Part shown: positions 1-40,095 of the stretch, one piece after another | How the letters are laid out: every line of letters starts with the position of its first letter | Position numbering within the stretch: position 1 is the first letter of the stretch | Notes under the pieces: generated by a model | The model's input: the letters and a program-made list of their open reading frames with translations, nothing else | What the model was told of the DNA's origin: nothing | Database searches by the model: none | Made by a program: the position numbers and the translations under genes | From: a virus | IMG/VR virus record: IMGVR_UViG_3300044274_000136 | Location: 1-40,095 of that record | Strand: one strand, 5' to 3' | Length of the DNA: 40,095 nt

Positions 1-127
1 TTAGATTTAAAATAGCTGAACGCTACAATAAAAAGTGCATGGCTTACTGTGCTAAAAACGACTATTCTAATGCCTTAAAGGTTTGCAAAAAAGCAGTCAA
101 GGTATGCCCTAGTTATCCATACACGTA
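1..127. repeat. Terminal overlap identical to 39969-40095; the window is one closed circle of 39,968 bp
   Basis: First 127 nt (ttagatttaaaatagctgaacg...ttatccatacacgta) are repeated verbatim as the last 127 nt. Confidence 0.95.
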
Positions 128-482
128 CAATAATATTGCTGTTATTTTTCATAGCTTAGGAAAAAATGAACTAGCTATTAAGTACTACCTAGAGGCTATC
201 AGTTTAAAGCCTGATGATCCTAGTTTTCACTACAACCTAGGTATTGTCTATCAAGCAGAAAATGACGTTACTAATGCAATAAAAGCTTACCAGCATGCCC
301 TAAAATTAGACCCTAGTTTTATGTTAGCTTTTGGCAACCTTACTACTCTTTTACTTAAAAAACCACAATATCAGCAGGCTTTAGAAGGGTTTAGTGGTTT
401 ATTAGCATTGCAACCTGATGAAAATTATCAAAATATGGTTACCATTTTGCAGAAACTTATTGACAAGCAAGTCTTGCAATGA
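39..482 (+). CDS. TPR-repeat protein (TPR-1); true start probably upstream across the circle junction (ATG 39965 or 39950)
   Basis: TPR-like 34-aa repeats, e.g. AIKYYLEAISLKPDDPSFHYNLGIVY and AIKAYQHALKLDPSFMLAFGNL. The frame stays open back to 39941. The last codons (LIDKQVLQ) are encoded by promoter cassette a. Confidence 0.8.
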   Translation: MAYCAKNDYSNALKVCKKAVKVCPSYPYTYNNIAVIFHSLGKNELAIKYYLEAISLKPDDPSFHYNLGIVYQAENDVTNAIKAYQHALKLDPSFMLAFGNLTTLLLKKPQYQQALEGFSGLLALQPDENYQNMVTILQKLIDKQVLQ

Positions 483-488
483 TAAGGT
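460..488 (+). promoter_or_regulatory. Cassette a: TTGACA-17-TAAGGT promoter with palindrome GCAAG-T-CTTGC in the spacer
   Basis: TTGACA 460-465, palindrome 467-477, -10 at 483-488. A conserved leader aataggatataaaa precedes ATG 518. Confidence 0.6.
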
Positions 489-517
489 AAATCCACAAAT
501 AATAGGATATAAAAGTT

Positions 518-931
518 ATGACTGAAATTAAAAAAATAATGGAGCAAGTATACTTACAAGAAAAACACCAAGAGGCTATTCATTGTGGTGAAGCCTTATT
601 GTTATCTGGTTATGAAGCTGATGCAAATCTTTATTTTATGCTTGGCACTTCCTACTCACGGCTTGAACAATATGATAAAGCTATTAGCAATTTAGCAGAA
701 TCCATTAAGTTAAAACCTGATTATGCACAGGCACACCATAACCTTGGTGTTGCTTATGGTGAAAAAGGAGACTATGACAAAGCTGTAGAAGCTTATAACC
801 AAGCTATTAAGCTAGACCCTGATAAGGACTATGGGCACTATAACCTTCGTAATGCTTCTTATACTAAAGAATGGTATGTCAGAGCCATAGTTTGTAGTGA
901 GAAAGGCATTGAGGAGGGTGACAAATCATGA
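518..931 (+). CDS. TPR-repeat protein (TPR-2)
   Basis: AISNLAESIKLKPDYAQAHHNLGVAYGEKGDYDKAVEAYNQAIKLDPD is near-consensus TPR; no other domain is visible. Confidence 0.85.
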   Translation: MTEIKKIMEQVYLQEKHQEAIHCGEALLLSGYEADANLYFMLGTSYSRLEQYDKAISNLAESIKLKPDYAQAHHNLGVAYGEKGDYDKAVEAYNQAIKLDPDKDYGHYNLRNASYTKEWYVRAIVCSEKGIEEGDKS

Positions 932-1101
932 TGGAATTTATAATACCCTTCTCATTAGCATTAATCTTATGTTTTTTTTACACTGTCATTAACCATGAGG
1001 GGTTTTTGAGATATTTGAGCATAGCAACAATGGTTTTTATTGCCGTTGTTGATGTCACTCTTTACTATTCTATGATGGAGGCAAAGAATGCAACTATCTA
1101 G
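928..1101 (+). CDS. Small two-TM membrane protein, 57 aa (below the track cutoff)
   Basis: Hand translation MMEFIIPFSLALILCFFYTVINHEGFLRYLSIATMVFIAVVDVTLYYSMMEAKNATI. Strong SD GAGGAGGG at 911-918; ATGA overlap with the TPR-2 stop. Confidence 0.5.
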   Translation: MMEFIIPFSLALILCFFYTVINHEGFLRYLSIATMVFIAVVDVTLYYSMMEAKNATI

Positions 1102-1228
1102 TACAATTCATTTGATATTACTAGCAGTAGTCTTGTTATTTATCGTAGCTATTGCTGGTGATATTGACACTAAGGAGCAAGCAGACAGGGGGGTGTTATG
1201 GAAGCAAAGGGGGCTTTTACATGGCTAG
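1088..1228 (+). CDS. Small exported/membrane peptide, 46 aa (below the track cutoff)
   Basis: MQLSSTIHLILLAVVLLFIVAIAGDIDTKEQADRGVLWKQRGLLHG: hydrophobic N-terminus plus a hydrophilic tail. SD GGAGG at 1077-1081; overlaps both neighbouring genes. Confidence 0.45.
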   Translation: MQLSSTIHLILLAVVLLFIVAIAGDIDTKEQADRGVLWKQRGLLHG

Positions 1229-1568
1229 AATTACTCAAGAAATGGTCTTGCAAACTGCTAACGATTTATTTGTTGAGCATGGTAGAAAAATTAAGCGTAA
1301 GGAGCTAACAGAAGTTCTTAATTGCAGTTGGTCTGCCATTGATCAAATCTTTGAAACTCGAGAGCCTTTGTATAAATATGTAGAAACCCCCCAAGAGGTG
1401 CAGGAGCGTCATAAGAGGGATAAGGTGGGTGCATACAGGGTTGATCCTAATAGAGGTCACCCAAAAGTTTACAAAAAAGATGGTGGGTATATTGCAGTGG
1501 GGCGAGAAATACCACCTGAATTATTAGAACGTGCAAAACAATTAAAAGAAAGGTATAATTTAAGATAA
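1221..1568 (+). CDS. Hypothetical protein with HTH-like N-terminal domain (paralog family 1 of 3)
   Basis: Start moved to ATG 1221 (SD AAAGGGGG upstream). The N-terminus ITQEMVLQTANDLFVEHGRKIKRKELTEVLNC aligns with the 1593 and 31269 proteins. Confidence 0.6.
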   Translation: MARITQEMVLQTANDLFVEHGRKIKRKELTEVLNCSWSAIDQIFETREPLYKYVETPQEVQERHKRDKVGAYRVDPNRGHPKVYKKDGGYIAVGREIPPELLERAKQLKERYNLR

Positions 1569-1592
1569 TTTTGTTTGGAGAATAATAATAAT

Positions 1593-2171
1593 ATGAGAAC
1601 AATATTGACAGGTCAAGAGATCTACCAGCAAGCGGAAAAGCTTTTTAATGAGAGTAATAAACCTATTACTAAGCAACAGTTGGCAGAGGCTCTTAATTGT
1701 CATTATAGAGTATTAGACAGGTGGCTAAACTCTGGGCATGTTGACAAAGGGATTGAGGTTTTTTTTGAGAAAAGCAGGCGTAAAAGAGTAAGAAAAAACC
1801 TGCTGGTACGAGAAAAAAAGGTTGTTGATATTATTTTAAATTCTGCAAAAAAGTTATCAGATAATGGAAAAAGAAGGGTTACTCAAGTGGACATAGTTAA
1901 TAATACGGAATTGAGCAGATTTATTGTAACAAAATATGTTGCAGGTGGCAAAATGCCAGATGAGTTTTTTGATTACATAGAACTTAACCGCCTTAAGGTA
2001 AATCATGGAAAAAGGAACACTGGCAAAAATGATACTATTGAAGTTTGGAATCCTGACATGAGCAAATATTTAACACAGCATCAAATTGATAGCTTAAGGC
2101 AACATAGCACTACTAAGCAATCAGTTGATCAATTAACCAATTTTAGAAAGGTAGATTATGATAGAGTATGA
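1593..2171 (+). CDS. Hypothetical protein with HTH-like N-terminal domain (paralog family 2 of 3)
   Basis: LTGQEIYQQAEKLFNESNKPITKQQLAEALNCHYRVLDRWL resembles the 1221 protein. ATG 1593 follows GGAG at 1577-1580. Confidence 0.6.
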   Translation: MRTILTGQEIYQQAEKLFNESNKPITKQQLAEALNCHYRVLDRWLNSGHVDKGIEVFFEKSRRKRVRKNLLVREKKVVDIILNSAKKLSDNGKRRVTQVDIVNNTELSRFIVTKYVAGGKMPDEFFDYIELNRLKVNHGKRNTGKNDTIEVWNPDMSKYLTQHQIDSLRQHSTTKQSVDQLTNFRKVDYDRV

Positions 2172-2337
2172 TATACAGCAAGCCGTAAATGAGGCTTATT
2201 TTGCTAATGATCATAGAGAGATAATGCAAAACGTTAGTAATGATAACACCAAGTTACTGGAAGTAGAAGTCGAAGATAACGTTAATAATGATGATAATAA
2301 TAAAAATATAAGAAAAGACCCAACCTATGGAATATAA
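2158..2337 (+). CDS. Small acidic protein, 59 aa (below the track cutoff)
   Basis: MIEYDIQQAVNEAYFANDHREIMQNVSNDNTKLLEVEVEDNVNNDDNNKNIRKDPTYGI. SD AAAGG lies 6 nt upstream; it bridges the two flanking genes by overlaps. Confidence 0.35.
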   Translation: MIEYDIQQAVNEAYFANDHREIMQNVSNDNTKLLEVEVEDNVNNDDNNKNIRKDPTYGI

Positions 2338-3058
2338 TATCCCGCAATTAATATTAGAGAGGCTTAGAGAAGAAAGGGCAAAGTCTCCTAGTAAGAAACG
2401 CAAGGTAGCTTGTGTGATATATTGCCAACAAAAAGACATTATATGTGCTGGTCACAATCAGCGAATAACAGAAAGCCTTACACTTAGCCAGCCCAATTTT
2501 ATCAAGCAATGGTACGCTGAAACTAAAAAGAGAGCGACTTCGTATGATAAAGAGGATTTTGTCCACGCTGAAACGATGGCATGTTATAATTCTTATCGTA
2601 GGAAATTGGGGGTTGAAGATTATCATTATATTAGAAACATCAAAAAAGCGGTAAAAGTTTATGTAACACACAAGCCTTGTGAAGTTTGCGAAAAATATCT
2701 AAATGAGTTTTTTAATGAGCCTATTATCAAAGTTGTTGATTTAGATAAAAAAAAGGCATTCATAAAGCATGATGATGATAAAACCCAATATCAGCATTTA
2801 AGTCCTAAGTTCATTGAAGAGATGGCAGAGATTACCACACAGGGGGCTAAAAAATACGGTGGGGGTAACTACCTGAAAGGTGATGAGCAGGCTCTGATGC
2901 GTCTTTATGACGCCCTCATGAGGCATTTGCAAGCATGGCGTATGGGTGAAGAAGTAGACACTGAAAGTGGGAAGTCTCATTTATCCCATGTTGGTTGTAA
3001 TGCTATGATGATTTATGCGTTGGAGCATAAGCTGAAATTGACTGGTGAAAAAGCGTAA
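2327..3058 (+). CDS. Fusion: dCMP/cytidine deaminase-like zinc domain (N) plus DUF5664-like domain (C; family annotated dATP/dGTP diphosphohydrolase N-terminal)
   Basis: N half: KRKVACVIY..AGHNQ, HAE (VHAETMA), PCxxC (KPCEVCEKYL). C half: KKYGGGNYLKGDEQALMRLYDALMRHLQAWRMGEEVDTESGKSHLSHVGCNAMMIYALE. Confidence 0.7.
   Translation: MEYNIPQLILERLREERAKSPSKKRKVACVIYCQQKDIICAGHNQRITESLTLSQPNFIKQWYAETKKRATSYDKEDFVHAETMACYNSYRRKLGVEDYHYIRNIKKAVKVYVTHKPCEVCEKYLNEFFNEPIIKVVDLDKKKAFIKHDDDKTQYQHLSPKFIEEMAEITTQGAKKYGGGNYLKGDEQALMRLYDALMRHLQAWRMGEEVDTESGKSHLSHVGCNAMMIYALEHKLKLTGEKA
3034..3053 (+). repeat. Direct repeat, left copy (AAATTGACTGGTGAAAAAGC), flanking an 868-bp gene cassette
   Basis: 19/20 identical to 3902-3921; encodes the C-terminus KLTGEKA of the deaminase fusion. 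Confidence 0.8.
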
Positions 3059-3076
3059 AGTAATATCAAAAACTTA

Positions 3077-3105
3077 TTGACAAGCAAGTCTTGCTATGTT
3101 AGGTT
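3077..3105 (+). promoter_or_regulatory. Cassette b: TTGACA-17-TAGGTT with palindrome AGCAAG-T-CTTGCT
   Basis: The 22-nt core cttattgacaagcaagtcttgc is identical in cassettes a, b and c; the leader aacaataggatataaa precedes ATG 3131. Confidence 0.6.
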
Positions 3106-3130
3106 AAAGTAACAAACAATAGGATATAAA

Positions 3131-3616
3131 ATGATTGCTTTAAATGTTGAAAAAATTACTAATGTTTTAGAAAAAGCTGGCTTACGTTACTTTGTTAAAA
3201 CGGCTAATACTGGTACTAATTATATTAATATACCATCATTTGATGTGGTGGTAAGGGTTGCCGATCATAGCGATGCTTATTGTACTAGTGATATTTCGAT
3301 CAGTCCGCTTGATGATAACTACACTGATTTTTTAGAGTTTATGGTGCGTAAAATCGCTGATTATAATGATGATGGTATGTATCAAAACGAGCTAGACATA
3401 TTTACTAAAAGATATAACGCTAGTAAATCTGCCAGAGAAAGGGCTGTTAATGCTAAAATTAAGGCAAGAGATGAGCTTATACAGAAGGCTAAAATTGAAA
3501 AGCAGAGATTGGAAGATCAGGCTAAATGGATTGAGGAAAATTATCCTGATTACTCTACTTTGTCTAAAAGACAAAAAAAATCAATAAGACAAAAATATAA
3601 CAAATCAATGAGATAA
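3131..3616 (+). CDS. Hypothetical protein with Lys/Glu-rich C-terminal helix
   Basis: ORF behind cassette b; no family recognised (motif VRVADHSDAY noted). Confidence 0.6.
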   Translation: MIALNVEKITNVLEKAGLRYFVKTANTGTNYINIPSFDVVVRVADHSDAYCTSDISISPLDDNYTDFLEFMVRKIADYNDDGMYQNELDIFTKRYNASKSARERAVNAKIKARDELIQKAKIEKQRLEDQAKWIEENYPDYSTLSKRQKKSIRQKYNKSMR

Positions 3617-3619
3617 ATT

Positions 3620-3901
3620 ATGACTGAAATTCAAAAACTAAAAGAAGCTGAGGAGTATTACAACCTTGGTAATACTTATCGTACAAAAGGAGATTATGAC
3701 AGAGCTATAGAAGCTTATAAGGAAGCCATTAAATTAGATCCTGATGATGCCAAGGCACACCACGTCCTTGGTGTTACTTATCATATTAAAGAAGAAAATG
3801 CACACTATAACTATGACAAAGCTATAGAAGCATATAAGGAAGCCATTAAATTAGATCCTGATTATGTCAATGCACACTATAACCTTGATAAGTTAAATTA
3901 A
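3620..3901 (+). CDS. TPR-repeat protein (TPR-3), paralog of TPR-2
   Basis: KGDYDRAIEAYKEAIKLDPDDAKAHHVLGVTY and KAIEAYKEAIKLDPDYVNAHYNL. It shares the ATGACTGAAATT start with TPR-2. Confidence 0.85.
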   Translation: MTEIQKLKEAEEYYNLGNTYRTKGDYDRAIEAYKEAIKLDPDDAKAHHVLGVTYHIKEENAHYNYDKAIEAYKEAIKLDPDYVNAHYNLDKLN

Positions 3902-3921
3902 CAAATTAACTGGTGAAAAAG
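3902..3921 (+). repeat. Direct repeat, right copy (AAATTAACTGGTGAAAAAGC)
   Basis: 19/20 identical to 3034-3053; non-coding here, immediately after the TPR-3 stop. Confidence 0.8.
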
Positions 3922-4014
3922 CTAAGGCCACATAAATGCGACCTCGAATACTTCTTTTACTCTAGGTAAATAAGGTAATATTATTATAATGTGTCAGATT
4001 TTTAATAAGCCCTT

Positions 4015-4043
4015 TTACGCAACACACAGTAAAATGGTATATA
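4015..4043 (+). promoter_or_regulatory. Promoter-like element upstream of the baseplate operon (TTACGC-17-TGgTATAAT)
   Basis: Extended -10 TGGTATAAT at 4035-4043. It shares the AGTAAAAT(G/A)GTATATA block with the element at 4080-4108. Confidence 0.4.
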
Positions 4044-4079
4044 ATACTTAAGTATATCATAATTATTAATTGGTGTCTA

Positions 4080-4108
4080 TACACAACACTAGTAAAATAG
4101 TATATACT
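4080..4108 (+). promoter_or_regulatory. Second promoter-like copy (TACACA-17-TATACT), placed so transcription would start at or next to ATG 4115
   Basis: -10 TATACT at 4103-4108 ends 6 nt before ATG 4115; no SD lies between them. Confidence 0.35.
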
Positions 4109-4114
4109 GTTTAC

Positions 4115-4441
4115 ATGCTAAGCATAAACGTAGCAAAACACCCATTCCAGACCTTTAGCGTTACTGTTAATGGTAACCAAAGGCTTGATTTTACGCTAAA
4201 ACATATATCTTCTATGGGGTATTGGTTGGCTAATTTATCGACCAATGACGTTAGCATTAATGGCATAAGGCTAGTACTGGCAGATAACATTTATTCACAG
4301 TTTATTAACAAGATCAATTGTGGTTTACAGATTGCATCACGCTATAGCGTTGACCCTAGCCTTATTGATGATTTTTCAAGTGGTAGGTATGAATTTAACG
4401 TACTAGATCAAAACGAGGCAAAACAAGCGTTAAATGTTTAA
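4115..4441 (+). CDS. Baseplate-module protein, function unknown
   Basis: First ATG of the track ORF 4070-4441; overlaps the next baseplate gene (ATGTTTAA junction). Confidence 0.55.
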   Translation: MLSINVAKHPFQTFSVTVNGNQRLDFTLKHISSMGYWLANLSTNDVSINGIRLVLADNIYSQFINKINCGLQIASRYSVDPSLIDDFSSGRYEFNVLDQNEAKQALNV

Positions 4442-5294
4442 TTTAGAATATCAATTAATCATAACGTTGCCAGAGGGGGAACAAATAATAATCCCCACAG
4501 AATTTACTTGCACGTTTAGTATCTCAAGGCAGAACATGTCCTCAAGTGCTAACAATGCAACCTTTAGTGTTTATAATCTTAACCCCAGTAATCGTAATAA
4601 GATATTTAAAGATGCATATAACCCTAGTAGATACATTAGGCTAGAGTTTTTTGCAGGATATTCTGGACAAATCAGCTCGATTTACAAGGGTTCAATTGTT
4701 CAAGCCCAAACCAAGCCGTCGGGTAATGACAATGTTTTAGAAATTGAATCACAAGACGGCATGTTTGATAGTATTACTACTCAAAGCAACGTTTCTTTTC
4801 CTGCGGGAACGTCAAGAAAAGAGGTGGCGGAAAAGTTAGTAGGGGATTTTCCTAATGTAGAGATGGGCGGTGCTGGTAAGAGCCTTAATGGTACATATAA
4901 ACGCCCGTATGTTACTGAAGGCAATACTTATGACGCTTTAAAAAACGTATGTAATGCAAATTTATACATTGATGGGGAAACAATACATTTCTTGGCAGAT
5001 GATGAGGCTTTAAGGGCTGGTGCTACTGTTATCAGTTCAGAAACTGGCTTGGCAAGTAGTGTTGTTAAACAAGATACAACATTAAAAATAGAAACAAAAA
5101 TTTTAACATTGGGGGCAACAGTAGGTTCAATGATTGAATTAATATCAACAAGAAACCCAATATATAATGGTCAATATAAGGTCGTTGGAGTAGAGCATAA
5201 CGGTACTATTAGTGAAGGTGTAAATAGTGCCACAAATAGCTTGATAACTGTTTTAGACACCAATACTCGCTTTGGAGCAACTGAATTAGTATGA
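4434..5294 (+). CDS. Putative baseplate hub protein (reduced gpD/Mu gp44/XkdQ-like)
   Basis: Lies immediately upstream of the spike gene. The pattern ATFSVYNLNPSNRNKIF..IRLEFFAGYSGQISSIYKGSI is typical of such hub proteins. Confidence 0.55.
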   Translation: MFNLEYQLIITLPEGEQIIIPTEFTCTFSISRQNMSSSANNATFSVYNLNPSNRNKIFKDAYNPSRYIRLEFFAGYSGQISSIYKGSIVQAQTKPSGNDNVLEIESQDGMFDSITTQSNVSFPAGTSRKEVAEKLVGDFPNVEMGGAGKSLNGTYKRPYVTEGNTYDALKNVCNANLYIDGETIHFLADDEALRAGATVISSETGLASSVVKQDTTLKIETKILTLGATVGSMIELISTRNPIYNGQYKVVGVEHNGTISEGVNSATNSLITVLDTNTRFGATELV

Positions 5295-6043
5295 GTGTTA
5301 AAGAGATTGTTCAACCAGACTTGTCTACTATCTGTGCAATGGTGGTAGATGATGCTTTATCTCGTTTAAATAAGATAAGTGTTGGTCGAATTGAAAGCTT
5401 TGACCCATTAACGCAAGTGGCAAGCGTCACCTTAATGATAAAAAAAGTGCTAAAGGATAATGACGATGGTTCAACAACCATAGTTGATCGACCTTTACTG
5501 CCTCATTGTTTGCCATACATGCAATATGGTGGTGATGCTTATATAACTTTTCCTATTTCGGTAGGTGATTTTTGTTTAGTGCATTTTAACGATCGGGAGC
5601 TAGACAACTGGTATATTACAGGAAAGCCACAAGCTCCTGATACCAATAGAAAGCACCATATCGCTGATGGTTTTTATTCTGTTGGCGTTCGATCATCAAA
5701 AAATGTGATAGAAAACTATTCTCAAAATAGCATTCAATTAAAATATTTGCAAAGCCAGATAGATATTTTGCAAAACAAGGTTGAGGTGTTAACAACCATG
5801 GTGGAAATAAACGCCACTAAAACTGTTTGCAATAGTGATGTTGAAATAAACGGAGAAGTTGAGATAAACGGCAACGTATTGATAAATGGTAACGCCCTTG
5901 CTAATACATATGCTAGTAATGATGGCAGTATGTCAATCAGTGGTGGTAGGTTGACAGTAACCAACGCCACAATAGCTAGTATTGATTTTGCTACTCATAC
6001 GCATAGCAACCCTGAGGGGGGGAACACAGGAGTGCCGCAATGA
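5291..6043 (+). CDS. Baseplate central spike (gpV / Mu gp45-like)
   Basis: N-terminal GRIESFDP..VASV OB-like region, beta-helix repeats VEINGEVEINGNVLINGNA, and a C-terminal apex motif THTHSNPEGG. Confidence 0.8.
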   Translation: MSVKEIVQPDLSTICAMVVDDALSRLNKISVGRIESFDPLTQVASVTLMIKKVLKDNDDGSTTIVDRPLLPHCLPYMQYGGDAYITFPISVGDFCLVHFNDRELDNWYITGKPQAPDTNRKHHIADGFYSVGVRSSKNVIENYSQNSIQLKYLQSQIDILQNKVEVLTTMVEINATKTVCNSDVEINGEVEINGNVLINGNALANTYASNDGSMSISGGRLTVTNATIASIDFATHTHSNPEGGNTGVPQ

Positions 6044-6501
6044 TTATTAGAGGTTTAGACAGCAATGGTGAGTGGCTTTTTGGTAAGGGTGTGCAGGATT
6101 ATGCACGTAATAAAAAAGCTATTGTTTTAAATGTTAAAACTAGGTTAAAATCATGGGTTAATGATTGTTTTTTTGATCAGGAAGCTGGTATTGATTGGGG
6201 CAATAGGCTAGGCAATAATGGGCAGAGGGAGTTTTTAGAAACTGATATTCAAAACGTGATTGTTAATAGTTTTGGTGTCACTGGTATATCTGATTTCAAT
6301 AGTAATTTAGATGACAGAAAGTTAACAGTCAATTATACTATTACTACTATTGATGGCGATGTGCTAGATAGTTTAGGAATTTTTGATGAAAAAGAAATAA
6401 CAGCGGGTGTTATAGTAGCTGGTGATGCCTTTACAAATAGCTGGGAAGCCACTATCATCAGTAACGATAATAATACAAATTATATATATAGCGGTGAGTA
6501 A
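6040..6501 (+). CDS. Putative baseplate wedge protein (gpW/gp25 position)
   Basis: Position between spike and J-like genes; overlapping start and stop codons; weak motif support only. Confidence 0.45.
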   Translation: MIIRGLDSNGEWLFGKGVQDYARNKKAIVLNVKTRLKSWVNDCFFDQEAGIDWGNRLGNNGQREFLETDIQNVIVNSFGVTGISDFNSNLDDRKLTVNYTITTIDGDVLDSLGIFDEKEITAGVIVAGDAFTNSWEATIISNDNNTNYIYSGE

Positions 6502-7463
6502 TGAGTGTGATTTATAACTATCGAATGCAACAGAGAGTAGACACGTTTGCAAATTGGACTGTTGCTAATCCTATTTTAGCAAGTGGTGAGATTGCTTTTG
6601 TTAATGATCAAAATAAAATGAAAGTAGGTGATGGTGTGCAAAGCTTTAATGCTCTGCCATACATTACTGATAATATAAATACTGATAATATTTCTGAAAA
6701 AACTGCTGGGGCTGGCGTTACAGTAGATGGGGTGTTGTTTAAAGATGGTGATGTTACCGCTGGTCGGCGAGTAAATCTAAAAGACGTATTGCCTACTTTA
6801 GATTTTGAGGTTACTAATGGAGTAACCACGCATAATAATGTGTGGTTTATAACAACAAGCGACGCTTTTCAAATACAAACACGAGACAATAGCAATACTT
6901 TTGTTGCTAACGATTATCTTTTAGACCGTAATGGTACTGGAGCTACTAAACATAGGTGGCGAATTGCTAACGTGGATAAGTTAATTATTGACAGTTCAGG
7001 TAATACTTCAATCAAGGGTCTAGCCAGTGCGGAACAAGGTATCTCTTTTGATAATGGCACTAACACGCTAGAACATTATGAGGAGGGTACTTTTACGCCT
7101 CAATACTCTTTTGTTAACACTCCCACTTATACTACTCAAACGGGAAAGTATACAAGAATAGGCAATATATTATACTTTACGTTAAAAATTGAAGTATCTA
7201 GTCTTGATAATACTGATACGTCTAATATACACGTTACAGGCTTGCCGTTTAACGCTTCACAACTTTATCAAATAAACGCAAGTTTGAACCCTAACCAAAG
7301 CACAATATTGGCTGATTATTTGCAAACAACTGATGCTGTTTATTTTGGGCAACTTAACAACACAACGGCTATTCAGCTTCAAAATGGTGATGGTGATTAT
7401 ATTAAATATAGTCATATAAAATCTAGCGGAAGCCTTACTATAACAGGCTGGTATTTTGTATAA
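6501..7463 (+). CDS. Tail fibre / receptor-binding-like protein with Mtd_N/HylP-type N-terminal domain
   Basis: RVDTFANWTVANPILASGEIAFVNDQNKMKVGDGVQSFNALPYI matches the widespread fibre N-terminal motif DTxANWxxxNPxLxxGExxxExDxxxxKxGDGxxxxxxLPY. Confidence 0.65.
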   Translation: MSVIYNYRMQQRVDTFANWTVANPILASGEIAFVNDQNKMKVGDGVQSFNALPYITDNINTDNISEKTAGAGVTVDGVLFKDGDVTAGRRVNLKDVLPTLDFEVTNGVTTHNNVWFITTSDAFQIQTRDNSNTFVANDYLLDRNGTGATKHRWRIANVDKLIIDSSGNTSIKGLASAEQGISFDNGTNTLEHYEEGTFTPQYSFVNTPTYTTQTGKYTRIGNILYFTLKIEVSSLDNTDTSNIHVTGLPFNASQLYQINASLNPNQSTILADYLQTTDAVYFGQLNNTTAIQLQNGDGDYIKYSHIKSSGSLTITGWYFV

Positions 7464-7475
7464 AGGTATAACATT

Positions 7476-7730
7476 ATGGCACATAAAAAAGAAAAATTAT
7501 TAGAAACTAAGGCAGACCTTGCAACAGGCAATATCAATATACTTGTGCGACGTTACGAGCATCAGATTGATGAGTTTGGTGAAGAAATACAAGTTCCTAA
7601 AAACTGGCGGGCAGTTATAGGTCATGGAGATGTTGAGGCTCTGCAACCTTATTTGACCGAAACGCAAATTGCAGGGGTGCAAGAAATGTGGGCAAAAATT
7701 ACACCTCCTGAAGAAGATAACAATGACTGA
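7476..7730 (+). CDS. Hypothetical protein
   Basis: ORF with ATG start; 8-nt overlap with the J-like gene. Confidence 0.5.
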   Translation: MAHKKEKLLETKADLATGNINILVRRYEHQIDEFGEEIQVPKNWRAVIGHGDVEALQPYLTETQIAGVQEMWAKITPPEEDNND

Positions 7731-8922
7731 TATTTTAGATGAAAACGGGTTAATTTTAAGTACAAGGCAAGAGCTTTTAGAAGATACCTCTGATGATTTA
7801 AAGGCTATTTATGGTCAAGACATTAACTTAGATCAAAACTCGCCTGATGGTCAATTTATCAATATTTTTACACAAGCTGGGGCTGATGTTAGGGAATTTG
7901 CGCTGTTTATTTACAATTCATTTTCACCACTGTACGCAAGTGGAAATGATTTAGACCAGAGAGTGGCATTAAATGGCATAAAGCGAAAGGGTGGTACGTA
8001 TACTATCGTTGATATTACGATAGTTGTTGACCGTACTTTATTGTTAAAAGGCTTAGATAAAAAAGCTAACGCTATAGACGGCACGGGATATACTGTGCAG
8101 GATAATGCGGGCAATCAATTTATCTTGTTAGCCAGCACAACTTTAACGAAAGGGGTTCATAGTTTACGCTTTCGTGCTAAGGAAATTGGCGAAGTTAGTA
8201 CAATCGTGAATACCATTACTACAGCTTCAGAGATTGTCTTGGGGGTTGTTAGTGTAAATAATCAATCAGCACCAACACAGGTTGGTCAAAACCAAGAAAG
8301 TGACGTAGATTTAAGAGCAAGACGAGAGAGATCATTTGCTTTGGCTGCTTTGGGTACTATAGGGGCTATGGAAGCATCATTATTAGCTTTGCAGGGCGTG
8401 ACAGAAGCCCGTGTGTATGAAAATGATGAGAAATTCACAGATACTGATGGCATACCACCGCATAGTTCATGGGTAATTGTCGATGGTGGTGCTCCTAATG
8501 ATATAGCCGAAATTTTAGACAGAAAAAAAACAGTTGGTGCAGGCTGGAAGGGGCAACAAGTTGTTAATATTGAAAAAAGTAACAATACTTTGACTCAAAT
8601 TAAGTTTGATCGACCAGTGGCTAAGGATTTATATTTAAAATTTGATATAAAGCCAGTAAACAACGCTTTGATTAATTTAGACGCTTTAAAGGCATATATA
8701 ATAGATAATCTTGTTTATAAAATAGGCTCACCAGCTGAAAGCTCTGGGTTAGTAAGCTTAATTTTAAATGGTATTAATGAAACTGCTAGATCAGGGGCAG
8801 GGTTTCCACTTGATTTGTTAGTATCTAAAGATGATGTAAACTACACTGAATTTTTAGAGGTAGATACTAAAGATGAACAATATACTTTAGATGTGACAAG
8901 AATAACAATCACGTTAATATGA
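7723..8922 (+). CDS. Baseplate J-like protein (gpJ / Mu gp47 family)
   Basis: Start moved to ATG 7723 (MTDILDENG). LEDTSDDLKAIYGQDINLDQNSPDGQFINIFTQAGADV..ASGNDLDQRVALNGIKRKGGTYT is typical of Baseplate_J. Confidence 0.85.
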   Translation: MTDILDENGLILSTRQELLEDTSDDLKAIYGQDINLDQNSPDGQFINIFTQAGADVREFALFIYNSFSPLYASGNDLDQRVALNGIKRKGGTYTIVDITIVVDRTLLLKGLDKKANAIDGTGYTVQDNAGNQFILLASTTLTKGVHSLRFRAKEIGEVSTIVNTITTASEIVLGVVSVNNQSAPTQVGQNQESDVDLRARRERSFALAALGTIGAMEASLLALQGVTEARVYENDEKFTDTDGIPPHSSWVIVDGGAPNDIAEILDRKKTVGAGWKGQQVVNIEKSNNTLTQIKFDRPVAKDLYLKFDIKPVNNALINLDALKAYIIDNLVYKIGSPAESSGLVSLILNGINETARSGAGFPLDLLVSKDDVNYTEFLEVDTKDEQYTLDVTRITITLI

Positions 8923-9641
8923 GTGTTTTTACAGAATACTACACAGATTTACTGATTATACAGTATCAGTCGTTGCCAAAGACACGGGCTTTTTTAGAAG
9001 CCTTGTTAAAAAACGTATTGGTTTATGATGTTTTGTTTCAAATTCGAGATGGTTTTAATATTGAAACGGCAGTAGGTAAGCAACAAGATATATTAGGGGA
9101 GTATATTGGTGCTAGTCGTACTTACGAAATATCAGAAGACCCCGACCCTACTTTATTTTTTGGCATGATCGATGGCAGTAATGCTGATCATGTTGCTAAC
9201 CCTCAAGCTTTTTGTAAGGGGTTCAGTAATCTTCCTAACAATCCTAGCAACTGGTTTATTACTAGTGATTTAAAGGTTGTTACAATGGGCAATGATTTAT
9301 ACCGCCAGATATTAAAGCTTAAAATAAAGTTAAACTCACTATCTCACACTACTGAAAGCATAGAGGAGGTATTAAGCACACTTTTTGATAATAAAGTGAT
9401 TCTTTATGATACTAACAGTATGGAGCTTGTGTATCGTATCACGGAGCTTAATGAGTTTATAAAAGCTGCTTTAAATAAAAAACTTTTGCCAAAGCCAGCA
9501 TGTGTAGGTGTTAAGGGTATTATTGACGATAGACCATTTTTTGGTATGATTGACGGTAGTATTTCAGAGCATGTGCAAAATCCGCAAAAATACACTGGTG
9601 GTTTTGGTTCACCTTGGGTAGAATATCGAAACTATGGCTAA
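8919..9641 (+). CDS. Baseplate/tail-fibre-attachment protein (gpI position, DUF2612-like)
   Basis: Follows the J-like gene with an ATGA overlap. N-terminus YYTDLLIIQYQSLPK. Internal duplicated motif (L/P)FFGMIDGS..HV.NPQ. Confidence 0.55.
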   Translation: MSVFTEYYTDLLIIQYQSLPKTRAFLEALLKNVLVYDVLFQIRDGFNIETAVGKQQDILGEYIGASRTYEISEDPDPTLFFGMIDGSNADHVANPQAFCKGFSNLPNNPSNWFITSDLKVVTMGNDLYRQILKLKIKLNSLSHTTESIEEVLSTLFDNKVILYDTNSMELVYRITELNEFIKAALNKKLLPKPACVGVKGIIDDRPFFGMIDGSISEHVQNPQKYTGGFGSPWVEYRNYG

Positions 9642-10509
9642 AATAACAAGAAACAATCAGAAAGTATTCGGCGATAATTCAGCTGTTAATAATTTTTATC
9701 AATTCGGCAATTCGAATGTCACTACTAAAGATGTGGCAACAATGCAGGCGGGCAATTGGCTTAATGGTTGGTCAGATGGTGGTGTTAATATCAATGGTGT
9801 AATAACGCCAGAGTTTCAAGAGTTTAACACGCTAAGTTATGTCACAACCTCGCAGATAGCGTATTTACAGCAAGAGGGAATAGCAGAGTGGCATACTGAA
9901 ACAGAATACCATCAAAACAGTATCATTAAAGAGAGTGGAACAACCAAATTATACGTTAGTTTGACCAACAACAACACTGGAAATGCTGTTAATAGTGGGG
10001 GTGATAATGCATTCTGGAAGTTTGCTGGTGATTTAGTAAGTCTTGTTTCTAGTCAAGTTTTAGCGGGTTCTATCATGGCATATTCTGCACAAACAGTACC
10101 TGCTGGTTATTTAGAGTGCGACGGGTCAACACTGGACACCACCCAATATGCTGATTTATTTAACACCATAGCTTATACCTATGGTGGCTCTGGTGCGAGC
10201 TTTAATATACCAGATTTAAGGGGTGAGTTTATCCGTGGTTGGGATAATAGCAGAGGTATTGATAGTGGTAGAACTTTTGGTTCATCTCAACAAGCAAATG
10301 TCGTTGTTCCAAGAGATGATTGGGGGGCGGCGGGACCTGCATTTGACCCTAACAGTTCTGGTCAGCTTGGCAGGTTAATGGTTGCGTCTGGGCAACCTGA
10401 AATTAGCGAAAGTTTAGAATCCATAAGGGTTGCCGCCACAGATAAAACGATCACAACAAACGATACTAGACCAAGAAACATAGCTTTAAAGTATATAATA
10501 AGGTTTTAA
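9634..10509 (+). CDS. Tail fibre protein with C-terminal phage tail-collar domain
   Basis: GSIMAYSAQTVPAGYLECDGSTLDTTQYADLFNTIAYTYGGSGASFNIPDLRGEFIRGWDN is a classic Collar-domain signature. Confidence 0.85.
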   Translation: MAKITRNNQKVFGDNSAVNNFYQFGNSNVTTKDVATMQAGNWLNGWSDGGVNINGVITPEFQEFNTLSYVTTSQIAYLQQEGIAEWHTETEYHQNSIIKESGTTKLYVSLTNNNTGNAVNSGGDNAFWKFAGDLVSLVSSQVLAGSIMAYSAQTVPAGYLECDGSTLDTTQYADLFNTIAYTYGGSGASFNIPDLRGEFIRGWDNSRGIDSGRTFGSSQQANVVVPRDDWGAAGPAFDPNSSGQLGRLMVASGQPEISESLESIRVAATDKTITTNDTRPRNIALKYIIRF

Positions 10510-10510
10510 G

Positions 10511-11005
10511 ATGATTTTACATGATTATGACAGCATAACTGGTGAATATTTAGGCAGTAGTAAGGCACAGGCTAACCCTAAGGCAGAGGGGGAGTTTTTA
10601 CCACGTGCAAACGCTACAGACAAAAAGCTTCCTAGTTATGGAGATGGTGAAAAGCCAGTTTTTAAGAATAATAAATGGGTTGTTTTAAAAGACTACAGGG
10701 GCAAAACAGCATATAACGCTAATGATCGTGATGATTTGTATATTGTTAGAGACTTGGGAGACCTTCAAGATGGGTTTGTTTTAGAGCAACCAGAGCTAGT
10801 TTTATCTGATGATGAAAAGTGGGAACAAGTCAGACAGAAAAGAAACAACTTGCTTGCACAATCAGACTGGACTGTTTTAATTGATAGCTCTTTAACTGAC
10901 GAAAAAAAACAAGAATATACAACATATAGGCAGGATTTAAGAGATTTACCCTCAAAGTATAACAATCCTGATGATGTAATTTTTCCAGACCAACCAGAGC
11001 TTTAA
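10511..11005 (+). CDS. Tail fibre assembly chaperone
   Basis: KWEQVRQKRNNLLAQSDWTVLIDSSLTDEKKQEYTTYRQDLRDLP is typical of Tfa-type chaperones; lies directly after the fibre gene. Confidence 0.75.
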   Translation: MILHDYDSITGEYLGSSKAQANPKAEGEFLPRANATDKKLPSYGDGEKPVFKNNKWVVLKDYRGKTAYNANDRDDLYIVRDLGDLQDGFVLEQPELVLSDDEKWEQVRQKRNNLLAQSDWTVLIDSSLTDEKKQEYTTYRQDLRDLPSKYNNPDDVIFPDQPEL

Positions 11006-11008
11006 TAT

Positions 11009-11314
11009 ATGACACATGACGTAACAATAGATACAGCGAATTTAACCAATAATTTAACGGCAGAATATGATATTTCTGGTATATCAAATCCAGAATTTGC
11101 CATTACAAAAACTAGCAACTTTGGTAATGCTATCGTTAATATAGAAATTGCTTTTACAGCAACTCCAAATGCTGATGATTGGTGTCAGATAAAAGATATG
11201 GCTTTTTCACCAGATGCAACGGTCAGGAAGCTGTTTGTTGATAGAGCTTTAAAGGTTCGCTTTGAAGTGACTGGCTTAACTGATCAGACTGATATTAAAT
11301 TACTTATACGCTAA
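11009..11314 (+). CDS. Hypothetical protein (fibre-region accessory)
   Basis: ORF tightly packed between the chaperone and the next gene. Confidence 0.5.
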   Translation: MTHDVTIDTANLTNNLTAEYDISGISNPEFAITKTSNFGNAIVNIEIAFTATPNADDWCQIKDMAFSPDATVRKLFVDRALKVRFEVTGLTDQTDIKLLIR

Positions 11315-11315
11315 A

Positions 11316-12152
11316 ATGCTATTACCTGCCCACCGTTCCCCTTTGCAAAAACCTTTACGTGGTGCGGGCTTGTTACCAGTAGACCCGTATCTTGCTTTGT
11401 ATCAGCAAGCAGTGGTGTTGTATTCTTTACGCAAAACAACGCCCCAAACAACGCATGCTATTAGGATTAGGCGAGATAATGATAGCGTAGAGCAAGACAT
11501 TGGATTTGTTGGCAAAGACTTAGACGAGCAAGCTATTAAAGATTTTGGTGGTTCAAGTGATTGTACCATAGTAAAATGGTACGATCAAGTTGGCAATAAT
11601 GATAGCGTGCAAAATAACATAGCTTTGCAAGCAAAAATATATGATGCTGTATCTGGTGAAGTTACAAAAGAGAACGGGAAGCCAGCGGGGATATTAGATG
11701 GGGTAGAGGATAATATACCAATTCTTAATGTTGCTGGACGTTCAAATATTGATGCTTATTTTGTAAATAGGCATTATCTTGGTAATACTATTTATCCATT
11801 TGGAACGAATAGTATTGTTGGGGGTACTTACGGATTTGTTGTCCAACAAAATTCCTCATCAACCTTAATCACAAGTAACTACGGTAATCCCAATTTATAC
11901 AAAAACAAAGTGTTGTTTGCGGGAACAACAAGAAATAATATTTATAATTTTTTAGGGCAAACTCAAAATATAGTAAACCACCAAGGCGTTAATGTCTCAA
12001 GTTGGGATACTTTTCATTTTGGTAACTTTCCTAGTAATCAATTCCGTTTTGAAGGAACATTGCAAGAAATAATTGTTTTTGCGGACAATTTAACAACAGC
12101 AGAACGGCAAATATTACATGACGACATAAATAATTATTATGCAATTTATTAA
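11316..12152 (+). CDS. Putative tail-associated LamG/ConA-like lectin-fold protein
   Basis: IRIRRDNDSVEQDIGF..KWYDQVGNND..QAKI and C-terminal FRFEGTLQEIIVFADNLTTAERQILHDDINNYY resemble LamG-like phage proteins. Confidence 0.45.
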   Translation: MLLPAHRSPLQKPLRGAGLLPVDPYLALYQQAVVLYSLRKTTPQTTHAIRIRRDNDSVEQDIGFVGKDLDEQAIKDFGGSSDCTIVKWYDQVGNNDSVQNNIALQAKIYDAVSGEVTKENGKPAGILDGVEDNIPILNVAGRSNIDAYFVNRHYLGNTIYPFGTNSIVGGTYGFVVQQNSSSTLITSNYGNPNLYKNKVLFAGTTRNNIYNFLGQTQNIVNHQGVNVSSWDTFHFGNFPSNQFRFEGTLQEIIVFADNLTTAERQILHDDINNYYAIY

Positions 12153-12206
12153 TTATGTTTAGATATTACATTACTACTAAAGATAGAGCAAGATTAGCCA
12201 GCAGGC

Positions 12207-12551
12207 TTGCCCACGGCTTATCTCGCCCTGCAGGGGTACCAGTTCCAATGGTTAACAAAACCAGATGACCCAAATCTAGCTTGTGCTGTTGTTAGTGTTG
12301 AGGATAATGTATTTGTACATCAATACATTAGAGATAGTATTAACAACAATAATGGCATCACTAGTTATTTTAATGATTTTTATTTGACTGTGCAAGAAGC
12401 CAACGAGAAAAAGCAAATCGTTGCTAATTCTTATGACAATGACGGTGGACTTATCGTAAATATACCCATTTTATCCATTTTGCCAAATGACTGGCAAGAA
12501 GTCACTGAACCCTATCTACGTGATAATGGTTGGTTTTCAAAGGAAATATAA
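12207..12551 (+). CDS. Hypothetical protein; the only available start is TTG
   Basis: Frame opens at 12198 with no in-frame ATG near the 5' end. A 37-codon ATG ORF (12155-12268) overlaps in another frame. Confidence 0.4.
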   Translation: MPTAYLALQGYQFQWLTKPDDPNLACAVVSVEDNVFVHQYIRDSINNNNGITSYFNDFYLTVQEANEKKQIVANSYDNDGGLIVNIPILSILPNDWQEVTEPYLRDNGWFSKEI

Positions 12552-12712
12552 TAGACTTGAACGACCGCAATCGATTTTATCATTTCAGCGGACTTGTTGA
12601 AGGGATAGCGACAACAATTTTAAAGATCAAACCTTTAATGACCTTCCACACTTTGAATTGTTATAGAATAATACTTTTTTTAATATATATTGTAGTAATA
12701 TGCTTTGTATAC

Positions 12713-12741
12713 TTGCTAAATTGTTAAGAATGTGCTATAAT
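12713..12741 (+). promoter_or_regulatory. Promoter upstream of the lysis cassette (TTGCTA-17-TATAAT with TGc extended -10)
   Basis: TTGCTA 12713-12718, TATAAT 12736-12741, 22 nt before ATG 12764. Confidence 0.55.
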
Positions 12742-12763
12742 GCTATAAAGACGACAAAAAAAT

Positions 12764-12991
12764 ATGAACAAGTATTTAGAAGATACAGCAGGCAACAAAT
12801 CTAGCAAAAGGCTTTGGGGGTCAATAGTGTTCACAGTAGCCATTGTATTAAGTGTATACGCGGTTGTTGCTAGTGTTTACTTAGGAAATTCAATAGATAG
12901 CAATGTTTTTAATATTATTGCTTCACTATCTTTATCTGGAACTTCCCTCCTAGGAATAGGTACTTTTGAGAAAGGTAAGCGTGACATTTAA
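12764..12991 (+). CDS. Putative holin (two TM segments)
   Basis: NKSSKRLWGSIVFTVAIVLSVYAVVASVYL and NIIASLSLSGTSLLGIGTF hydrophobic spans with a charged C-terminus; lies upstream of the spanin-like pair. Confidence 0.5.
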   Translation: MNKYLEDTAGNKSSKRLWGSIVFTVAIVLSVYAVVASVYLGNSIDSNVFNIIASLSLSGTSLLGIGTFEKGKRDI

Positions 12992-13199
12992 ACCATGGCA
13001 TCTTATATCAAAAATAGTGGGGTTTATTTCTGCGGTTATCCTTGCCTTTAATCGTGGGAAAATAGCAAAGGAGCAAGAAAACATAAACAATAACTATAAA
13101 GAGGTAATAAAGGGTGCTAAACGGAAAAAAAAACGTAATCTTGATAGTGATACTACTGTTAGAGAGCGGTTGCTCAAAAATGCTAGAGACAGAAAGTAA
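12981..13199 (+). CDS. Putative i-spanin-like protein (N-terminal TM, highly charged C-terminal part)
   Basis: GTG 12981 sits 5 nt after AAAGG. LISKIVGFISAVILAF is followed by a Lys/Arg/Glu-rich tail. The 3' end overlaps the next ORF in another frame. Confidence 0.4.
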   Translation: MTFKPWHLISKIVGFISAVILAFNRGKIAKEQENINNNYKEVIKGAKRKKKRNLDSDTTVRERLLKNARDRK

Positions 13200-13329
13200 T
13201 AATCAATCAATATGTGCATTTTTAGAAGAAGTTAGACCTTTCACCGAAGAAATCAACAATTTATCAATTGAAACTTTGCGTCAGATTGATAACAATAACG
13301 AAGAGATAAAACATTACTGCACAAAGTGA
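13114..13329 (+). CDS. Putative o-spanin (lipoprotein-like), overlapping the i-spanin-like gene
   Basis: GTG start 9 nt after GAGG. The signal KKNVILIVILLLESGC|S has an imperfect lipobox; further Cys residues occur in the mature part. Confidence 0.4.
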   Translation: MLNGKKNVILIVILLLESGCSKMLETESNNQSICAFLEEVRPFTEEINNLSIETLRQIDNNNEEIKHYCTK

Positions 13330-13349
13330 TAAATTGGAGAAATTAAAAA

Positions 13350-13565
13350 ATGACTGACAAACACACTTTCGATACAGCCCTAACAGGCATGAGGCATGGA
13401 GTAAAGTACAATAGGCTAGCTAATAGCTCTAATGATACTTACTATCTTGTTGAAGATAATGAACTATATCTATTCTTGCCTTCAGGAAACACTCACAGTA
13501 AAGTAGCAGTAGGTAGTTTATCAACGCTAGACCTACTAGCTGATGATTGGGTGGTAGTAGGGTAA
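13350..13565 (+). CDS. DUF2829-like small protein (family of the anti-Thoeris sponge Tad2)
   Basis: N-terminal TFDTALTGMRHGVKYNR and C-terminal LSTLDLLADDWVVV match the DUF2829 pattern F..Al.al..Gk...R ... DlLAeDWeiv. Confidence 0.6.
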   Translation: MTDKHTFDTALTGMRHGVKYNRLANSSNDTYYLVEDNELYLFLPSGNTHSKVAVGSLSTLDLLADDWVVVG

Positions 13566-13646
13566 TGAAACAGTGTGTACACCTAGGGTTGAATAGTATT
13601 TTTAAAAGTGCCAAAAAACACGGGGTTTTACTAACTAGAGGTTGAA

Positions 13647-14048
13647 ATGACTTATAATAAGAACCTAAGACCATTTGCTACCCTAACAGAGGAACAGCAG
13701 AGGGAAATACGTAGCAAGGGTGGCAAGGCTAGTGTTGAGGCAAAAAGACGTAGAAAAAAGATGAAAGACCTAGCTCAAGAGTTGTTAGCAAGTGAAGCTC
13801 TTAAGCTTGATCCAGCTGAGGCAAAGAGAATAGCAACACAGTTAGGTTTGCTACCAGAAGAGGTATCAGTATCAGATTTAATGCTTTCATCTATTACACA
13901 AAAAGCTATTCATGACAAAGATGTGTCAGCTTTTAATGCTATTAGAGATACAGCAGAAGGTAAGCCTACGCAATCTATAGATCATAAGGGTATTGAGAAA
14001 ACTACGCCTATTGTTTTTGATGTTAGCGGTTTAAAGATAAAAGAATAG
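13647..14048 (+). CDS. terS: Terminase small subunit (putative)
   Basis: Lies directly upstream of terL. Basic N-terminus REIRSKGGKASVEAKRRRKK and AFNAIRDTAEGKPTQSI resemble small-terminase families. Confidence 0.6.
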   Translation: MTYNKNLRPFATLTEEQQREIRSKGGKASVEAKRRRKKMKDLAQELLASEALKLDPAEAKRIATQLGLLPEEVSVSDLMLSSITQKAIHDKDVSAFNAIRDTAEGKPTQSIDHKGIEKTTPIVFDVSGLKIKE

Positions 14049-14051
14049 TAT

Positions 14052-15449
14052 ATGGCTGATGTCAATCTTGGTGTTAAGGTAGATGTTAGTAAATTGATAT
14101 TAGAGCCTTATCACCCTTTATGTGCTTATATGCTTACTAATGAATATTCTCATTATTTTGTAAAGGGTGGTAGGCAATCGGGCAAGACGGTATTTAGTGC
14201 GTTGATGTGTATCTTAAATTTATTTAAAGATCCCAATAGTAATGCTTTGTGTTTGCGTAATGATTTTGCACACTTAAGAAAGTCTGTATATAACGAGGTT
14301 AAAAAGGCTATATCATTTATCGATGAAATGCATTCTTCAAGTTTGGCAAAAATGATAGAGACTAGATTTAATGGTTATTCGGGAGAAATGGCAGAGCGAA
14401 AATATGATGAAGCTATACTTGAAAAGAGTTTTAAAAGTAAATTGCAACCTTTAGAGATAGTTTTTAAAGATACAGGTCAACTCATTACTTTTGCTGGAGC
14501 AAACGAACCTGAAAAGATCAAGGGTTTAACAACTGCTAATAAAAACAAGTATTATGGCTATATATGGTTTGATGAATTCCAAGAAGTTAATCAAGGTGTT
14601 GATAAAGCTATGAACATTAGAGCTACTTGTGAGAGGGGAAATGCTGAAAAAGTCATAAGTATTTATACTTATAACCCCCCGCCTAATCCTAAGCATTGGA
14701 TTAACCAAAACATCACAAAGAATTTTTATAACGCTAGGGAATGGCATAAAAACTACAACGATTTGCCCGAGGGTATAATATCAGAAGGTACTAAAAAACA
14801 AGCAGAGCATTTAAAAGCAGTTAATAACCCCAAATACAGAAATGTATGGCTAGGCGAGCCAGTAGGTACACCAGAGGGGCTGGTGTTCCATAATAAGTTT
14901 GAGGCTAAGGAGTTTGCAACACCGCCTACTAGTCAGATGTATAATGGTCAACCTTTTTTTGGTGCAGACTGGGGCTTTAATGATGCAACAACGCTGATCA
15001 AGTCATTTGCCATAGGGAATGATTTATATGTTAGTGATGAAATTTACTTGCAGGGCAACCTAGTGGAAGAAGTAGTGGAAGAATTTAAGCAGATGGACGG
15101 GCTTTTTGAAGGTGCAGGCATGTGGAATATCATTGCTGATAGCTCTAACCCTACCATGATAGCAGAATGTCTCAATAAAGGGTTAACTAATATAGACCCT
15201 GCTAAAAAAGGTAAGGATAGCGTAGTGGCTGGCATATCATACTTAAAGCTCTTTCATAAGATATACATACACCCTCGTTGCAAGAATACTATTGATGAAT
15301 TTAATAACTATCGATATGCTGAAGACAAAATAACGGGTAAGTATTTGCCTAAAATAAAAGACGGTGATGATCATTGCATTGATGCCCTAAGATATGCTTG
15401 GGAAGATATGATGCGAAGCGATGTACACCCCAGTGATTATGTACAGTAA
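14052..15449 (+). CDS. terL: Terminase large subunit
   Basis: Walker A VKGGRQSGKT, Walker B IWFDEFQE, nuclease motifs ADSSNP and GDDHCIDALRYA. Confidence 0.92.
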   Translation: MADVNLGVKVDVSKLILEPYHPLCAYMLTNEYSHYFVKGGRQSGKTVFSALMCILNLFKDPNSNALCLRNDFAHLRKSVYNEVKKAISFIDEMHSSSLAKMIETRFNGYSGEMAERKYDEAILEKSFKSKLQPLEIVFKDTGQLITFAGANEPEKIKGLTTANKNKYYGYIWFDEFQEVNQGVDKAMNIRATCERGNAEKVISIYTYNPPPNPKHWINQNITKNFYNAREWHKNYNDLPEGIISEGTKKQAEHLKAVNNPKYRNVWLGEPVGTPEGLVFHNKFEAKEFATPPTSQMYNGQPFFGADWGFNDATTLIKSFAIGNDLYVSDEIYLQGNLVEEVVEEFKQMDGLFEGAGMWNIIADSSNPTMIAECLNKGLTNIDPAKKGKDSVVAGISYLKLFHKIYIHPRCKNTIDEFNNYRYAEDKITGKYLPKIKDGDDHCIDALRYAWEDMMRSDVHPSDYVQ

Positions 15450-16734
15450 AATAGTTAATGCAATAAACGGCTTTAAGAACAGCAACTATCATCATGATAC
15501 AGGCACTCAATCTTATGCTACTAGCAACATAGATTATATATCTACTATTGCTAGCATGACGCCTAGCGATTTCATTACTTGTGACTACGAGGTGCTATCT
15601 AACTTAGAAATTGTTAACCCCATTGTAAAAAGATATGTTAACCAGCCAGTAGATGATGCGTTCAAAGATGGGTTTAAGGTTAGAACACCCTCTTTATCTG
15701 AAGGTCAGATTTCAACTCTCTACTCAGAGATGCAAAAAAGAGGTATTATCGAGCAAATCAAGGAAGCATGTAAGCTTAGTAGATTGTACGGTGGCTCTAT
15801 CTTAGTATTTGGTAGCTATGATCGCAAGAGCAACGATGCTAACAGAAAGCCTATATCTTTTAAAGACTGTGATTTGATCAAAGCTGTTAGTAGATGGGAT
15901 TTTTCAAGCGTTAACGATCATAATAAATTTGCGAACCTATCGACTATTACAATGAAGATAAACAACGCCACTAATTTATCTTACAATGGCGTATCGTTCC
16001 ACCCTTCTAGACTAGTGCCATTTGCTAGTAATTTACCAAAATCAAGGAAAGGTTATTCCATAACTCAAGGGTGGGGATTCTCCAGCTTAGAGCATATACG
16101 TGAGGGGTTAGTGCTTTACAAAAAGCAAGAGCAAGCTTTTTTAGACTTTATCACCAAAGCTAAGATAGATAAGCTTAAAATTGCCGACCTTTCTAAAATA
16201 CGTAAGCAACCCAATGCTAACCAGCTAATTGGTGAGATGTTAAATCGCATAGCAACGCAACGCAATGCCAGCAGTGTTATGCTATTAGATAAAGATGATG
16301 AATTTGTAACTGATACGCTAGACTTTGCAGGTATAAGCCAAGCACAAGCAGATATGCGAAAAATGCTTTATATGACAACTGGTATCCCAGCAGAAAAGCT
16401 AGCAGGTAACCAAGAAGGCGGCAGTGGCTTAGGGGGAACACAAGACCAACTAGAGGTATACAACGCCCTAGTAAATGGTGAAGTCAGAGAGGCAGCCAAG
16501 CCCTCTATGATGCAATGTACAAACATAGTGGCAAAGTTCCTCTTTGATATCGATTATCTCGATGATTTACAGATAGAATTTCCATCTATGAGAGAAAGCA
16601 CAGATGCTGAAATGGAAGCCAACAAAACAGCACATCTCGATAGGTTAACAAAAACCCTTAATGATGGCATAATAGATGAAGATCAATATACAGAAGCGGT
16701 GAATAACCATGACCTTTTAGGCATAACGTTATAG
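15421..16734 (+). CDS. Portal protein (DUF1073-type); start 15421 or 15439
   Basis: Follows terL with an overlap; size 437 aa; RLYGGSILVFG and GIPAEKLAGNQEGG motifs resemble DUF1073 portals. Confidence 0.75.
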   Translation: MYTPVIMYSKIVNAINGFKNSNYHHDTGTQSYATSNIDYISTIASMTPSDFITCDYEVLSNLEIVNPIVKRYVNQPVDDAFKDGFKVRTPSLSEGQISTLYSEMQKRGIIEQIKEACKLSRLYGGSILVFGSYDRKSNDANRKPISFKDCDLIKAVSRWDFSSVNDHNKFANLSTITMKINNATNLSYNGVSFHPSRLVPFASNLPKSRKGYSITQGWGFSSLEHIREGLVLYKKQEQAFLDFITKAKIDKLKIADLSKIRKQPNANQLIGEMLNRIATQRNASSVMLLDKDDEFVTDTLDFAGISQAQADMRKMLYMTTGIPAEKLAGNQEGGSGLGGTQDQLEVYNALVNGEVREAAKPSMMQCTNIVAKFLFDIDYLDDLQIEFPSMRESTDAEMEANKTAHLDRLTKTLNDGIIDEDQYTEAVNNHDLLGITL

Positions 16735-16749
16735 TAGTATATTTCCTTA

Positions 16750-16778
16750 TTGACAAGCAAGTCTTGCTATGTTAGGTT
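16750..16778 (+). promoter_or_regulatory. Cassette c: TTGACA-17-TAGGTT with palindrome AGCAAG-T-CTTGCT
   Basis: Identical over the 32 nt cttattgacaagcaagtcttgctatgttaggt to cassette b; lies 16 nt after the portal stop. Confidence 0.6.
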
Positions 16779-16804
16779 AAAGTTAACAAATAATAGGAAA
16801 ATAT

Positions 16805-17203
16805 ATGACTGAAGACATACTAAAATACAAAATGGAAGACGGTCTAAAGATCATCTTAAAAGATGGTAAAGGTTCGTATCTTAGCTCTAGCGCTGAATAT
16901 TACGACCCAGTATATAAATATTATAAACGTAACTCATTGTTAGTCATTGAAGGACAAGGACTCTATAAGTATACACATGAATTATCAGACGTAGAGGCGA
17001 TAATAGAGTACAAATTAATTACAACAATGATTTCTGAGACGGGAAAGGAGTTTCGTTATTTTCGTGCATTTAAAGACAAAAAACATATTGATAGCAATGA
17101 TGATAATGAAATTTGCTTTAATGAAATAGAGGCAAAGATAAAAGAAATTAAAGAGGAATATGAAGAGATGTCGTCTTATGCAAAACAAGTAACTAACACT
17201 TGA
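16805..17203 (+). CDS. Hypothetical protein (island gene 1)
   Basis: ORF behind cassette c. It begins ATGACTGAA like TPR-2, TPR-3 and erf. Its TGA stop lies inside the TTGACA of cassette d. Confidence 0.6.
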   Translation: MTEDILKYKMEDGLKIILKDGKGSYLSSSAEYYDPVYKYYKRNSLLVIEGQGLYKYTHELSDVEAIIEYKLITTMISETGKEFRYFRAFKDKKHIDSNDDNEICFNEIEAKIKEIKEEYEEMSSYAKQVTNT

Positions 17204-17228
17204 CAAGTAAATCTTGCAATGTTATAGT
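17200..17228 (+). promoter_or_regulatory. Cassette d: TTGACA-17-TATAGT
   Basis: ttgacaagtaaatcttgcaatgttatagt followed by the leader taagtaacaaaaaataaggatatatt and ATG 17255. Confidence 0.6.
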
Positions 17229-17254
17229 TAAGTAACAAAAAATAAGGATATATT

Positions 17255-17872
17255 ATGACGACAGAGCAAAACATCATTCAAGATATCATAAATAAATATA
17301 GGGATTTAATTAATTTAACTCCTAACTTTGAGAAACATTACAGTTATCCAAAAATTACGGATTTAGTAAAGGGAAACTATGGTTTTTATTATACAGAGAT
17401 AGGGAAAGCTTATAACCTTTGGAGGGAGAAAGAAAAAGCCATTGAATGCCACAAGAAAGCAGTTGAGTTAAGCCCTAGCACAACGTCTTATTACTGGCTT
17501 GCTGAGGCATACAATACAAGTGATGATTTAGATAAAAAAATAGCAGCTTATAAAAAAGCAATTGAGTTAGATACAAGGGAGAGAGACTCTTTAGAAGCGT
17601 TAGAAAGTTTAGCATTAGTTTATTTCATGACTGATAAACATAATGAGGCATTAGCTAGTTATGAAAAACTCCTTGAAAAAGAATGGCTTTTTAGTGCAAA
17701 ACATAAGGCAAAGCTGTTTTACATGCTTGCAGTGTGTTATGAAGATGTCGAAAGATACGAAGATGCAAAAGAAGCCTATACTAAAAGCTATCAAATTGAT
17801 CCCGACTTAGTAAAGCAACGTGATGTATTGGCACGGCTTGCAAATAGTGTAGATTGGCAGACAGGGAATTAA
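17255..17872 (+). CDS. TPR-repeat protein (TPR-4)
   Basis: AIECHKKAVELSPSTTSYYWLAEAY, KIAAYKKAIELD and YEDAKEAYTKSYQIDPD repeats. Confidence 0.8.
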   Translation: MTTEQNIIQDIINKYRDLINLTPNFEKHYSYPKITDLVKGNYGFYYTEIGKAYNLWREKEKAIECHKKAVELSPSTTSYYWLAEAYNTSDDLDKKIAAYKKAIELDTRERDSLEALESLALVYFMTDKHNEALASYEKLLEKEWLFSAKHKAKLFYMLAVCYEDVERYEDAKEAYTKSYQIDPDLVKQRDVLARLANSVDWQTGN

Positions 17873-17895
17873 AACAGGTGCATTACGATCAATAC

Positions 17896-18159
17896 ATGTC
17901 ATTTTTTAGGAAAAGGCGATACGATGCACAGATAAAGCAGATAAAAAAGGATTTAAAAGTATCTGAAATTTCTTTTGAGAAGGAACGGCTAGAGCTTGAA
18001 GAGATAGAGAGGAAAATAGGGGTTAAAGCTAAAGACTTGCCTAGCATCATTGCTGATGAGATTACGTGGGAGGGTGGTATTGTTACCTATAGAAAGGGTG
18101 ATATGTATTACTCTCAAAAGATTAATTTAGCAGATAAGCAAGTAAGGTATAGGAGGTAG
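17896..18159 (+). CDS. Hypothetical coiled-coil protein (start uncertain: TTG 17854, GTG 17878 or ATG 17896)
   Basis: ORF 17854-18159; first ATG at 17896. Confidence 0.45.
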   Translation: MSFFRKRRYDAQIKQIKKDLKVSEISFEKERLELEEIERKIGVKAKDLPSIIADEITWEGGIVTYRKGDMYYSQKINLADKQVRYRR

Positions 18160-18162
18160 TAT

Positions 18163-18303
18163 ATGGCAAAGCCAGATAAAGTGGAGAACTTTCTAAATGG
18201 TGTACGTTATTGGCTACTAGGTATAACGTGTCTGCTTATAGGAACGTTTACAGCGTTAGCATTATTCTTAATATGTTATGATATGATGGGGTATTTAGTA
18301 TGA
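18163..18303 (+). CDS. Small membrane protein, 46 aa (below the track cutoff)
   Basis: MAKPDKVENFLNGVRYWLLGITCLLIGTFTALALFLICYDMMGYLV; strong SD AGGAGG 7 nt upstream. Confidence 0.55.
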   Translation: MAKPDKVENFLNGVRYWLLGITCLLIGTFTALALFLICYDMMGYLV

Positions 18304-18467
18304 GTAAGATTGATTCTGATAAATTTGTTTTTTTTATAATAAATATTTGTTTAATAGCTATGGGTATTGTTATTAGTACTTTGTTACTTTCTATCTCCGT
18401 TTTTCTTATTGATGGTGTAATAGACATTATATGGGATAAACCTTGTGTTTGTGAGGGGGGTGGGTAA
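18300..18467 (+). CDS. Small membrane protein, 55 aa (below the track cutoff)
   Basis: MSKIDSDKFVFFIINICLIAMGIVISTLLLSISVFLIDGVIDIIWDKPCVCEGGG. ATGA overlap upstream and TAATG overlap downstream. Confidence 0.45.
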   Translation: MSKIDSDKFVFFIINICLIAMGIVISTLLLSISVFLIDGVIDIIWDKPCVCEGGG

Positions 18468-18787
18468 TGACTAAAAAAACATTACACCCTAATTGGCAGC
18501 CAATAAATACCGCCCCAAAAAATCGCAGGTTTCTTGTGTATGCTAAGGTGGGTATTATTTATATACCTACATTTAGTTTTATTGATGGTAACAAATATGA
18601 AGATGGTTGCGAAGAGGTAAAATTTGGTGGCATAAAAGATTGTGAGTGGCTGGAAGATCGCTTTTACTGTGATGGTTTTGAGTTTTGCGATAAAGGTTAT
18701 TTGTTTAATGAAGATGAAAGAATCGCTACAGAAACACACTTAATCGGTTGGTTTGATTATAACGAAATTCAGGTTCCTAATGACTAA
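18467..18787 (+). CDS. Hypothetical protein with WxPIxTAPK N-terminal motif
   Basis: HPNWQPINTAPKNRRFLVYAK resembles a motif common in small proteobacterial phage proteins (DUF551-like). Confidence 0.55.
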   Translation: MTKKTLHPNWQPINTAPKNRRFLVYAKVGIIYIPTFSFIDGNKYEDGCEEVKFGGIKDCEWLEDRFYCDGFEFCDKGYLFNEDERIATETHLIGWFDYNEIQVPND

Positions 18788-19307
18788 ACAAAAACTCGCT
18801 AAATTAGAAGATATACAACAAGCAATTCTTGCCCATAATTCAGAATGGAAGGTTCTGGTTGACATAAAAGATATAGGTTTATGTCGTGTAGATTATCTAT
18901 TCTTATGTGGAAACGGACTTATTCAGATGCAATATAGATCATCAAAAGACAATCACTTTACTACAAAGCAAGTTGATTTCAAGGACTTGTATATCGGTGA
19001 AGAAAATCACCCAGACTTTTACCTTCATTCTGAACACAATGAAGAACTAGAGCCGAAAATTGATGATTTTGTTTATGGTAGTTTTTTGGAACATAATTCT
19101 ACTTACGAGGAAGATTTAAAAATTCTTTTAAATACAACCTCTCATGCAATATCTTTTAACCAGCAGAGCGACCCCGTCTCTTTGGTTCATTTTAAGCAAC
19201 TGGAAGCAGAAACACAGATTTATTATTTAAAAACGTGTTATCGTATTATTTATCGTGAAAACGTTGCATACTTTCCGCAATTTGAATGGGTAACATATCA
19301 TGACTAA
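18780..19307 (+). CDS. Hypothetical protein
   Basis: Start moved to ATG 18780 (8-nt overlap with the previous gene). Confidence 0.55.
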   Translation: MTKQKLAKLEDIQQAILAHNSEWKVLVDIKDIGLCRVDYLFLCGNGLIQMQYRSSKDNHFTTKQVDFKDLYIGEENHPDFYLHSEHNEELEPKIDDFVYGSFLEHNSTYEEDLKILLNTTSHAISFNQQSDPVSLVHFKQLEAETQIYYLKTCYRIIYRENVAYFPQFEWVTYHD

Positions 19308-19569
19308 TGAACAACTGTTTGATTTTTTTACTGGATTAAGCCAGCTACATAAACTTGACGCAGAACAATTAAATGATTTATTGCTAGTGCTTGATGATGT
19401 TTCAAAAGACATGAACAACACTGCTAAAGATTGGCGGGATTGTAAAGTGCCTTATGTTACGGAAAATAACCATAGCTTGCATGAGATGCAACTTTATGAG
19501 TTAAAACTTAAAATACATTCGGAATTAAAAGAAAAAGTAAAGGAACTATTAGAGTATGGCAATAAATAG
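19300..19569 (+). CDS. Hypothetical protein
   Basis: ORF with overlapping start and stop codons in an operon-like array. Confidence 0.55.
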   Translation: MTNEQLFDFFTGLSQLHKLDAEQLNDLLLVLDDVSKDMNNTAKDWRDCKVPYVTENNHSLHEMQLYELKLKIHSELKEKVKELLEYGNK

Positions 19570-19840
19570 ACATAATGGGTCTTATGGTAATGTAAAGCCT
19601 AAACCTTTTAGGCAATATCTTAAGGAATGGTTTTGTAAACATGATTTAAAGCTTGTTGGTCATAGAAAGGGGTTAAGCTATAGTAGAGAACGATATCCTG
19701 CTTGTGTACGTTTACATAATGGTGATATTGCTTGCTGGCATGATCATAATCAAATTGAGATTTATGAATGCTCTAAGTGTGGTGCTAAGGTTGAAAAGGT
19801 GGTCAGTAAAGAAACTAAGGTTTCTATATTATCTAGTTAA
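19556..19840 (+). CDS. Hypothetical Cys/His-rich protein
   Basis: CKH..C..H..C.H.H...CSKCG pattern suggests a small zinc-binding protein. Confidence 0.5.
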   Translation: MAINRHNGSYGNVKPKPFRQYLKEWFCKHDLKLVGHRKGLSYSRERYPACVRLHNGDIACWHDHNQIEIYECSKCGAKVEKVVSKETKVSILSS

Positions 19841-19846
19841 TGTATG

Positions 19847-19874
19847 TTTACAAGTTAAGCTTATGCTGTAAAAT
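19847..19874 (+). promoter_or_regulatory. Degenerate cassette-like promoter (TTTACA-16-TAAAAT) ending 6 nt before ATG 19881
   Basis: tttacaagttaag matches cassette e ttgacaagttaag; there is no SD between the -10 and the ATG. Confidence 0.4.
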
Positions 19875-19880
19875 CTAGTC

Positions 19881-20852
19881 ATGAAACTAGGTGACAAGAT
19901 CAAGATCACAAAGGCTATGCACGCTAAGCAGGCTGATGAGATTAAGGCTATTTTATATGATCAGATATTTAGACCTATCATAGACATTAGCGAGTTCACA
20001 GATCGGGATTTGTTTAATGATAATGATGATTTATTGCGTGCGTTACGTGCAGGTGAGATTATATATAAAGATGGTGCTTTTAGGGGTAAATTTAGTGCAT
20101 CGATTACAAAGGCATTGCGTAAGATAGGGGCAGAGTATGGCAGAGTGGCAGGACAGCCAGTTTATAAGCTAAAGGATATCAGCAGTACTGATTTATCAGC
20201 GTATAGGTCAGCTATACTGGTAGGCACTGCAAACGCTGAAAGGTTGCTAACTAATGTTGAGGGGTATTTAGAAGCGTTAAGTTTTGATACGTCTAACTTT
20301 GATGTATCACCAAGCAGTACGATTGATCAGTTGAACAAGAAGATATCCAAATCACTAAATAAGATGGGTATAGAGGCAACATCGACTACCGATATTGAGG
20401 AGCAGTTAACTAAGAGATATATCGAGAATGTTAATCTTAGTATCAAGAAAGCATCTAATGATACTGTGATTAAGTTGCGTAAAAAGATAGCAGAGCGAGG
20501 GCTAGATGGCACTAGGGCTGAAAGCTTCGTGGATATGATTAGGAAGGAACTAAAAGCTAGTGAGAAGCGAGCGGCTTTTATAGCACGTCAAGAGACTGGG
20601 TTACTAGTTAGTAAGTATAAAGAGGAAAACTATAAGCGAGTAGGCATAAGGCGTTATGTGTGGGATACAACGGGTAATAATAGGGTAAGGGAAGATCATG
20701 AGAGTTTAGATGGTCAGATATTTAGTTGGGATAACCCACCAATTAGCAATCAGAGTGAAGTTGCGAGGGGGTTACCTGCTAGGTATAATCACCCGGGCGA
20801 AGACTTCCGTTGTTTTTGTGTAGCAAGACCACTTGTTGATGAAAGTAGTTGA
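19881..20852 (+). CDS. Head morphogenesis protein (Mu F / SPP1 gp7 family)
   Basis: ARQETGLLVSKY..YVWDTTGNNRVREDHESLDGQIFSWDNPP is the family signature. Confidence 0.85.
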   Translation: MKLGDKIKITKAMHAKQADEIKAILYDQIFRPIIDISEFTDRDLFNDNDDLLRALRAGEIIYKDGAFRGKFSASITKALRKIGAEYGRVAGQPVYKLKDISSTDLSAYRSAILVGTANAERLLTNVEGYLEALSFDTSNFDVSPSSTIDQLNKKISKSLNKMGIEATSTTDIEEQLTKRYIENVNLSIKKASNDTVIKLRKKIAERGLDGTRAESFVDMIRKELKASEKRAAFIARQETGLLVSKYKEENYKRVGIRRYVWDTTGNNRVREDHESLDGQIFSWDNPPISNQSEVARGLPARYNHPGEDFRCFCVARPLVDESS

Positions 20853-20882
20853 CAGATCGTAAACATTTAGGATAATTGCGAT

Positions 20883-21800
20883 ATGAAAATAACAAACGCT
20901 AACGAGCGTGCAAAGGTTTACTACTGTAAGCATATGACAGCAGGCTTAACAGGGTATGCTAACAATCCTGCTGTTAAAGGTAATGTGCTTGTAACTAGCG
21001 AGGTCATGCAAAAAATGGCTCCTTCGCTTGTGGGAGTACCTATTTATGTTGGTCATGTTGATGATAACAGCACTCAAAAAGAGGTAGGGCGGATTGCAGA
21101 CAGCAAATATTGTAGTGGCGATGGTTATTTACATGCTAAGATGTTAATTTGTGATGATGAAGCAGATAGGCTTATTAATCAAGGCTGGTCAGTAAGTAAT
21201 GGATATACTCCTACTAACAAAGCAGGTAGTGGCACTCATAACTCTATTGTTTACGAACAAGAAGTATTAGATGGTAGCTTTTTTCATATGGCATTAACGC
21301 AAAACCCTCGCTATGAAAAGGCAAAGATTTTTACTGAAGATGAATATTTAGCTTACAAGAAGCAATTAGATGAAAAAATGCTAAATTCTAAAGGTGAAAA
21401 GGTATTGCCAGAGGGTGAAGGTCAAGATAAAATATCTGATAATAACTCTGAAAGTGAGCATATGACTGAAGAAACAATAAAAAATGATGTCGACAAGGTG
21501 GAAAAAAAAGAGCCTGAAGACAAAAAAGAGAACGAGGCAAAAGAGCCTGAAAAAAAGAAGCCAGATTTCATGAATGAAAAGGTTACTGTTAATGATCAAG
21601 AAATGACGGTCAAGGAACTTGTTAATGCCTATTCAGCATTCTTGAAAAAATCTAAAAAAGACAAAAAAGAGAATGAAAAAAAAGATAAGCTTACTAACGA
21701 GGTGAGCGATGGTGCAGATTGGCATTCTCAAGGATTTATAAACAATAACGATCGACCAGAAGCGGTTGATTTTAATAAAATTGGAAACGAGAGGTTTTAA
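20883..21800 (+). CDS. Scaffold / prohead-protease-like protein (DUF2213-like) with Lys/Glu-rich C-terminal half
   Basis: Position between the MuF-like and capsid genes; low-complexity KKEPEDKKENEAKEPEKKK region. Confidence 0.55.
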   Translation: MKITNANERAKVYYCKHMTAGLTGYANNPAVKGNVLVTSEVMQKMAPSLVGVPIYVGHVDDNSTQKEVGRIADSKYCSGDGYLHAKMLICDDEADRLINQGWSVSNGYTPTNKAGSGTHNSIVYEQEVLDGSFFHMALTQNPRYEKAKIFTEDEYLAYKKQLDEKMLNSKGEKVLPEGEGQDKISDNNSESEHMTEETIKNDVDKVEKKEPEDKKENEAKEPEKKKPDFMNEKVTVNDQEMTVKELVNAYSAFLKKSKKDKKENEKKDKLTNEVSDGADWHSQGFINNNDRPEAVDFNKIGNERF

Positions 21801-21802
21801 CA

Positions 21803-22270
21803 ATGACAGCATTTACACAAAATAGATTTGATTCTTATGCAGATCATGCAAAAGGAGCTTTAAGCAAAGGGCAAAATGTTTTACAAATACCCGTTATAAT
21901 TGGTGCTAACGGCACTTATAAAGCAGGGCAATTTGTAAAAGCAACTGGCGTAAAAAATGGCAAGGTGGTTGTTGCACCAATTGCAAGTGCTAGTGATGTT
22001 GCTTTTGGTGTTTTATCTAATAACATTGGGCGTGATGAAGATGTTGCACTTGCTGTTGATGATTTAATAGAGGTTGTAGATCTGTTGGATAGTGAGACTA
22101 TAATTGTTGAGGCAGGCGGTGCAATTGCTATCAATGTTGGTGTTGAAGTAAGTGCTAACGGTGAAAAAGTTGTTACAACTGGTGGAACTAACAAAGTGGT
22201 TGGTTTTACTCGTGAAATTGCTGGTGCTGATGGTGACCTTATTGAAATAAGATTATTTAAGGAGATATAG
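21803..22270 (+). CDS. Head decoration-like protein (DUF2190-like)
   Basis: Position just upstream of the major capsid gene; the ending VVGFTREIAGADGDLIEIRL is typical of the family. Confidence 0.5.
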   Translation: MTAFTQNRFDSYADHAKGALSKGQNVLQIPVIIGANGTYKAGQFVKATGVKNGKVVVAPIASASDVAFGVLSNNIGRDEDVALAVDDLIEVVDLLDSETIIVEAGGAIAINVGVEVSANGEKVVTTGGTNKVVGFTREIAGADGDLIEIRLFKEI

Positions 22271-22273
22271 AAA

Positions 22274-23314
22274 ATGGATTTTTACGCAAATGAATTAAAA
22301 TGGCTTGAGGATAAAGGACAAAACCTTTCTTCAATGTTTAATAACAGTTTTACAAACTCTAATACTAGTTATGTTCGAGGCATAGGCAGTAACTTCACGC
22401 ATCTTGTTACGGATATTTATAAGCAAAAGTACTATGAAATCACACCGTCAGATTTTATGCCTGTTGGAAGTGGTGAAATAGGGGCATATGCTAGTGAGTA
22501 TAAGATATTTGCTATTGAGGCACAAGGTAACAAGTCTGGTGTTGTTTCAAAATCTCGCAAAGGTACGCAAAGAAACACCATTGATGCGTCTATGAGTGAA
22601 GCTACTTACAAGACTATTGATTGGGAGTATGACATCAATTATAGTAGAACTGAGATTGAGCGGGCTAAGGCTGGTAAAACTTTATCTATTGACCTTGTTA
22701 GGTTGAAAGAAAGTGAAACTTTTAGGCAATTTCAGTTAGATGTTCAGAAAGCGGCTTTTCTAGGTGTTGAAGACTTGCAGGGTTTGTTAAATCAAAGTGG
22801 TGTTACTGTTGATACGTCGACAATTAGTAATTTTTTATATACCCTAACTTTAGATCAATTAAACACAACGGTAACTAACATTATTAACAGCGTTGCTAGT
22901 AACTTAGAGGAGGTTAACCTCTCGTTTCCTGACACTTTGGTAATTTCACCAAAGGAGGCTAGGGGTTTAAAGGCTACAAGTGTTGGCACAGAATTTGGTG
23001 TTACAGTTTCTAAGTATGACCGTTTGTTGTCATTGCTAAAAGATGGGTTTAATAACCAAAACTTTCAGATTAAAGAGTTAGCTTATGCCGATAAAGCTAG
23101 AAATGCTAATGTGTTAGGTGGTAATGGCAAAAATCGTTATGTTTTATATAGAAACGATCCGCTTTCTATGAAAATGCACGTTCAAAGGAACTATACTACT
23201 AGTGCATATCATACTGCTAATGGTCATGACTTCACTTGTGTAGCGACGGCTGCCTACGGTGGGTTAGATGTTTTCCGTAAGCATGAAGTAACCTACTTTG
23301 ATCACACTTCTTAG
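22274..23314 (+). CDS. Major capsid protein (DUF2184-type, HK97-fold expected)
   Basis: 346 aa, positioned after the scaffold and decoration genes in a DUF1073/DUF2213/DUF2184-type head module. Confidence 0.7.
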   Translation: MDFYANELKWLEDKGQNLSSMFNNSFTNSNTSYVRGIGSNFTHLVTDIYKQKYYEITPSDFMPVGSGEIGAYASEYKIFAIEAQGNKSGVVSKSRKGTQRNTIDASMSEATYKTIDWEYDINYSRTEIERAKAGKTLSIDLVRLKESETFRQFQLDVQKAAFLGVEDLQGLLNQSGVTVDTSTISNFLYTLTLDQLNTTVTNIINSVASNLEEVNLSFPDTLVISPKEARGLKATSVGTEFGVTVSKYDRLLSLLKDGFNNQNFQIKELAYADKARNANVLGGNGKNRYVLYRNDPLSMKMHVQRNYTTSAYHTANGHDFTCVATAAYGGLDVFRKHEVTYFDHTS

Positions 23315-23324
23315 GAGAGCTTTT

Positions 23325-23588
23325 ATGACGAGAACGATTGTAGACAACCGAAGTGGTAACCCGATTAAAGTTGGAACCTTAACTATCGTGGAAGGCATTA
23401 ATTACGTTGATAATCTTGATCAAAAGGCTAAGAAGATATTAGCCTCTTATGATTGCATTTTTCCTGATAAACTTGAGGCAGAGAGAACTGAAGAGCAGTT
23501 AAGGCAAGATGTGAAAAGCAAAGACCTTGAGATTGCTAAATTAAAAGCCGAGCTTGCAGGATTGCAAGGCAAGTCCAAGAAAAAGTGA
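23325..23588 (+). CDS. Hypothetical head-associated protein with coiled-coil C-terminus
   Basis: Start moved to ATG 23325, 7 nt after AGGAG. Confidence 0.5.
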   Translation: MTRTIVDNRSGNPIKVGTLTIVEGINYVDNLDQKAKKILASYDCIFPDKLEAERTEEQLRQDVKSKDLEIAKLKAELAGLQGKSKKK

Positions 23589-24145
23589 CTATAGATTTAG
23601 CATTAATAACACTTGAGGATTTTAAGGCAAGGTATAAGAGAGATTTCTTATACCTGCCAGTTTATGATCAAGGGAAAGGCTATTTTGTTGGTGATGTAGT
23701 TTACTATGGTGATACAGGGAAGTTTTACAAGGCTAAGGTAGATAACCCCGTGGCTTTACCGTCTAATGATTGGCAATTGCTAACGAATGAATATGTTGAT
23801 GATTATATTTCTGATCAAGATTTAGAGATTGGTAGAACATTGGCAATTGGTGATTATCATTCTGTTGCTTTTGGGCGTGATACTATTGATTATCAAAAAG
23901 AGGCGTATTTATTGTTATGGGCTTTTTACCTTGTAAGGCACATAGGAGCCAGTGAGAGGGGTTTAGATGGTGGTACTGGTGGTATGGCAAGCAAGAGCCT
24001 TGATGGTGTTTCTGTAAGCTATACAGGGGTGCAAGATGGTAGTTCATATGACTATTTAGATGGTAATCAGTATGGCAAGTCATACCTTGCTTTATTAGAC
24101 CCTCGTGTTGTAGGTAGTAATATACAGATAGCCAGTGTCTTCTAG
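23585..24145 (+). CDS. Head-tail connector protein (DUF4054-like)
   Basis: GTG start overlapping the previous stop; position and N-terminal LEDFKARYKRDF pattern. Confidence 0.5.
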   Translation: MTIDLALITLEDFKARYKRDFLYLPVYDQGKGYFVGDVVYYGDTGKFYKAKVDNPVALPSNDWQLLTNEYVDDYISDQDLEIGRTLAIGDYHSVAFGRDTIDYQKEAYLLLWAFYLVRHIGASERGLDGGTGGMASKSLDGVSVSYTGVQDGSSYDYLDGNQYGKSYLALLDPRVVGSNIQIASVF

Positions 24146-24611
24146 CGTCAATTTAGATTTAAGAGGGTTAGAGAAAGTTGCAAATCAGCTTAAAAATGCT
24201 GGTAAGGTAAGGGTTGGCATATTGGGTAGTGGCAAAAGGCGTAGGGGTGATAGTCTATCTAATGTGGAGATAGGCAGAATGCACGAATTCGGCTCTATTG
24301 CTCGTAAAATACCAGCACGTAGTTTTTTAAGAGTACCATTACGGAAGAATACTGATAAATTGTTGGGAGTGTTACAAGATAATATACTTGTTAAGCAGGC
24401 ATTAAGTGAGGGTAATGCAACCTTAGCATTAGAGCTGTTAGGGGTTAAAGCTGAAGCAATAGTTTTAGGGGCATTTCGTAATAATGGTTATGGAACTTGG
24501 GCTAGATTAAAGCCTAAGACTTTAGAGGTTAAGGGAAGTGATAAGCCTTTGATTGATACGGGGCAGTTAAGAAGATCAATAACAAGTAAGGTGGTAGCTA
24601 GTGGCACGTAA
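24135..24611 (+). CDS. Head-tail joining protein (HK97 gp10-like)
   Basis: NVEIGRMHEFGS..IPARSFLRVP matches the gp10-like motif. Confidence 0.6.
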   Translation: MSSSVNLDLRGLEKVANQLKNAGKVRVGILGSGKRRRGDSLSNVEIGRMHEFGSIARKIPARSFLRVPLRKNTDKLLGVLQDNILVKQALSEGNATLALELLGVKAEAIVLGAFRNNGYGTWARLKPKTLEVKGSDKPLIDTGQLRRSITSKVVASGT

Positions 24612-24987
24612 GATAATATCTGGTAAAAAAAAGATTAGTGATATTGGTTTTCCAAACATGAAGGGTGTTTTTCAAGAATGGGAAACTGATATTCAGTTAA
24701 TGCAGCGGTTGCAAACTATTCAAGACGGGTTTTACACTACACAAGAGGTGGTGCATAACGTGAGAGCCGTTGTGCAACCCTTAGAGGCTAGTGTTATACT
24801 GGTTAAACCAGAAGCGTTAAGAGAAAGACGCTGGATTAATGTTTACATTGAAACAACAGCGGTGGTAGGATCAACTAATGATATGATTGTGTATGATGGT
24901 GATCGATATAGAGTTGAAAGTATACTAGGTTTTACTAAGGGGCATTTTTGTAAGTACCATGCAGTATCAGAAAGTGGGGTTATATGA
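24601..24987 (+). CDS. Head closure / head-tail joining protein (putative)
   Basis: Position; the ending DMIVYDGDRYRVESI resembles head-tail joining families. Confidence 0.45.
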   Translation: MARKIISGKKKISDIGFPNMKGVFQEWETDIQLMQRLQTIQDGFYTTQEVVHNVRAVVQPLEASVILVKPEALRERRWINVYIETTAVVGSTNDMIVYDGDRYRVESILGFTKGHFCKYHAVSESGVI

Positions 24988-25547
24988 CATATGCACCTGT
25001 AATAATTAGAAATTTGATTAAAGATTATATGGATTTGCCAGACGAGCAAGTCTACATAATGAATAGCAATTTCAAATCACCAGATAAACCAGACCTTATT
25101 TATTGTGCTATTGGTTTAACTTCGTCAACACCTTATTCATCTGAGAGTAGTATTTTTGAAGATGAAAACAATAATCTTTTTGAGAAAACGGCTATCAGCG
25201 TTGAGGAATTGATCACGATTGATATATATAGCATGGTAACTGAAAACTTTACTGATAGTTTGTTCACGAGAAAATATGAAGTGTTGCAAGCTTTAAATAG
25301 CTTAGCTTCTCAACAAGCCCAAGATGAAAACATTATAAAGATTGTTAAGTATCCAGAATCTTTTGTGGACAATTCAGAAGAATTAGACGGGCAGAATTTA
25401 CTAAGATACACAATGGATATTAGATGTTTCGTTGGCAATACAAAGGTGAAAGCGATTGACCCGAGTGTTAATGCGATATACACTAGTTTTCAAGCTGTTG
25501 TTAAAGATGATAATAATAAAACGCCAGATATAGAGGTTAACGTATGA
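24984..25547 (+). CDS. Tail completion / neck protein (putative)
   Basis: Position immediately upstream of the sheath gene; overlapping stops. Confidence 0.4.
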   Translation: MTYAPVIIRNLIKDYMDLPDEQVYIMNSNFKSPDKPDLIYCAIGLTSSTPYSSESSIFEDENNNLFEKTAISVEELITIDIYSMVTENFTDSLFTRKYEVLQALNSLASQQAQDENIIKIVKYPESFVDNSEELDGQNLLRYTMDIRCFVGNTKVKAIDPSVNAIYTSFQAVVKDDNNKTPDIEVNV

Positions 25548-27022
25548 GTAATAATGCTTTAAATGAAGTGATAAATCTTACGGTTGTGGGAACACAGCCT
25601 AGTTTGCAACCAGCGAATGTGAATGATACGATAGTATTCTGCACAGAGCAAGCGGACAGTATTAATGATTATGAGGTTATTACAAGTGCTAGTCAGGTAG
25701 GTGCTATTTATGGTACTAACAGCACTGCTAAAAAGATGGCTGATGCAATTTTTGCGCAGGATACAACTATCCGCATGGGTAATGGGAACTTGTTTTTTGC
25801 CCCTCTTAATAATGCAGTAAGTGCAACAAGTGGTAAGCTAGAAACAGCAGATATATCCGCTAACCTAGCGAATTTTCAAGCTGTTAGTGATGGTGGTTTA
25901 AAAGTTAATGTAGATGGTAGCCACGCAACATTAAGAAACCTAGACTTTACAGCAACAACTAGCCTCGCTGATGTTGCTAGCGTGATACAAAAAAAGCTGG
26001 TTGATGTTGATGTTAGTTATGCTAACAACAAGATAACGATTACCAGTAGAAGCAACGGATCTTCTAGTTTTATTGCTTTAATAACAGATAACGGAGCTCC
26101 TACTGACATATCTGGTGCTAACTATTTAAACGAAAGTGGTGCAACAGCACCGGCGGGGGTAAATGCATCTGGTGAGACGATTGTCGAAGCTATGGCTCGT
26201 ATTGATGACAACGAGCAAACAGCTACAAACTATGTGAATGTTTTAACAGATTTACGCATGGAGGGGGCAGTTGTTGAGGCTTTGGCAACAGCCATTCAAG
26301 CAAAGAAAAGGATTTTGTTTTATGGCATAGCCTCTAAGAGTGAAGTTGCGGGGCTTGCTGAGAACATTAGACAGGCTAGCAACAGAAAAACACAGATTTT
26401 TTATGATAACCAAGGCTTAGATAATTTACATAAATTAATGGCTGGTGCGGTAAGTAGACATGCTAGCGTTAATTATGATGGTTCAAGGACTGCTAACACG
26501 TTAGCTACTAAGATTATCAGAACGGCATCGCCAAGTAAATTCACCGCAACATTAACTAATGATTTGAAAGCCAAAGGCGTTGATTATTACGTATCGTACG
26601 GTAGCAGAAATGGCATTAGGTTATCAGGTGCTAACCAGTATCATGATGTTGTAAGGGATAACTTAGCATTAGGCTTTGAGGCTCAGGTGGCGTTGTTTAA
26701 TGCTATTGGAAGAACTAATACTAAAGTTCCACAAACAGAAGCAGGAATGGACGTACTAAAAGCGGCTTTAAGAAGTGTTTTTGATCAGTTTGTAACCAAT
26801 GGAGTTATTGGCACGGGTTTACAGTGGAACGGCGATCGCTTTGGTGATGATGAAACGATGCTAGAGTCGATAACTCAAAACGGCTACTATATTTTCTCAC
26901 AGCCTATTAGTGAGCAACCGCAAGTTGACAGGGAGCTAAGGAAAGCCCAACTAATACAAGCGGCATATAAGCTTGCTGGTAGTATTGAACAGGTAGATGC
27001 AATATTAACATTTGAGGTATAA
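25544..27022 (+). CDS. Tail sheath protein
   Basis: 492 aa, directly upstream of the tube, chaperone and tape measure genes in canonical order. Confidence 0.65.
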   Translation: MSNNALNEVINLTVVGTQPSLQPANVNDTIVFCTEQADSINDYEVITSASQVGAIYGTNSTAKKMADAIFAQDTTIRMGNGNLFFAPLNNAVSATSGKLETADISANLANFQAVSDGGLKVNVDGSHATLRNLDFTATTSLADVASVIQKKLVDVDVSYANNKITITSRSNGSSSFIALITDNGAPTDISGANYLNESGATAPAGVNASGETIVEAMARIDDNEQTATNYVNVLTDLRMEGAVVEALATAIQAKKRILFYGIASKSEVAGLAENIRQASNRKTQIFYDNQGLDNLHKLMAGAVSRHASVNYDGSRTANTLATKIIRTASPSKFTATLTNDLKAKGVDYYVSYGSRNGIRLSGANQYHDVVRDNLALGFEAQVALFNAIGRTNTKVPQTEAGMDVLKAALRSVFDQFVTNGVIGTGLQWNGDRFGDDETMLESITQNGYYIFSQPISEQPQVDRELRKAQLIQAAYKLAGSIEQVDAILTFEV

Positions 27023-27024
27023 AC

Positions 27025-27483
27025 ATGAGTACATATGTAACAGGTGATGAAACTTTAATTATTGACGGCAGAAATATCACTTCTTTTGGAAAGGATAGAG
27101 CAATTGATTTGACATTACCCAATGAGGCTATCAATGCTACTAAAGGGCTTGATGGTTCACTGATTTACACCCGTAATGCTGAGGGCAACATGGGTGAACT
27201 TAAAGTTACCGTTTATAAGGCTAGCACTGATGGCAGGGAGTTATCACGGCTTGCAGAGAGGGCAAGAAACCCCCAAGGTTTACTTCCAAGCATGTATATA
27301 GTTAATGGCTCTTATACTCAAACGAAATTCAAAGATGGCATAAGAACTACCATTAGCCATGAACTCAGATCAATGTCAGTAAAGACTGTTTCTAATGCTG
27401 GTGCTAATTCATCGGAAGAATATCAGGACGGTCAGATTGAATTTACTTTCGTGGTTGGTGAAGTAAAAATAACTTTTCAATAA
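27025..27483 (+). CDS. Tail tube protein
   Basis: 152 aa, positioned between the sheath and the chaperone. Confidence 0.55.
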   Translation: MSTYVTGDETLIIDGRNITSFGKDRAIDLTLPNEAINATKGLDGSLIYTRNAEGNMGELKVTVYKASTDGRELSRLAERARNPQGLLPSMYIVNGSYTQTKFKDGIRTTISHELRSMSVKTVSNAGANSSEEYQDGQIEFTFVVGEVKITFQ

Positions 27484-27493
27484 GGTATAGAAT

Positions 27494-27907
27494 ATGACGA
27501 CAAAATTAGGTGAAGAAATAACTTTACAGAGTGGCAATACTTTGAGGGTGCAAAAAGCTAGCTTTGATAAGGCTAACACTTTAACAAACACCATAATTGA
27601 TAGATTAGGGGGGCTATTAGGAGAAGCAACTAGTGATGCAGATATAGCACCAATTTTAATTAGTGGGCTTTCTAAAATTATTAGTGATAGTAAGGTGCAA
27701 AACGAAATTATATCATGTTTTCAAGGTTGCTTGTATAACAACCAAAACTTAACAAAAGGCACTTTTGAAGATGTGAAAGCACGCAAAGATTATATAGAGG
27801 TGTTAATAATAGTGGCGGAGGCAAACGTTAAGGATTTTTTGCCAGAGAACCCTTTTGTCATGTTAAAAACTCGTTTAAGCGACCTAGCGACAAAGTTCCA
27901 GAAGTAG
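27494..27907 (+). CDS. Tail assembly chaperone (G-like, zero-frame product)
   Basis: Position before the tape measure gene; contains a slippery heptamer near the 3' end. Confidence 0.65.
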   Translation: MTTKLGEEITLQSGNTLRVQKASFDKANTLTNTIIDRLGGLLGEATSDADIAPILISGLSKIISDSKVQNEIISCFQGCLYNNQNLTKGTFEDVKARKDYIEVLIIVAEANVKDFLPENPFVMLKTRLSDLATKFQK

Positions 27908-28095
27908 TTGTTAACGACACCGCTATGTTAATAGCTTGTAAAGTTGCTAAGGCAGGTTATTATGGTGGTGATGTAGATAAAATCTTGTATGAAGTGCCTT
28001 ATGATTTGGTGCTAAATGCGTTTCATTACGAGAATTTCATAAATGACTATGAGGCAACCTATTTTGAACTTAACAAGCCTAAGGGGATTAAATGA
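27494..28095 (+). CDS. Tail assembly chaperone, -1 frameshift-extended form (GT-like)
   Basis: The -1 frame fills the otherwise empty 27908-28091 gap (..VPEVVVNDTAMLIACKVAKAGYYGG..NKPKGIK) and ends overlapping the tape measure ATG. Confidence 0.55.
27835..27841 (+). promoter_or_regulatory. Candidate -1 programmed frameshift heptamer T TTT TTG
   Basis: Zero-frame codons are gat ttt ttg. The -1 frame is open from 27832 to the TGA at 28093-28095. Confidence 0.55.
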
Positions 28096-29597
28096 AGATA
28101 GGTGAGTTATTTGCAGAGATAGGCTTTAAAACAGATACAGCTGGCTTGGAGAAAGCGTCAACAGAGCTGAAAGGTTTTCAGACTAAAACACTGGGGGCAA
28201 TAGCAGGTGTAACGGCATTTATCGCCGCCATGGCTAACCTACAAGACATGGTAAGGGGTGGCAGTGCGGAGCTAAAAGCCTTTGGAGATCAAACGGGGCT
28301 AGCAGTTGACAAATTACAGCTGTTACAGGCTGAAGCAAATAGCCTTGATATAAATGCTGACCCAACAGCCATAGAGGGTAGTGTTAGAGCCATACAGGAT
28401 AACCTGAGTAATATTGCTATTGGTCAAGGTGATACTGGTATATTTCAGCTGTTAGGTATTGATCCACGCAATAGAGATGCCTTTGATGTTATAGAAGAAT
28501 TTAAGGCTAAGATACCAGAAATTAAGGCACAGTTTGGGCAAAACCAAGTAGTTAATTTTGGTCAGCAATTAGGTTTAGACGCTAGTTTAGTGACTGCGTT
28601 GCAAAAAAGCACAGCGGAGAGCAGAGCATTTGCACAATCGCTTGTTAGGACTGGGAAGAATACAGAGACGCTAAATAATCTATCACGTAGCATAGGCGAC
28701 ATGAACGCCAGTTTTGGGTTGTTAAAAGATATGCTGGTGGAAGCCATAGCCCCTGCCATTGAAGTGCTTGTAAAAGCCATTAAAGCCGTTGTGAAGCCAT
28801 TAATTAACATACTAAGTGTGTTTAATGAGATGGATCCTATCATAGGAGCAATCGCAACGTCATTGACATTAGCCTTTGGTGCTGGTGCATTAGCTTCATT
28901 GCTTGGGTTTAGTGGTGGATTAAGAAAGGTAATGCTTGGGTTAACCAGTATTAAGTTGCTGGCAACTAGTCTAAGTGTAGTTTTCAAAAGACTAATGGTG
29001 GTGATGTTTAAGTTTATACTGCCATTTTTAATACTTGAAGATTTATTTGTATTTTTTCAAGGTGGTAAGTCTTTATTTGGTGACATGGTGGAGGGTTTGC
29101 AAAATGTAGACTTTTCAGCGTTATTTGATAGCTTAAAACAGGGCTTTTTTGATATATTCTATGAGATAGGGCGTTATTTGGTAGAAAATGTTTTTGATCC
29201 TATTTTTGAAAAAATAGGGATTAATCTTGTTACGACTAATGCTGAGCTAGCAGAGGAAATTGCGGAAACAAAACAAAAATTGGCAGAGGAAAGAGCCGAT
29301 GTAGATAATTTTTGGACTGGTAGTCCGTTGAAGGTTAGACTTTTAGAAGAAAAACTTGCTGAACTTAATCAAAGGCAAAGAAATAATATGTTACCAGCCC
29401 TTAATAGAGCTACTCAAAACCCCGTTACATTGCCGTCATCTATTACTAACAATTCTCGCAACCAAAAGATTGAGATTAAAAATGATATACATGTTGAGGG
29501 GGCAAGCAATGCCATAAATGCTCATTCAATGGGTCAAGTCTTACAAAGACAATACCAACAAGCCTCACAACAACTCGCTAATGGAGGAGATAGATGA
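28092..29597 (+). CDS. Tail tape measure protein
   Basis: 501 aa with helical and hydrophobic central segments; follows the frameshifted chaperone. Confidence 0.8.
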   Translation: MKIGELFAEIGFKTDTAGLEKASTELKGFQTKTLGAIAGVTAFIAAMANLQDMVRGGSAELKAFGDQTGLAVDKLQLLQAEANSLDINADPTAIEGSVRAIQDNLSNIAIGQGDTGIFQLLGIDPRNRDAFDVIEEFKAKIPEIKAQFGQNQVVNFGQQLGLDASLVTALQKSTAESRAFAQSLVRTGKNTETLNNLSRSIGDMNASFGLLKDMLVEAIAPAIEVLVKAIKAVVKPLINILSVFNEMDPIIGAIATSLTLAFGAGALASLLGFSGGLRKVMLGLTSIKLLATSLSVVFKRLMVVMFKFILPFLILEDLFVFFQGGKSLFGDMVEGLQNVDFSALFDSLKQGFFDIFYEIGRYLVENVFDPIFEKIGINLVTTNAELAEEIAETKQKLAEERADVDNFWTGSPLKVRLLEEKLAELNQRQRNNMLPALNRATQNPVTLPSSITNNSRNQKIEIKNDIHVEGASNAINAHSMGQVLQRQYQQASQQLANGGDR

Positions 29598-30352
29598 CGA
29601 CATATGCACAACTAACCACAGAGGCAAACAAAGCCTATATAGCCCCAACGCTAAGAACTAGCTTTGGTGGCTTTGTATTAGATTTATTACAAGATGAAGT
29701 AATAGATCTCTCTTCTAGTTCAACAGATCATATCGTGGAGGACAATTCTACTATTAATGATCACATCACTAATGAGAAAACACGCATACAATTGATGGGG
29801 ATAGTATCAGATATAAACTTAAGACCAGATACTACACCGACCAAAGGGCAACCCGAGGAGCATAGATTTAACAACCAGCCAGAAGCCATGGTTGATAAAC
29901 AAGATAGTGCAGGTACTAAACAAGCACAGAGGCACATAGAAGAGGCAGAGAGACCTAATCAGCAAAATGAGGAGGTAACCCCCACTGATAACATTTATGG
30001 TAACTCACAGAGCCGTATAATCGGTAATAGGCAACAAAAATTAGTAGCTTTTATTCAAGGGATAAGGAAAACCAAGACTTTAGTATCAATAAAAACACGT
30101 GTGGGATTTTTTACAAACATGCATATTGAATCTTTTACAATGCAAACAAGCCAAACCGATGAAACACAAAGTATCGTAAATATAGGCTTTTCAGAGTTTA
30201 GATTTGCTAAAACACTTTCAACAGCAGTTGACAAAGTGGCACTCGGGAGATCTAACGCCCTTGCACAAAAGCTAGAGCAGGGCAGTGCTAATGGTAAAAA
30301 GAAACCTTACCAAAGTAGATTAAGTGCAGGCGTTAGTAGTATTACCAACTAA
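29594..30352 (+). CDS. Tail/baseplate protein following the tape measure (Mu gp43 / XkdP position)
   Basis: ATGA overlap with the tape measure gene. The N-terminal pattern DLSSSSTDHIVEDNSTINDHITNEKTRIQLMGIVS resembles tail-hub-proximal proteins. Confidence 0.45.
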   Translation: MTTYAQLTTEANKAYIAPTLRTSFGGFVLDLLQDEVIDLSSSSTDHIVEDNSTINDHITNEKTRIQLMGIVSDINLRPDTTPTKGQPEEHRFNNQPEAMVDKQDSAGTKQAQRHIEEAERPNQQNEEVTPTDNIYGNSQSRIIGNRQQKLVAFIQGIRKTKTLVSIKTRVGFFTNMHIESFTMQTSQTDETQSIVNIGFSEFRFAKTLSTAVDKVALGRSNALAQKLEQGSANGKKKPYQSRLSAGVSSITN

Positions 30353-30364
30353 ATCTAGTAATTT

Positions 30365-30703
30365 ATGTCACTAGGCATACTTGATAAGCTAGGTAAGCGC
30401 CAATTTTTGGCTATTGGGCTTATCTTCGCCATAACAGCACCCATTGTTCTTTATCTTCTCACTAATCTTGCCAACGTGCAAAAAGACTACGAATATTTAA
30501 GGCAAAGTCTTGTTAAAGCAGAAGAAAAGATTGCTACATTACAACAAGTAATAGGCTCTTTAAAAGATGCGATAAACAAAATAGACAAGCAACTAGCGAT
30601 CTATGAGACTGCTACAAGCCACCAATTAAAAAAACTGGCTGAGGATATTAAGGGAAACCGTGAAATTCTCAACCAGATTTACAAGCGAATGATAGAAAAT
30701 TAA
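30365..30703 (+). CDS. Membrane-anchored coiled-coil protein
   Basis: N-terminal TM FLAIGLIFAITAPIVLYLL followed by a heptad-rich region. Confidence 0.5.
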   Translation: MSLGILDKLGKRQFLAIGLIFAITAPIVLYLLTNLANVQKDYEYLRQSLVKAEEKIATLQQVIGSLKDAINKIDKQLAIYETATSHQLKKLAEDIKGNREILNQIYKRMIEN

Positions 30704-31143
30704 ACTTTGCTATGAACACGTGATCCAAATGAACCACGGAACTTGAATGCTAGTATTGCAACAATAGCAATTGCTATTGACAATAAAAGCCAGTAACTAA
30801 ACGAAATTCTGCCACAATCTGGCTTAAATAAATCGATGTAGATATTTTGATTACCATTTGGAAGCCGCCCACTTACTTTTATACCACTCTTAGCAATATA
30901 TCCCTCTTCAAGTTTTTCTTGAATAGCATTTAAAAAATTCTGACTTTTGTTTTTACCAATTGGACTTTGGAAAATTGCTACTAAACAATCACCGTTTGTT
31001 GGATACTCGATCCTTGGCACAGATTCACTAGCATTAGCCTTTGGAACCAAAAAAACCAACATAGCTAATATTAATAACTTCTTTATAACTAAACTCCTAT
31101 TATTTGATAATACCAAGATATCAGATAGTAAGGTATAAGTCAA
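30700..31143 (-). CDS. Exported, C-terminally anchored protein (candidate superinfection-exclusion type); start uncertain
   Basis: KKLLILAMLVFLVPKANA signal-like segment and C-terminal TM WLLLSIAIAIVAILAF. The track's TTG start coincides with a TTGACT-17-TATCTT promoter-like element. Confidence 0.5.
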   Translation of the reverse strand: MTYTLLSDILVLSNNRSLVIKKLLILAMLVFLVPKANASESVPRIEYPTNGDCLVAIFQSPIGKNKSQNFLNAIQEKLEEGYIAKSGIKVSGRLPNGNQNIYIDLFKPDCGRISFSYWLLLSIAIAIVAILAFKFRGSFGSRVHSKV

Positions 31144-31268
31144 CTAGTTTAGTACAGCTATTGTTCTTTTTTGTAATATGTGATAATAGGAAGTTAAGGG
31201 CTGGATTGACGACACACCCAGCCCATTTTCAAAATATATGAAAAATAATAATAAACAACAATCATAGT

Positions 31269-31673
31269 ATGCATTTCGGCGACAAAAAAGATAAAGCATA
31301 CCTTGAAAGTGAGATTTTAGAGAGTGCAAAGTCTTTTTATAATAAGAATGGTAAAAAGTTCAACTGCAAAGAGTTTGCACGTTATTTAGGCAAGCACCCC
31401 CGAACGGTGCAAAATCACTTAAATGGTAATAAAGATATTTATGCATATATGCTAACCCCTAGGGAGGCAAGGTCAGAGGCACATAAAAAGATAAACTTAA
31501 TCCCTAATAATGAGAAAATCAAAAAAGAAAAGCAATTTAGGGATAAGCAAAAAAGAACGAAGGTACATGAGATAAAAAGACAGGTAAATCTCTATCAGAT
31601 TGAGCGGTTGAGGGCTAGAGCTACTTGTCCAGCAACGATGCAAAGGCTTAAGGAATTAGAGACTGCAAGTTGA
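31269..31673 (+). CDS. Hypothetical protein with HTH-like N-terminal domain (paralog family 3 of 3)
   Basis: ESEILESAKSFYNKNGKKFNCKEFARYLGKHPRTVQNHL aligns with the 1221 and 1593 proteins; basic C-terminus. Confidence 0.6.
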   Translation: MHFGDKKDKAYLESEILESAKSFYNKNGKKFNCKEFARYLGKHPRTVQNHLNGNKDIYAYMLTPREARSEAHKKINLIPNNEKIKKEKQFRDKQKRTKVHEIKRQVNLYQIERLRARATCPATMQRLKELETAS

Positions 31674-31697
31674 CATTTGCTAATCTTGCAATATAGT
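31670..31697 (+). promoter_or_regulatory. Cassette g (divergent member): TTGACA-16-TATAGT
   Basis: ttgacatttgctaatcttgcaatatagt; the TGA stop of the upstream gene lies inside TTGACA, as in cassette d. Confidence 0.45.
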
Positions 31698-31771
31698 AAT
31701 CTTGTGGTTATGATTTTTTTTGCATAAAATCTCGTTTTAATAAGGGGGCTTGACCACACCCCTACTTACTG

Positions 31772-32032
31772 ATGAAGGCTTTACATTTTTTCAAAAATCA
31801 GGTTAGCATAATAGACATTAGTGATCATGCCAATTACTCTAAGCTATGTGTTAATGGTGTTTCAGAGGTGCAACAAATTGTAGGCTTGATTGATCAGAAG
31901 CTATTAACCCAGCCTTATGCAGGAAGCCCTCCAGTGGTTGTTTTTAAAGGCTCTAAGGGTACTCTGATCGTTAAAAAGTACCTTAAAGAGACTGGTAAGC
32001 TAATACCTCAAAAGCTTAAGTATCTTCTTTAA
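31772..32032 (+). CDS. Hypothetical protein
   Basis: ORF converging on, and overlapping by 17 nt, the minus-strand XRE gene. Confidence 0.4.
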   Translation: MKALHFFKNQVSIIDISDHANYSKLCVNGVSEVQQIVGLIDQKLLTQPYAGSPPVVVFKGSKGTLIVKKYLKETGKLIPQKLKYLL

Positions 32033-32474
32033 GTATGGCATACAGTTTGTCAGTGCTGATTTTATCTTTTCCCGTCACACCTTTTACAAACCTTATCAAA
32101 TTCTCTTTATCTTTTTTGCTTTTAATCCTATTAAAGGCTTTTATCAATTGAACTACTTGTCTATCTTGACTACTAATCAGGTCTTTTCTACTCATTTTTA
32201 GGTTAGTCATGGGTGTTCCACTAAATAGGTAATCCAAATCAATGTTTAGTATATTGCACAGGCTTATTATAAACTCATAGTTCATCCTAATAATCTCACC
32301 CTTTTCATGTTGCTGGATTGATTGCCTTGTTATGTCCATGAGTTTGGCTAATTGTGCCCTAGTTAATTGATGAAGTTCCCTAGCACAATAGATATTATAG
32401 CCTATCCGCTGTGACACTGTCATTTTTTCAATCGGTACTTCGGGAAAGTTTTCTGGTTTTGACTTTTTTGCCAT
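32016..32474 (-). CDS. XRE-family HTH regulator with C-terminal helical domain (XRE-2)
   Basis: RIGYNIYCARELHQLTRAQLAKLMDITRQSIQQHEKGE is an HTH_3 signature. Confidence 0.8.
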   Translation of the reverse strand: MAKKSKPENFPEVPIEKMTVSQRIGYNIYCARELHQLTRAQLAKLMDITRQSIQQHEKGEIIRMNYEFIISLCNILNIDLDYLFSGTPMTNLKMSRKDLISSQDRQVVQLIKAFNRIKSKKDKENLIRFVKGVTGKDKISTDKLYAILKEDT

Positions 32475-32885
32475 TTAATCCTCTAAAACTCCATGATTGA
32501 TTTTTTGCAGGCAGTTGGTCTTAGTCATACTAGTCATAAATTCCACTAACCTAATTTGTGCGGCTTGATCAATCTTTAAGTAGCATGTTACTAGCCTTGC
32601 TATATTATCATCGTTCATCAATGTATACGTTACATCATTTCTTTGATCATCATCTAAAAATTCTTGATCAAAAAACCAATTTGCATCTACCTGCAAAGCC
32701 CTAGCTATTTGCAACAACTTATAAACTTTTAGAGATGTCATACCCGCCTCATACTTTTGTATTTGTTGCGTGCTAACTTCTAAATGCAATGCTAATTGTG
32801 TTCTACTTAAACCTAGCAGTTTCCTTCGAATTCTGATTTTTCTGCCAACCGCTAAGTCAATTTGCTTTTGAAATTCTGTATTCAT
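32475..32885 (-). CDS. XRE-family HTH regulator with C-terminal helical domain (XRE-1)
   Basis: VGRKIRIRRKLLGLSRTQLALHLEVSTQQIQKYEAGMTS..IARALQVDANWFF is an HTH_3 signature. Confidence 0.85.
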   Translation of the reverse strand: MNTEFQKQIDLAVGRKIRIRRKLLGLSRTQLALHLEVSTQQIQKYEAGMTSLKVYKLLQIARALQVDANWFFDQEFLDDDQRNDVTYTLMNDDNIARLVTCYLKIDQAAQIRLVEFMTSMTKTNCLQKINHGVLED

Positions 32886-32890
32886 ATTAT

Positions 32891-33067
32891 TTACCTTTTT
32901 TTATTTTGATAATATCCATATATTATTAAGATATAGTATATGATAGCTATTGAAATCATGGGGGTGCTTTGGAGCATATAACCAAGTATGCCAAATAGAA
33001 GCCCCCACGTTTGCTTAGCTATATGCTCCCAAATCTTAACAGCTTGCTCTAAAAAAAAATTTCTCAT
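32891..33067 (-). CDS. Small membrane protein, 58 aa
   Basis: Start moved to ATG 33067 (ATGA overlap with the upstream gene): MRNFFLEQAVKIWEHIAKQTWGLLFGILGYMLQSTPMISIAIIYYILIIYGYY. Confidence 0.5.
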   Translation of the reverse strand: MRNFFLEQAVKIWEHIAKQTWGLLFGILGYMLQSTPMISIAIIYYILIIYGYYQNKKR

Positions 33068-33249
33068 ATGTGGTGCAAGGTTGTTAATATAGTAGCTATG
33101 GCAAATAAACCATACATAGGCACGATAAAGCATAAACGTATCATACAAGCTCGCTTGCCTTTACCCTCGATTCTTTCATTAATTTCGAATATTGCGTATA
33201 TTATAAAAGCCCAAAGTGCTACTAATAATATAAAATCTACTGGTATCAT
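33064..33249 (-). CDS. Small two-TM membrane protein, 61 aa
   Basis: DFILLVALWAFIIYAIF and LCFIVPMYGLFAIATILTTL; SD AAGGAGG upstream; TAATG overlap with the upstream gene. Confidence 0.55.
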   Translation of the reverse strand: MIPVDFILLVALWAFIIYAIFEINERIEGKGKRACMIRLCFIVPMYGLFAIATILTTLHHI

Positions 33250-33563
33250 TATTTAGCCTCCTTGTTATTTGGCAATAAACTACCTGCATACGCAACGTAA
33301 CCAATATTATGATAGCCACAACTCCAGCTTATTTCTCTTATATGTTCACCTTTGCGTACTACTAACAACGCTCTACCGCCTACAATGCGTTCAGTAGGGT
33401 GCTTTGAGTGTGGCGTATATAGAGTTATTGCATCTACTAACTCGATGTCTTTATTTTTGGCTAAAACCTCATTGCAATAGTCGGTGTACTTCTTTGGAGG
33501 CTTGGCAACCATGAAGTGAAATTCACTGCTTTCAAATTCTATTAGATATGTTGGTAAGTTCAT
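33249..33563 (-). CDS. Hypothetical protein, first gene of the leftward operon
   Basis: ORF behind a TTGACG-17-TATTAT promoter with a cassette-like leader aaataataaggatatatatt. Confidence 0.6.
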   Translation of the reverse strand: MNLPTYLIEFESSEFHFMVAKPPKKYTDYCNEVLAKNKDIELVDAITLYTPHSKHPTERIVGGRALLVVRKGEHIREISWSCGYHNIGYVAYAGSLLPNNKEAK

Positions 33564-33589
33564 AATATATATCCTTATTATTTAGGGTA

Positions 33590-33618
33590 ATAATACGTTG
33601 CTTTTTTCAAAACGTCAA
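33590..33618 (-). promoter_or_regulatory. Leftward promoter TTGACG-17-TATTAT
   Basis: Minus strand: the -35 sits at 33618-33613 and the -10 at 33595-33590. Confidence 0.55.
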
Positions 33619-33640
33619 GTAGTTTGTTAATAAATAGTTG

Positions 33641-33668
33641 TTGACTTCTAAAAACGATAAGTTAAATT
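33641..33668 (+). promoter_or_regulatory. Rightward promoter TTGACT-16-TAAATT, back to back with the leftward promoter
   Basis: TTGACT 33641-33646, TAAATT 33663-33668. Confidence 0.5.
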
Positions 33669-33674
33669 GATTTT

Positions 33675-33799
33675 GAGGTATTGGGTTTTTACCCTCTCAA
33701 TATCTCCTTACCTTGCCTTGCATTCCTCCTTTCTGCAAGGTGTGTTTTTCAGGTAAGAGACTGCCTCGTAAGCCCCAGAAATGGGAGGCAGTCTTTTTT
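33675..33799 (+). ncRNA. Candidate ~125-nt small RNA (promoter to intrinsic terminator, no ORF)
   Basis: Contains the hairpin CCTTGCA-[ttcctcctttc]-TGCAAGG (33716-33740, anti-SD-like CU-rich loop) and a 9-bp terminator stem plus T6. Confidence 0.5.
33757..33799 (+). terminator. Intrinsic terminator
   Basis: GACTGCCTC (33759-33767) pairs with GAGGCAGTC (33785-33793), followed by TTTTTT. Confidence 0.7.
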
Positions 33800-33847
33800 A
33801 TGACCGCCTACAAACCTATCCCTACTCTTAGGCGGTCTATCCCTATA

Positions 33848-33875
33848 TTGACATTGCTAATAAGTGTGGTATAAT
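33848..33875 (+). promoter_or_regulatory. Near-consensus promoter TTGACA-16-TGgTATAAT
   Basis: TTGACA 33848-33853, TATAAT 33870-33875 with TG at 33867-33868. Preceded by two CTATCCCTA repeats (33816-33824 and 33837-33845). Confidence 0.65.
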
Positions 33876-33926
33876 GTAGATGAGAGTGTGGCAATACTCT
33901 CTTCATATATATTTTTATTTTTGTTT

Positions 33927-33970
33927 CCGCCTTAGTTTTTTTGGGAGAATTTTCTAAGGCGGTTTTTTTT
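33927..33970 (+). terminator. Intrinsic terminator/attenuator abutting ATG 33971
   Basis: CCGCCTTAG (33927-33935) pairs with CTAAGGCGG (33954-33962), followed by T8. The only SD-like AAGG for the next gene lies in the 3' arm. Confidence 0.7.
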
Positions 33971-34231
33971 ATGGCTAAGAAGATAACAGAACAGCGTGAA
34001 GATAAGCTTATGGCAGACTTTGCTTTAAGAGTGCTTGGGAAAATTGATAATGGAGAAGAAGAGCTTTATCCAGCCAGTGTATTGCTAGAGATGGCTAATG
34101 AAGATTACGAAGATATCACCCTTGCTAATGAAGCTGAGCAGGTTTTTAGTAGTATTGAGGCGGGGGAAGAAAAGACTATCAGCTCCAAAGAGTTTTTCGA
34201 AGATGCAAAGCAAAGAGGGTTTGATATCTAG
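33971..34231 (+). CDS. Small very acidic protein, 86 aa
   Basis: Start moved to ATG 33971 (the track's TTG 33941 lies inside the terminator loop); Glu/Asp-rich throughout. Confidence 0.5.
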   Translation: MAKKITEQREDKLMADFALRVLGKIDNGEEELYPASVLLEMANEDYEDITLANEAEQVFSSIEAGEEKTISSKEFFEDAKQRGFDI

Positions 34232-34363
34232 TACTTTTTTGCTATAATAGGTTTTGGGGGTAAGTGAACGTGCGAACTCATTTCGGGTGTTTTTCTATCT
34301 TTTGTGTAAAAACCTAGCTTACCCTAGTTTTCGATTAACTACCAAGAACTTGGTATATAAAAA

Positions 34364-34636
34364 TCACTTTTTCTCTGGCACGTATAAACCTTCGTAAAAA
34401 TCAGTTACACTTATTTCAAAGTATTTAGCCAGTTTGTTTAGATTTTCCACACTTATTGTTAATTTACCTTTTTCAAACAAAGATACTGCTTGCCTAGTAA
34501 CACCTAAGCATTCTGCCACAGCAAGGACATTAGCTCCCGAGCGTTCGCGTATTTTCCTAACATTTCTGCCAATGACTTGATTAACATTAAGGTAATAAAA
34601 CAAAAACAATAGTATTATTGCCAATGTGCAAAACAT
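34364..34636 (-). CDS. Small XRE-family HTH regulator (repressor-like) with hydrophobic N-terminal extension
   Basis: IGRNVRKIRERSGANVLAVAECLGVTRQAVSLFEKGK is an HTH_3 signature; no SD lies before ATG 34636. Confidence 0.75.
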   Translation of the reverse strand: MFCTLAIILLFLFYYLNVNQVIGRNVRKIRERSGANVLAVAECLGVTRQAVSLFEKGKLTISVENLNKLAKYFEISVTDFYEGLYVPEKK

Positions 34637-34644
34637 CGCTTATC

Positions 34645-34674
34645 AGTATATATCTATATCACCGTGTGTGATAA
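34645..34674 (-). promoter_or_regulatory. Leftward promoter-like element (TTATCA-18-TATACT) giving a leaderless or near-leaderless repressor mRNA
   Basis: The minus-strand -10 TATACT (34650-34645) ends 8 nt before the ATG. It is flanked by the inverted repeat GCTTATCA (34638-34645) / TGATAAGC (34669-34676). Confidence 0.4.
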
Positions 34675-34787
34675 GCCCGTGAACGGTTACGCTTAGGCTT
34701 TGTTTGGTGTATATAACATTGGGTTTTATAGCGTATAGATTGGGTAAATAATTCGTTAAGAAATCTTAAGAAAAAGTTAATTTGTTG

Positions 34788-34816
34788 TTGCAATTTGTGG
34801 CTTTTTAGCGTATAGT
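34788..34816 (+). promoter_or_regulatory. Rightward promoter TTGCAA-17-TATAGT for the replication genes
   Basis: The -10 overlaps one of two TAGCGTATAG repeats (34729-34738 and 34806-34815). Confidence 0.55.
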
Positions 34817-34923
34817 ACAAGCATGGCGGATAGGTTGGATTGATCCCCTTCCGATAAGAGTTTTTTTCTCATAACTTTTCGCTCTTCCGCTTTTTTTTAA
34901 AAGTTAATAAGAAGGATAAGATT

Positions 34924-35223
34924 ATGAGAAATAAGAATAAACACACGATAATTAGTAATAAATTGATTGAAGAGCAGGTGCTTAGCTACACTGCAAGATT
35001 TGTTTACATTTACATTGCTAGCCGTCCTAATGGTTGGCGGTTTTGTAATAATGATATTAGCAAGGGTCTTGGCATAGGTAGGGATAAAGCAAGAAAAGCA
35101 ATCTTAGAGTTGATCGATTTTGGTTATTTATCATTTACTCAAGCAAAAGATGAAAACGGGAAACTCTCATACACCATCACCTTTGATGTGAACTGTATTC
35201 AGTATGAGATTAATTCAAAATAA
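34924..35223 (+). CDS. Stand-alone paralog of the replication-initiator N-terminal winged-HTH domain
   Basis: SNKLIEEQVLSYTARFVYIYIASRPNGWRF..ILELIDFGYL aligns with SNKFIQNNKISNTAKAVYIYMASRPDGWEF..MNELIDFGYL in the next gene. Confidence 0.65.
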   Translation: MRNKNKHTIISNKLIEEQVLSYTARFVYIYIASRPNGWRFCNNDISKGLGIGRDKARKAILELIDFGYLSFTQAKDENGKLSYTITFDVNCIQYEINSK

Positions 35224-35247
35224 TAATAATAATTTTTAGATAATATT

Positions 35248-36285
35248 ATGAATAAAAAAAACACTGAAAATTATCTTGAAAATAAAGGGTGTGGATTTAC
35301 CCAAATAAGCAACAAATTTATACAAAACAACAAGATAAGTAATACTGCAAAGGCTGTTTATATCTATATGGCTAGTCGCCCCGATGGTTGGGAATTTCAC
35401 GTTAACGAAATTAGAAATAACGTAAAATCTGGTCGTGAAGCAATAAATAATGCAATGAACGAACTCATTGATTTTGGCTATCTCATAAAGTCTCAAATAA
35501 GGTGCAAGTTAGGTAAATTTAATAAAAATCACTACAAAATATTATACCAGCCGTTGACGGAAAACCCGTTGACGGAAAATCCGTTGACGGTTGAACCGTT
35601 AACGGAAAACCAGACACTTAATAATACTGATATTAATAATACTGATATTAATAATAAGAAAAAAAAATATATAAAAAAAGATGGTGTACTAGATACACTA
35701 CCTTTTTCAGATCAGAACGAATTGCAGGGAAACTTAAGCAAGCATTCAGAGATTGAACCTTCCTTTCCAGAGACAAAAGGGAAAAGCCCTAAAGCGGATA
35801 AGGTGGAAAACAAACAAAACTTGATGGTTAGTAAGCAGGTAGAGCAAAGCCCTAAGGTTAACGGCTACTCGCAAGATTTCCTAGAATTTTGGAATCTCTA
35901 TCCCGTAAAGGGAAGCAACAACGGAGGCGCGGCGACAAAAGGGAGTAAGAAAACAGCCTACAAAGCTTGGCTTAAAGCTTTTAAAGATAACAACAATTTA
36001 ACATTAAATGAAATTAAAATAGGATTACAAAACTATGCAAAATTTTTATACGGTTGTTCAGAAAGTGGGCAACAACCTTGCTTCCAAGGAAACAAACACG
36101 CATCAACATGGATTAACGCTAGTGGCTGGGAAGACGAGTACACAACCACAACAAGCAGGGCAACGATTAGAAATCCAGAGCAAGCAATGTACGAGGAAGC
36201 CTTCGAGGGACTTGACGAGATCATGCGTAGGGAACGAGAAAGTGCGGAAGTTTACGAAACCCTTAGAGGAATGCGTTCGGTCTAA
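35248..36285 (+). CDS. Replication initiator (lambda O / replisome-organizer-like) carrying the origin iterons
   Basis: N-terminal wHTH domain, a PLTEN repeat linker encoded by the iterons, and a C-terminal FLEFWNLYPVKG..AYKAWLKAF..TWINASGWEDEY motif. Confidence 0.7.
   Translation: MNKKNTENYLENKGCGFTQISNKFIQNNKISNTAKAVYIYMASRPDGWEFHVNEIRNNVKSGREAINNAMNELIDFGYLIKSQIRCKLGKFNKNHYKILYQPLTENPLTENPLTVEPLTENQTLNNTDINNTDINNKKKKYIKKDGVLDTLPFSDQNELQGNLSKHSEIEPSFPETKGKSPKADKVENKQNLMVSKQVEQSPKVNGYSQDFLEFWNLYPVKGSNNGGAATKGSKKTAYKAWLKAFKDNNNLTLNEIKIGLQNYAKFLYGCSESGQQPCFQGNKHASTWINASGWEDEYTTTTSRATIRNPEQAMYEEAFEGLDEIMRRERESAEVYETLRGMRSV
35551..35610 (+). repeat. Four tandem 15-bp iterons (putative origin of replication)
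   Basis: ccgttgacggaaaac / ccgttgacggaaaat / ccgttgacggttgaa / ccgttaacggaaaac, each with a CCGT-NN-ACGG palindrome. Confidence 0.75.
35618..35658 (+). repeat. AT-rich 15-bp tandem repeat (2.7 copies of ttaataatactgata) followed by an A-tract; candidate DNA-unwinding element
   Basis: Read directly; lies immediately 3' of the iterons. Confidence 0.6.
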
Positions 36286-36325
36286 AAAAGTTTGGTACGA
36301 TTTAAACGGACAGGTTCATTGCAAG

Positions 36326-36754
36326 ATGATAAGCTACTACGATACCCAGCAGGTTACTCAAGATCAGATAGATTATTTTTTATCTCTGGAAAAAGTTACA
36401 GCTAAAACGCTTACTCAAGGCATCACAGGTTTGTTTTACCGGACAGAGTATGGCGTGTATGAGGGTGCAGAGGGTAAGAAATATGCCAGACAGTGTTATC
36501 TTCAAGATTTAACAAAGCTTGTGATAGGTTTACCACAGTTTGCATTTGATCAAGCTATGGCGTTTTACCTTGAGAACGGCACGGAGGGGAACAAGATGCC
36601 TTTGGTGCATAACGTGGCAGGCATGGTGAAATTTTACGCTAAGGACGTGATAAGAGCTATGGAGGCTATCGAAAATGGTGAAGGTGATAATAATTTACCA
36701 CTGCCAAAAGGTGCAAAGCTCATAGAAGCCCCTGAGAGCACGATAACATCATGA
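36326..36754 (+). CDS. Replication-module protein of unknown function (start uncertain: GTG 36242 or ATG 36326)
   Basis: The 3' two-thirds of track ORF 36035-36754; the 5' part overlaps the initiator gene in another frame and is unlikely to be coding. Confidence 0.5.
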   Translation: MISYYDTQQVTQDQIDYFLSLEKVTAKTLTQGITGLFYRTEYGVYEGAEGKKYARQCYLQDLTKLVIGLPQFAFDQAMAFYLENGTEGNKMPLVHNVAGMVKFYAKDVIRAMEAIENGEGDNNLPLPKGAKLIEAPESTITS

Positions 36755-36940
36755 GAGCTACCATACATCATAAAATCTCTTCGCACCCCTTTCTCGTCAA
36801 TCTACGGGCGTTCTAGGGCTATATAAATGCTATACTTGAGGTCTAAAATTAATAATCTGGAGATATTATGCTATTTGGAGGGAAAAACTGCCTTAGGAAA
36901 AATCGCAACAAGGCAGTCAATCAAAAAATAGGAAATGGTC

Positions 36941-37072
36941 ATGAATAACCAAGATCAGTATATCTTTTTTTTGCGTTTTCTTCAAGAAAAAATGATCAAT
37001 TTATGTAGAAAAACATTGACAAGCATGTATTGCCCAAGTATAGTAAAATTAACTAATGGTAAACAAATATGA
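36941..37072 (+). CDS. Possible small protein, 43 aa (below the track cutoff)
   Basis: AGGA lies 7 nt upstream. The ORF reads through cassette f and ends with an ATGA overlap onto the next small ORF. Confidence 0.3.
   Translation: MNNQDQYIFFLRFLQEKMINLCRKTLTSMYCPSIVKLTNGKQI
37016..37044 (+). promoter_or_regulatory. Cassette f: TTGACA-17-TATAGT
   Basis: ttgacaagcatgtattgcccaagtatagt, 24 nt before ATG 37069. Confidence 0.5.
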
Positions 37073-37215
37073 ATAATACATTAAAACCCCTAAATGTGTT
37101 AATTACAGAAAGATTATATATAGATTTTTCTGTGATTTCTAAGAAAACAACGATAATATTTTTCGTTAACCATTTGGCTAAAATGTCATGGTTACAGAAG
37201 GCAGCTTTGAGGTAG
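37069..37215 (+). CDS. Possible small protein, 48 aa (below the track cutoff)
   Basis: MNNTLKPLNVLITERLYIDFSVISKKTTIIFFVNHLAKMSWLQKAALR, downstream of cassette f. Confidence 0.35.
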   Translation: MNNTLKPLNVLITERLYIDFSVISKKTTIIFFVNHLAKMSWLQKAALR

Positions 37216-37220
37216 TAAAA

Positions 37221-37484
37221 ATGATTATAAATTTAGATCTTGAAGATTACATTGATTGTGAAGATGTGACAATTGTTGCAGATTGTTACATTGAAGAAAG
37301 CACAGATTTAATTTGTGTTGATACTGGCTACGAAGAAAAGACTTTAGAAATTGAAATAGAGGGATTGTTTGTTGATGGTGTTTTCTTTTCTCAAGAAAAT
37401 TTAGCAACAGTTTATGGTCAAAGTGTAGCTGATAAAATCGTTAACCATATAGAATATAAGGCGGGCAATGTTTACTATTCATAA
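37221..37484 (+). CDS. Small acidic hypothetical protein (alternative start 37188)
   Basis: ATG 37221 lies 8 nt after GAGG; Asp/Glu-rich. Confidence 0.5.
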   Translation: MIINLDLEDYIDCEDVTIVADCYIEESTDLICVDTGYEEKTLEIEIEGLFVDGVFFSQENLATVYGQSVADKIVNHIEYKAGNVYYS

Positions 37485-37586
37485 TAATTGGGGGAAGTTT
37501 TCTAAACCCCCCGTTTCTAGCCATTTTCGAGGTGGTTATACAGCAATTCACGTGTACGTTTTTTCTTGTTTTTATGGTAAAAAACG

Positions 37587-37615
37587 TTGACAAGTTAAGA
37601 TTGCTATGTTAGATT
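37587..37615 (+). promoter_or_regulatory. Cassette e: TTGACA-17-TAGATT
   Basis: ttgacaagttaagattgctatgttagatt followed by the leader aaagttaacaaaaaaataaggatatatt and ATG 37644. Confidence 0.6.
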
Positions 37616-37643
37616 AAAGTTAACAAAAAAATAAGGATATATT

Positions 37644-38414
37644 ATGACTGAGCAACAACTCACTTTTTATCAGAAAGTTTCAAAGATACAGGCTGAATTG
37701 AATGCTCCTAAAAATGCGTTTAATGCTTTTGGGAAGTATAAATATCGCAATCTTGAGAGTATTCTTGAGAGCTTAAAGCCACATCTTGATAAACATGAAC
37801 TTTTTTTAACGTTAAACGATGAGATAGTTAAGTTTGATAATCCGCAGGGTATCCCAGTGGCAAGTGACGTTAATCAAAAAGCACCTCAAGCACCTAATTC
37901 AATAATAGATAGTATGCGTTGTCGTTATTACATTAAGGCTACAGCAACCATATCAGATGGTGCAAAAGAACTTTCAACTTTTGCATATGCACGGGAGGAG
38001 CTTTCTAAAAAAGGTATGGACGCTAGTCAATTAACAGGCTCTTGCAGTTCATACGCTAGAAAATATGCGTTAGGAGGGTTGTTTGCCATTGATGACAACA
38101 AAGACGCTGACAGTAGGGATAACACGGAAAGCAAGCAGATTAAGAGGAAGGTTAAAAGTAGTGAGCCTGCTAATCAAGGTAAAGAGAATATTTTAGCTGA
38201 TTTAACAAGTAAAGTTTCTAAATTGCAAAGCATACAAGAGGCTAATAGCTTATGGGTTGCAGCTATAGGTCATGTGCAAGGTGGTGATTTAGAGCGTGCT
38301 GATATTTCTGATTTTTGGAATCAGTTAGAGTATTATTGTGATATGACTTTTCAAGCTTCGTACGATAAACAAGCTAAGCAGTTTATTGTTAACGAAGGTG
38401 CAACGTTTCAGTAA
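37644..38414 (+). CDS. erf: Erf-family single-strand annealing protein
   Basis: ELNAPKNAFNAFGKYKYRNLESILESLKP, YYIKATATISDG and KKGMDASQLTGSCSSYARKYALGGLFAIDDNKDAD closely parallel P22 Erf. Confidence 0.93.
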   Translation: MTEQQLTFYQKVSKIQAELNAPKNAFNAFGKYKYRNLESILESLKPHLDKHELFLTLNDEIVKFDNPQGIPVASDVNQKAPQAPNSIIDSMRCRYYIKATATISDGAKELSTFAYAREELSKKGMDASQLTGSCSSYARKYALGGLFAIDDNKDADSRDNTESKQIKRKVKSSEPANQGKENILADLTSKVSKLQSIQEANSLWVAAIGHVQGGDLERADISDFWNQLEYYCDMTFQASYDKQAKQFIVNEGATFQ

Positions 38415-38426
38415 AGGGGGTAAATA

Positions 38427-38666
38427 ATGGCAACAAAAAAAGAAATAGTAAATGGCATAGATTACACTGGTTACCATGAATACCCTGTTGGTTATTGGAA
38501 GTATCATAAAATCACTGATTTAGAAACAAGTCACATTAAGAATATTTTAAAATCTAATGCTAGAAGCAATTATATTGAGTGCGAATCAAAAATAATGGAG
38601 CTTGAAAATGAGTTAAGGATTAGGGCTTTGGAAGAGAGGATTAAAATTCTAGAAAGTAGGTTATGA
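38427..38666 (+). CDS. Hypothetical protein with coiled-coil C-terminus
   Basis: The ORF shares the motif DL..SHIKNIL with the C-terminal part of the next protein (DLRKIHNNHLKNIL). Confidence 0.5.
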   Translation: MATKKEIVNGIDYTGYHEYPVGYWKYHKITDLETSHIKNILKSNARSNYIECESKIMELENELRIRALEERIKILESRL

Positions 38667-39217
38667 CGACTACTAGAGAAGAAAAACAACATATGGCATT
38701 AGTAGCTAGTCTAGGTTGCATAGTGTGTAAGAACTTAGGCTACACTAACCATAAGGTTGAGCTACACCATATCAGAGATGGGTATGGTGTAGGGCAGAGA
38801 GCTAGTAACTTTGAAGTGATCCCTCTCTGTCCTATACATTATAGAACGGGTTTAAAAGCCGATAAAACAGGCAAGACGCACTTTGGCTATCATCAGTCAC
38901 CAGAAGACTTTGAGATAGCTTATGGCAAAGAGAGAGACTTGCTAGAGCAGGTTATGGGAATGGTGAGAACTGTTAAGAGCCAACGTTTAGCAATGAAGCA
39001 TCAACATTATAGCTATAGCGCAGATAAAAGTGTTGATTTAAGAAAAATACATAACAATCACTTAAAAAACATATTACTTGGCATTGAAGAGCAAGCAAAA
39101 AAAGGCATACAAGACAACAAGGGTGATATGATTTATGGTGATGATGTCAAAGCTTTTAGGCAATATGCTGTTTATGAAATTGAAGCCAGAAGGCGAGGCA
39201 TATTGCATCAGGTTTAA
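38663..39217 (+). CDS. HNH-type nuclease of the Ref / DUF968 kind (RecA-dependent-nuclease-like)
   Basis: HMALVASLGCIVCKN..VELHHIRDGYGVGQRASNFEVIPLCPIHYRTG matches the Cys/His pattern of that family. Confidence 0.65.
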   Translation: MTTTREEKQHMALVASLGCIVCKNLGYTNHKVELHHIRDGYGVGQRASNFEVIPLCPIHYRTGLKADKTGKTHFGYHQSPEDFEIAYGKERDLLEQVMGMVRTVKSQRLAMKHQHYSYSADKSVDLRKIHNNHLKNILLGIEEQAKKGIQDNKGDMIYGDDVKAFRQYAVYEIEARRRGILHQV

Positions 39218-39234
39218 ATAGAAAGGTAATAAAA

Positions 39235-39495
39235 ATGATTATGATTTGTGATAATAAAGAAAACAGAGTAAAGCACTTTGTTGACGAGATTTGCAAAGCT
39301 TTAAACGAGAGGCGAGAAGCCAACATAATATTAGCAGATCTTTTAAAGCAGGCTGAAAGTGAAGGCTTTGATAAAAAGGCTTTACATCAAGTAGCAAGAG
39401 AACAATTCAAAATATCTCAAGATGACGAATTGCAAGCTGAGCTGAATCAACAACGCAATTTAGAAGAGATCTATCGTCAGGCTTTGCAAGAATGA
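39235..39495 (+). CDS. GapR-like DUF2312 DNA-binding protein
   Basis: LLKQAESEGFDKKALHQVAREQFK...LEEIYRQAL parallels Caulobacter GapR (VYAEAKGNGFDVKVLKKVVRIRK...ILDLYLSAIG). Confidence 0.7.
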   Translation: MIMICDNKENRVKHFVDEICKALNERREANIILADLLKQAESEGFDKKALHQVAREQFKISQDDELQAELNQQRNLEEIYRQALQE

Positions 39496-39983
39496 TTTTA
39501 GGTGTTGATATTGGCAACAAGGGTGCAATGTCTATTATTGACGGCAATCGAATAGTTGCTGTTTTTGATGTACCATTAATTAACGAATCAATATATCGTA
39601 ATAAGGGGGGCAAGCCTGCCCCTATTTTAGATATTAAAGAGGTTAATAAGTGCTTACCTAAAGTAAAGTTTGCTGTTATAGAAGAACCAATAACACCCTT
39701 TAATAAAACATCGCAATGTATAATTAACGCATGTAAGCGTAGTATGGGTTTTGGTATGTGGCTTTCTTATTTTAAATTAAAGGATATACCTTTTTACACT
39801 GTAAAGCCTGCCACATGGAAAAAAGCACTAGGAATATCTAAAGATAAGCAAGCATCTATAGACGCTTGTTATAATATTTTTGGAGAAAGTGCTAAGGAAT
39901 TCATTACCTCAAAAAGCCATGATGGCAGGGCAGAGGCTAGTATAATAGCATGGTATGGTTTAAAATGTTTAGATTTAAAATAG
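39492..39983 (+). CDS. RuvC-like Holliday junction resolvase
   Basis: MILGVDIGNKGA (Asp), FAVIEEP (Glu) and SHDGRAEASIIAWYG (Asp) match the RuvC-fold catalytic layout. The stop lies inside the terminal overlap. Confidence 0.75.
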   Translation: MILGVDIGNKGAMSIIDGNRIVAVFDVPLINESIYRNKGGKPAPILDIKEVNKCLPKVKFAVIEEPITPFNKTSQCIINACKRSMGFGMWLSYFKLKDIPFYTVKPATWKKALGISKDKQASIDACYNIFGESAKEFITSKSHDGRAEASIIAWYGLKCLDLK

Positions 39984-40095
39984 CTGAACGCTACAATAAA
40001 AAGTGCATGGCTTACTGTGCTAAAAACGACTATTCTAATGCCTTAAAGGTTTGCAAAAAAGCAGTCAAGGTATGCCCTAGTTATCCATACACGTA
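39969..40095. repeat. Second copy of the terminal overlap (same as 1-127)
   Basis: Direct reading; contains the RuvC-like stop codon (39981-39983) and the 5' end of the TPR-1 gene. Confidence 0.95.

Follow-up and report, generated by a model that had tools for sequence, protein, structure and literature searches.

Small accessory proteins of the inner membrane serve phages in superinfection exclusion or host takeover, as exemplified by T4 Imm, P22 SieA and HK97 gp15. Small proteins consisting of TPRs throughout are known from the class II T3SS chaperones (SycD/LcrH, IpgC, PcrH, SicA), which hold about three repeats in ~140-170 aa and whose genes lie directly upstream of genes for hydrophobic translocators of 300-600 aa. 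TPR proteins are also the receptors of RRNPP/arbitrium systems such as AimR-AimP, Rap-Phr and PlcR-PapR, which belong to Firmicutes and their phages. In the signature described for these systems, a pro-peptide of 10-100 aa is exported by way of a Sec or PptAB signal and gives rise to the mature peptide by processing, and the receptor is a protein of 250-500 aa with TPRs, the gene of which directly neighbors that of the pro-peptide (PMC10075063).

The stretch of DNA analyzed here (the window, 40,095 nt) is the circular genome of a myovirus-like phage of ~40 kb that is known from marine metagenome assemblies and has a host of Gram-negative type; its terminal repeat spans positions 1-127 and 39969-40095. 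The original prediction had likened 460-1228 to a TPR receptor with an adjacent small exported pro-peptide, a layout thought to recur at 17200-18467, and had named a membrane-targeting or host-takeover module as an equally open reading. If true, the communication reading would extend arbitrium-like peptide systems to phages of Gram-negative hosts for the first time, but the comparative evidence opposes it. We lean toward a different reading, in which a promoter cassette and a variable TPR gene are followed by coupled tiny integral membrane proteins that would be accessory to the envelope and not a secreted signal.

Gene Organization at 460-1228

Table 1. Features of the window considered in this study.
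Feature	Position	Strand	Description
TPR-1	1..482	+	begins at 39966 and crosses the circular junction; 161 aa in total; Pfam TPR
Promoter cassette	460..503	+	-35 TTGACA 460-465; 17-nt spacer with GCAAGTCTTGC; -10 TAAGGT 483-488
TPR-2	518..931	+	137 aa, cytoplasmic, TPR-only, ~3 near-consensus TPR motifs
mini1	928..1101	+	57-aa two-helix membrane hairpin; start overlaps TPR-2 stop (ATGA 928-931)
mini2 proper	1088..1207	+	codons 1-40; N-terminal hydrophobic helix, A-x-A-G, conserved GDIDTKEQ..G.LW tail
mini3 3' remnant	1208..1228	+	residues 41-46 RGLLHG (1208-1225) and stop of the 46-aa chimera
g115	1221..1568	+	115 aa; N-terminal three-helix HTH-like domain
g192	1593..2171	+	next operon gene; same HTH-like N-terminal domain (BLASTP against g115, E 0.003)
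Lysis-type cluster	12764-13329		75-aa holin-like protein and overlapping i-/o-spanin-like genes; from sequence features, without Pfam support
Promoter cassette at the head of "copy 2"	17200..17243	+	same repeat and match evidence
TPR-3	17255..17872	+	205 aa, the last ~22 residues from the next gene; Pfam TPR
87-aa ORF	17896..18159	+	101 aa from TTG 17854; truncated 3' part of a 141-146-aa gene of relatives
"Copy-2" 46-aa protein	18163..18303	+	single-pass membrane protein by hydropathy; homologues in L001 and L021, absent from L020 and L022
"Copy-2" 55-aa protein	18300..18467	+	membrane protein; homologues in L001 and L020, absent from L021 and L022

The predicted open reading frames of TPR-2 (137 aa), mini1 (57 aa) and mini2 (1088-1228 in the window, 46 aa) proved exact (Table 1), as did the ATGA overlap of TPR-2 with mini1, the overlap of mini1 with mini2 (14 nt) and the SD sites, which are GAGGAGGG ahead of mini1 and GGAGG ahead of mini2, the latter invariant across relatives. 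TPR-2 has an SD site as well. Two transmembrane segments had been proposed for mini1, and both approaches used here agree with that: its hydropathy profile has two hydrophobic segments, and AlphaFold2 returns a helical hairpin (pLDDT 88.9) with helices at residues 2-22 and 26-56. The single hydrophobic segment of mini2 is N-terminal; its 18 residues are followed by a conserved A-x-A-G, a pattern compatible with signal-peptidase cleavage, and are preceded by an n-region that lacks a basic residue in five of the six lineages.

The 46-aa form of mini2 is peculiar to a genome that has lost a gene. Alignment of the DNA with five relatives shows that a 161-nt deletion in the window, with its junction at 1207/1208, removed mini3, a protein of 63-70 aa with two TM segments that is present in the related sequences L013-L019 (BLAST places the breakpoint at L013 5826 to 5987). 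The deletion fused the last six residues of mini3 (RGLLHG) to the 40-aa mini2, and part of the "hydrophilic tail" is therefore a scar; the same 21 nt also hold the SD and start of g115. The hydrophobic N-terminus that had been noted for mini2 is present, but the final six residues of its tail do not belong to it. In relatives, mini2 has 40-44 aa and ends near ...LWKQ, with C-termini (WKQ, WKQQ, WSNN, WSKQ, WKQWQML) that vary and overlap the ribosome-binding site of mini3.

The ancestral unit consists of three tiny membrane proteins of 57, 40 and 63 aa (hereafter the trio). Each gene of this chain is linked to the next by an overlap of stop and start codons, and the chain is always found just upstream of the HTH-like g115. 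A similarity score between mini1 and mini3 (z = 4.8) was judged too weak a basis for paralogy of two hydrophobic hairpins.

In every lineage seen, the start of g115 overlaps the end of the gene before it, which is mini3 in relatives and the 46-aa chimera in the window. We found 12 homologues of g115 at 57-99% identity; of 15 pairs compared, 14 give a dN/dS of 0.10-0.30 and one, L015-L017, gives 0.51. Its AlphaFold2 model (pLDDT 74) gave weak, non-significant Foldseek matches to HTH regulators in the PDB. Paralogs lie at 31269-31673 and immediately downstream, the latter being g192, which has weak Pfam matches to HTH_29/HTH_11 and is syntenic in all relatives. In these sequences the trio stays with g115 whatever lies upstream.

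Conservation of the Small Membrane Protein Genes

The small genes were compared across six lineages related to the window, which come from metagenome assemblies of the ocean and of other sources. mini1 is conserved in all six, and in at least 15 protein clusters, and mini2 is conserved in all six as a protein of 40-44 aa. Across lineages, the trio has no in-frame stops, its indels comprise whole codons, and a correctly spaced SD precedes every start. Variable sites at the first, second and third codon positions number 19/13/32 in mini1 and 14/12/22 in mini2. Measured against L017, the most divergent lineage (dS ~1), dN/dS of the mini-ORFs is ~0.2, with values of 0.13-0.23 for mini1; close pairs, which offer few sites, range from 0.33 to 1.45. 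mini3 shows no third-position excess, and its dN/dS runs from 0.44 to 1.41 across pairs. These patterns show the small genes to be genuine and subject to purifying selection; mini3 is weakly constrained and, in the window genome, dispensable.

It is scarcely credible, given these data, that the mini-ORFs arose by chance within a leader or spacer without coding function, or that the region is a structured RNA. Such a reading could draw on the JGI gene caller, which left the mini-ORFs uncalled on an identical contig, on the lack of third-position excess in mini3, and on the synonymous divergence of the mini-region, which in some pairs is below that of g115 (0.24-0.38 versus 1.5 between the window and L015). 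Other gene callers do call the mini-ORFs, however, and the region has no match in Rfam. The target frames are open in all lineages, whereas the other five frames of mini1 carry 1-10 stops; for mini2 one reverse frame is open, in L015 only, and for mini3 one other forward frame is open in three lineages. Whole-codon indels, conserved SD spacing, the low dN/dS against L017, a conserved hydrophobic pattern and the confident AlphaFold2 model of mini1 likewise argue against such a reading. An alternative ORF of 102-105 aa that overlaps mini3 in another frame was set aside, as it is open in L013, L014 and L015, broken in L017 and L018, and not protein-like. The expectation that the mini-ORFs would be conserved in relatives is thus borne out by six lineages with open frames and codon-like substitutions.

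The small-protein family amounts to 25 clusters among 5.8 billion proteins, and to 2 representative clusters among 1.84 billion. The mini-proteins had no matches in Pfam, PHROG or PADLOC, a tblastn search of phage records with mini1 gave no meaningful match, and a Foldseek search of viral models with mini1 retrieved many uncharacterized phage hairpins of similar size, none of them significant. By these searches the small proteins form an orphan family confined to the phage group of the window. What is new here is an undescribed family of three translationally coupled micro-proteins, partly missed by standard gene callers.

The Promoter Cassette and the TPR Genes

The cassette at 460 overlaps the final codons of TPR-1. 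Its motif, TTGACAAG-N6-TTGC, has 6 matches in the window against 0.32 expected, it corresponds to the repeat families D2/D3 of the window, and it is kept in relatives ~55 nt upstream of the first operon genes. The cassette that had been predicted ahead of TPR-2 is a sigma70-like element, the consensus of which suggests promoter activity.

TPR-2 has no signal peptide and, as originally described, is made of TPR repeats alone: TPR_1/2/8/11 (E 1e-19 to 1e-20) are the sole domains that Pfam finds in it. TPR-1 (called as 161 aa in L002), TPR-2, TPR-3, a further gene (TPR-93) and their counterparts in relatives all pass curated Pfam cut-offs (PF00515, PF07719, PF13181, PF13414), and PADLOC returns only weak, generic TPR matches for the TPR proteins. 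No output domain (HTH, phosphatase) was detected by Pfam in TPR-2 or TPR-3, nor in the counterparts of TPR-2. The best PDB matches of TPR-2 are consensus designed TPRs, OGT and MamA, and neither class II chaperones nor RRNPP receptors are among its best 60 PDB sequence matches.

The gene upstream of the trio is variable. Counterparts of TPR-2 have 257, 216 or 73 aa or, in one lineage, are absent, and L014 has a different paralog; the position may also be held by a non-TPR protein of 164 aa, with the ATGA coupling kept. A TPR-only gene does lie directly upstream of the trio in five of six lineages, the most divergent included, with a stop-start overlap to mini1 in four of those five, an arrangement that may still reflect some functional link. 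In L015 and L016, on the other hand, the trio is present, and the contigs, which cover 7.3 kb from ERF to baseplate, contain no TPR gene at all. The anticipated synteny of TPR genes with mini-ORFs was hence recovered in most lineages and broken in these. TPR-1, TPR-93 and further paralogs have no adjacent small ORF, so that TPR genes and small ORFs each occur without the other, one of the observations that the original prediction had named as speaking against it. The TPR genes are at most an optional partner of the trio; they form a paralog family of their own, made up of rapidly changing protein-binding scaffolds that often come first after a cassette.

The phage lineage as a whole bears several TPR-only genes, variable in length and paralog, behind the portable promoter cassette.

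The Supposed Second Copy

The layout at 17200-18467 resembles that at 460-1228 only loosely, in that a TPR gene is followed by small membrane ORFs. An ORF of 87-101 aa intervenes, and the mini-proteins there are dissimilar to mini1 and mini2 (homology between the two sets was rejected at z < 1.3). Alignment with L020 and BLAST breakpoints show that TPR-3 has suffered a ~119-nt deletion (junction 17806/17807) and a frameshift, and intact versions of the gene next to it, of 141-146 aa, are found in L001, L020 and L021. TPR-3 is close to the small ORFs only because this deletion fused it to the next gene. L001, whose flanking structural genes are ~99% identical to those of the window, carries a different TPR gene, two genes away from the small ORFs. 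The "repeated architecture" is thus neither a duplicated nor a conserved unit. A single genome was misleading in this case: one deletion gave rise to the "peptide tail" and another to the "repeated layout".

Proposed Role and Alternative Readings

We read the module as an ordinary accessory module, and the small proteins are best read as an orphan inner-membrane family. The region most likely opens an accessory or early operon at its 5' end, with a portable cassette of sigma70-type promoter and leader that would drive the variable TPR-only gene. Next comes a string of genes, probably coupled in translation, which ancestrally encoded a 57-aa hairpin, a 40-aa single-helix protein with the GDIDTKEQ tail and a 63-aa hairpin, and which runs directly into the two HTH-like proteins, g115 and g192. 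Coupled translation may yield the small proteins in fixed proportion. Together they could assemble into a small hetero-oligomer inserted in the inner membrane of the host and alter an envelope function in the interest of the phage; the likeliest roles would be in superinfection exclusion or in host takeover, with no action as a secreted signal. The second reading offered by the original prediction, a membrane-targeting or host-takeover module, stays plausible. In their tiny size, their one or two helices and their location in accessory or early regions, the small proteins are similar to known phage inner-membrane proteins (Imm, SieA, gp15, hairpins of 50-70 aa), which likewise form orphan families with fast turnover that are gained and lost between close relatives. 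They differ in that the trio has no similarity to named families, its genes are chained, and it always precedes an HTH-like gene. Once the host is known, these micro-proteins would be cheap targets for superinfection-exclusion or host-envelope tests.

An RRNPP/arbitrium-like system, with mini2 as a secreted pro-peptide sensed by a TPR protein (or, in a split version, with g115/g192 as the output), is very improbable and is largely refuted by synteny. The likeness is that a phage has a TPR gene near a small SD-led ORF whose product begins with a hydrophobic segment and continues, after the conserved A-x-A-G, with a hydrophilic tail that is also conserved. Moreover, the 46 aa of this ORF (40-44 in relatives) fall within the size range of pro-peptides, TPR-2 has Pfam TPRs, and the TPR protein shares one operon with HTH-like proteins. 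However, the candidate receptor has 137 aa (73, 216 or 257 aa in counterparts, where there is one) as opposed to 250-500 aa, Pfam finds TPR families alone in it and in TPR-3, with neither HTH nor phosphatase, and its repeats are of canonical consensus type, with RRNPP receptors absent from the best 60 PDB matches. TPR-2 is not the direct neighbor of mini2 because mini1 intervenes, and one or two genes intervene in copy 2. The last six residues in the window, from which arbitrium would yield the mature peptide, are the deletion scar, and the C-terminus of mini2 in relatives is variable and overlaps the mini3 ribosome-binding site. Furthermore, the n-region mostly lacks a basic residue, the trio exists without a TPR gene in L015/L016, and in a diderm host, as the Gram-negative type implies, Sec export would take a peptide only as far as the periplasm. 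The proposal of a TPR receptor with an exported pro-peptide is therefore not supported, given a short TPR protein without output domain, a hairpin gene in the adjacent position, a tail whose last six residues are a scar and a pairing that is not kept. A split Gram-negative circuit is equally doubtful. There, a GDIDTKEQ..LW peptide released from mini2 by cleavage after A-x-A (the candidate tail peptide is GDIDTKEQADRGVLWKQ) or the trio itself would act through the TPR protein on g115/g192 and thereby on the cassettes, in which the sequence of interest for g115/g192 is TTGACAAGCAAGTCTTGC; in a weaker form, the TPR protein would be a chaperone or receptor dedicated to the tiny membrane proteins.

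By analogy with class II T3SS chaperones, the TPR-only protein could instead be a cytoplasmic chaperone or adaptor that holds the mini-proteins or delivers them to the membrane, which we consider unlikely. The parallel lies in a small all-TPR gene immediately upstream of genes for hydrophobic membrane proteins, an order seen in five of six lineages with a stop-start overlap in four, and in the ~3 motifs that TPR-2 holds in 137 aa without a signal peptide. It is also the case that, on the plus strand of the window, wherever a gap between ORFs of at least 85 aa contains a small membrane ORF with an SD site, it belongs to a TPR-headed operon, the holin/spanin cluster aside. Nevertheless, the trio is intact and well conserved in the 7.3-kb L015/L016 contigs that lack a TPR gene, the upstream TPR protein varies in length between 73 and 257 aa, with another paralog in its place in L014, and in copy 2 the TPR gene is one or two genes away from the small genes and is swapped between genomes with ~99% identical flanking structural genes. 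Class II chaperones are absent from the best 60 PDB matches, and the setting is unlike theirs: there is no secretion context (no secretion-system genes were found in the 40-kb genome), the downstream proteins have 40-63 aa, and the TPR protein is dispensable and variable. Still less probable is that the small membrane proteins form a holin-like, lysis-timing or membrane-depolarizing toxin set (antiholin, abortive-infection effector). Holins and small toxins of the membrane typically have such a size (40-63 aa) and one or two helices, holin/antiholin and spanin clusters likewise contain very small membrane proteins with overlapping genes, and one member has been lost in the window genome, as might happen to a costly gene. 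Yet a separate holin-like and spanin-like cluster, recognized by sequence features alone, is present elsewhere (Table 1), the trio operon contains recombination, nucleotide-metabolism and HTH genes and is far from any lysin, and PADLOC, PHROG and Pfam give no match. For these reasons, we retain the reading of the small proteins as envelope accessory proteins of the inner membrane.

Genome and Host Context

Among 50,697 phage records, neither a near nor a distant DNA match to the region was found. Profile searches with g115 and with the portal found no close prophage in genome contigs, those with g115 and the trio had no matches in metagenome and viral contigs, and no tRNA was detected in the genome. 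The Rep protein has only distant matches to plasmids, mostly from Firmicutes, which do not indicate a host. Low G+C, an abundance of TPR genes and the oceanic origin of samples led us to consider Trichodesmium as a host, and no supporting evidence emerged. The large terminase is only ~30% identical to those of known phages, and the portal profile search of contigs matched only L001 and relatives at ~25% identity.

Tiny Membrane Protein Genes Conserved in Six Lineages of the Phage Group

Two ORFs of 57 and 46 aa (mini1 and mini2) had been predicted directly downstream of TPR-2, a gene for a TPR-only protein, and their coordinates proved right (see the table of features). The ATG of mini1 overlaps the TPR-2 stop codon (ATGA) and is preceded by GAGGAGGG, GGAGG precedes the start of mini2, and the HTH-like gene g115 begins inside the 3' end of mini2 (ATGGCTAG). 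The mini-ORFs were not called by the JGI caller but were called by other gene callers. We located relatives via the neighboring 115-aa protein (12 clusters, 57–99% identity), read the surrounding DNA, and compared six lineages: the window and the metagenomic contigs L013, L014, L015/L016, L017, and L018/L019 (paired names denote one lineage). All six carry mini1 and the ORF that follows it.

Both frames are free of stops in all six lineages. The five remaining frames of mini1 contain 1–10 stops, and the sole exception among the other frames of mini2 is one reverse frame, open in L015. Length differences between lineages are whole codons, variable sites are most frequent at third codon positions (19/13/32 for positions one to three in mini1 and 14/12/22 in mini2), and a correctly spaced SD motif is kept ahead of every start. 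Against the most divergent lineage (dS 0.5–1.7), dN/dS is 0.13–0.23 for mini1 and 0.20–0.56 for mini2, while closer pairs give 0.33–1.45 from very few sites. AlphaFold2, using a 17-sequence alignment, predicts a helical hairpin for mini1 (helices 2–22 and 26–56, pLDDT 88.9), in agreement with its hydropathy. Based on these lines of evidence together, we conclude that the mini-ORFs are genuine genes, translated into tiny membrane proteins; their reality, conservation, and membrane character are demonstrated.

The mini-proteins are confined to this phage group: a search of 5.8 billion proteins gave 25 clusters, and one of 1.84 billion gave two representative clusters. They have no match in Pfam, PHROG, or PADLOC, and Foldseek returned non-significant matches only, many of them to uncharacterized 50–70-aa proteins from other phages. 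The micro-proteins represent a new orphan family, and the phage accessory module that encodes them is of an ordinary kind.

A near-identical mini1 variant (P0058, from a 41-kb JGI contig) reads FTLSLTMRG where the window has the loop FYTVINHEG (976–1005). Changes of −1 in a T-run and +1 in a G-run would account for the difference, as either a compensated frameshift with the ORF kept open or paired homopolymer sequencing errors.

A Third Mini-Gene Deleted in the Window

In every relative, a third mini-gene (mini3) encoding a two-helix protein of 63–70 aa that ends in ...ILRGLLHG lies between mini2 and g115. The window lacks it through a 161-nt deletion (junction 1207/1208), after which the first 40 codons of mini2 run directly into the final six of mini3. 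Ancestral mini2 is 40–44 aa long, with a C-terminus near ...G.LWKQ, and its last codons double as the SD and start of mini3. Thus, the “22-aa hydrophilic tail” attributed to mini2 includes a conserved segment, GDIDTKEQ, but the rest is a segment constrained by the ribosome-binding site overlap, followed by a six-residue deletion scar. Constraint on mini3 is weak (dN/dS 0.44–1.41 across pairs, with third-position excess absent), and the gene is evidently dispensable.

A different frame across mini3 and the beginning of g115 contains an alternative ORF of 102–105 aa that stays open in three lineages. We rejected it, as it is interrupted in L017 and L018 and does not read like a protein; T-rich hydrophobic coding probably gives rise to it as a by-product.

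Promoter Cassettes and the Second Locus

The predicted sigma70-like promoter cassette was confirmed: the window contains six copies of TTGACAAG-N6-TTGC, all on the + strand, against 0.32 expected, and in each a TAnnnT hexamer follows TTGACA at a distance of 17 nt. An 11-nt palindrome within the cassette (GCAAGTCTTGC) is present in three copies. In relatives, several operons have the cassette ~55 nt ahead of their first gene, and the identity of that gene varies. Thus, recombination between cassettes may shuffle modules, for example joining a 164-aa gene to the mini-genes in L015.

One cassette heads a locus thought to repeat the layout around TPR-2 (copy 2), yet its 46- and 55-aa proteins are not similar to mini1 or mini2 (z < 1.3). 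In related contigs, the order after the cassette is TPR (199 aa), 103, 141, 46, and a soluble 50-aa protein (L021); TPR (201), 146, a multi-pass 109-aa protein, and 56 (L020); or a different TPR (127), 114, 141, 46, and 57 (L001, whose flanking structural genes are ~99% identical to those of the window); L022 has none of the copy 2 genes. In the window, TPR-3 has become fused with the start of the 141-aa gene through a ~119-nt deletion and a frameshift. Given the two deletions and these non-homologous, variable genes, the likeness of the two loci is partly deletion-made and does not reflect a duplicated or conserved architecture.

Coordinates of features in the window and in related contigs
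Feature	Position	Strand	Remarks
Terminal repeat	1-127 = 39969-40095		127 nt, exact
TPR-1	39966-482		TPR-only; crosses circular junction
TPR-2	518-931		TPR-only; 137 aa
TPR-93	3620-3901		TPR-only; 93 aa
TPR-3	17255-17872		TPR-only; 205 aa
TPR-only gene, L013	2501-3022
TPR-only gene, L021	6358-6903
TPR-only gene, L001	1915-2298
mini1	928-1101		57 aa
mini2	1088-1228		46 aa
g115	1221-1568		HTH-like domain; 115 aa
g192	1593-2171		HTH-like domain
g115/g192 paralog	31269-31673		HTH-like domain
Cassette, ~65 nt (TTGACAAGCAAGTCTTGC..TAnnnT..AGGA)	460, 3077, 16750, 17200, 37016, 37587	+	kept in relatives
Copy 2	17200-18467		cassette, TPR-3, 87-101-aa ORF, 46-aa and 55-aa membrane ORFs
Alternative ORF, L013	5777-6088		rejected
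Alternative ORF, L014	5771-6088		rejected
Alternative ORF, L015	3350-3658		rejected
Lysis-type cluster	12207-13329		75-aa holin-like protein and overlapping i-/o-spanin-like genes (lipobox LLESGC), together at 12764-13329
Iteron-like repeats (CCGTTGACGGAAAA)	35551-35609		four tandem, 15 nt; in 345-aa replication-initiator gene; encode PLTENPLTEN...
Small hydrophobic ORFs	32891-33249	-	61 and 85 aa

TPR Genes and the Likely Role of the Module

The trio of mini-genes is always tied to the downstream g115 by overlapping stop and start codons, and the upstream gene is variable. A TPR gene directly precedes mini1 in L013 (257 aa), L018/L019 (216 aa), the window, L014 (73 aa, another paralog that resembles TPR-93), and L017 (cut off by the contig end). 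In L015/L016, this position is held by a 164-aa non-TPR protein whose gene retains the ATGA overlap with mini1, and no TPR gene was found in these contigs (7.3 kb each, ERF to baseplate genes). Several TPR paralogs are not followed by a small ORF, among others TPR-1, TPR-93, a 173-aa gene (L013), and a 181-aa gene (L021). Thus, TPR and mini-ORFs are not a conserved pair. Between L015 (3030–3315) and the window (928–1207), DNA identity is 82–84% in mini1/mini2 versus 59–68% in the flanking genes, which makes the small genes some of the best-conserved sequence in the region; synonymous divergence is 0.24–0.38 in the mini region versus 1.5. This mosaic suggests recent segment exchange or extra constraint on nucleotides.

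As predicted, TPR-2 matches TPR families alone, and its repeats are near the idealized consensus TPR (PDB sequence matches). Genomes of the phage group each encode at least four TPR-only proteins (73–257 aa), with near-consensus repeats in variable number, and paralogs are swapped even where flanking structural genes are ~99% identical between genomes. The family looks like fast-evolving binding scaffolds.

The original prediction had compared the module to RRNPP/arbitrium communication, whose signature comprises a small pro-peptide, a Sec-type signal, a receptor of 250–500 aa, TPRs in the receptor, and direct gene adjacency (PMC10075063). Mini2 has the size of a small pro-peptide, and TPRs are present, here canonical ones; however, TPR-2 is only 137 aa long and is not directly adjacent to mini2. 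On a Sec-type signal, the features of mini2 point both ways: its hydrophobic stretch and conserved A-x-A-G would fit one, whereas its n-region has no basic residue in five of the six lineages. Pfam detects no output domain, the best 60 PDB sequence matches of TPR-2 include no RRNPP receptor, and co-inheritance of receptor and peptide fails, with the trio lacking a TPR gene in L015/L016. Thus, the communication reading is not supported and we do not file the module as RRNPP-like. The original observation is partly confirmed: the ORFs, their overlaps and SD sites, the TPR-only content, and the cassette hold, whereas the tail and the repeated layout do not hold as described. That the TPR protein is a chaperone or adaptor seems unlikely, although this reading retains some probability, given that five of the six lineages have a TPR gene ahead of the trio.

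We propose instead that the cassette would drive an accessory or early operon in which coupled translation yields the small proteins in a fixed ratio. These would insert into the inner membrane and alter envelope function for the phage, most likely in superinfection exclusion or host takeover, with the TPR genes forming a separate, fast-changing family of binding scaffolds. The paralogs g115, g192, and 31269–31673 have a common N-terminal three-helix HTH-like domain (~60 aa; pairwise E 0.003 and 1e-5) with weak, non-significant structural hits to HTH regulators; they are candidate regulators, possibly acting on the cassette promoters.

Phage Genome

The terminal repeat indicates a circularly closed assembly of ~39,968 bp. 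No DNA-level relatives were found among 50,697 deposited phage genomes, and the terminase is ~30% identical to known terminases; contigs identical or related to the window are present in JGI, Tara Oceans, and other metagenome assemblies. Precomputed Pfam labels of identical contigs comprise a myovirus-type structural set (sheath initiator, baseplate wedge, Mu F-like protein, major capsid, portal), ERF, a RecA-dependent nuclease, cI-like HTH repressors, and a replication initiator. The proteins of the lysis-type cluster have no Pfam match and no recognizable endolysin adjoins it. Their holin-like and spanin-like roles are inferred from sequence, and the cluster points to a Gram-negative-type host. 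Iteron-like repeats lie within the replication-initiator gene, and no integrase is labeled by Pfam among the called genes; thus, the element may persist as a phage-plasmid. Two further small hydrophobic ORFs adjoin the cI-like repressor genes, a position more typical of lysogeny-expressed exclusion proteins.

What the first reader, a model, noticed from the sequence alone, without database searches (positions are those of the whole stretch)
2327..3058. Fusion of a dCMP-deaminase-like domain to a DUF5664-like domain
Residues 1-140 carry the deaminase zinc signature (HAE at VHAETMA, PCxxC at KPCEVCEKYL, KRKVACVIY..AGHNQ). Residues ~150-243 carry the K(K)YG..NY.KG....Y.DAL.RHL.AW..GE..D.ESG.SHL.H...NA motif of a phage family annotated as the N-terminal domain of dATP/dGTP diphosphohydrolases. 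I do not know this pair as a described fusion. Nucleotide-pool editing is used by phages for modified DNA and, in the opposite direction, by bacterial dCTP-deaminase and dGTPase defences. A phage enzyme coupling pyrimidine deamination to a purine-nucleotide-hydrolase-associated domain could serve pool rebalancing, DNA modification or counter-defence. The gene has no SD of its own and is coupled to a 59-aa acidic ORF (2158-2337).
Basis: partly seen in the sequence, partly recalled or inferred. Interest (0 to 1): 0.6.

Follow-up and report, generated by a model that had tools for sequence, protein, structure and literature searches.

The report
Phage dCMP-deaminase / dNTP-pyrophosphatase fusion enzyme
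A marine phage gene joins a cytosine-nucleotide deaminase to a DNA-building-block pyrophosphatase, probably to turn C nucleotides into the precursor of T; the same fusion is common but untested in other phages, where it sits beside genes that point to modified cytosine in DNA.

Summary
ORF 2327-3058 (243 aa) has an intact zinc deaminase domain (PF00383; HAE, PCxxC) and a PF18909/DUF5664 domain. Both pass Pfam's cut-offs and fold confidently.

Two parts of the reading need correction.
- PF18909 is a catalytic domain, not just an accessory N-terminal one. The stand-alone Arthrobacter phage Wayne enzyme hydrolyses dATP, dUTP and dGTP to dNMPs (NAR 2026), and the window's domain is 41% identical to it.
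- The fusion is not rare. At least 115 protein clusters carry it, it is PHROG 2369, and RefSeq calls the KF-1 copy "dCMP deaminase". I found no biochemical study. This scan flagged the same fusion in three other genomes.

In 17/17 distant relatives the gene follows DNA polymerase and a thymidylate-synthase homologue, with a PRA-PH-type pyrophosphatase detected in 12. That synthase homologue always has Asp at the Asn177 position, the mark of dCMP-specific enzymes in cytosine-modified phages. Triple fusions (PRA-PH + deaminase + PF18909) also exist.

The window's complete 40-kb, 36% GC genome has none of these partners. The gene ends a promoter-cassette-bounded accessory operon.

Most likely role (inferred): convert dCTP/dCMP and dUTP to dUMP for the host thymidylate synthase. 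I class it as a new variant of a known kind, of moderate interest.

The parts
2327..3058 (+). Fusion gene, 243 aa: dCMP-type zinc deaminase plus PF18909/DUF5664 dNTP pyrophosphohydrolase
   Evidence: ORF. Pfam hits for both domains above the gathering cut-offs. AF2 model with mean pLDDT 92.1. The start Met and MEYN/MECN N-terminus are conserved in homologues of 70-87% identity.
2327..2737 (+). Deaminase domain (about residues 1-137). Catalytic and zinc residues are H80-A81-E82 (nt 2564-2572) and P117-C118-x-x-C121 (nt 2675-2689). S20, K24/R25 and N44 are also conserved. There are two subfamily-specific helical insertions (about residues 49-76 and 92-108).
   Evidence: Invariant columns in the alignment of 22 fusion proteins. 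The family profile's four best PDB matches are dCMP deaminases 4P9C, 2HVV, 1VQ2 and 2W4L, E 2.5e-14 to 2.2e-10. Foldseek matches the human, PBCV-1 and T4 dCMP deaminases.
2759..3031 (+). PF18909 (DUF5664) domain, residues 145-235. It has a conserved N-terminal strand motif F145-x-K147-x-D149-x-x-K152 and a helical core carrying G173-A174-K-K176-Y177, N181, R199-H200, G207-E-x-x-D211, H218 and H221.
   Evidence: Pfam 83.4 bits. Six-frame family search 2765-3031, E 8e-26. Nearly invariant columns across 88-90 homologues. 41% identity to the assayed Wayne enzyme. Domain model pLDDT 94.8. Best solved fold is 2P06, Z 7.2.
2158..2337 (+). Conserved 59-aa acidic protein of unknown function. Its stop overlaps the fusion's start codon by 11 nt.
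   Evidence: ORF. 22 homologous clusters of 56-59 aa, 63-100% identical, several on contigs whose lengths match those holding fusion homologues. No Pfam or PADLOC hit.
1575..2171 (+). 198-aa protein of unknown function. It overlaps the start of the 59-aa ORF and belongs to the same operon.
   Evidence: ORF. A 12-member 90% cluster, including contigs of 45144 and 2473 bp whose lengths match those holding fusion homologues P0003 and P0007. No PHROG or PADLOC hit.
460..481 (+). Promoter-palindrome cassette copy (TTGACAAGCAAGTCTTGCAATG) that opens the block of genes ending with the fusion gene
Evidence: Pattern search: 4 copies in the genome against 0 expected.
3077..3098 (+). Next promoter-palindrome cassette copy, 19 nt after the fusion gene's stop. 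It marks the end of the block.
   Evidence: Pattern search and the sequence itself.
3035..3054 (+). The last 20 coding nt of the fusion gene, repeated at 3903-3922 (95% identical). The two copies bracket the 868-bp cassette-plus-two-gene insert.
Evidence: the repeat finder family D3.

Best explanation
The gene encodes a two-headed pyrimidine deoxynucleotide enzyme.

The C-terminal PF18909 domain is a metal-dependent dNTP pyrophosphohydrolase (dNTP -> dNMP + PPi). In this context it most likely acts on dCTP and/or dUTP. The N-terminal domain is a zinc dCMP-type deaminase (dCMP -> dUMP + NH3). Together they funnel deoxycytidine nucleotides, and any dUTP, into dUMP.

This phage has no thymidylate synthase of its own, so the host enzyme would convert that dUMP to dTMP. 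That would raise the dTTP:dCTP ratio for replicating a 36% GC genome and keep dUTP low. The net chemistry, dCTP -> dUMP, is that of T4 gp56 plus Cd, or of the bifunctional dCTP deaminase-dUTPase, but built from unrelated folds.

Shown here:
- Both domains are present with their catalytic signatures, and both fold confidently.
- The deaminase half groups with true dCMP deaminases.
- The PF18909 half is homologous to an assayed dNTP pyrophosphohydrolase.
- The fusion family is embedded in pyrimidine-metabolism modules in other phages.

Inferred: the substrates, the order of the two steps, and the physiological role in this phage.
For: - Both Pfam domains score above their cut-offs.
- H80-A81-E82 and P117-C118-x-x-C121 are invariant in 22 fusion proteins, and 127 of 130 two-domain homologues keep the motifs and the domain order.
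- The family profile hits four dCMP deaminases first in the PDB (4P9C, 2HVV, 1VQ2, 2W4L), 3 to 6 orders of magnitude ahead of TadA. Foldseek agrees, and also finds the PBCV-1 dCMP/dCTP deaminase.
- PF18909 is the only Pfam domain of the Wayne enzyme ALY10775.1. That enzyme converts dATP, dUTP and dGTP to dNMPs (kcat 0.48, 0.22 and 0.05 per s; PMC12884076). The window's domain is 41% identical to it, with the signature residues shared.
- In 17/17 distant fusion loci the gene lies downstream of a TS-family gene on the same strand, directly after the PRA-PH-type pyrophosphatase gene where one was detected. Triple fusions PRA-PH + deaminase + PF18909 exist.
- The phage genome is complete and has no ThyA, ThyX, dUTPase, PRA-PH or MazG. 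Its GC content is 34-39%.
Against: - No activity was measured for any fusion protein.
- The one assayed PF18909 enzyme was reported active on dATP, dUTP and dGTP, and dCTP was not among its reported substrates. A dCTPase role is therefore an extrapolation. The dUTP -> dUMP role rests on firmer ground.
- In the relatives the TS-like partner carries Asp177 and so is probably dCMP-specific, not a dUMP consumer. The conserved neighbourhood therefore supports pyrimidine or cytosine metabolism in general, not dUMP supply to TS specifically.
- The window's subfamily has two insertions in the deaminase domain and is only about 30-35% identical to the KF-1 type, so its function may have shifted.
- The host is unknown, so its need for extra dUMP cannot be judged.
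Confidence: 0.5

Rival explanations
1. It is a component of a modified-cytosine pathway. As in T4 (gp56 dCTPase, gp42 dCMP hydroxymethylase, Cd deaminase), the pyrophosphatase domain would remove canonical dCTP. The deaminase would either process surplus dCMP or act on 5-substituted dCMP (5-methyl- or 5-hydroxymethyl-dCMP, giving dTMP or 5-hm-dUMP). The window's copy would be a remnant or a re-used part of that pathway.
For: - All 17 TS homologues next to the fusion in the relatives have Asp at the Asn177 position.
- Asp177 switches TS to dCMP, and it marks phage contigs with modified cytosine. TS, PRA-PH and dCMP-deaminase domains co-occur on such contigs (PMC8670742).
- DUF5664 is itself enriched in modified contigs (24 vs 157, p about 3e-19; supplement).
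Against: - The window's complete genome has no TS-family, ThyX or PRA-PH/MazG gene, so there is no enzyme to make a 5-substituted pyrimidine nucleotide.
- The MetaGPA enrichment list also contains generic lytic-phage genes such as gp23 and gp32, so the DUF5664 enrichment is not specific.
- No DNA-composition data were found for KF-1 or Amaethon.
Confidence: 0.17
2. The pyrophosphatase domain acts on purine dNTPs (dATP/dGTP), as in Wayne and the SH-Ab 15497 MazZ, and the deaminase acts independently. The protein would then be a general pool-rebalancing enzyme, or one that starves the host or a competitor of dNTPs, and not a dUMP funnel.
For: - The only assayed PF18909 proteins prefer dATP, or dATP/dGTP (PMC12884076).
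- The window's domain superposes on the MazZ PF18909 domain at 2.4 A over 94 residues.
Against: - No purZ, datZ or DUF550 was noticed among the genes annotated here, though no dedicated search for them was run.
- The fusion partner and every conserved neighbour in the relatives are pyrimidine enzymes.
- The Wayne enzyme also hydrolyses dUTP at about half its dATP rate.
Confidence: 0.15
3. It is a defence, superinfection-exclusion or counter-defence factor. Either a phage-borne nucleotide-depleting enzyme blocks competing phages, as bacterial dCTP-deaminase defence does, or an enzyme offsets host dNTP-depletion defences. The overlapping 59-aa acidic protein could act as a modulator.
For: - The gene lies in a cassette-bounded accessory operon with unknown small genes.
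- It is tightly coupled to a conserved acidic 59-aa protein.
- Zinc dCMP-type deaminases can act on dCTP: PBCV-1 bi-DCD and CDADC1 appear among the structural and profile matches. The KF-1 homologue gives a very weak, far sub-threshold hit to the NCBIfam anti-phage dCTP deaminase model (22.5 bits against a cut-off of 400).
Against: - There is no PADLOC hit for the fusion or its neighbours, and no NCBIfam hit for the window protein.
- Most family members sit in the replication modules of lytic-type 40-45-kb phages next to the DNA polymerase. That fits phage DNA synthesis, not defence.
Confidence: 0.1
4. The deaminase edits polynucleotides (tRNA, mRNA or DNA), like TadA, MafB19-type or APOBEC-type deaminases, and not free nucleotides.
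For: Sub-threshold Pfam hits to the MafB19-like, Bd3614-like and APOBEC families for the window protein, and above-threshold MafB19 hits for relatives. TadA structures appear in the profile search at E 5.6e-8 and weaker.
Against: - dCMP deaminases outrank all editing deaminases in the profile search.
- The motif around S20, K24/R25 and V27-G aligns with the (R/K)S-x-C-x-(R/K)-x-x-VGA segment of the dCMP deaminases in that alignment.
- Fusion to a dNTP pyrophosphatase and linkage to TS-family genes point to free nucleotides as substrates.
Confidence: 0.05

Closest known systems
Uncharacterised deaminase-PF18909 fusion proteins of KF-1/Amaethon-type podophages (PHROG 2369; e.g. Edwardsiella phage KF-1 YP_006990457.1 'dCMP deaminase', Dickeya phage Amaethon AWD90274.1)
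   Same: They share the domain order, the invariant HAE/PCxxC and PF18909 residues, and the junction motif F-x-K-x-D-x-x-K. A single origin of all the fusions is not rejected (p-AU 0.86).
   Different: Identity is only 28-37%. The window's subfamily has two helical insertions in the deaminase domain. Its genome lacks the DNA polymerase, Asp177 TS homologue and PRA-PH pyrophosphatase genes that flank the relatives' copies. Here the gene sits in an accessory operon of a phage with XRE-type repressors, Erf and RuvC.
Stand-alone DUF5664/PF18909 dNTP pyrophosphohydrolase of Arthrobacter phage Wayne (ALY10775.1; Nucleic Acids Res 2026, gkag079) and the DUF5664-DUF550 MazZ of Acinetobacter phage SH-Ab 15497
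   Same: The PF18909 domain is homologous: 41% identity over 70 residues, E 9e-12, with a 2.4 A superposition on the MazZ domain. The expected chemistry is dNTP -> dNMP + PPi with a divalent metal.
   Different: Those enzymes serve 2-aminoadenine (Z) genomes and prefer dATP or dGTP. They are fused to nothing recognisable, or to DUF550, and never to a deaminase in that paper. Substrate preference is unknown here.
dCMP deaminases (T4 Cd 1VQ2, cyanophage S-TIM5 4P9C, S. mutans 2HVV, human DCTD 2W4L; PBCV-1 bifunctional dCMP/dCTP deaminase 7FH4)
   Same: The zinc site, the fold and the best profile matches are shared. The role is phage-encoded supply of dUMP.
   Different: The window protein has an extra C-terminal catalytic domain and two insertions. 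It is unknown whether it keeps hexamer formation and dCTP/dTTP allostery. No NCBIfam equivalog model matches it.
[quoted passage not shown]
   Same: The proposed net reaction is the same: dCTP (and dUTP) -> dUMP for thymidylate synthesis, with removal of dUTP.
   Different: The folds are unrelated. Dcd:dut is a single-site enzyme of the dUTPase-superfamily beta-barrel trimer type, and no PF00692 match exists in this genome. Here two separate catalytic domains are joined. The resemblance is functional analogy only, and it is inferred.

Membership tests
Cytidine/deoxycytidylate deaminase superfamily, dCMP-deaminase branch (PF00383) | Zinc-binding and catalytic motifs H/C-A-E ... P-C-x-x-C | tested here: met
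   H80-A81-E82 and P117-C118-E-V-C121 read from the sequence. They are invariant in 22 fusion proteins.
Cytidine/deoxycytidylate deaminase superfamily, dCMP-deaminase branch (PF00383) | Score above Pfam's gathering cut-off | tested here: met
   41.3 bits against a cut-off of 25.
Cytidine/deoxycytidylate deaminase superfamily, dCMP-deaminase branch (PF00383) | Closer to dCMP deaminases than to tRNA, cytidine, cytosine or APOBEC deaminases | tested here: met
   In the family-profile search against the PDB, the four best hits are dCMP deaminases (E 2.5e-14 to 2.2e-10), followed by TadA at 5.6e-8. Foldseek mixes dCMP and cytidine deaminases.
Cytidine/deoxycytidylate deaminase superfamily, dCMP-deaminase branch (PF00383) | dCMP -> dUMP activity with dCTP/dTTP allosteric control | not testable with these tools
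   This needs an enzyme assay. No NCBIfam equivalog model matches the window protein.
PF18909 / DUF5664 dNTP pyrophosphohydrolases | Score above Pfam's gathering cut-off, with the family's nearly invariant residues present | tested here: met
   83.4 bits against a cut-off of 27. K147, D149, K152, G173, A174, K176, Y177, N181, A196, R199, H200, G207, D211, H218 and H221 are all present.
PF18909 / DUF5664 dNTP pyrophosphohydrolases | Homology to a biochemically characterised member | tested here: met
   41% identity, E 9e-12, to Wayne ALY10775.1, whose only Pfam domain is PF18909. Its activity is reported in PMC12884076.
PF18909 / DUF5664 dNTP pyrophosphohydrolases | dNTP -> dNMP + PPi activity, and which dNTPs are taken | not testable with these tools
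   This needs an enzyme assay.
MazG-like all-alpha NTP pyrophosphatase superfamily (for the PF18909 domain) | Four-helix MazG-type fold and detectable profile similarity | tested here: inconclusive
   The best solved fold by two aligners is 2P06 AF_0060 (Foldseek prob 0.92, TM 0.54/0.65; VIA Z 7.2, rmsd 3.5 A, 85 residues aligned of an 88-residue chain). Z is below the level that is safe for helical bundles. hhalign against the PRA-PH-like partner family gives prob 0.7%. There is no PDB hit by profile. That 2P06 belongs to the MazG-like superfamily is from my memory.
KF-1/Amaethon-type module: DNA polymerase - Asp177 TS homologue - PRA-PH pyrophosphatase - fusion | TS-family gene and PRA-PH/MazG gene next to the fusion gene | tested here: not met
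   The complete genome has no PF00303, PF02511, PF01503 or PF03819 match. tblastn with the Amaethon and KF-1 proteins also finds nothing. The module is present in 17/17 distant fusion loci, with the PRA-PH gene detected in 12 of them.
Bifunctional dCTP deaminase-dUTPase (dUTPase superfamily) | dUTPase-superfamily fold | tested here: not met
   There is no PF00692 match in the genome. The protein's two domains are a zinc deaminase fold and a helical PF18909 fold.
Anti-phage dCTP deaminase / known defence systems | Match to PADLOC or NCBIfam defence models | tested here: not met
   The window protein has no PADLOC and no NCBIfam hit. The KF-1 homologue scores 22.5 bits against a cut-off of 400 for NF041025.

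The most novel reading that the evidence does not exclude
The deaminase-PF18909 fusion is a self-contained dCTP -> dUMP converter that evolved independently of the dUTPase-fold Dcd:dut enzymes. In the common KF-1/Amaethon-type module it would work with an Asp177 TS homologue in an undescribed pyrimidine route: either dCMP -> 5-methyl- or 5-hydroxymethyl-dCMP -> deamination to dTMP or 5-hm-dUMP, or full cytosine replacement. If so, cultured phages such as KF-1 and Amaethon would carry unreported modified bases. The window's orphan copy, coupled to a conserved 59-aa acidic protein, would be a regulated stand-alone version.
Probability: 0.2. Interest if true: 0.65.

Novelty: new variant of a known kind. 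Interest (0 to 1): 0.42.

Why it matters
Phage control of dNTP pools underlies DNA modification, AT/GC balance and the arms race with nucleotide-depleting defences.

This fusion family is widespread: at least 115 protein clusters, including cultured Edwardsiella and Dickeya phages. It is annotated only as "dCMP deaminase" or "hypothetical", and no member has been assayed. Testing it would show whether PF18909 domains can be pyrimidine-specific, and whether phages built a dCTP -> dUMP converter from parts unrelated to the classical Dcd:dut enzyme.

The by-product finding may matter more than the window's gene. All 17 fusion-linked thymidylate-synthase homologues carry the dCMP-specific Asp177. 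This predicts modified cytosine, or an unusual thymidylate route, in a whole group of roughly 40-kb podophages that are available in culture.

The window's copy, which has no partner genes, offers a minimal natural test case.

Tried and rejected
- **Solved relatives of the PF18909 half.** Single-sequence and profile searches of the PDB found nothing. Only fold searches gave a lead (2P06).
- **Link to MazG/PRA-PH.** The profile-profile comparison of PF18909 with the PRA-PH-like partner was negative, so I did not file PF18909 under MazG.
- **Partner pyrophosphatase.** Its profile had no PDB hit.
- **DNA context of the close relatives (63-87% identity).** The metagenome-contig scan returned only one distant PF18909 hit. 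A viral-contig scan with the neighbouring baseplate-hub protein found nothing. Co-occurrence of the 59-aa ORF and the fusion in relatives therefore rests on matching contig lengths, not on inspected DNA.
- **Host.** The genome-contig scan found no close relative of the window protein and only one full fusion, in an uncultured gammaproteobacterial MAG contig of 37 kb. The host stays unknown.
- **Independent origin of the window's fusion.** The free quick tree suggested it. I rejected it as unsupported, because the tree with all fusions held together is better.
- **Defence reading.** PADLOC was negative.
- **Promoters.** The generic promoter and terminator scan of 1-4500 was no better than chance. 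The cassette was found by direct pattern search instead.
- **Naming by PHROGs.** PHROGs calls the Asp177 partner simply "thymidylate synthase", which does not help with its specificity.
Full report
**1. Observation**

ORF 2327-3058 (+ strand, 243 aa) is present as described. The zinc-deaminase signature is read directly from the sequence: H80-A81-E82 at nt 2564-2572 and P117-C118-E-V-C121 at nt 2675-2689.

Pfam supports both halves above its curated cut-offs, whether the protein is searched whole or in halves:
- PF00383, residues 14-128, 41.3 bits against a cut-off of 25.
- PF18909 dGTP_diPhyd_N (the former DUF5664), residues 147-235, 83.4 bits against a cut-off of 27.

PHROGs agrees. phrog_2369 ("dCMP deaminase") matches residues 18-211 across its whole profile, so that family already contains the fusion. 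An AlphaFold2 model built on 90 sequences has mean pLDDT 92.1. It shows an alpha/beta deaminase domain (residues 7-136), a less confident linker, and a helical C-terminal domain. pTM is 0.61, so the relative orientation of the domains is not fixed.

**2. What the two domains are**

A profile of 22 fusion proteins finds four true dCMP deaminases as its best solved relatives: cyanophage S-TIM5 4P9C, S. mutans 2HVV, T4 Cd 1VQ2 and human DCTD 2W4L, with E from 2.5e-14 to 2.2e-10. They rank ahead of TadA, APOBEC and cytosine deaminases. Foldseek matches dCMP deaminases, including the PBCV-1 bifunctional dCMP/dCTP deaminase, along with cytidine deaminases.

The PF18909 half has no solved relative by sequence. 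Folded alone it gives pLDDT 94.8. Its best solved match by two independent aligners is 2P06, A. fulgidus AF_0060:
- Foldseek: prob 0.92, TM 0.54/0.65.
- VIA-align: Z 7.2, rmsd 3.5 A, 85 residues aligned of an 88-residue chain, 1.3 above the next row.

From memory, 2P06 is classed with the all-alpha NTP pyrophosphatases. A profile-profile comparison with a PRA-PH-type family was negative, so I treat membership of the MazG superfamily as inconclusive.

Function does not depend on that question. A 2026 paper (PMC12884076) shows that the stand-alone DUF5664 protein of Arthrobacter phage Wayne converts dATP, dUTP and dGTP to dNMPs. I located that protein (L104:7627-8223). PF18909 is its only Pfam domain, and the window's C-terminal domain is 41% identical to it, with the signature residues shared. 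PF18909 is therefore a catalytic dNTP pyrophosphohydrolase domain, not merely an "N-terminal domain".

**3. How common the fusion is**

- tblastn against 50,697 phage records finds the full two-domain protein in Dickeya phage Amaethon and in Edwardsiella phages KF-1, IW-1, ETP-1 and ZHX. RefSeq names the KF-1 protein "dCMP deaminase".
- An exhaustive phmmer search of 1.84 billion representatives gives 12,846 hits, mostly PF18909 alone. At least 11 separate 50%-identity clusters among the top 150 are fusions.
- A profile search of the 5.8-billion-protein collection lists at least 115 clusters with PF00383 + PF18909 among its best 120, many on contigs of 39-45 kb.
- Of 130 two-domain proteins that I hold, 127 keep the order and the HAE...PCxxC motifs.
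- Three proteins (four with P0254) are triple fusions, PRA-PH + deaminase + PF18909.
- No paper describing or testing the fusion was found.
- Earlier first-reader notes of this scan report the same fusion in three other genomes.

**4. Context in the relatives**

In Amaethon, KF-1 and 15 IMG/VR contigs the order is DNA polymerase, a TS-family gene, a PRA-PH-type pyrophosphatase (detected in 12 of the 17) and then the fusion, all on one strand.

The TS homologue keeps its catalytic Cys, but in 17 of 17 cases it has Asp where ThyA has Asn177. The MetaGPA study (PMC8670742) recalls that Asn177Asp switches TS from dUMP to dCMP. It also shows that Asp177 TS genes mark phage contigs with modified cytosine, and that TS, PRA-PH and dCMP-deaminase domains co-occur there. 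Its supplement lists DUF5664 as enriched as well, although generic lytic-phage genes are enriched too.

The common form of the fusion therefore belongs to a module that parallels T4's gp56/gp42/Cd. These phages may carry modified cytosine or use an unusual thymidylate route. That is a prediction, not a result.

**5. Context in the window**

- The record is a complete 40,095-bp phage genome with direct terminal repeats and 34-39% GC.
- It carries XRE-type repressors, a replication initiator, Erf, a RuvC-like resolvase, and baseplate and tail genes.
- It has no ThyA, ThyX, dUTPase, PRA-PH or MazG, and no second PF18909 domain.
- The fusion is the last gene of a block bounded by two copies of a promoter-palindrome cassette, at 460 and 3077. 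There are four copies in the genome against none expected. An earlier follow-up linked these cassettes to gene swapping.
- The last 20 coding nucleotides of the fusion gene recur at 3903-3922, bracketing the next cassette-led gene pair.
- The missing SD is not unusual in this genome.

**6. Relationship of the window's subfamily to the rest**

Ten clusters of 63-100% identity form the window's subfamily. It is 28-37% identical to the KF-1 type and has two helical insertions in the deaminase domain.

On a PF18909 tree the fusion label is strongly clustered, needing 6 changes against about 39 when shuffled. The free tree places the window's clade near stand-alone proteins, with weak support. A tree that holds all fusions together is better by 55.7 log-likelihood units (p-AU 0.86). 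A single fusion event is thus not rejected, and independent origin cannot be claimed.

**7. Mechanism**

The best-supported reading (confidence about 0.5 for the specifics) has three parts:
- The PF18909 domain hydrolyses dCTP and/or dUTP to the monophosphate.
- The deaminase converts dCMP to dUMP.
- The host thymidylate synthase uses that dUMP, which suits an AT-rich phage that brings no other nucleotide enzyme.

The domain identities are shown. The substrates and the physiological role are inferred. The weakest link is dCTP as a substrate, because the only assayed PF18909 enzyme was not reported to take it.

The rivals are listed with their tests: a role in a modified-cytosine pathway, purine-dNTP hydrolysis, defence or counter-defence, and polynucleotide editing. 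PADLOC and NCBIfam give no support to the defence reading.

**8. Verdict**

The protein is a divergent, partner-less member of a widespread but biochemically untested fusion family made from two known enzyme kinds. I class it as a new variant of a known kind, of moderate interest.

This prevented direct inspection of the closest relatives' DNA.

Noticed in passing
L001:4596-5411, L002:4613-5410 and the TS genes of L003-L011, L014, L018, L020, L021, L025, L068: All 17 'thymidylate synthase' genes next to the fusion in KF-1/Amaethon-type phages have Asp at the Asn177 (dUMP-specificity) position (G-x-P-S-D) while keeping the catalytic Cys. This predicts dCMP-specific methylases or hydroxymethylases, and possibly modified cytosine, in cultured phages that are annotated as having plain TS.
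   Followed up: partly
P0075, P0096, P0101, P0254 (379-408 aa metagenomic proteins): These are triple fusions: PRA-PH (MazG-like pyrophosphatase) + dCMP-type deaminase + PF18909 in one polypeptide. They reproduce the gene order seen as separate genes in Amaethon and KF-1.
   Followed up: partly
window 2158-2337: A conserved 59-aa acidic protein (22 clusters, 63-100% identical) is translationally coupled to the fusion gene. It has no family assignment. More clusters of it were seen than of the fusion subfamily, so it may also occur without the fusion.
   Followed up: partly
window 460-481, 3077-3098, 16750-16771, 17200-17221: Four copies of a TTGACA-palindrome promoter cassette (0 expected by chance). 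Two of them bound the block that ends with the fusion gene.
   Followed up: partly
window 3035-3054 and 3903-3922: A 20-nt direct repeat (95% identical). The end of the fusion gene's coding sequence recurs after the TPR-3 stop, bracketing an 868-bp cassette-plus-two-gene unit. It looks like an insertion or recombination footprint.
   Followed up: partly
window 1218-1568 and 1575-2171: Two neighbouring genes of unknown function begin with similar helix-rich segments (...ELTEVLNCSW... and ...QLAEALNCHY...). They may be paralogous DNA-binding domains. Neither has a PHROG hit.
   Followed up: no
A5 (PRA-PH-like partner proteins), C-terminal 30 residues, against the first 25 residues of PF18909 domains: The partner pyrophosphatase ends with K-A-N-D-G-D-K-G-x-x-F-V-P-P-E-P. 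This resembles the K-x-D-x-x-K-x-R-x-x-L-x-P-P motif that opens the PF18909 domain (hhalign E 0.077 over 26 columns). It is not significant, but it could be a shared strand or phosphate-binding element.
   Followed up: no
P0016 (264 aa): This is the closest relative of the window's deaminase half outside the subfamily (46% identity). It carries a DUF3310-like C-terminus (21.9 bits, below Pfam's cut-off of 24) in place of PF18909, which hints at domain swapping on this deaminase type.
   Followed up: no

Follow-up and report, generated by a model that had tools for sequence, protein, structure and literature searches.

A short promoter-like cassette, which recurs ahead of accessory genes in an uncultured virus, is probably a self-contained expression unit present in paralogous copies, which would serve both as internal promoters for these genes and as recombination substrates by which the genes are swapped. 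The window, that is the whole stretch of 40,095 nt analysed here, comes from a metagenomic assembly (IMG/VR record IMGVR_UViG_3300044274_000136, positions 1-40,095). It was searched with a cassette profile (nhmmer), the E value of each site being taken as the measure of membership. Five full copies (a to e, -35 at 460, 3077, 16750, 17200 and 37587; E 1e-13 to 1e-19) have about 65 nt in common, from the -35 through the ATG. The site at 37016 (f) is a partial, promoter-only copy (E 0.013), the site at 31670 (g) is marginal (E 0.87) and that at 19847 is unsupported (E 9.4). The original prediction spoke of seven to eight near-identical cassettes; the repeats are real, but only five copies are full, and they cannot be called near-identical because their pairwise identity is only 60-86%. 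Of the two sites described there as more divergent copies, the one at 19847 is not a family member by profile and the one at 31670 is marginal.

The remaining anatomy was largely confirmed. TTGACA with a 17-nt spacer and a TAnnnT -10 is found at 460, 3077, 16750, 17200, 37016 and 37587, and the 22-mer CTTATTGACAAGCAAGTCTTGC, proposed as the identical core of a, b and c, has exactly three occurrences in the window (456, 3073, 16746) against 0 expected. The leader is conserved in a to e as part of the common 65 nt, every copy is oriented like the gene behind it, and the genes served are those listed before. Upstream reading frames end inside or run through the cassettes as described: the TGA stop lies within the TTGACA of d (ORF 16805-17203) and of g (ORF 31269-31673), the TPR-1 ORF (ending at 482) extends across the -35 and spacer of cassette a and has its stop in the TGA of the TGn, and the 43-aa ORF 36941-37072 reads through f. 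Conservation was also said to run into the first codons (Met-Thr-Glu). This is weak evidence and was rejected as a sign that the cassette reaches into the ORF, because ATGAC is common genome-wide: of the 65 plus-strand ORFs counted as genes, 15 begin with it, and 11 of these have no cassette. The coordinates are collected in Table 1.

Table 1. Cassettes, related sites and the variable island in the window
Feature	Position	Strand	Remarks
Cassette a	450..520	+	-35 TTGACA 460-465; E 1.9e-16; orthologues in L191, L192
Palindrome of a, GCAAGTCTTGC	467-477	+	inside spacer
TGn of a	480-482	+	doubles as TGA stop of TPR-1
-10 of a, TAAGGT	483-488	+	leader 489-517; ATG 518 of TPR-2
Cassette b	3067..3133	+	-35 3077-3082; E 2.5e-19; orthologues in L191, L192
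Palindrome of b	3084-3094	+	-10 TAGGTT 3100-3105; ATG 3131 of ORFan 3131-3616
Cassette c	16740..16807	+	directly behind portal stop; -35 16750-16755; E 1.4e-17
Palindrome of c	16757-16767	+	-10 16773-16778; ATG 16805 of ORFan g132
Cassette d	17190..17257	+	-35 17200-17205, holding TGA stop of g132; E 1.1e-15
-10 of d, TATAGT	17223-17228	+	ATG 17255 of TPR-4
Cassette e	37577..37646	+	-35 37587-37592; -10 TAGATT 37610-37615; ATG 37644 of erf; E 2.5e-13
Cassette f, family-type promoter half only	37006..37071	+	-35 37016-37021; -10 TATAGT 37039-37044; E 0.013
Site g	31670..31697	+	sigma-70-like promoter TTGACA-16-TATAGT, conserved in L192; E 0.87
19847 element	19847..19883	+	promoter-like TTTACA-16-TAAAAT upstream of MuF, right edge of variable island; E 9.4
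Hypervariable island, portal to MuF-like head protein	16735..19880	+	seven gene arrangements in window and six relatives

The promoters were compared over 21 copies, which represent 19 distinct -35 to -10 sequences from eight genomes. The -35 TTGACA is exact in 21/21 copies, the spacer measures 17 nt in 18 and 16 nt in three of them, and the -10 lies 24-29 nt from the ATG in all 21. Invariant throughout the 19 distinct promoters are TTGACA, T1, A2 and T6 of the -10, and spacer positions 1 (A) and 9-10 (TT); a TG precedes the -10 in 16/19. Between the -10 and the ATG stands an A-rich leader, AAGT(T)AACAAA..AATA(A)GGATATA, which includes an AGGA Shine-Dalgarno. Judged by consensus and by the pattern of conservation, the cassettes are predicted to be strong sigma-70-type promoters with an extended -10. 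A generic promoter scan of the window returned no more sites than shuffled sequence, and no Rfam families or tRNAs were found. Cassette f has no TGn, carries a different leader and precedes the ATG (37069) of a 48-aa ORF; it is conserved in L191 and L192. Site g has no family leader and no gene start behind it, and is not a demonstrable family member. The first 13 nt of the 19847 site (TTTACAAGTTAAG) look like cassette e; L080, L081 and L278 have a conserved version of the element, and in L005 and L279 a methyltransferase gene has displaced it.

About seven related metagenomic phages, with portal identity as low as 60%, carry the same cassettes at corresponding sites; in L197, whose portal protein is only 60% identical, the portal gene is followed by a cassette of the same signature. 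Identity between orthologous cassettes is 84-97%, whereas their 300-nt flanks range from 94% down to ~52%, the latter being read as unrelated sequence although the figure stands without a random-alignment baseline. Orthologues of d are found in L080 (12856) and L081 (11911), and L279 has the leader only. Divergence of L005 (98-99% identical) from the window starts at the TTGACA of c and continues through to 17807, while L279 and L281 (flanks 99.9% and 99.3% identical) differ only from the ATG of c (16808) to the leader of d (17230), having g251, a second cassette and g83 in place of g132. The homology of L080 to g132 begins at 16778, with the final base of c's -10. In L192 homology stops at 3128, 3 nt short of the ATG of b, and the gene behind b is replaced by one without similarity to W_3131; TPR-1, directly upstream of a in the window, is absent from this phage, where RuvC abuts cassette a. 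In the left part of the hypervariable island the gene junctions carry full or leader-only cassettes. The suggestion of a portable boundary element mobilising morons is thus well supported, since in phages 98-99.9% identical to the window homology is lost at the -35 or ATG of c and regained at the leader of d or beyond, the gene behind b is exchanged, and TPR-1 is present or absent upstream of a.

The cores themselves also appear to have moved. Cassette c is identical to b over 39 nt (3073-3111 and 16746-16784) with the post-portal flank kept, and is a chimera of this flank and a b-type core. At its centre the palindrome has T in a, b and c of the window and C in both a and b of L191; together with the identity of b and c this is listed as support for a presumed ectopic copying and concerted evolution. 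Many breakpoints between relatives lie off the cassettes (17806/17807, 18158, 18727, 3608, 3914), and from these alignments the cassettes would be preferred junctions, not sole ones. Breakpoints common to several relatives may stem from one event, and gene conversion alone could hold the copies similar without selection on each conserved base.

It is most likely that the cassettes fire as internal promoters dependent on host RNA polymerase, so that the accessory genes, among them the two late-region genes lodged between portal and MuF, would be expressed independently of the surrounding operon. With nearly identical stretches of 25-65 nt repeated at many gene boundaries, the copies would serve homologous recombination as substrates too. 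Such recombination could employ the Erf annealing protein, the RecA-dependent (Ref-like) nuclease and the RuvC-like resolvase which the phage encodes. Exchange between copies would delete, insert or replace the intervening genes and would also move cores from site to site, each product retaining a working promoter and ribosome-binding site. The cargo consists of TPR proteins, ORFans and Erf; besides TPR and Erf, the cargo genes gave no Pfam or PHROG family.

Conservation inside the spacer raises the question of a common regulator. The family-wide pattern is TTGACAAG-N6-TTGC: over the 19 promoters, spacer positions 1-2 (AG) and 9-12 (TTGC) hold 1.2-2.0 bits and are nearly as invariant as the -35 and -10, whereas the six bases between them (positions 3-8, 0.3-0.8 bits) vary freely. 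Such a pattern would fit protein contact; the middle of the spacer is normally unconstrained in sigma-70 promoters. A dispersed regulon, in which the pattern is a putative operator for one phage or host DNA-binding protein switching all cassettes, is a genuine possibility, albeit a doubtful one, and it could coexist with the recombination role. It is favoured further by the three XRE-type HTH proteins that the phage encodes on the minus strand at 32016-32474, 32475-32885 and 34364-34636, and by the a and b orthologues, which keep the arms of the dyad while its centre base switches between T and C. However, the perfect palindrome GCAAG-N-CTTGC is confined to a, b, c and their orthologues (with one mismatch permitted, the window has 5 sites against 1.4 expected). 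Cassette d retains CAAG-N5-CTTG, e, f and several relatives retain only CAA-N7-TTG, and the post-portal variant has neither dyad form, yet keeps promoter and leader. TTAC replaces TTGC in e and f of L191 and in f of L192, the dyad is absent from the surroundings and promoters of the three XRE regulator genes, and the three identical dyads are not independent evidence because c was copied from b. One regulon under a single palindrome-binding regulator, as first proposed, is left unsupported; a weaker version survives, with the mid-spacer AG...TTGC as a putative regulator contact. It is rather unlikely, though worth stating, that AG/TTGC is a recognition element for a dedicated phage or host regulator or for host RNA polymerase, the cassette being a portable module of promoter, operator and leader which places dispersed TPR and ORFan accessory genes under one switch and is spread by Erf-type recombination. 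If that were true, the post-portal variant, devoid of the spacer element, would be a naturally unregulated allele.

It is unlikely that the leader, not the promoter, is the functional core, that is a translation element associated with gene starts, including the AAGTAACAAA box, similar to SAS and linked with a promoter in the majority of copies. Leaders that lack a promoter do precede genes in L080 (12460-12490), L279 (12418) and L278 (11576), as well as upstream of g114 in L005 according to direct reading of the sequence; the AATAAGGATATAT..ATG context is also met ahead of the minus-strand gene 33249-33563, and the spacing to the ATG is fixed. Nevertheless, the promoter half is conserved at least as well as the leader, f has a promoter with a different leader, and the leader may be just a good Shine-Dalgarno context in unstructured A-rich RNA.

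True promoter-terminator cassettes of the PeSL type, in which the palindrome would form a stem-loop terminating upstream transcription, are highly improbable. The palindrome does lie within the spacer, a location among those described for PeSL stem-loops (PMC2839356); however, no more than 4 bp are able to pair because its 5-bp arms flank a single base, the folding energies of six cassettes resemble those of shuffles (z -1.3 to +1.1), and no T-run follows. The generic terminator scan, which was no better than shuffles, is empty at the cassettes, and the palindrome is missing from most family members.

That the copies are left over from recent duplications and have no function, or are artefacts of assembly at repeats, as the long identical stretches common to a, b and c and the purely metagenomic data source could suggest, is scarcely credible, since cassettes recur at these sites in assemblies made independently from different samples, also at 60% portal identity, the variable and invariant positions obey promoter logic, and cassettes are conserved better than flanks. 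Cassette repeats could in principle give strain-chimeric joins, all genomes being metagenomic assemblies. Three samples show the complete L279-type architecture and a fourth shows its cassette c'; no second assembly had the c-g132 junction of the window. A 20,039-bp record (contig Ga0451480_001695 of metagenome 3300044449) is 100% identical to the window, and relatives were traced to the runs SRR29022241, SRR31273384, SRR5924581, SRR6713262 and SRR19658993 and to JGI 3300044223, 3300044224 and 3300044452.

The cassette family belongs to one lineage: among the collections searched, cassettes are confined to the seven or so related phages. The pattern TTGACAAGN6TTGCWATGWTA gave single matches only (4 loci in IMG/VR, 68 loci in GTDB genomes), which were rejected, as they score <=24 bits against 45-65 for true copies and are mostly generic promoter-like sites in Firmicutes-type MAGs. 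In IMG/VR the leader 20-mer and a gapped promoter-leader pattern retrieved a known relative plus chance matches only, and the specific gapped pattern and a portal-alignment search retrieved nothing from the JGI metagenome collection. No cassettes are present in Erf-anchored IMG/VR loci (<=52% identity) or distant portal loci (<=27% identity), and L003, which looked cassette-like by eye, was rejected for having no tblastx similarity to the window. No close cultured phage was found by megablast. For portal and capsid, Bdellovibrio phage phi1422 is the best match (26%), and TerL is ~30% identical to Firmicutes phages.

Among known systems, the promoter-early stem-loops (PeSLs) of T4-type phages are the nearest (Arbiol et al. 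2010, PMC2839356; Comeau et al. 2014, PMC4122927). These are repeats of ~70-100 bp spanning the upstream stop, a sigma-70 consensus promoter, the Shine-Dalgarno and the start codon, found for the most part ahead of ORFans in hyperplastic regions; they bound the indels and replacements that distinguish close relatives, and inter-copy recombination is the proposed mechanism (PMC2839356, PMC4122927). The present cassettes share the promoter-Shine-Dalgarno-start unit with the upstream stop inside, the hyperplastic, ORFan-rich location and the cassette-bounded indels, and it can be said that they behave like PeSLs because gene swaps are bounded by them, gene arrangements are many and the cargo is of the TPR, ORFan and Erf kind. 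They differ in having no stable stem-loop acting as terminator or attenuator, in a leader strongly conserved as a separable sub-module, and in number (5-6 copies per 40-kb genome here versus ~50 per 170-kb genome). The phage itself is not T4-like, with its portal of PF06381, MuF-like head protein and E217/Pam3-like tail proteins. By analogy, the mechanism seems to resemble the one known from T4-type phages; no new principle is involved.

The morons of lambdoid phages, reportedly described by Juhala and co-workers in 2000, are alike in being genes with their own promoters inserted between normally adjacent genes (portal and MuF in the window), with a presence that varies among relatives. Moron promoters are unrelated to each other, whereas those of the window form one paralogous family common to early-region genes. 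The terminator scan found no terminator downstream of the cassette genes at 16.8-18.5 kb, and one weak site at 18548. Stoperators are asymmetric sites of 13-14 bp bound by a known repressor, mostly outside promoters. Those of Cluster A mycobacteriophages are similar as many copies of a short site, genome-wide and in one orientation, and hence a possible target for a repressor (PMC9283540, PMC6550527); in the window the conserved bases sit inside the promoter spacer and are a candidate element by sequence only. The SAS/ESAS repeats of Cluster K mycobacteriophages (Pope et al. 2011, PMC3203893) comprise a conserved asymmetric repeat with a Shine-Dalgarno, a few bases ahead of the starts of non-structural genes of different families (PMC3203893), in a single orientation, and upstream stop codons can fall inside it. 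The resemblance is positional only: the 13-bp consensus GGGATAGGAGCCC, 3-7 bp from the start codon, is not matched by the window leader, the window repeat is joined to a complete promoter, and the 17-bp inverted repeats of ESAS are absent. In halovirus HF2 intergenic repeats of 29-58 bp, conserved in sequence and position genus-wide, were shown to be promoters (Russ et al. 2021, PMC8707807); this is an archaeal virus with archaeal promoter elements, and the abstract mentions no link to gene exchange (PMC8707807).

Cassette-mediated modular shuffling has so far been documented mainly in large virulent T4-type phages. The same logic is now met in a small (40-kb), unrelated, uncultured myovirus lineage with a simpler cassette, which has no terminator and a separable leader, and in genomes that share 99% identity the junctions can be placed to the base. 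No new field is opened by this case; nevertheless, it explains how TPR and ORFan genes end up between portal and MuF, yields a short list of candidate promoters, and draws attention to a conserved element within the promoter spacer that still calls for an explanation.

The repeated element is a paralogous promoter-leader-start-site unit, conserved under selection, found in one phage lineage only and located at junctions where genes are gained, lost or replaced. Exactly three copies of the 22-mer CTTATTGACAAGCAAGTCTTGC are present in the window, against none expected. When copies a-e are made into a profile, it picks up all five in the window at E values of 1e-13 to 1e-19 and, beyond them, the promoter half of f (E 0.013), g (E 0.87) and the site upstream of the MuF gene (E 9.4). 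The last two had been listed as divergent copies; judged by these values they are ordinary promoter-like sites, which leaves five full cassettes and one partial copy in the window. Copies are 60-86% identical in pairwise comparison.

Positions of features in the window
Feature	Position	Remark
Identical ends	1-127; 39969-40095	127 bp
Cassette a	460 (-35)	serves TPR-2
Cassette b	3077 (-35)	serves ORFan 3131-3616
Cassette c	16750 (-35)	serves g132 (16805)
Cassette d	17200 (-35)	serves TPR-4
Cassette e	37587 (-35)	serves erf
Partial copy f	37016 (-35)	
Promoter-like site g	31670	
Promoter-like element TTTACAAGTTAAGCTTATGCTGTAAAAT	19847-19880	upstream of MuF
Four TPR paralogues	39965-482; 518-931; 3620-3901; 17255-17872	internal 102-117-nt repeats
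Deaminase fusion ORF	2327-3058	single ORF, dCMP/cytidine deaminase domain and dATP/dGTP diphosphohydrolase N-terminal domain (PF18909, MazZ-like)
Tail-fibre-region protein	6501-7463	weak Mtd_N (major tropism determinant) match
Remainder of g140 homologue	17854-18159	ORF, TTG start
86-aa ORF	31772-32032	at the TnpB position of L192
Non-coding stretch	33600-33975	between divergent regulator genes; two hairpin-plus-T-run elements
Perfect consensus promoter	33848-33875	TTGACA-16-TGgTATAAT, within the stretch
Replication-initiator gene	35248-36285	
Iterons CCGTTGACGGAAAA	35551-35662	at least four, 15 nt, within the initiator gene; AT-rich TAATAATACTGATAT repeats next

The comparison of cassette anatomy took in 21 copies, from relatives as well as the window, with 19 distinct -35 to -10 sequences among them. 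All 21 have TTGACA, TAnnnT and an ATG 24-29 nt past the -10, with the A-rich leader AAGT(T)AACAAA..AATA(A)GGATATA between; the spacer is 17 nt (16 nt in three copies) and most copies have TG one base ahead of the -10. Across the 19 sequences no variation occurs in the -35 hexamer, in T1, A2 and T6 of the -10, or at spacer positions 1 (A) and 9-10 (TT); spacer positions 2 (G), 11 (G), 12 (C) and 15-16 (TG) hardly vary, and positions 3-8 are near random. A promoter under selection would be expected to look like this, apart from one unexpected feature, the conserved mid-spacer TTGC. No cassette folds better as RNA than shuffled sequence, and no terminator-like site of the window scan coincides with a cassette.

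A single palindrome-binding regulator had been proposed for the whole family. The perfect dyad GCAAG-N-CTTGC is present only in a, b, c and their orthologues; in L191 and L192 its arms are retained around a variable centre, except in L192 b (GTAAG). Cassette d and one L080 copy retain CAAG-N5-CTTG, of which the end of the -35 is part, e, f and others only CAA-N7-TTG, and the variant directly after the portal gene no dyad form at all. Since the dyad is limited to the a/b/c subfamily and neither the XRE genes nor their intervening promoters have a copy nearby, one regulator for all is not supported. The family-wide AG..TTGC conservation could reflect contact with a protein, or with the polymerase of the host. 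The original prediction was right that a stop codon lies inside TTGACA of d and g and that ORFs read through a and f (at a, TPR-1 ends on the TGA that belongs to the extended -10). Conserved first codons, also ascribed to the cassette, are not specific to it: among 65 plus-strand ORFs treated as genes, 15 begin with ATGAC, and ATGACGACA begins two genes that have no cassette.

The window represents a phage genome closed into a circle (or a terminally redundant assembly). Its G+C is 36%, and the identical ends put its real length at 39,968 bp; JGI contig Ga0451480_001695 is a permuted version of this genome. Nearly every gene is on the plus strand: replication and recombination genes (Erf annealing protein, Ref-like nuclease and RuvC-like resolvase among them), several TPR proteins, the deaminase fusion, and structural and packaging genes (baseplate, tail, terminase, portal, MuF-like head protein, capsid, sheath). 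Two XRE-type regulators lie in a short minus-strand block and a third further along. The iteron region is probably the replication origin. The non-coding stretch between the regulator genes, which has no Rfam match, may encode small RNAs. The deaminase fusion is kept in L191 and L192; no PurZ-sized ORF lies near it, hence a 2-aminoadenine genome is not indicated. The Mtd_N observation on the tail-fibre-region protein covers its homologues in L081, L191 and L192 as well; no reverse transcriptase was matched among the proteins scanned, a part of the genome's proteins, and within that set a diversity-generating retroelement is not evident.

No close cultured phage was found for the window. Seven related metagenomic phages were reached via portal and Erf homologues: L005 (98-99% nucleotide identity), L279/L280 and L281/L282 (99.9% in the portal region), L191/L278 (about 85-90%), L080/L192/L193 and L081 (each about 80-90%), and L197 (portal protein 60% identical). 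All have a profile-detected cassette directly after the portal gene, and additional cassettes, full or leader-only, occur in the portal-MuF interval of relatives. In L191 and L192 the profile matches orthologous sites a, b and e; site f in L192 falls under the threshold and was located by alignment. Cassette patterns gave no member outside the lineage in IMG/VR, GTDB genomes and JGI metagenomes, nor did any turn up in about 160 Erf and portal loci that are more distant.

Homology among these phages repeatedly breaks at cassettes. L005 loses identity with the window at TTGACA of the post-portal cassette and regains it at 17807; its spacer (ACCGTCAGTTAT..) and TPR gene differ from those of the window, and its leader is d-like. 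L279 and L281 are 99.9% identical up to 16808 (ATG of c) and 99.3% from 17230 (leader of d); between these points the window has g132 and the d promoter, and they have an unrelated 251-aa ORFan, followed in order by the post-portal cassette variant, g83 and a leader-only copy. L080 has only the leader ahead of its g132 homologue, with homology from 16778, the last base of the c -10, and L081 regains homology at 17189, the upstream edge of d. In L192, homology runs from 1207 to 3128, just ahead of the b ATG, and the 159-aa gene that comes next has no detectable similarity to the 161-aa one of the window; the L191 gene is 86% identical. TPR-1 is missing from L192, where the RuvC-like gene adjoins cassette a. 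The window and six relatives show seven different gene arrangements between portal and MuF, and cargo genes other than TPR and Erf match no Pfam or PHROG family. Orthologous cassettes keep 84-97% identity where the 300-nt flank on one or both sides drops to about 52%, a level read as probably unrelated sequence. By a rough estimate, the five cassettes make up ~1% of the compared sequence yet hold seven of about 25 breakpoints, although several of the seven may share ancestry; breakpoints away from cassettes include 17806/7, 18158, 18727, 3608 and 3914.

Other differences were seen among these genomes. At 17806/17807 the window lacks 122 nt found in the 99%-identical L279 (13014-13135), so the TPR-4 ORF continues into the 5' part of the g140 homologue. 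The cause is a true frameshifting deletion or else a fault in the assembly. The gene for an N6/N4 DNA methyltransferase lies immediately upstream of MuF in L005 (3557-4387), L279 (13975-14877) and L281 and is absent in the window, L080, L081 and L278, which have the conserved TTTACAAGTTAAGCTTATGCTGTAAAAT element there. L192 carries an IS605-type TnpB (1314-2483; OrfB_IS605, Cas12f-like TNB); the g promoter and a GGGGCTTGACCACACCCCTACTTACT box, both conserved, lie directly upstream of it. TPR repeat number and gene number vary among relatives, with a range at site a of 73 to 257 aa; TPR-3, which has no cassette, is an insertion missing from L191 and L192.

Sequence has also passed between copies. 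Cassette c keeps its post-portal flank (TATTTCCTTATTGACAA), yet 39 nt are identical to b (3073-3111 against 16746-16784), and the L279 post-portal copy follows b over 55 nt, from CTTA ahead of the -35 to AGGA; the early-region core was therefore copied 13.7 kb away. At the dyad centre, a, b and c of the window have T and both a and b of L191 have C, which fits homogenisation within a genome.

We infer that the units fire as host-polymerase promoters, which would allow accessory genes to be expressed independently of their neighbours, the late region included. The 25-65 nt common to copies would serve homologous recombination, plausibly by the phage Erf, Ref-like nuclease and RuvC-like resolvase, and a working promoter and ribosome-binding site would remain in every recombinant. 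The closest described system is the promoter-early stem-loop (PeSL) of T4-type phages, to which the cassettes correspond in composite layout, in location and in the role proposed (PMC2839356, PMC4122927); in contrast to PeSLs, the cassettes have no predicted stem-loop or terminator, and the phage is unrelated to T4. They would work like PeSLs without being members. Features are shared with morons, but no terminator was found here, and with the promoter-carrying intergenic repeats of HF2 (PMC8707807); Cluster K start-associated sequences (PMC3203893) are alike in position, and leader-only copies are a further parallel. The family as a whole is a real feature, a variant of an already known type of phage regulatory and recombination cassette.

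Follow-up and report, generated by a model that had tools for sequence, protein, structure and literature searches.

T4-type phages have hyperplastic regions, in which small, mostly ORFan and non-essential genes lie between core genes and are led by PeSL regulatory cassettes (Arbiol et al. 2010, PMC2839356; Comeau et al. 2014, PMC4122927). In phage HK97, gp15 is a small inner-membrane moron protein, encoded in the late operon, which blocks the entry of superinfecting phage DNA (Cumby et al. 2012; PMC3594210). The locus described here is an accessory island in the genome of an uncultured marine myovirus that is not of the T4 type, and it shares features with both of these systems and differs from both. 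Our reading of it as a whole, to which we give a probability of about 0.6, is that of a shuffled cassette island that contains a deletion chimera and encodes early membrane accessory proteins. No new kind of system is revealed, and the region studied is largely ordinary phage mosaicism in a fast-shuffling accessory island. What it shows is the trading of accessory genes within a phage lineage, with a promoter/leader unit and start/stop overlaps as the cut-and-paste points, and shuffling caught in action, where two genes have been fused by a deletion and the fusion truncated by another.

The window, which is the whole stretch of DNA analysed (40,095 nucleotides, mean GC 0.363), carries a 127-bp direct repeat at its termini and is thus a complete circular genome of ~40 kb. 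Genes for the portal, terminase, Mu-F, major capsid and sheath proteins were identified. The closest cultured relative, phi1422, is just 26% identical, and the phage lineage is hitherto undescribed. The complete genome has no integrase, and a search of 185,579 species genomes turned up no prophage copy. Nine related metagenome haplotypes, designated by L numbers, served for comparison. The island lies between the portal and Mu-F genes and contains the region studied:

15421-16734: portal gene, left flank of the island (Pfam Phage_portal_3, 1.2e-38)
16735-19880, plus strand: accessory island of 3.1 kb, hyperplastic and moron-like
16750-17203, plus strand: first island cassette, type-A promoter at 16750-16774 followed by a 132-aa ORFan at 16805-17203
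17177-17254, plus strand: type-C promoter/5'UTR cassette (putative promoter), ahead of TPR-4
17255-17872, plus strand: TPR-4, 205 aa, a TPR-only chimera (Pfam TPR_1; alignment to L009/L010)
17806-17807, plus strand: junction of a 122-nt deletion, as compared with the gene order of L009/L010 (DNA alignment)
17858-17859, plus strand: 1-nt (T) deletion, GGCTAGACAGG to GGCAGACAGG (DNA alignment)
17896-18159, plus strand: 87-aa ORF, from the ATG at 17896; 101 aa if from the TTG at 17854
18151-18156, plus strand: Shine-Dalgarno (SD) sequence AGGAGG of mini-1, 6 nt ahead of the ATG (sequence)
18163-18303, plus strand: mini-1, predicted 46-aa bitopic membrane protein with one TM segment
18300-18467, plus strand: mini-2, predicted 55-aa membrane protein with a single long hydrophobic segment
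18455-18460, plus strand: G6 run, 3' end of mini-2
19881-20852: Mu-F head-morphogenesis gene, right flank of the island (PHROG and Pfam)

The flanking genes are 87-99% identical in relatives, yet the gene sets of the island differ in both number and content, and in phi1422 a single 109-aa gene lies between portal and Mu-F. The GC content of the island, 0.330, is the minimum among all 3.1-kb intervals of the genome, as compared to 0.367-0.382 in the structural blocks on either side. Among the nine haplotypes, homology breaks at copies of the promoter/5'UTR cassette, at boundaries between genes and at start/stop overlaps. Seven comparisons reach across the portal end, and in all seven the left breakpoint falls at 16804-16825. 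The gene in the first slot varies from relative to relative (251 aa, TPR of 127 aa, TPR of 181 aa, 83 aa with TM, 124 aa). In the window this slot holds the 132-aa ORFan, whose final codons (KQVTNT*) extend into the following cassette; the ends of certain genes (..EVTNK*, ..QVTNT*) are encoded within cassette sequence. That the island is built of small gene cassettes which are swapped, deleted and fused between related phages is well supported by these alignments.

The repeated unit of ~60-80 nt comprises a sigma-70-type promoter and an AT-rich leader with TAAGGA, followed by ATG ACN, and it heads many of the cassettes; a 25-mer from it is present in five copies in the window, with 0 expected. 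In the type-C copy the -35 element TTGACA (17200-17205), which is overlapped by a CAAG-N5-CTTG inverted repeat, is followed after 17 nt by TGnTATAGT; the last position of the extended -10 element TGTTATAGT is 17228, and the leader AACAAAAAATAAGGATATATT, which is conserved, reaches the ATG. This is the top sigma-70-like site within 16500-20200, matching 11 of 12 consensus positions and having the TG, and on the strength of the match and of its conservation we consider it a putative promoter. The cassette heads other genes in relatives: L014 has the 140-aa gene behind it, L013 the TPR and 103-aa genes, and L024 the 166-aa and 83-aa genes. Matches to it stop at 17258-17273 with different genes thereafter. 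The same cassette also precedes the ERF gene (37587 to 37644; ERF by Pfam) and lies upstream of 3131. Since the same cassette stands ahead of the ERF recombinase operon and of the operon that follows the dCMP deaminase, the island genes are probably early, and they would be transcribed from the cassette promoter by host RNA polymerase.

How does the island compare with the described systems? Like the lambdoid morons, it is extra DNA within a late structural operon, and relatives lack it or have other DNA in its place; its GC content deviates from that of the flanks, and it has what appears to be a promoter of its own, the 11/12 sigma-70 match. Like HK97 gene 15, it encodes small predicted inner-membrane proteins. 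Unlike morons, it has no terminator of its own. No intrinsic terminator was found after mini-2 or at the island end; the terminator scan returned two weak sites, with 1.2 expected, of which one lies within a 106-aa ORF and the other on the opposite strand, and nothing terminator-like stands between the island and the head genes, which is atypical of classical morons. It also differs from the HK97 moron in that the genome lacks an integrase and the island promoter is found ahead of early recombination genes as well. The resemblance to T4-type PeSL regions lies in the repeated sigma-70-like promoter that leads the island genes or short operons and in the coincidence of indel and replacement breakpoints with repeated cassettes. 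Unlike PeSL cassettes, however, the island promoters have no stem-loop terminator (the five cassettes, taken with 50 nt of upstream flank, show no better folding than shuffled sequences do, z -1.3 to +0.8), the conserved unit spans the 5'UTR to the first codons, and the carrier is a 40-kb non-T4 myovirus.

An earlier note on this DNA described the ORFs of the region studied, the promoter cassette and the 205-aa TPR-4, and all of these were found in the sequence. TPR-4 is a member of the TPR repeat proteins, with four stretches matched by Pfam TPR_1 (E = 1.5e-19, 69.4 bits, cut-off 27.8) and a TPR_8 score of 65.1 bits (cut-off 25.7). The AF2 model has four TPR motifs in residues 42-179, formed by the helix pairs 42-72, 76-105, 111-140 and 148-179, and a C-terminal helix. 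The four repeats are of the canonical 34-residue type; in contrast to canonical TPR proteins, the C-terminal capping helix has come from another gene via a deletion. Codons 1-184 (17255-17806) derive from a 202-aa TPR gene, residues 1-184 being 100% identical to the 202-aa TPR protein of L009, and codons 185-205 (17807-17869, LVKQRDVLARLANSVDWQTGN) are those of the neighbouring 140-aa gene from codon 24 on. The 122-nt deletion has cost the TPR gene its last 18 codons and the 140-aa gene its first 23 and has left an in-frame fusion, with an identical junction in four independent samples (L003/L008, L004, L005, L007). The 1-nt deletion, 50 nt past the junction and seen in every assembly of the window haplotype, shifts the frame such that TPR-4 stops at TAA 17870-17872; a slippery heptamer is absent at this position, which makes programmed frameshifting unlikely. 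The interpretation of TPR-4 as a fusion of the 202-aa TPR gene with the 140-aa gene, subsequently truncated, is well supported by the alignments. TPR-4 has no further domain, signal peptide or lipobox. Foldseek matched consensus TPR designs (34% identical), OGT and MamA, which are generic TPR matches only, so that the fold implies no specific function, and the NCBIfam scores for MamA, PilW and LcrH are all far under the curated cut-offs. TPR-4 would probably serve as a generic scaffold for peptide binding and engage a protein of the host or of the phage.

The next ORF had been taken for a small coiled-coil protein. The ORF is present (87 aa) and its intact homologue is predicted to form a helical hairpin, but its standing as a protein did not survive comparison with relatives. 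It corresponds to the decapitated C-terminal 60% (87 codons) of a conserved 140/141-aa protein, for which there are 20 full-length homologues (138-141 aa, 76-100% identity); the window copy is the sole 87-aa form. The ORF lacks its own ribosome-binding site; it is probably a remnant. The AF2 model of the 140-aa family pairs helices 18-54 and 60-95 as a hairpin, followed by a weak beta C-terminus (mean pLDDT 63), and the remnant, which begins at residue 54 of the family, lacks helix 1. The 140-aa family has zero matches in Pfam, PHROG, NCBIfam, PADLOC and Foldseek. The final codons of the 87-aa ORF contain the SD sequence of mini-1, which lies within the stretch of the 140-aa gene that encodes RYRR*.

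The earlier note had combined the TPR gene, the coiled-coil ORF and the two mini genes into a repeated module. A parallel layout does exist at 460-1228 (promoter, 137-aa TPR gene, 57-aa ORF with 2 TM segments, 46-aa ORF with 1 TM segment; copy 1 below), and a pair of mini genes is present in the leftward operon (33064-33249 and 32891-33148). The small proteins of the three pairs are, as had been noted, without similarity to each other (none by blastp; hhalign probability <1% across the three pairs), and the 26-34% identity (blastp) of TPR-4 with the other three TPR genes is generic repeat similarity. One could suppose, close to the idea of the earlier note, that the TPR proteins are dedicated chaperones, comparable to T3SS class II chaperones, which keep the minis soluble until membrane insertion; a TPR gene and a mini pair would then form a functional unit of which there are two. 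Twice, at 518-1228 and 17255-18467, two mini membrane genes come after a TPR-only gene; the TPR proteins, which have 3-4 repeats, are small; TPR-4 has sub-threshold NCBIfam matches to LcrH/SycD (1.5e-4) and SctY (2e-4); and the early region of every relative examined has several TPR genes, whose products could act in trans. We regard this explanation as unlikely. The adjacency is not ancestral, since in L009 and L013 an intact 140-aa gene, with or without the 103-aa gene, intervenes between the TPR gene and the minis, and in L014, L018, L025, L026 and L019 the minis have no adjoining TPR gene. The L019 homologue of TPR-2 is 95% identical, yet homology stops exactly at its stop codon and the minis of copy 1 are absent. 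The minis of the two copies are unrelated, and the T3SS chaperone matches are far under cut-offs, while Foldseek gave just the generic matches listed above. The proposed module thus breaks down into the two halves of a deletion accident and a pair of minis that are unrelated between copies, in a linkage that is not conserved, and its apparent threefold repetition is a by-product of gene shuffling.

The main question then is whether the mini ORFs are genes. Mini-1 and mini-2 are joined by an ATGA overlap and mini-2 and the next gene by a TAATG overlap, both as previously described; the AGGAGG ahead of mini-1 was also described correctly, but its spacing is 6 nt and not 7 nt. This SD sequence is kept in L001, L013, L024 and L025, and other SD-like sequences take its place in L014, L018 and L026; in all contexts compared, mini-1 has an SD-like sequence ahead of it. 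Mini-1 has a conserved N-terminus (MAKxDKVESFLxGVRY), a TM segment at approximately residues 17-39 and the tail CYDxMGYLV. It is open in eight of eight variants at 69-83% identity, with dN/dS of 0.5-1.8 from very few sites, and it is deleted in L009. Mini-2 begins with MSKIDSDK, followed by about 28 hydrophobic residues, the acidic stretch (L/F)IDG(V/I)IDI(I/M)WDKPCVCE and a variable tail; it is open in eight variants at 42-98% identity, with W45, P48, C49, V50, C51 and E52 invariant. The two genes are adjacent in 6 of 9 haplotypes, and each is found alone too. In L019, mini-2 stands by itself in the early region, beside homologues of window genes 18753-19569 and with its boundaries intact, whereas in L013 and L024 an acidic 50-aa ORF takes its place. 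Mini-1 matches no protein family in Pfam, PHROG, PADLOC or NCBIfam. An exhaustive HMMER search with mini-2 in 1.84 billion cluster representatives gave three hits at E <= 1e-3, of which two are family members and one is spurious, and the mini-2 family is confined to this phage group.

Could these be chance hydrophobic ORFs in an AT-rich spacer, conserved merely through close kinship? This genome is AT-rich, and fifteen TM-like mini-ORFs have arisen in it by chance on the strand opposite to genes, so that hydrophobicity alone is not evidence for a gene and conservation in relatives is what counts; by the same figure, the view that three mini pairs in one genome are unusual is not established. 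The antisense frame over the minis is likewise open for 45-73 codons in relatives. Variable sites are evenly spread over the three codon positions, with no enrichment at the third, and dN/dS, at 0.4-2.9 for both minis on tiny counts, is close to 1 in some pairs; the even spread suggests that constraint is mostly weak or that the TM segments are diversifying. Gene callers passed over mini-2 in L014, mini-1 in L024 and the minis of copy 1 in L022. Nevertheless, a non-coding origin is very improbable in view of the open frames in eight variants of each mini, down to 42-69% identity, by which the minis are not the non-coding spacers that the earlier note had named as the outcome that would refute it. 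Mini-2 has a 9-nt indel that is in-frame, and its WxxPCVCE is invariant; a 2-nt insertion in mini-1 of L014 keeps both ORFs open; the SD-like sequence is always there; and mini-2 relocates as a unit. The ratio of synonymous to nonsynonymous changes in the mini-2 motif is 7:5 in the annotated frame, while the other five frames have 1:8 to 4:6, so the synonymous excess is found in the annotated frame alone. By these comparisons mini-1 and mini-2 are genuine families of small membrane-protein genes restricted to this phage group, usually adjacent and translationally coupled. They represent two small membrane-protein families with clear comparative support, one of them with an invariant CxC, and are reasonable candidates for superinfection-exclusion and envelope-targeting screens.

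Phage T4 has two small early membrane proteins for superinfection immunity, Imm and Sp, which are expressed from host-type promoters and encoded in variable regions. By analogy with these and with HK97 gp15, the minis would act on the envelope, most plausibly by blocking the DNA entry of a superinfecting phage; this biochemical role is a tentative best guess. Both would probably insert in the inner membrane with the N-terminus inside, so that the acidic WDKPCVCE tail of mini-2 would face the periplasm. Unlike Imm and Sp, the minis are smaller (46 and 55 aa) and have no sequence or family relationship to them in Pfam and PHROG. No similarity to any known exclusion protein was found in Pfam, PHROG, PADLOC or NCBIfam, and no significant family relates mini-1 or mini-2 to gp15/YebO in Pfam and NCBIfam at E <= 0.1; the only hits of the minis are at chance level, to TMEM238 (0.0076) and PsiE (0.012), well under the cut-offs. 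The absence of an integrase makes exclusion expressed from a prophage, in the HK97 sense, doubtful.

Small single-TM proteins from overlapping genes are a layout common in holin/antiholin and spanin pairs, and the cysteines in the C-terminal tail of mini-2 might form regulatory disulfides, both of which would fit a holin/antiholin-like pair or lysis-inhibition proteins. The genome, however, has a distinct lysis cluster:

12764-13329: lysis cluster, spanin-containing, directly upstream of the terminase genes (~12.7-13.3 kb)
12764-12991: candidate holin, 75 aa, 2 TM segments, in the lysis cluster

Also in this cluster are a TM protein of 77 aa and an overlapping ORF with a match to an Rz-like spanin PHROG (1.7e-6), and the presence of this spanin indicates a Gram-negative host. 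In none of the haplotypes are the minis beside an endolysin or spanin gene, each mini is dispensable in certain relatives, both sit after an early-type promoter, and neither matches a holin in Pfam, PHROG or NCBIfam or belongs with the holins and antiholins. A role in the timing of lysis is consequently quite unlikely.

It is very doubtful, too, that the minis are effectors that perturb the host membrane early in infection, either like type I toxins or in abortive infection or host shut-off. Their size and single TM helix are those of type I toxins, the SD sequence is strong, the TM residues change fast between variants, and toxicity was suggested by the earlier note. But there is no antisense RNA or antitoxin feature, Rfam and PADLOC gave no match, and it is the soluble termini that are conserved and not the TM helix, which points to specific protein contacts and argues against generic membrane damage. 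PADLOC found nothing for TPR-4, the 140-aa protein, mini-1, mini-2 or the minis of copy 1, and for TPR-2 only weak generic TPR hits.

The position of a TPR gene upstream of small ORFs with an N-terminal hydrophobic segment also brings to mind peptide signalling of the RRNPP/arbitrium kind, in which a TPR receptor would sense a secreted peptide from the mini-2 C-terminus. Mini-2 is pro-peptide-like in having a variable hydrophobic part and the invariant C-terminal WDKPCVCE, and in L019 it immediately follows an XRE-type HTH gene. We consider this highly improbable. The TPR proteins have 93-205 aa and 2-4 repeats, with no HTH or enzymatic output domain, and even TPR-4 (205 aa; the others 93-161 aa) is short of the at least ~250 aa of such receptors. 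The hydrophobic segments of the minis are 23-28 residues long with neutral n-regions and no conserved AxA site; with neither a positive n-region nor AxA they look like membrane anchors and not like Sec signal peptides. The TPR-mini adjacency is not conserved, and the host is Gram-negative by the spanin, whereas the RRNPP systems that are known come from Firmicutes.

A more ambitious proposal, which we regard as a long shot, is that the minis are a two-protein inner-membrane device of marine phages, hitherto undescribed, in which the WDKPCVCE tail would bind a metal or be disulfide-linked to an envelope protein, with the expanded set of small TPR proteins loading the device, as in a chaperone-effector system, or sensing a released signalling peptide. 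If true, this would be a functional system of TPR and mini proteins in a phage of a Gram-negative host, beyond shuffled ORFans. The sequence of mini-2 after CVCE changes by haplotype with the length of the G6 run and with nearby indels: the window, with G6, ends in CVCEGGG*, L001, with G5, ends in CVCEGVGND*, and further tails are found in L009, L014, L018 and L019.

All the elements that the earlier note assembled into the second copy of a module are in the sequence: the promoter, the TPR ORF, an 87-codon ORF, a mini ORF with one TM segment, and a hydrophobic mini ORF ending in CVCEGGG, with the ATGA and TAATG overlaps as claimed. The Shine-Dalgarno sequence (SD) described as perfect for the 46-aa ORF is present as AGGAGG, at a spacing of 6 nt rather than 7. 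A parallel arrangement at 460-1228 also exists, as does a leftward pair of mini genes at 33064-33249 and 32891-33148. The features concerned are as follows.

460-1228, copy 1 (promoter, TPR gene TPR-2, two minis)
14052-15449, terminase
15421-16734, portal
17255-17872, TPR-4, 205 aa
18163-18303, mini-1, 46 aa
18300-18467, mini-2, 55 aa
19881-20852, Mu-F head gene

TPR-4, the 87-aa ORF, mini-1 and mini-2 are contained in a 3.1-kb block between portal and Mu-F (16735-19880, the island). Its GC content is 0.330 against a genome mean of 0.363, the lowest among all 3.1-kb windows. Among isolates the nearest is Bdellovibrio phage phi1422, with 26% identity in portal and capsid; it has one small gene only between portal and Mu-F. 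Major capsid, sheath and further virion genes were identified in the window. The window has no tRNA genes and no Rfam match, and megablast against 50,697 phage records gave no DNA-level match to it. Relatives are known from marine metagenomes only, TARA samples included; related contigs bear L numbers here, and gene order was compared in nine distinct haplotypes. No prophage was found in 185,579 species genomes with either a terminase profile or a profile of the 140-aa family described below, and a JGI metagenome scan for the host gave no result. Bases 1-127 are repeated directly at 39969-40095, so the window is a circular assembly that is complete at roughly 39,968 bp. Its ends cut through the first TPR gene (ORF 39-482), which in L022 encodes 161 aa and comes after the gene at 39492-39983.

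A sigma-70-type promoter (TTGACA, 17 nt, TGnTATAGT) begins at 17200 and is the top consensus match within 16500-20200. The promoter 25-mer occurs at 460, 3077, 16750, 17200 and 37587, five copies against zero expected. At least three promoter/leader subtypes share a TTGACAA -35, an ATGTTA -10 region and the leader AACAAAnAATAAGGATATATT-ATGAC. Homology breaks at 16804-16825, the ATG behind the first of these cassettes, in every comparison spanning the portal end. Cassette C (17177-17258), which precedes TPR-4, matches cassettes that precede other genes in relatives, namely the 140-aa gene (L014), a 103-aa gene (L013), and 166-aa and 83-aa genes (L024), and several genes have ends, EVTNK or QVTNT before the stop codon, that are encoded by cassette sequence. 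Further breakpoints fall at start/stop overlaps (17806/7, 18158-61, 18301, 18454-82). The same cassette is found upstream of the ERF recombinase operon (37587 to 37644) and of the 3131 operon, so the island genes would most likely be early genes, transcribed by host RNA polymerase.

A stem-loop terminator as a component of the cassette was rejected by a folding test, and a terminator scan was also negative. A CAAG-N5-CTTG inverted repeat lies over the -35 hexamer (463-475, 3080-3092, 16753-16765, 17203-17215 and 37590-37602), which in the type A cassette is the 11-bp palindrome GCAAGTCTTGC; it may serve one of the window's three Cro/CI-type HTH proteins as an operator. Some cassette slots (L014:2267-2710 and 3037-3585; L024:2010-2384 and 2708-3262) have, instead of TPR, proteins with tandem repeats of about 36 residues (..QIRxGFxxGLTxEQVxxYAKPEF..), for which no Pfam family is on record.

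TPR-4 has four canonical TPR repeats (Pfam TPR_1, 1.5e-19), and its AF2 model agrees. The 87-aa ORF behind it (P0021, ATG at 17896) is the C-terminal part of a longer gene. Searching with the longer homologue from the near-identical L001 gave 20 full-length proteins of 138-141 aa with 76-100% identity. This 140-aa family has its gene in the portal/Mu-F interval in all relatives whose context was examined, and the window copy is its only truncated member. Three copies are located as follows.

L009:10001-10423, 140/141-aa family gene
L001:2650-3075, 140/141-aa family gene
window 17807-18159, remnant

The 41-kb contigs L009 and L010, 98-99.5% identical to the window across aligned stretches in and around the island, preserve the ancestral state. 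In them the stop of a 202-aa TPR gene, which matches TPR-4 at 100% identity in residues 1-184, overlaps the ATG of an intact 140-aa gene. Compared with them, the window has a 122-nt deletion that took out the TPR gene's 3' end together with codons 1-23 of the 140-aa gene and joined the two in frame, and a 1-nt deletion 50 nt further on (123 nt or 41 codons together); the fusion stops at DWQTGN. The identical junction occurs in assemblies from four samples and therefore belongs to a real haplotype. By these two deletions TPR-4 is chimeric, its last 21 residues coming from another gene, and what the earlier note took for a small coiled-coil protein is the decapitated remainder of the 140-aa gene. 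The 87-aa ORF has neither SD nor start-stop coupling, and two of its residues are substituted where the family is nearly invariant (D115G, T116I). In the AF2 model of the family (mean pLDDT 63), helices 18-54 and 60-95 form a hairpin followed by a weak beta region, and the remnant would be without the first hairpin helix. We consider the ORF a remnant; its translation by re-initiation past the TPR stop codon is possible. Programmed -1 frameshifting between TPR-4 and the 87-aa ORF was rejected, as the 25-nt overlap has no slippery heptamer and L009 has two separate intact ORFs.

A second, independent deletion chimera is present in the island of L018 (9299-9454), where the N-terminus from a 103/114-aa gene and the final 33 residues from the 140-aa gene make up a 51-aa ORF. 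Both deletion variants keep the C-terminal end of the family, which has a basic tail, KQVRYRR. Behind the L018 chimera is an additional uncalled ORF (~9490-9810), ~105 aa long and containing several TM segments. Pfam, PHROG, NCBIfam and PADLOC scans gave nothing usable for the 140-aa protein, and Foldseek of its model against PDB and BFVD returned generic helical hairpins only, with nothing at E <= 1e-3. The phi1422 protein gp46 was rejected as a homologue. With 34% identity to designed CTPR arrays, TPR-4 resembles a consensus TPR scaffold, and Foldseek of its model found consensus TPR designs only and thus provided no functional lead; presumably it binds a peptide segment of some host or phage protein.

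The minis are arranged in four ways.

mini-1 and mini-2 adjacent: window, L001, L014/15, L018, L025, L026
mini-1 with an acidic 50-aa ORF behind it: L013, L024
mini-2 on its own after a deletion that left the last ~20 nt of mini-1: L009-L012
mini-2 by itself, located in the early region after an HTH gene and adjoining homologues of window genes 18753-19569: L019

A TPR gene lies upstream of the minis in the window, L009 and L013 only, with an intact 140-aa gene between them in the latter two. TPR-4 is 26-34% identical to the other three TPR genes, a generic repeat similarity only. The L019 TPR-2 gene is 95% identical to that of the window, and the homology stops exactly at the stop codon, copy 1's minis being absent. 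The earlier note had seen no obvious similarity between the small proteins of the two copies, and the minis of all three pairs are unrelated (blastp; hhalign probability <1%); homology between mini-1 and mini-2 was rejected by the same two methods. With unrelated minis, generic TPR similarity and the break in L019, the juxtaposition of TPR gene and minis is a product of shuffling, twice and independently, and the repeated TPR-plus-mini module falls. The juxtaposition is not inherited as a unit, and the only linkage with some persistence is that of mini-1 and mini-2. In relatives, the portal/Mu-F island encodes an 83-aa protein, with its own cassette upstream (L009:9134-9385; L018:9036-9287), that is homologous to copy 1's 57-aa 2-TM protein (928-1101; 30% identity, E = 2e-7, common C-terminal AKNATI). 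Early region and island thus exchange small membrane genes.

That the mini ORFs are genes was borne out. Mini-1 has eight variants (69-83% identity) with a kept N-terminus, MAKxDKVESFLxGVRY, and tail, CYDxMGYLV, and a TM segment that varies in sequence and is hydrophobic in all. The eight variants of mini-2 (42-98% identity, one lineage with an in-frame 3-codon deletion) have invariant W45, P48, C49, V50, C51 and E52. Past CVCE the tail differs in every haplotype, rewritten by indels around a G-run: G6 in the window (18455-18460) gives CVCEGGG, and G5 in L001 (3370-3375) gives CVCEGVGND. Over the C-terminal motif of mini-2 the annotated frame has 7 synonymous and 5 non-synonymous codon variants, against 1:8, 2:8, 2:9, 4:6 and 1:8 in the five other frames, so the synonymous excess is in the annotated frame only; for the minis overall, dN/dS is high, on few sites, and variable sites are even across codon positions. 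An antisense ORF (18248-18427, minus strand, 59 codons) covers parts of both, and in all relatives 45-73 codons of its frame are open. The ORF lacks an SD, opposes the operon and has fewer synonymous changes than the sense frame, and is thus probably not a gene; it is unlikely to be the real gene in place of the minis. Mini-1 and mini-2 emerge as real, yet separable, genes. When 1.84 billion cluster representatives were searched exhaustively with a mini-2 profile, two true relatives of mini-2 only were found, and the family is thus confined to this phage group.

Both minis are predicted to be bitopic inner-membrane proteins. Neither these nor copy 1's minis gave anything usable in Pfam, PHROG, NCBIfam or PADLOC, and the minis matched no defence, holin or toxin family. 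Their conserved soluble ends favour specific contacts over generic membrane damage. A dedicated lysis cluster, separate from the minis, probably lies just upstream of the terminase genes (12764-13329).

12764-12991, holin candidate, 75 aa, 2 TM
12966-13199, 77-aa protein with N-terminal TM
13114-13329, 71-aa overlapping ORF, Rz-like spanin PHROG match (1.7e-6)

The spanin match implies that the host is Gram-negative, and no endolysin could be recognised in the cluster. For small early or moron inner-membrane proteins the best-precedented role is exclusion of superinfecting phages, as with Imm and Sp of T4, which are small early inner-membrane proteins. The moron-encoded gp15 of HK97 is a further precedent (PMC3594210). 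By this analogy the minis would have such a role with a probability of roughly one in three, the remainder being shared by control of lysis timing, toxicity to the membrane, inhibition of a membrane protein of the host, a chaperone-client system with TPR proteins, and peptide signalling.

Hyperplastic regions of T4-type phages with their PeSL cassettes show the same pattern, with breakpoints at promoter cassettes (PMC2839356, PMC4122927), although the island cassettes are without a terminator stem-loop and belong to a phage unlike T4. Most of the moron definition (PMC3594210) also applies to the island, which is extra late-operon DNA with its own predicted promoter and deviant GC, but it has no terminator and prophage expression would be hypothetical. 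It is thus a fresh case of a known phenomenon, a promoter-cassette-driven hyperplastic/moron island, in an undescribed marine phage lineage. Its contents, two ORFan membrane-protein families and a well-documented two-step fusion then truncation, are of use for annotation and as a candidate source for functional screens, and would not surprise a phage genomicist.

The genes 3' of mini-2 (18467-19840), which encode 106, 175/184, 89 and 94 aa, are ORFans. The early region of L019 (5847-6608) has homologues of 18753-19307 and 19300-19569, and L001 and L009 have an N6/N4 DNA methyltransferase gene in place of 18467-19840. The leftward operon (32016-33563, minus strand) comprises a 104-aa ORF, genes for two small membrane proteins (one of 61 aa with 2 TM and a PHROG 31642 match, the other of ~58-85 aa) and a pair of XRE-type HTH regulator genes; 34364-34636 (minus strand) holds a third HTH gene. 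Although no integrase is evident among the ORFs of the genome, these two stretches look like a lysogeny-type switch region.
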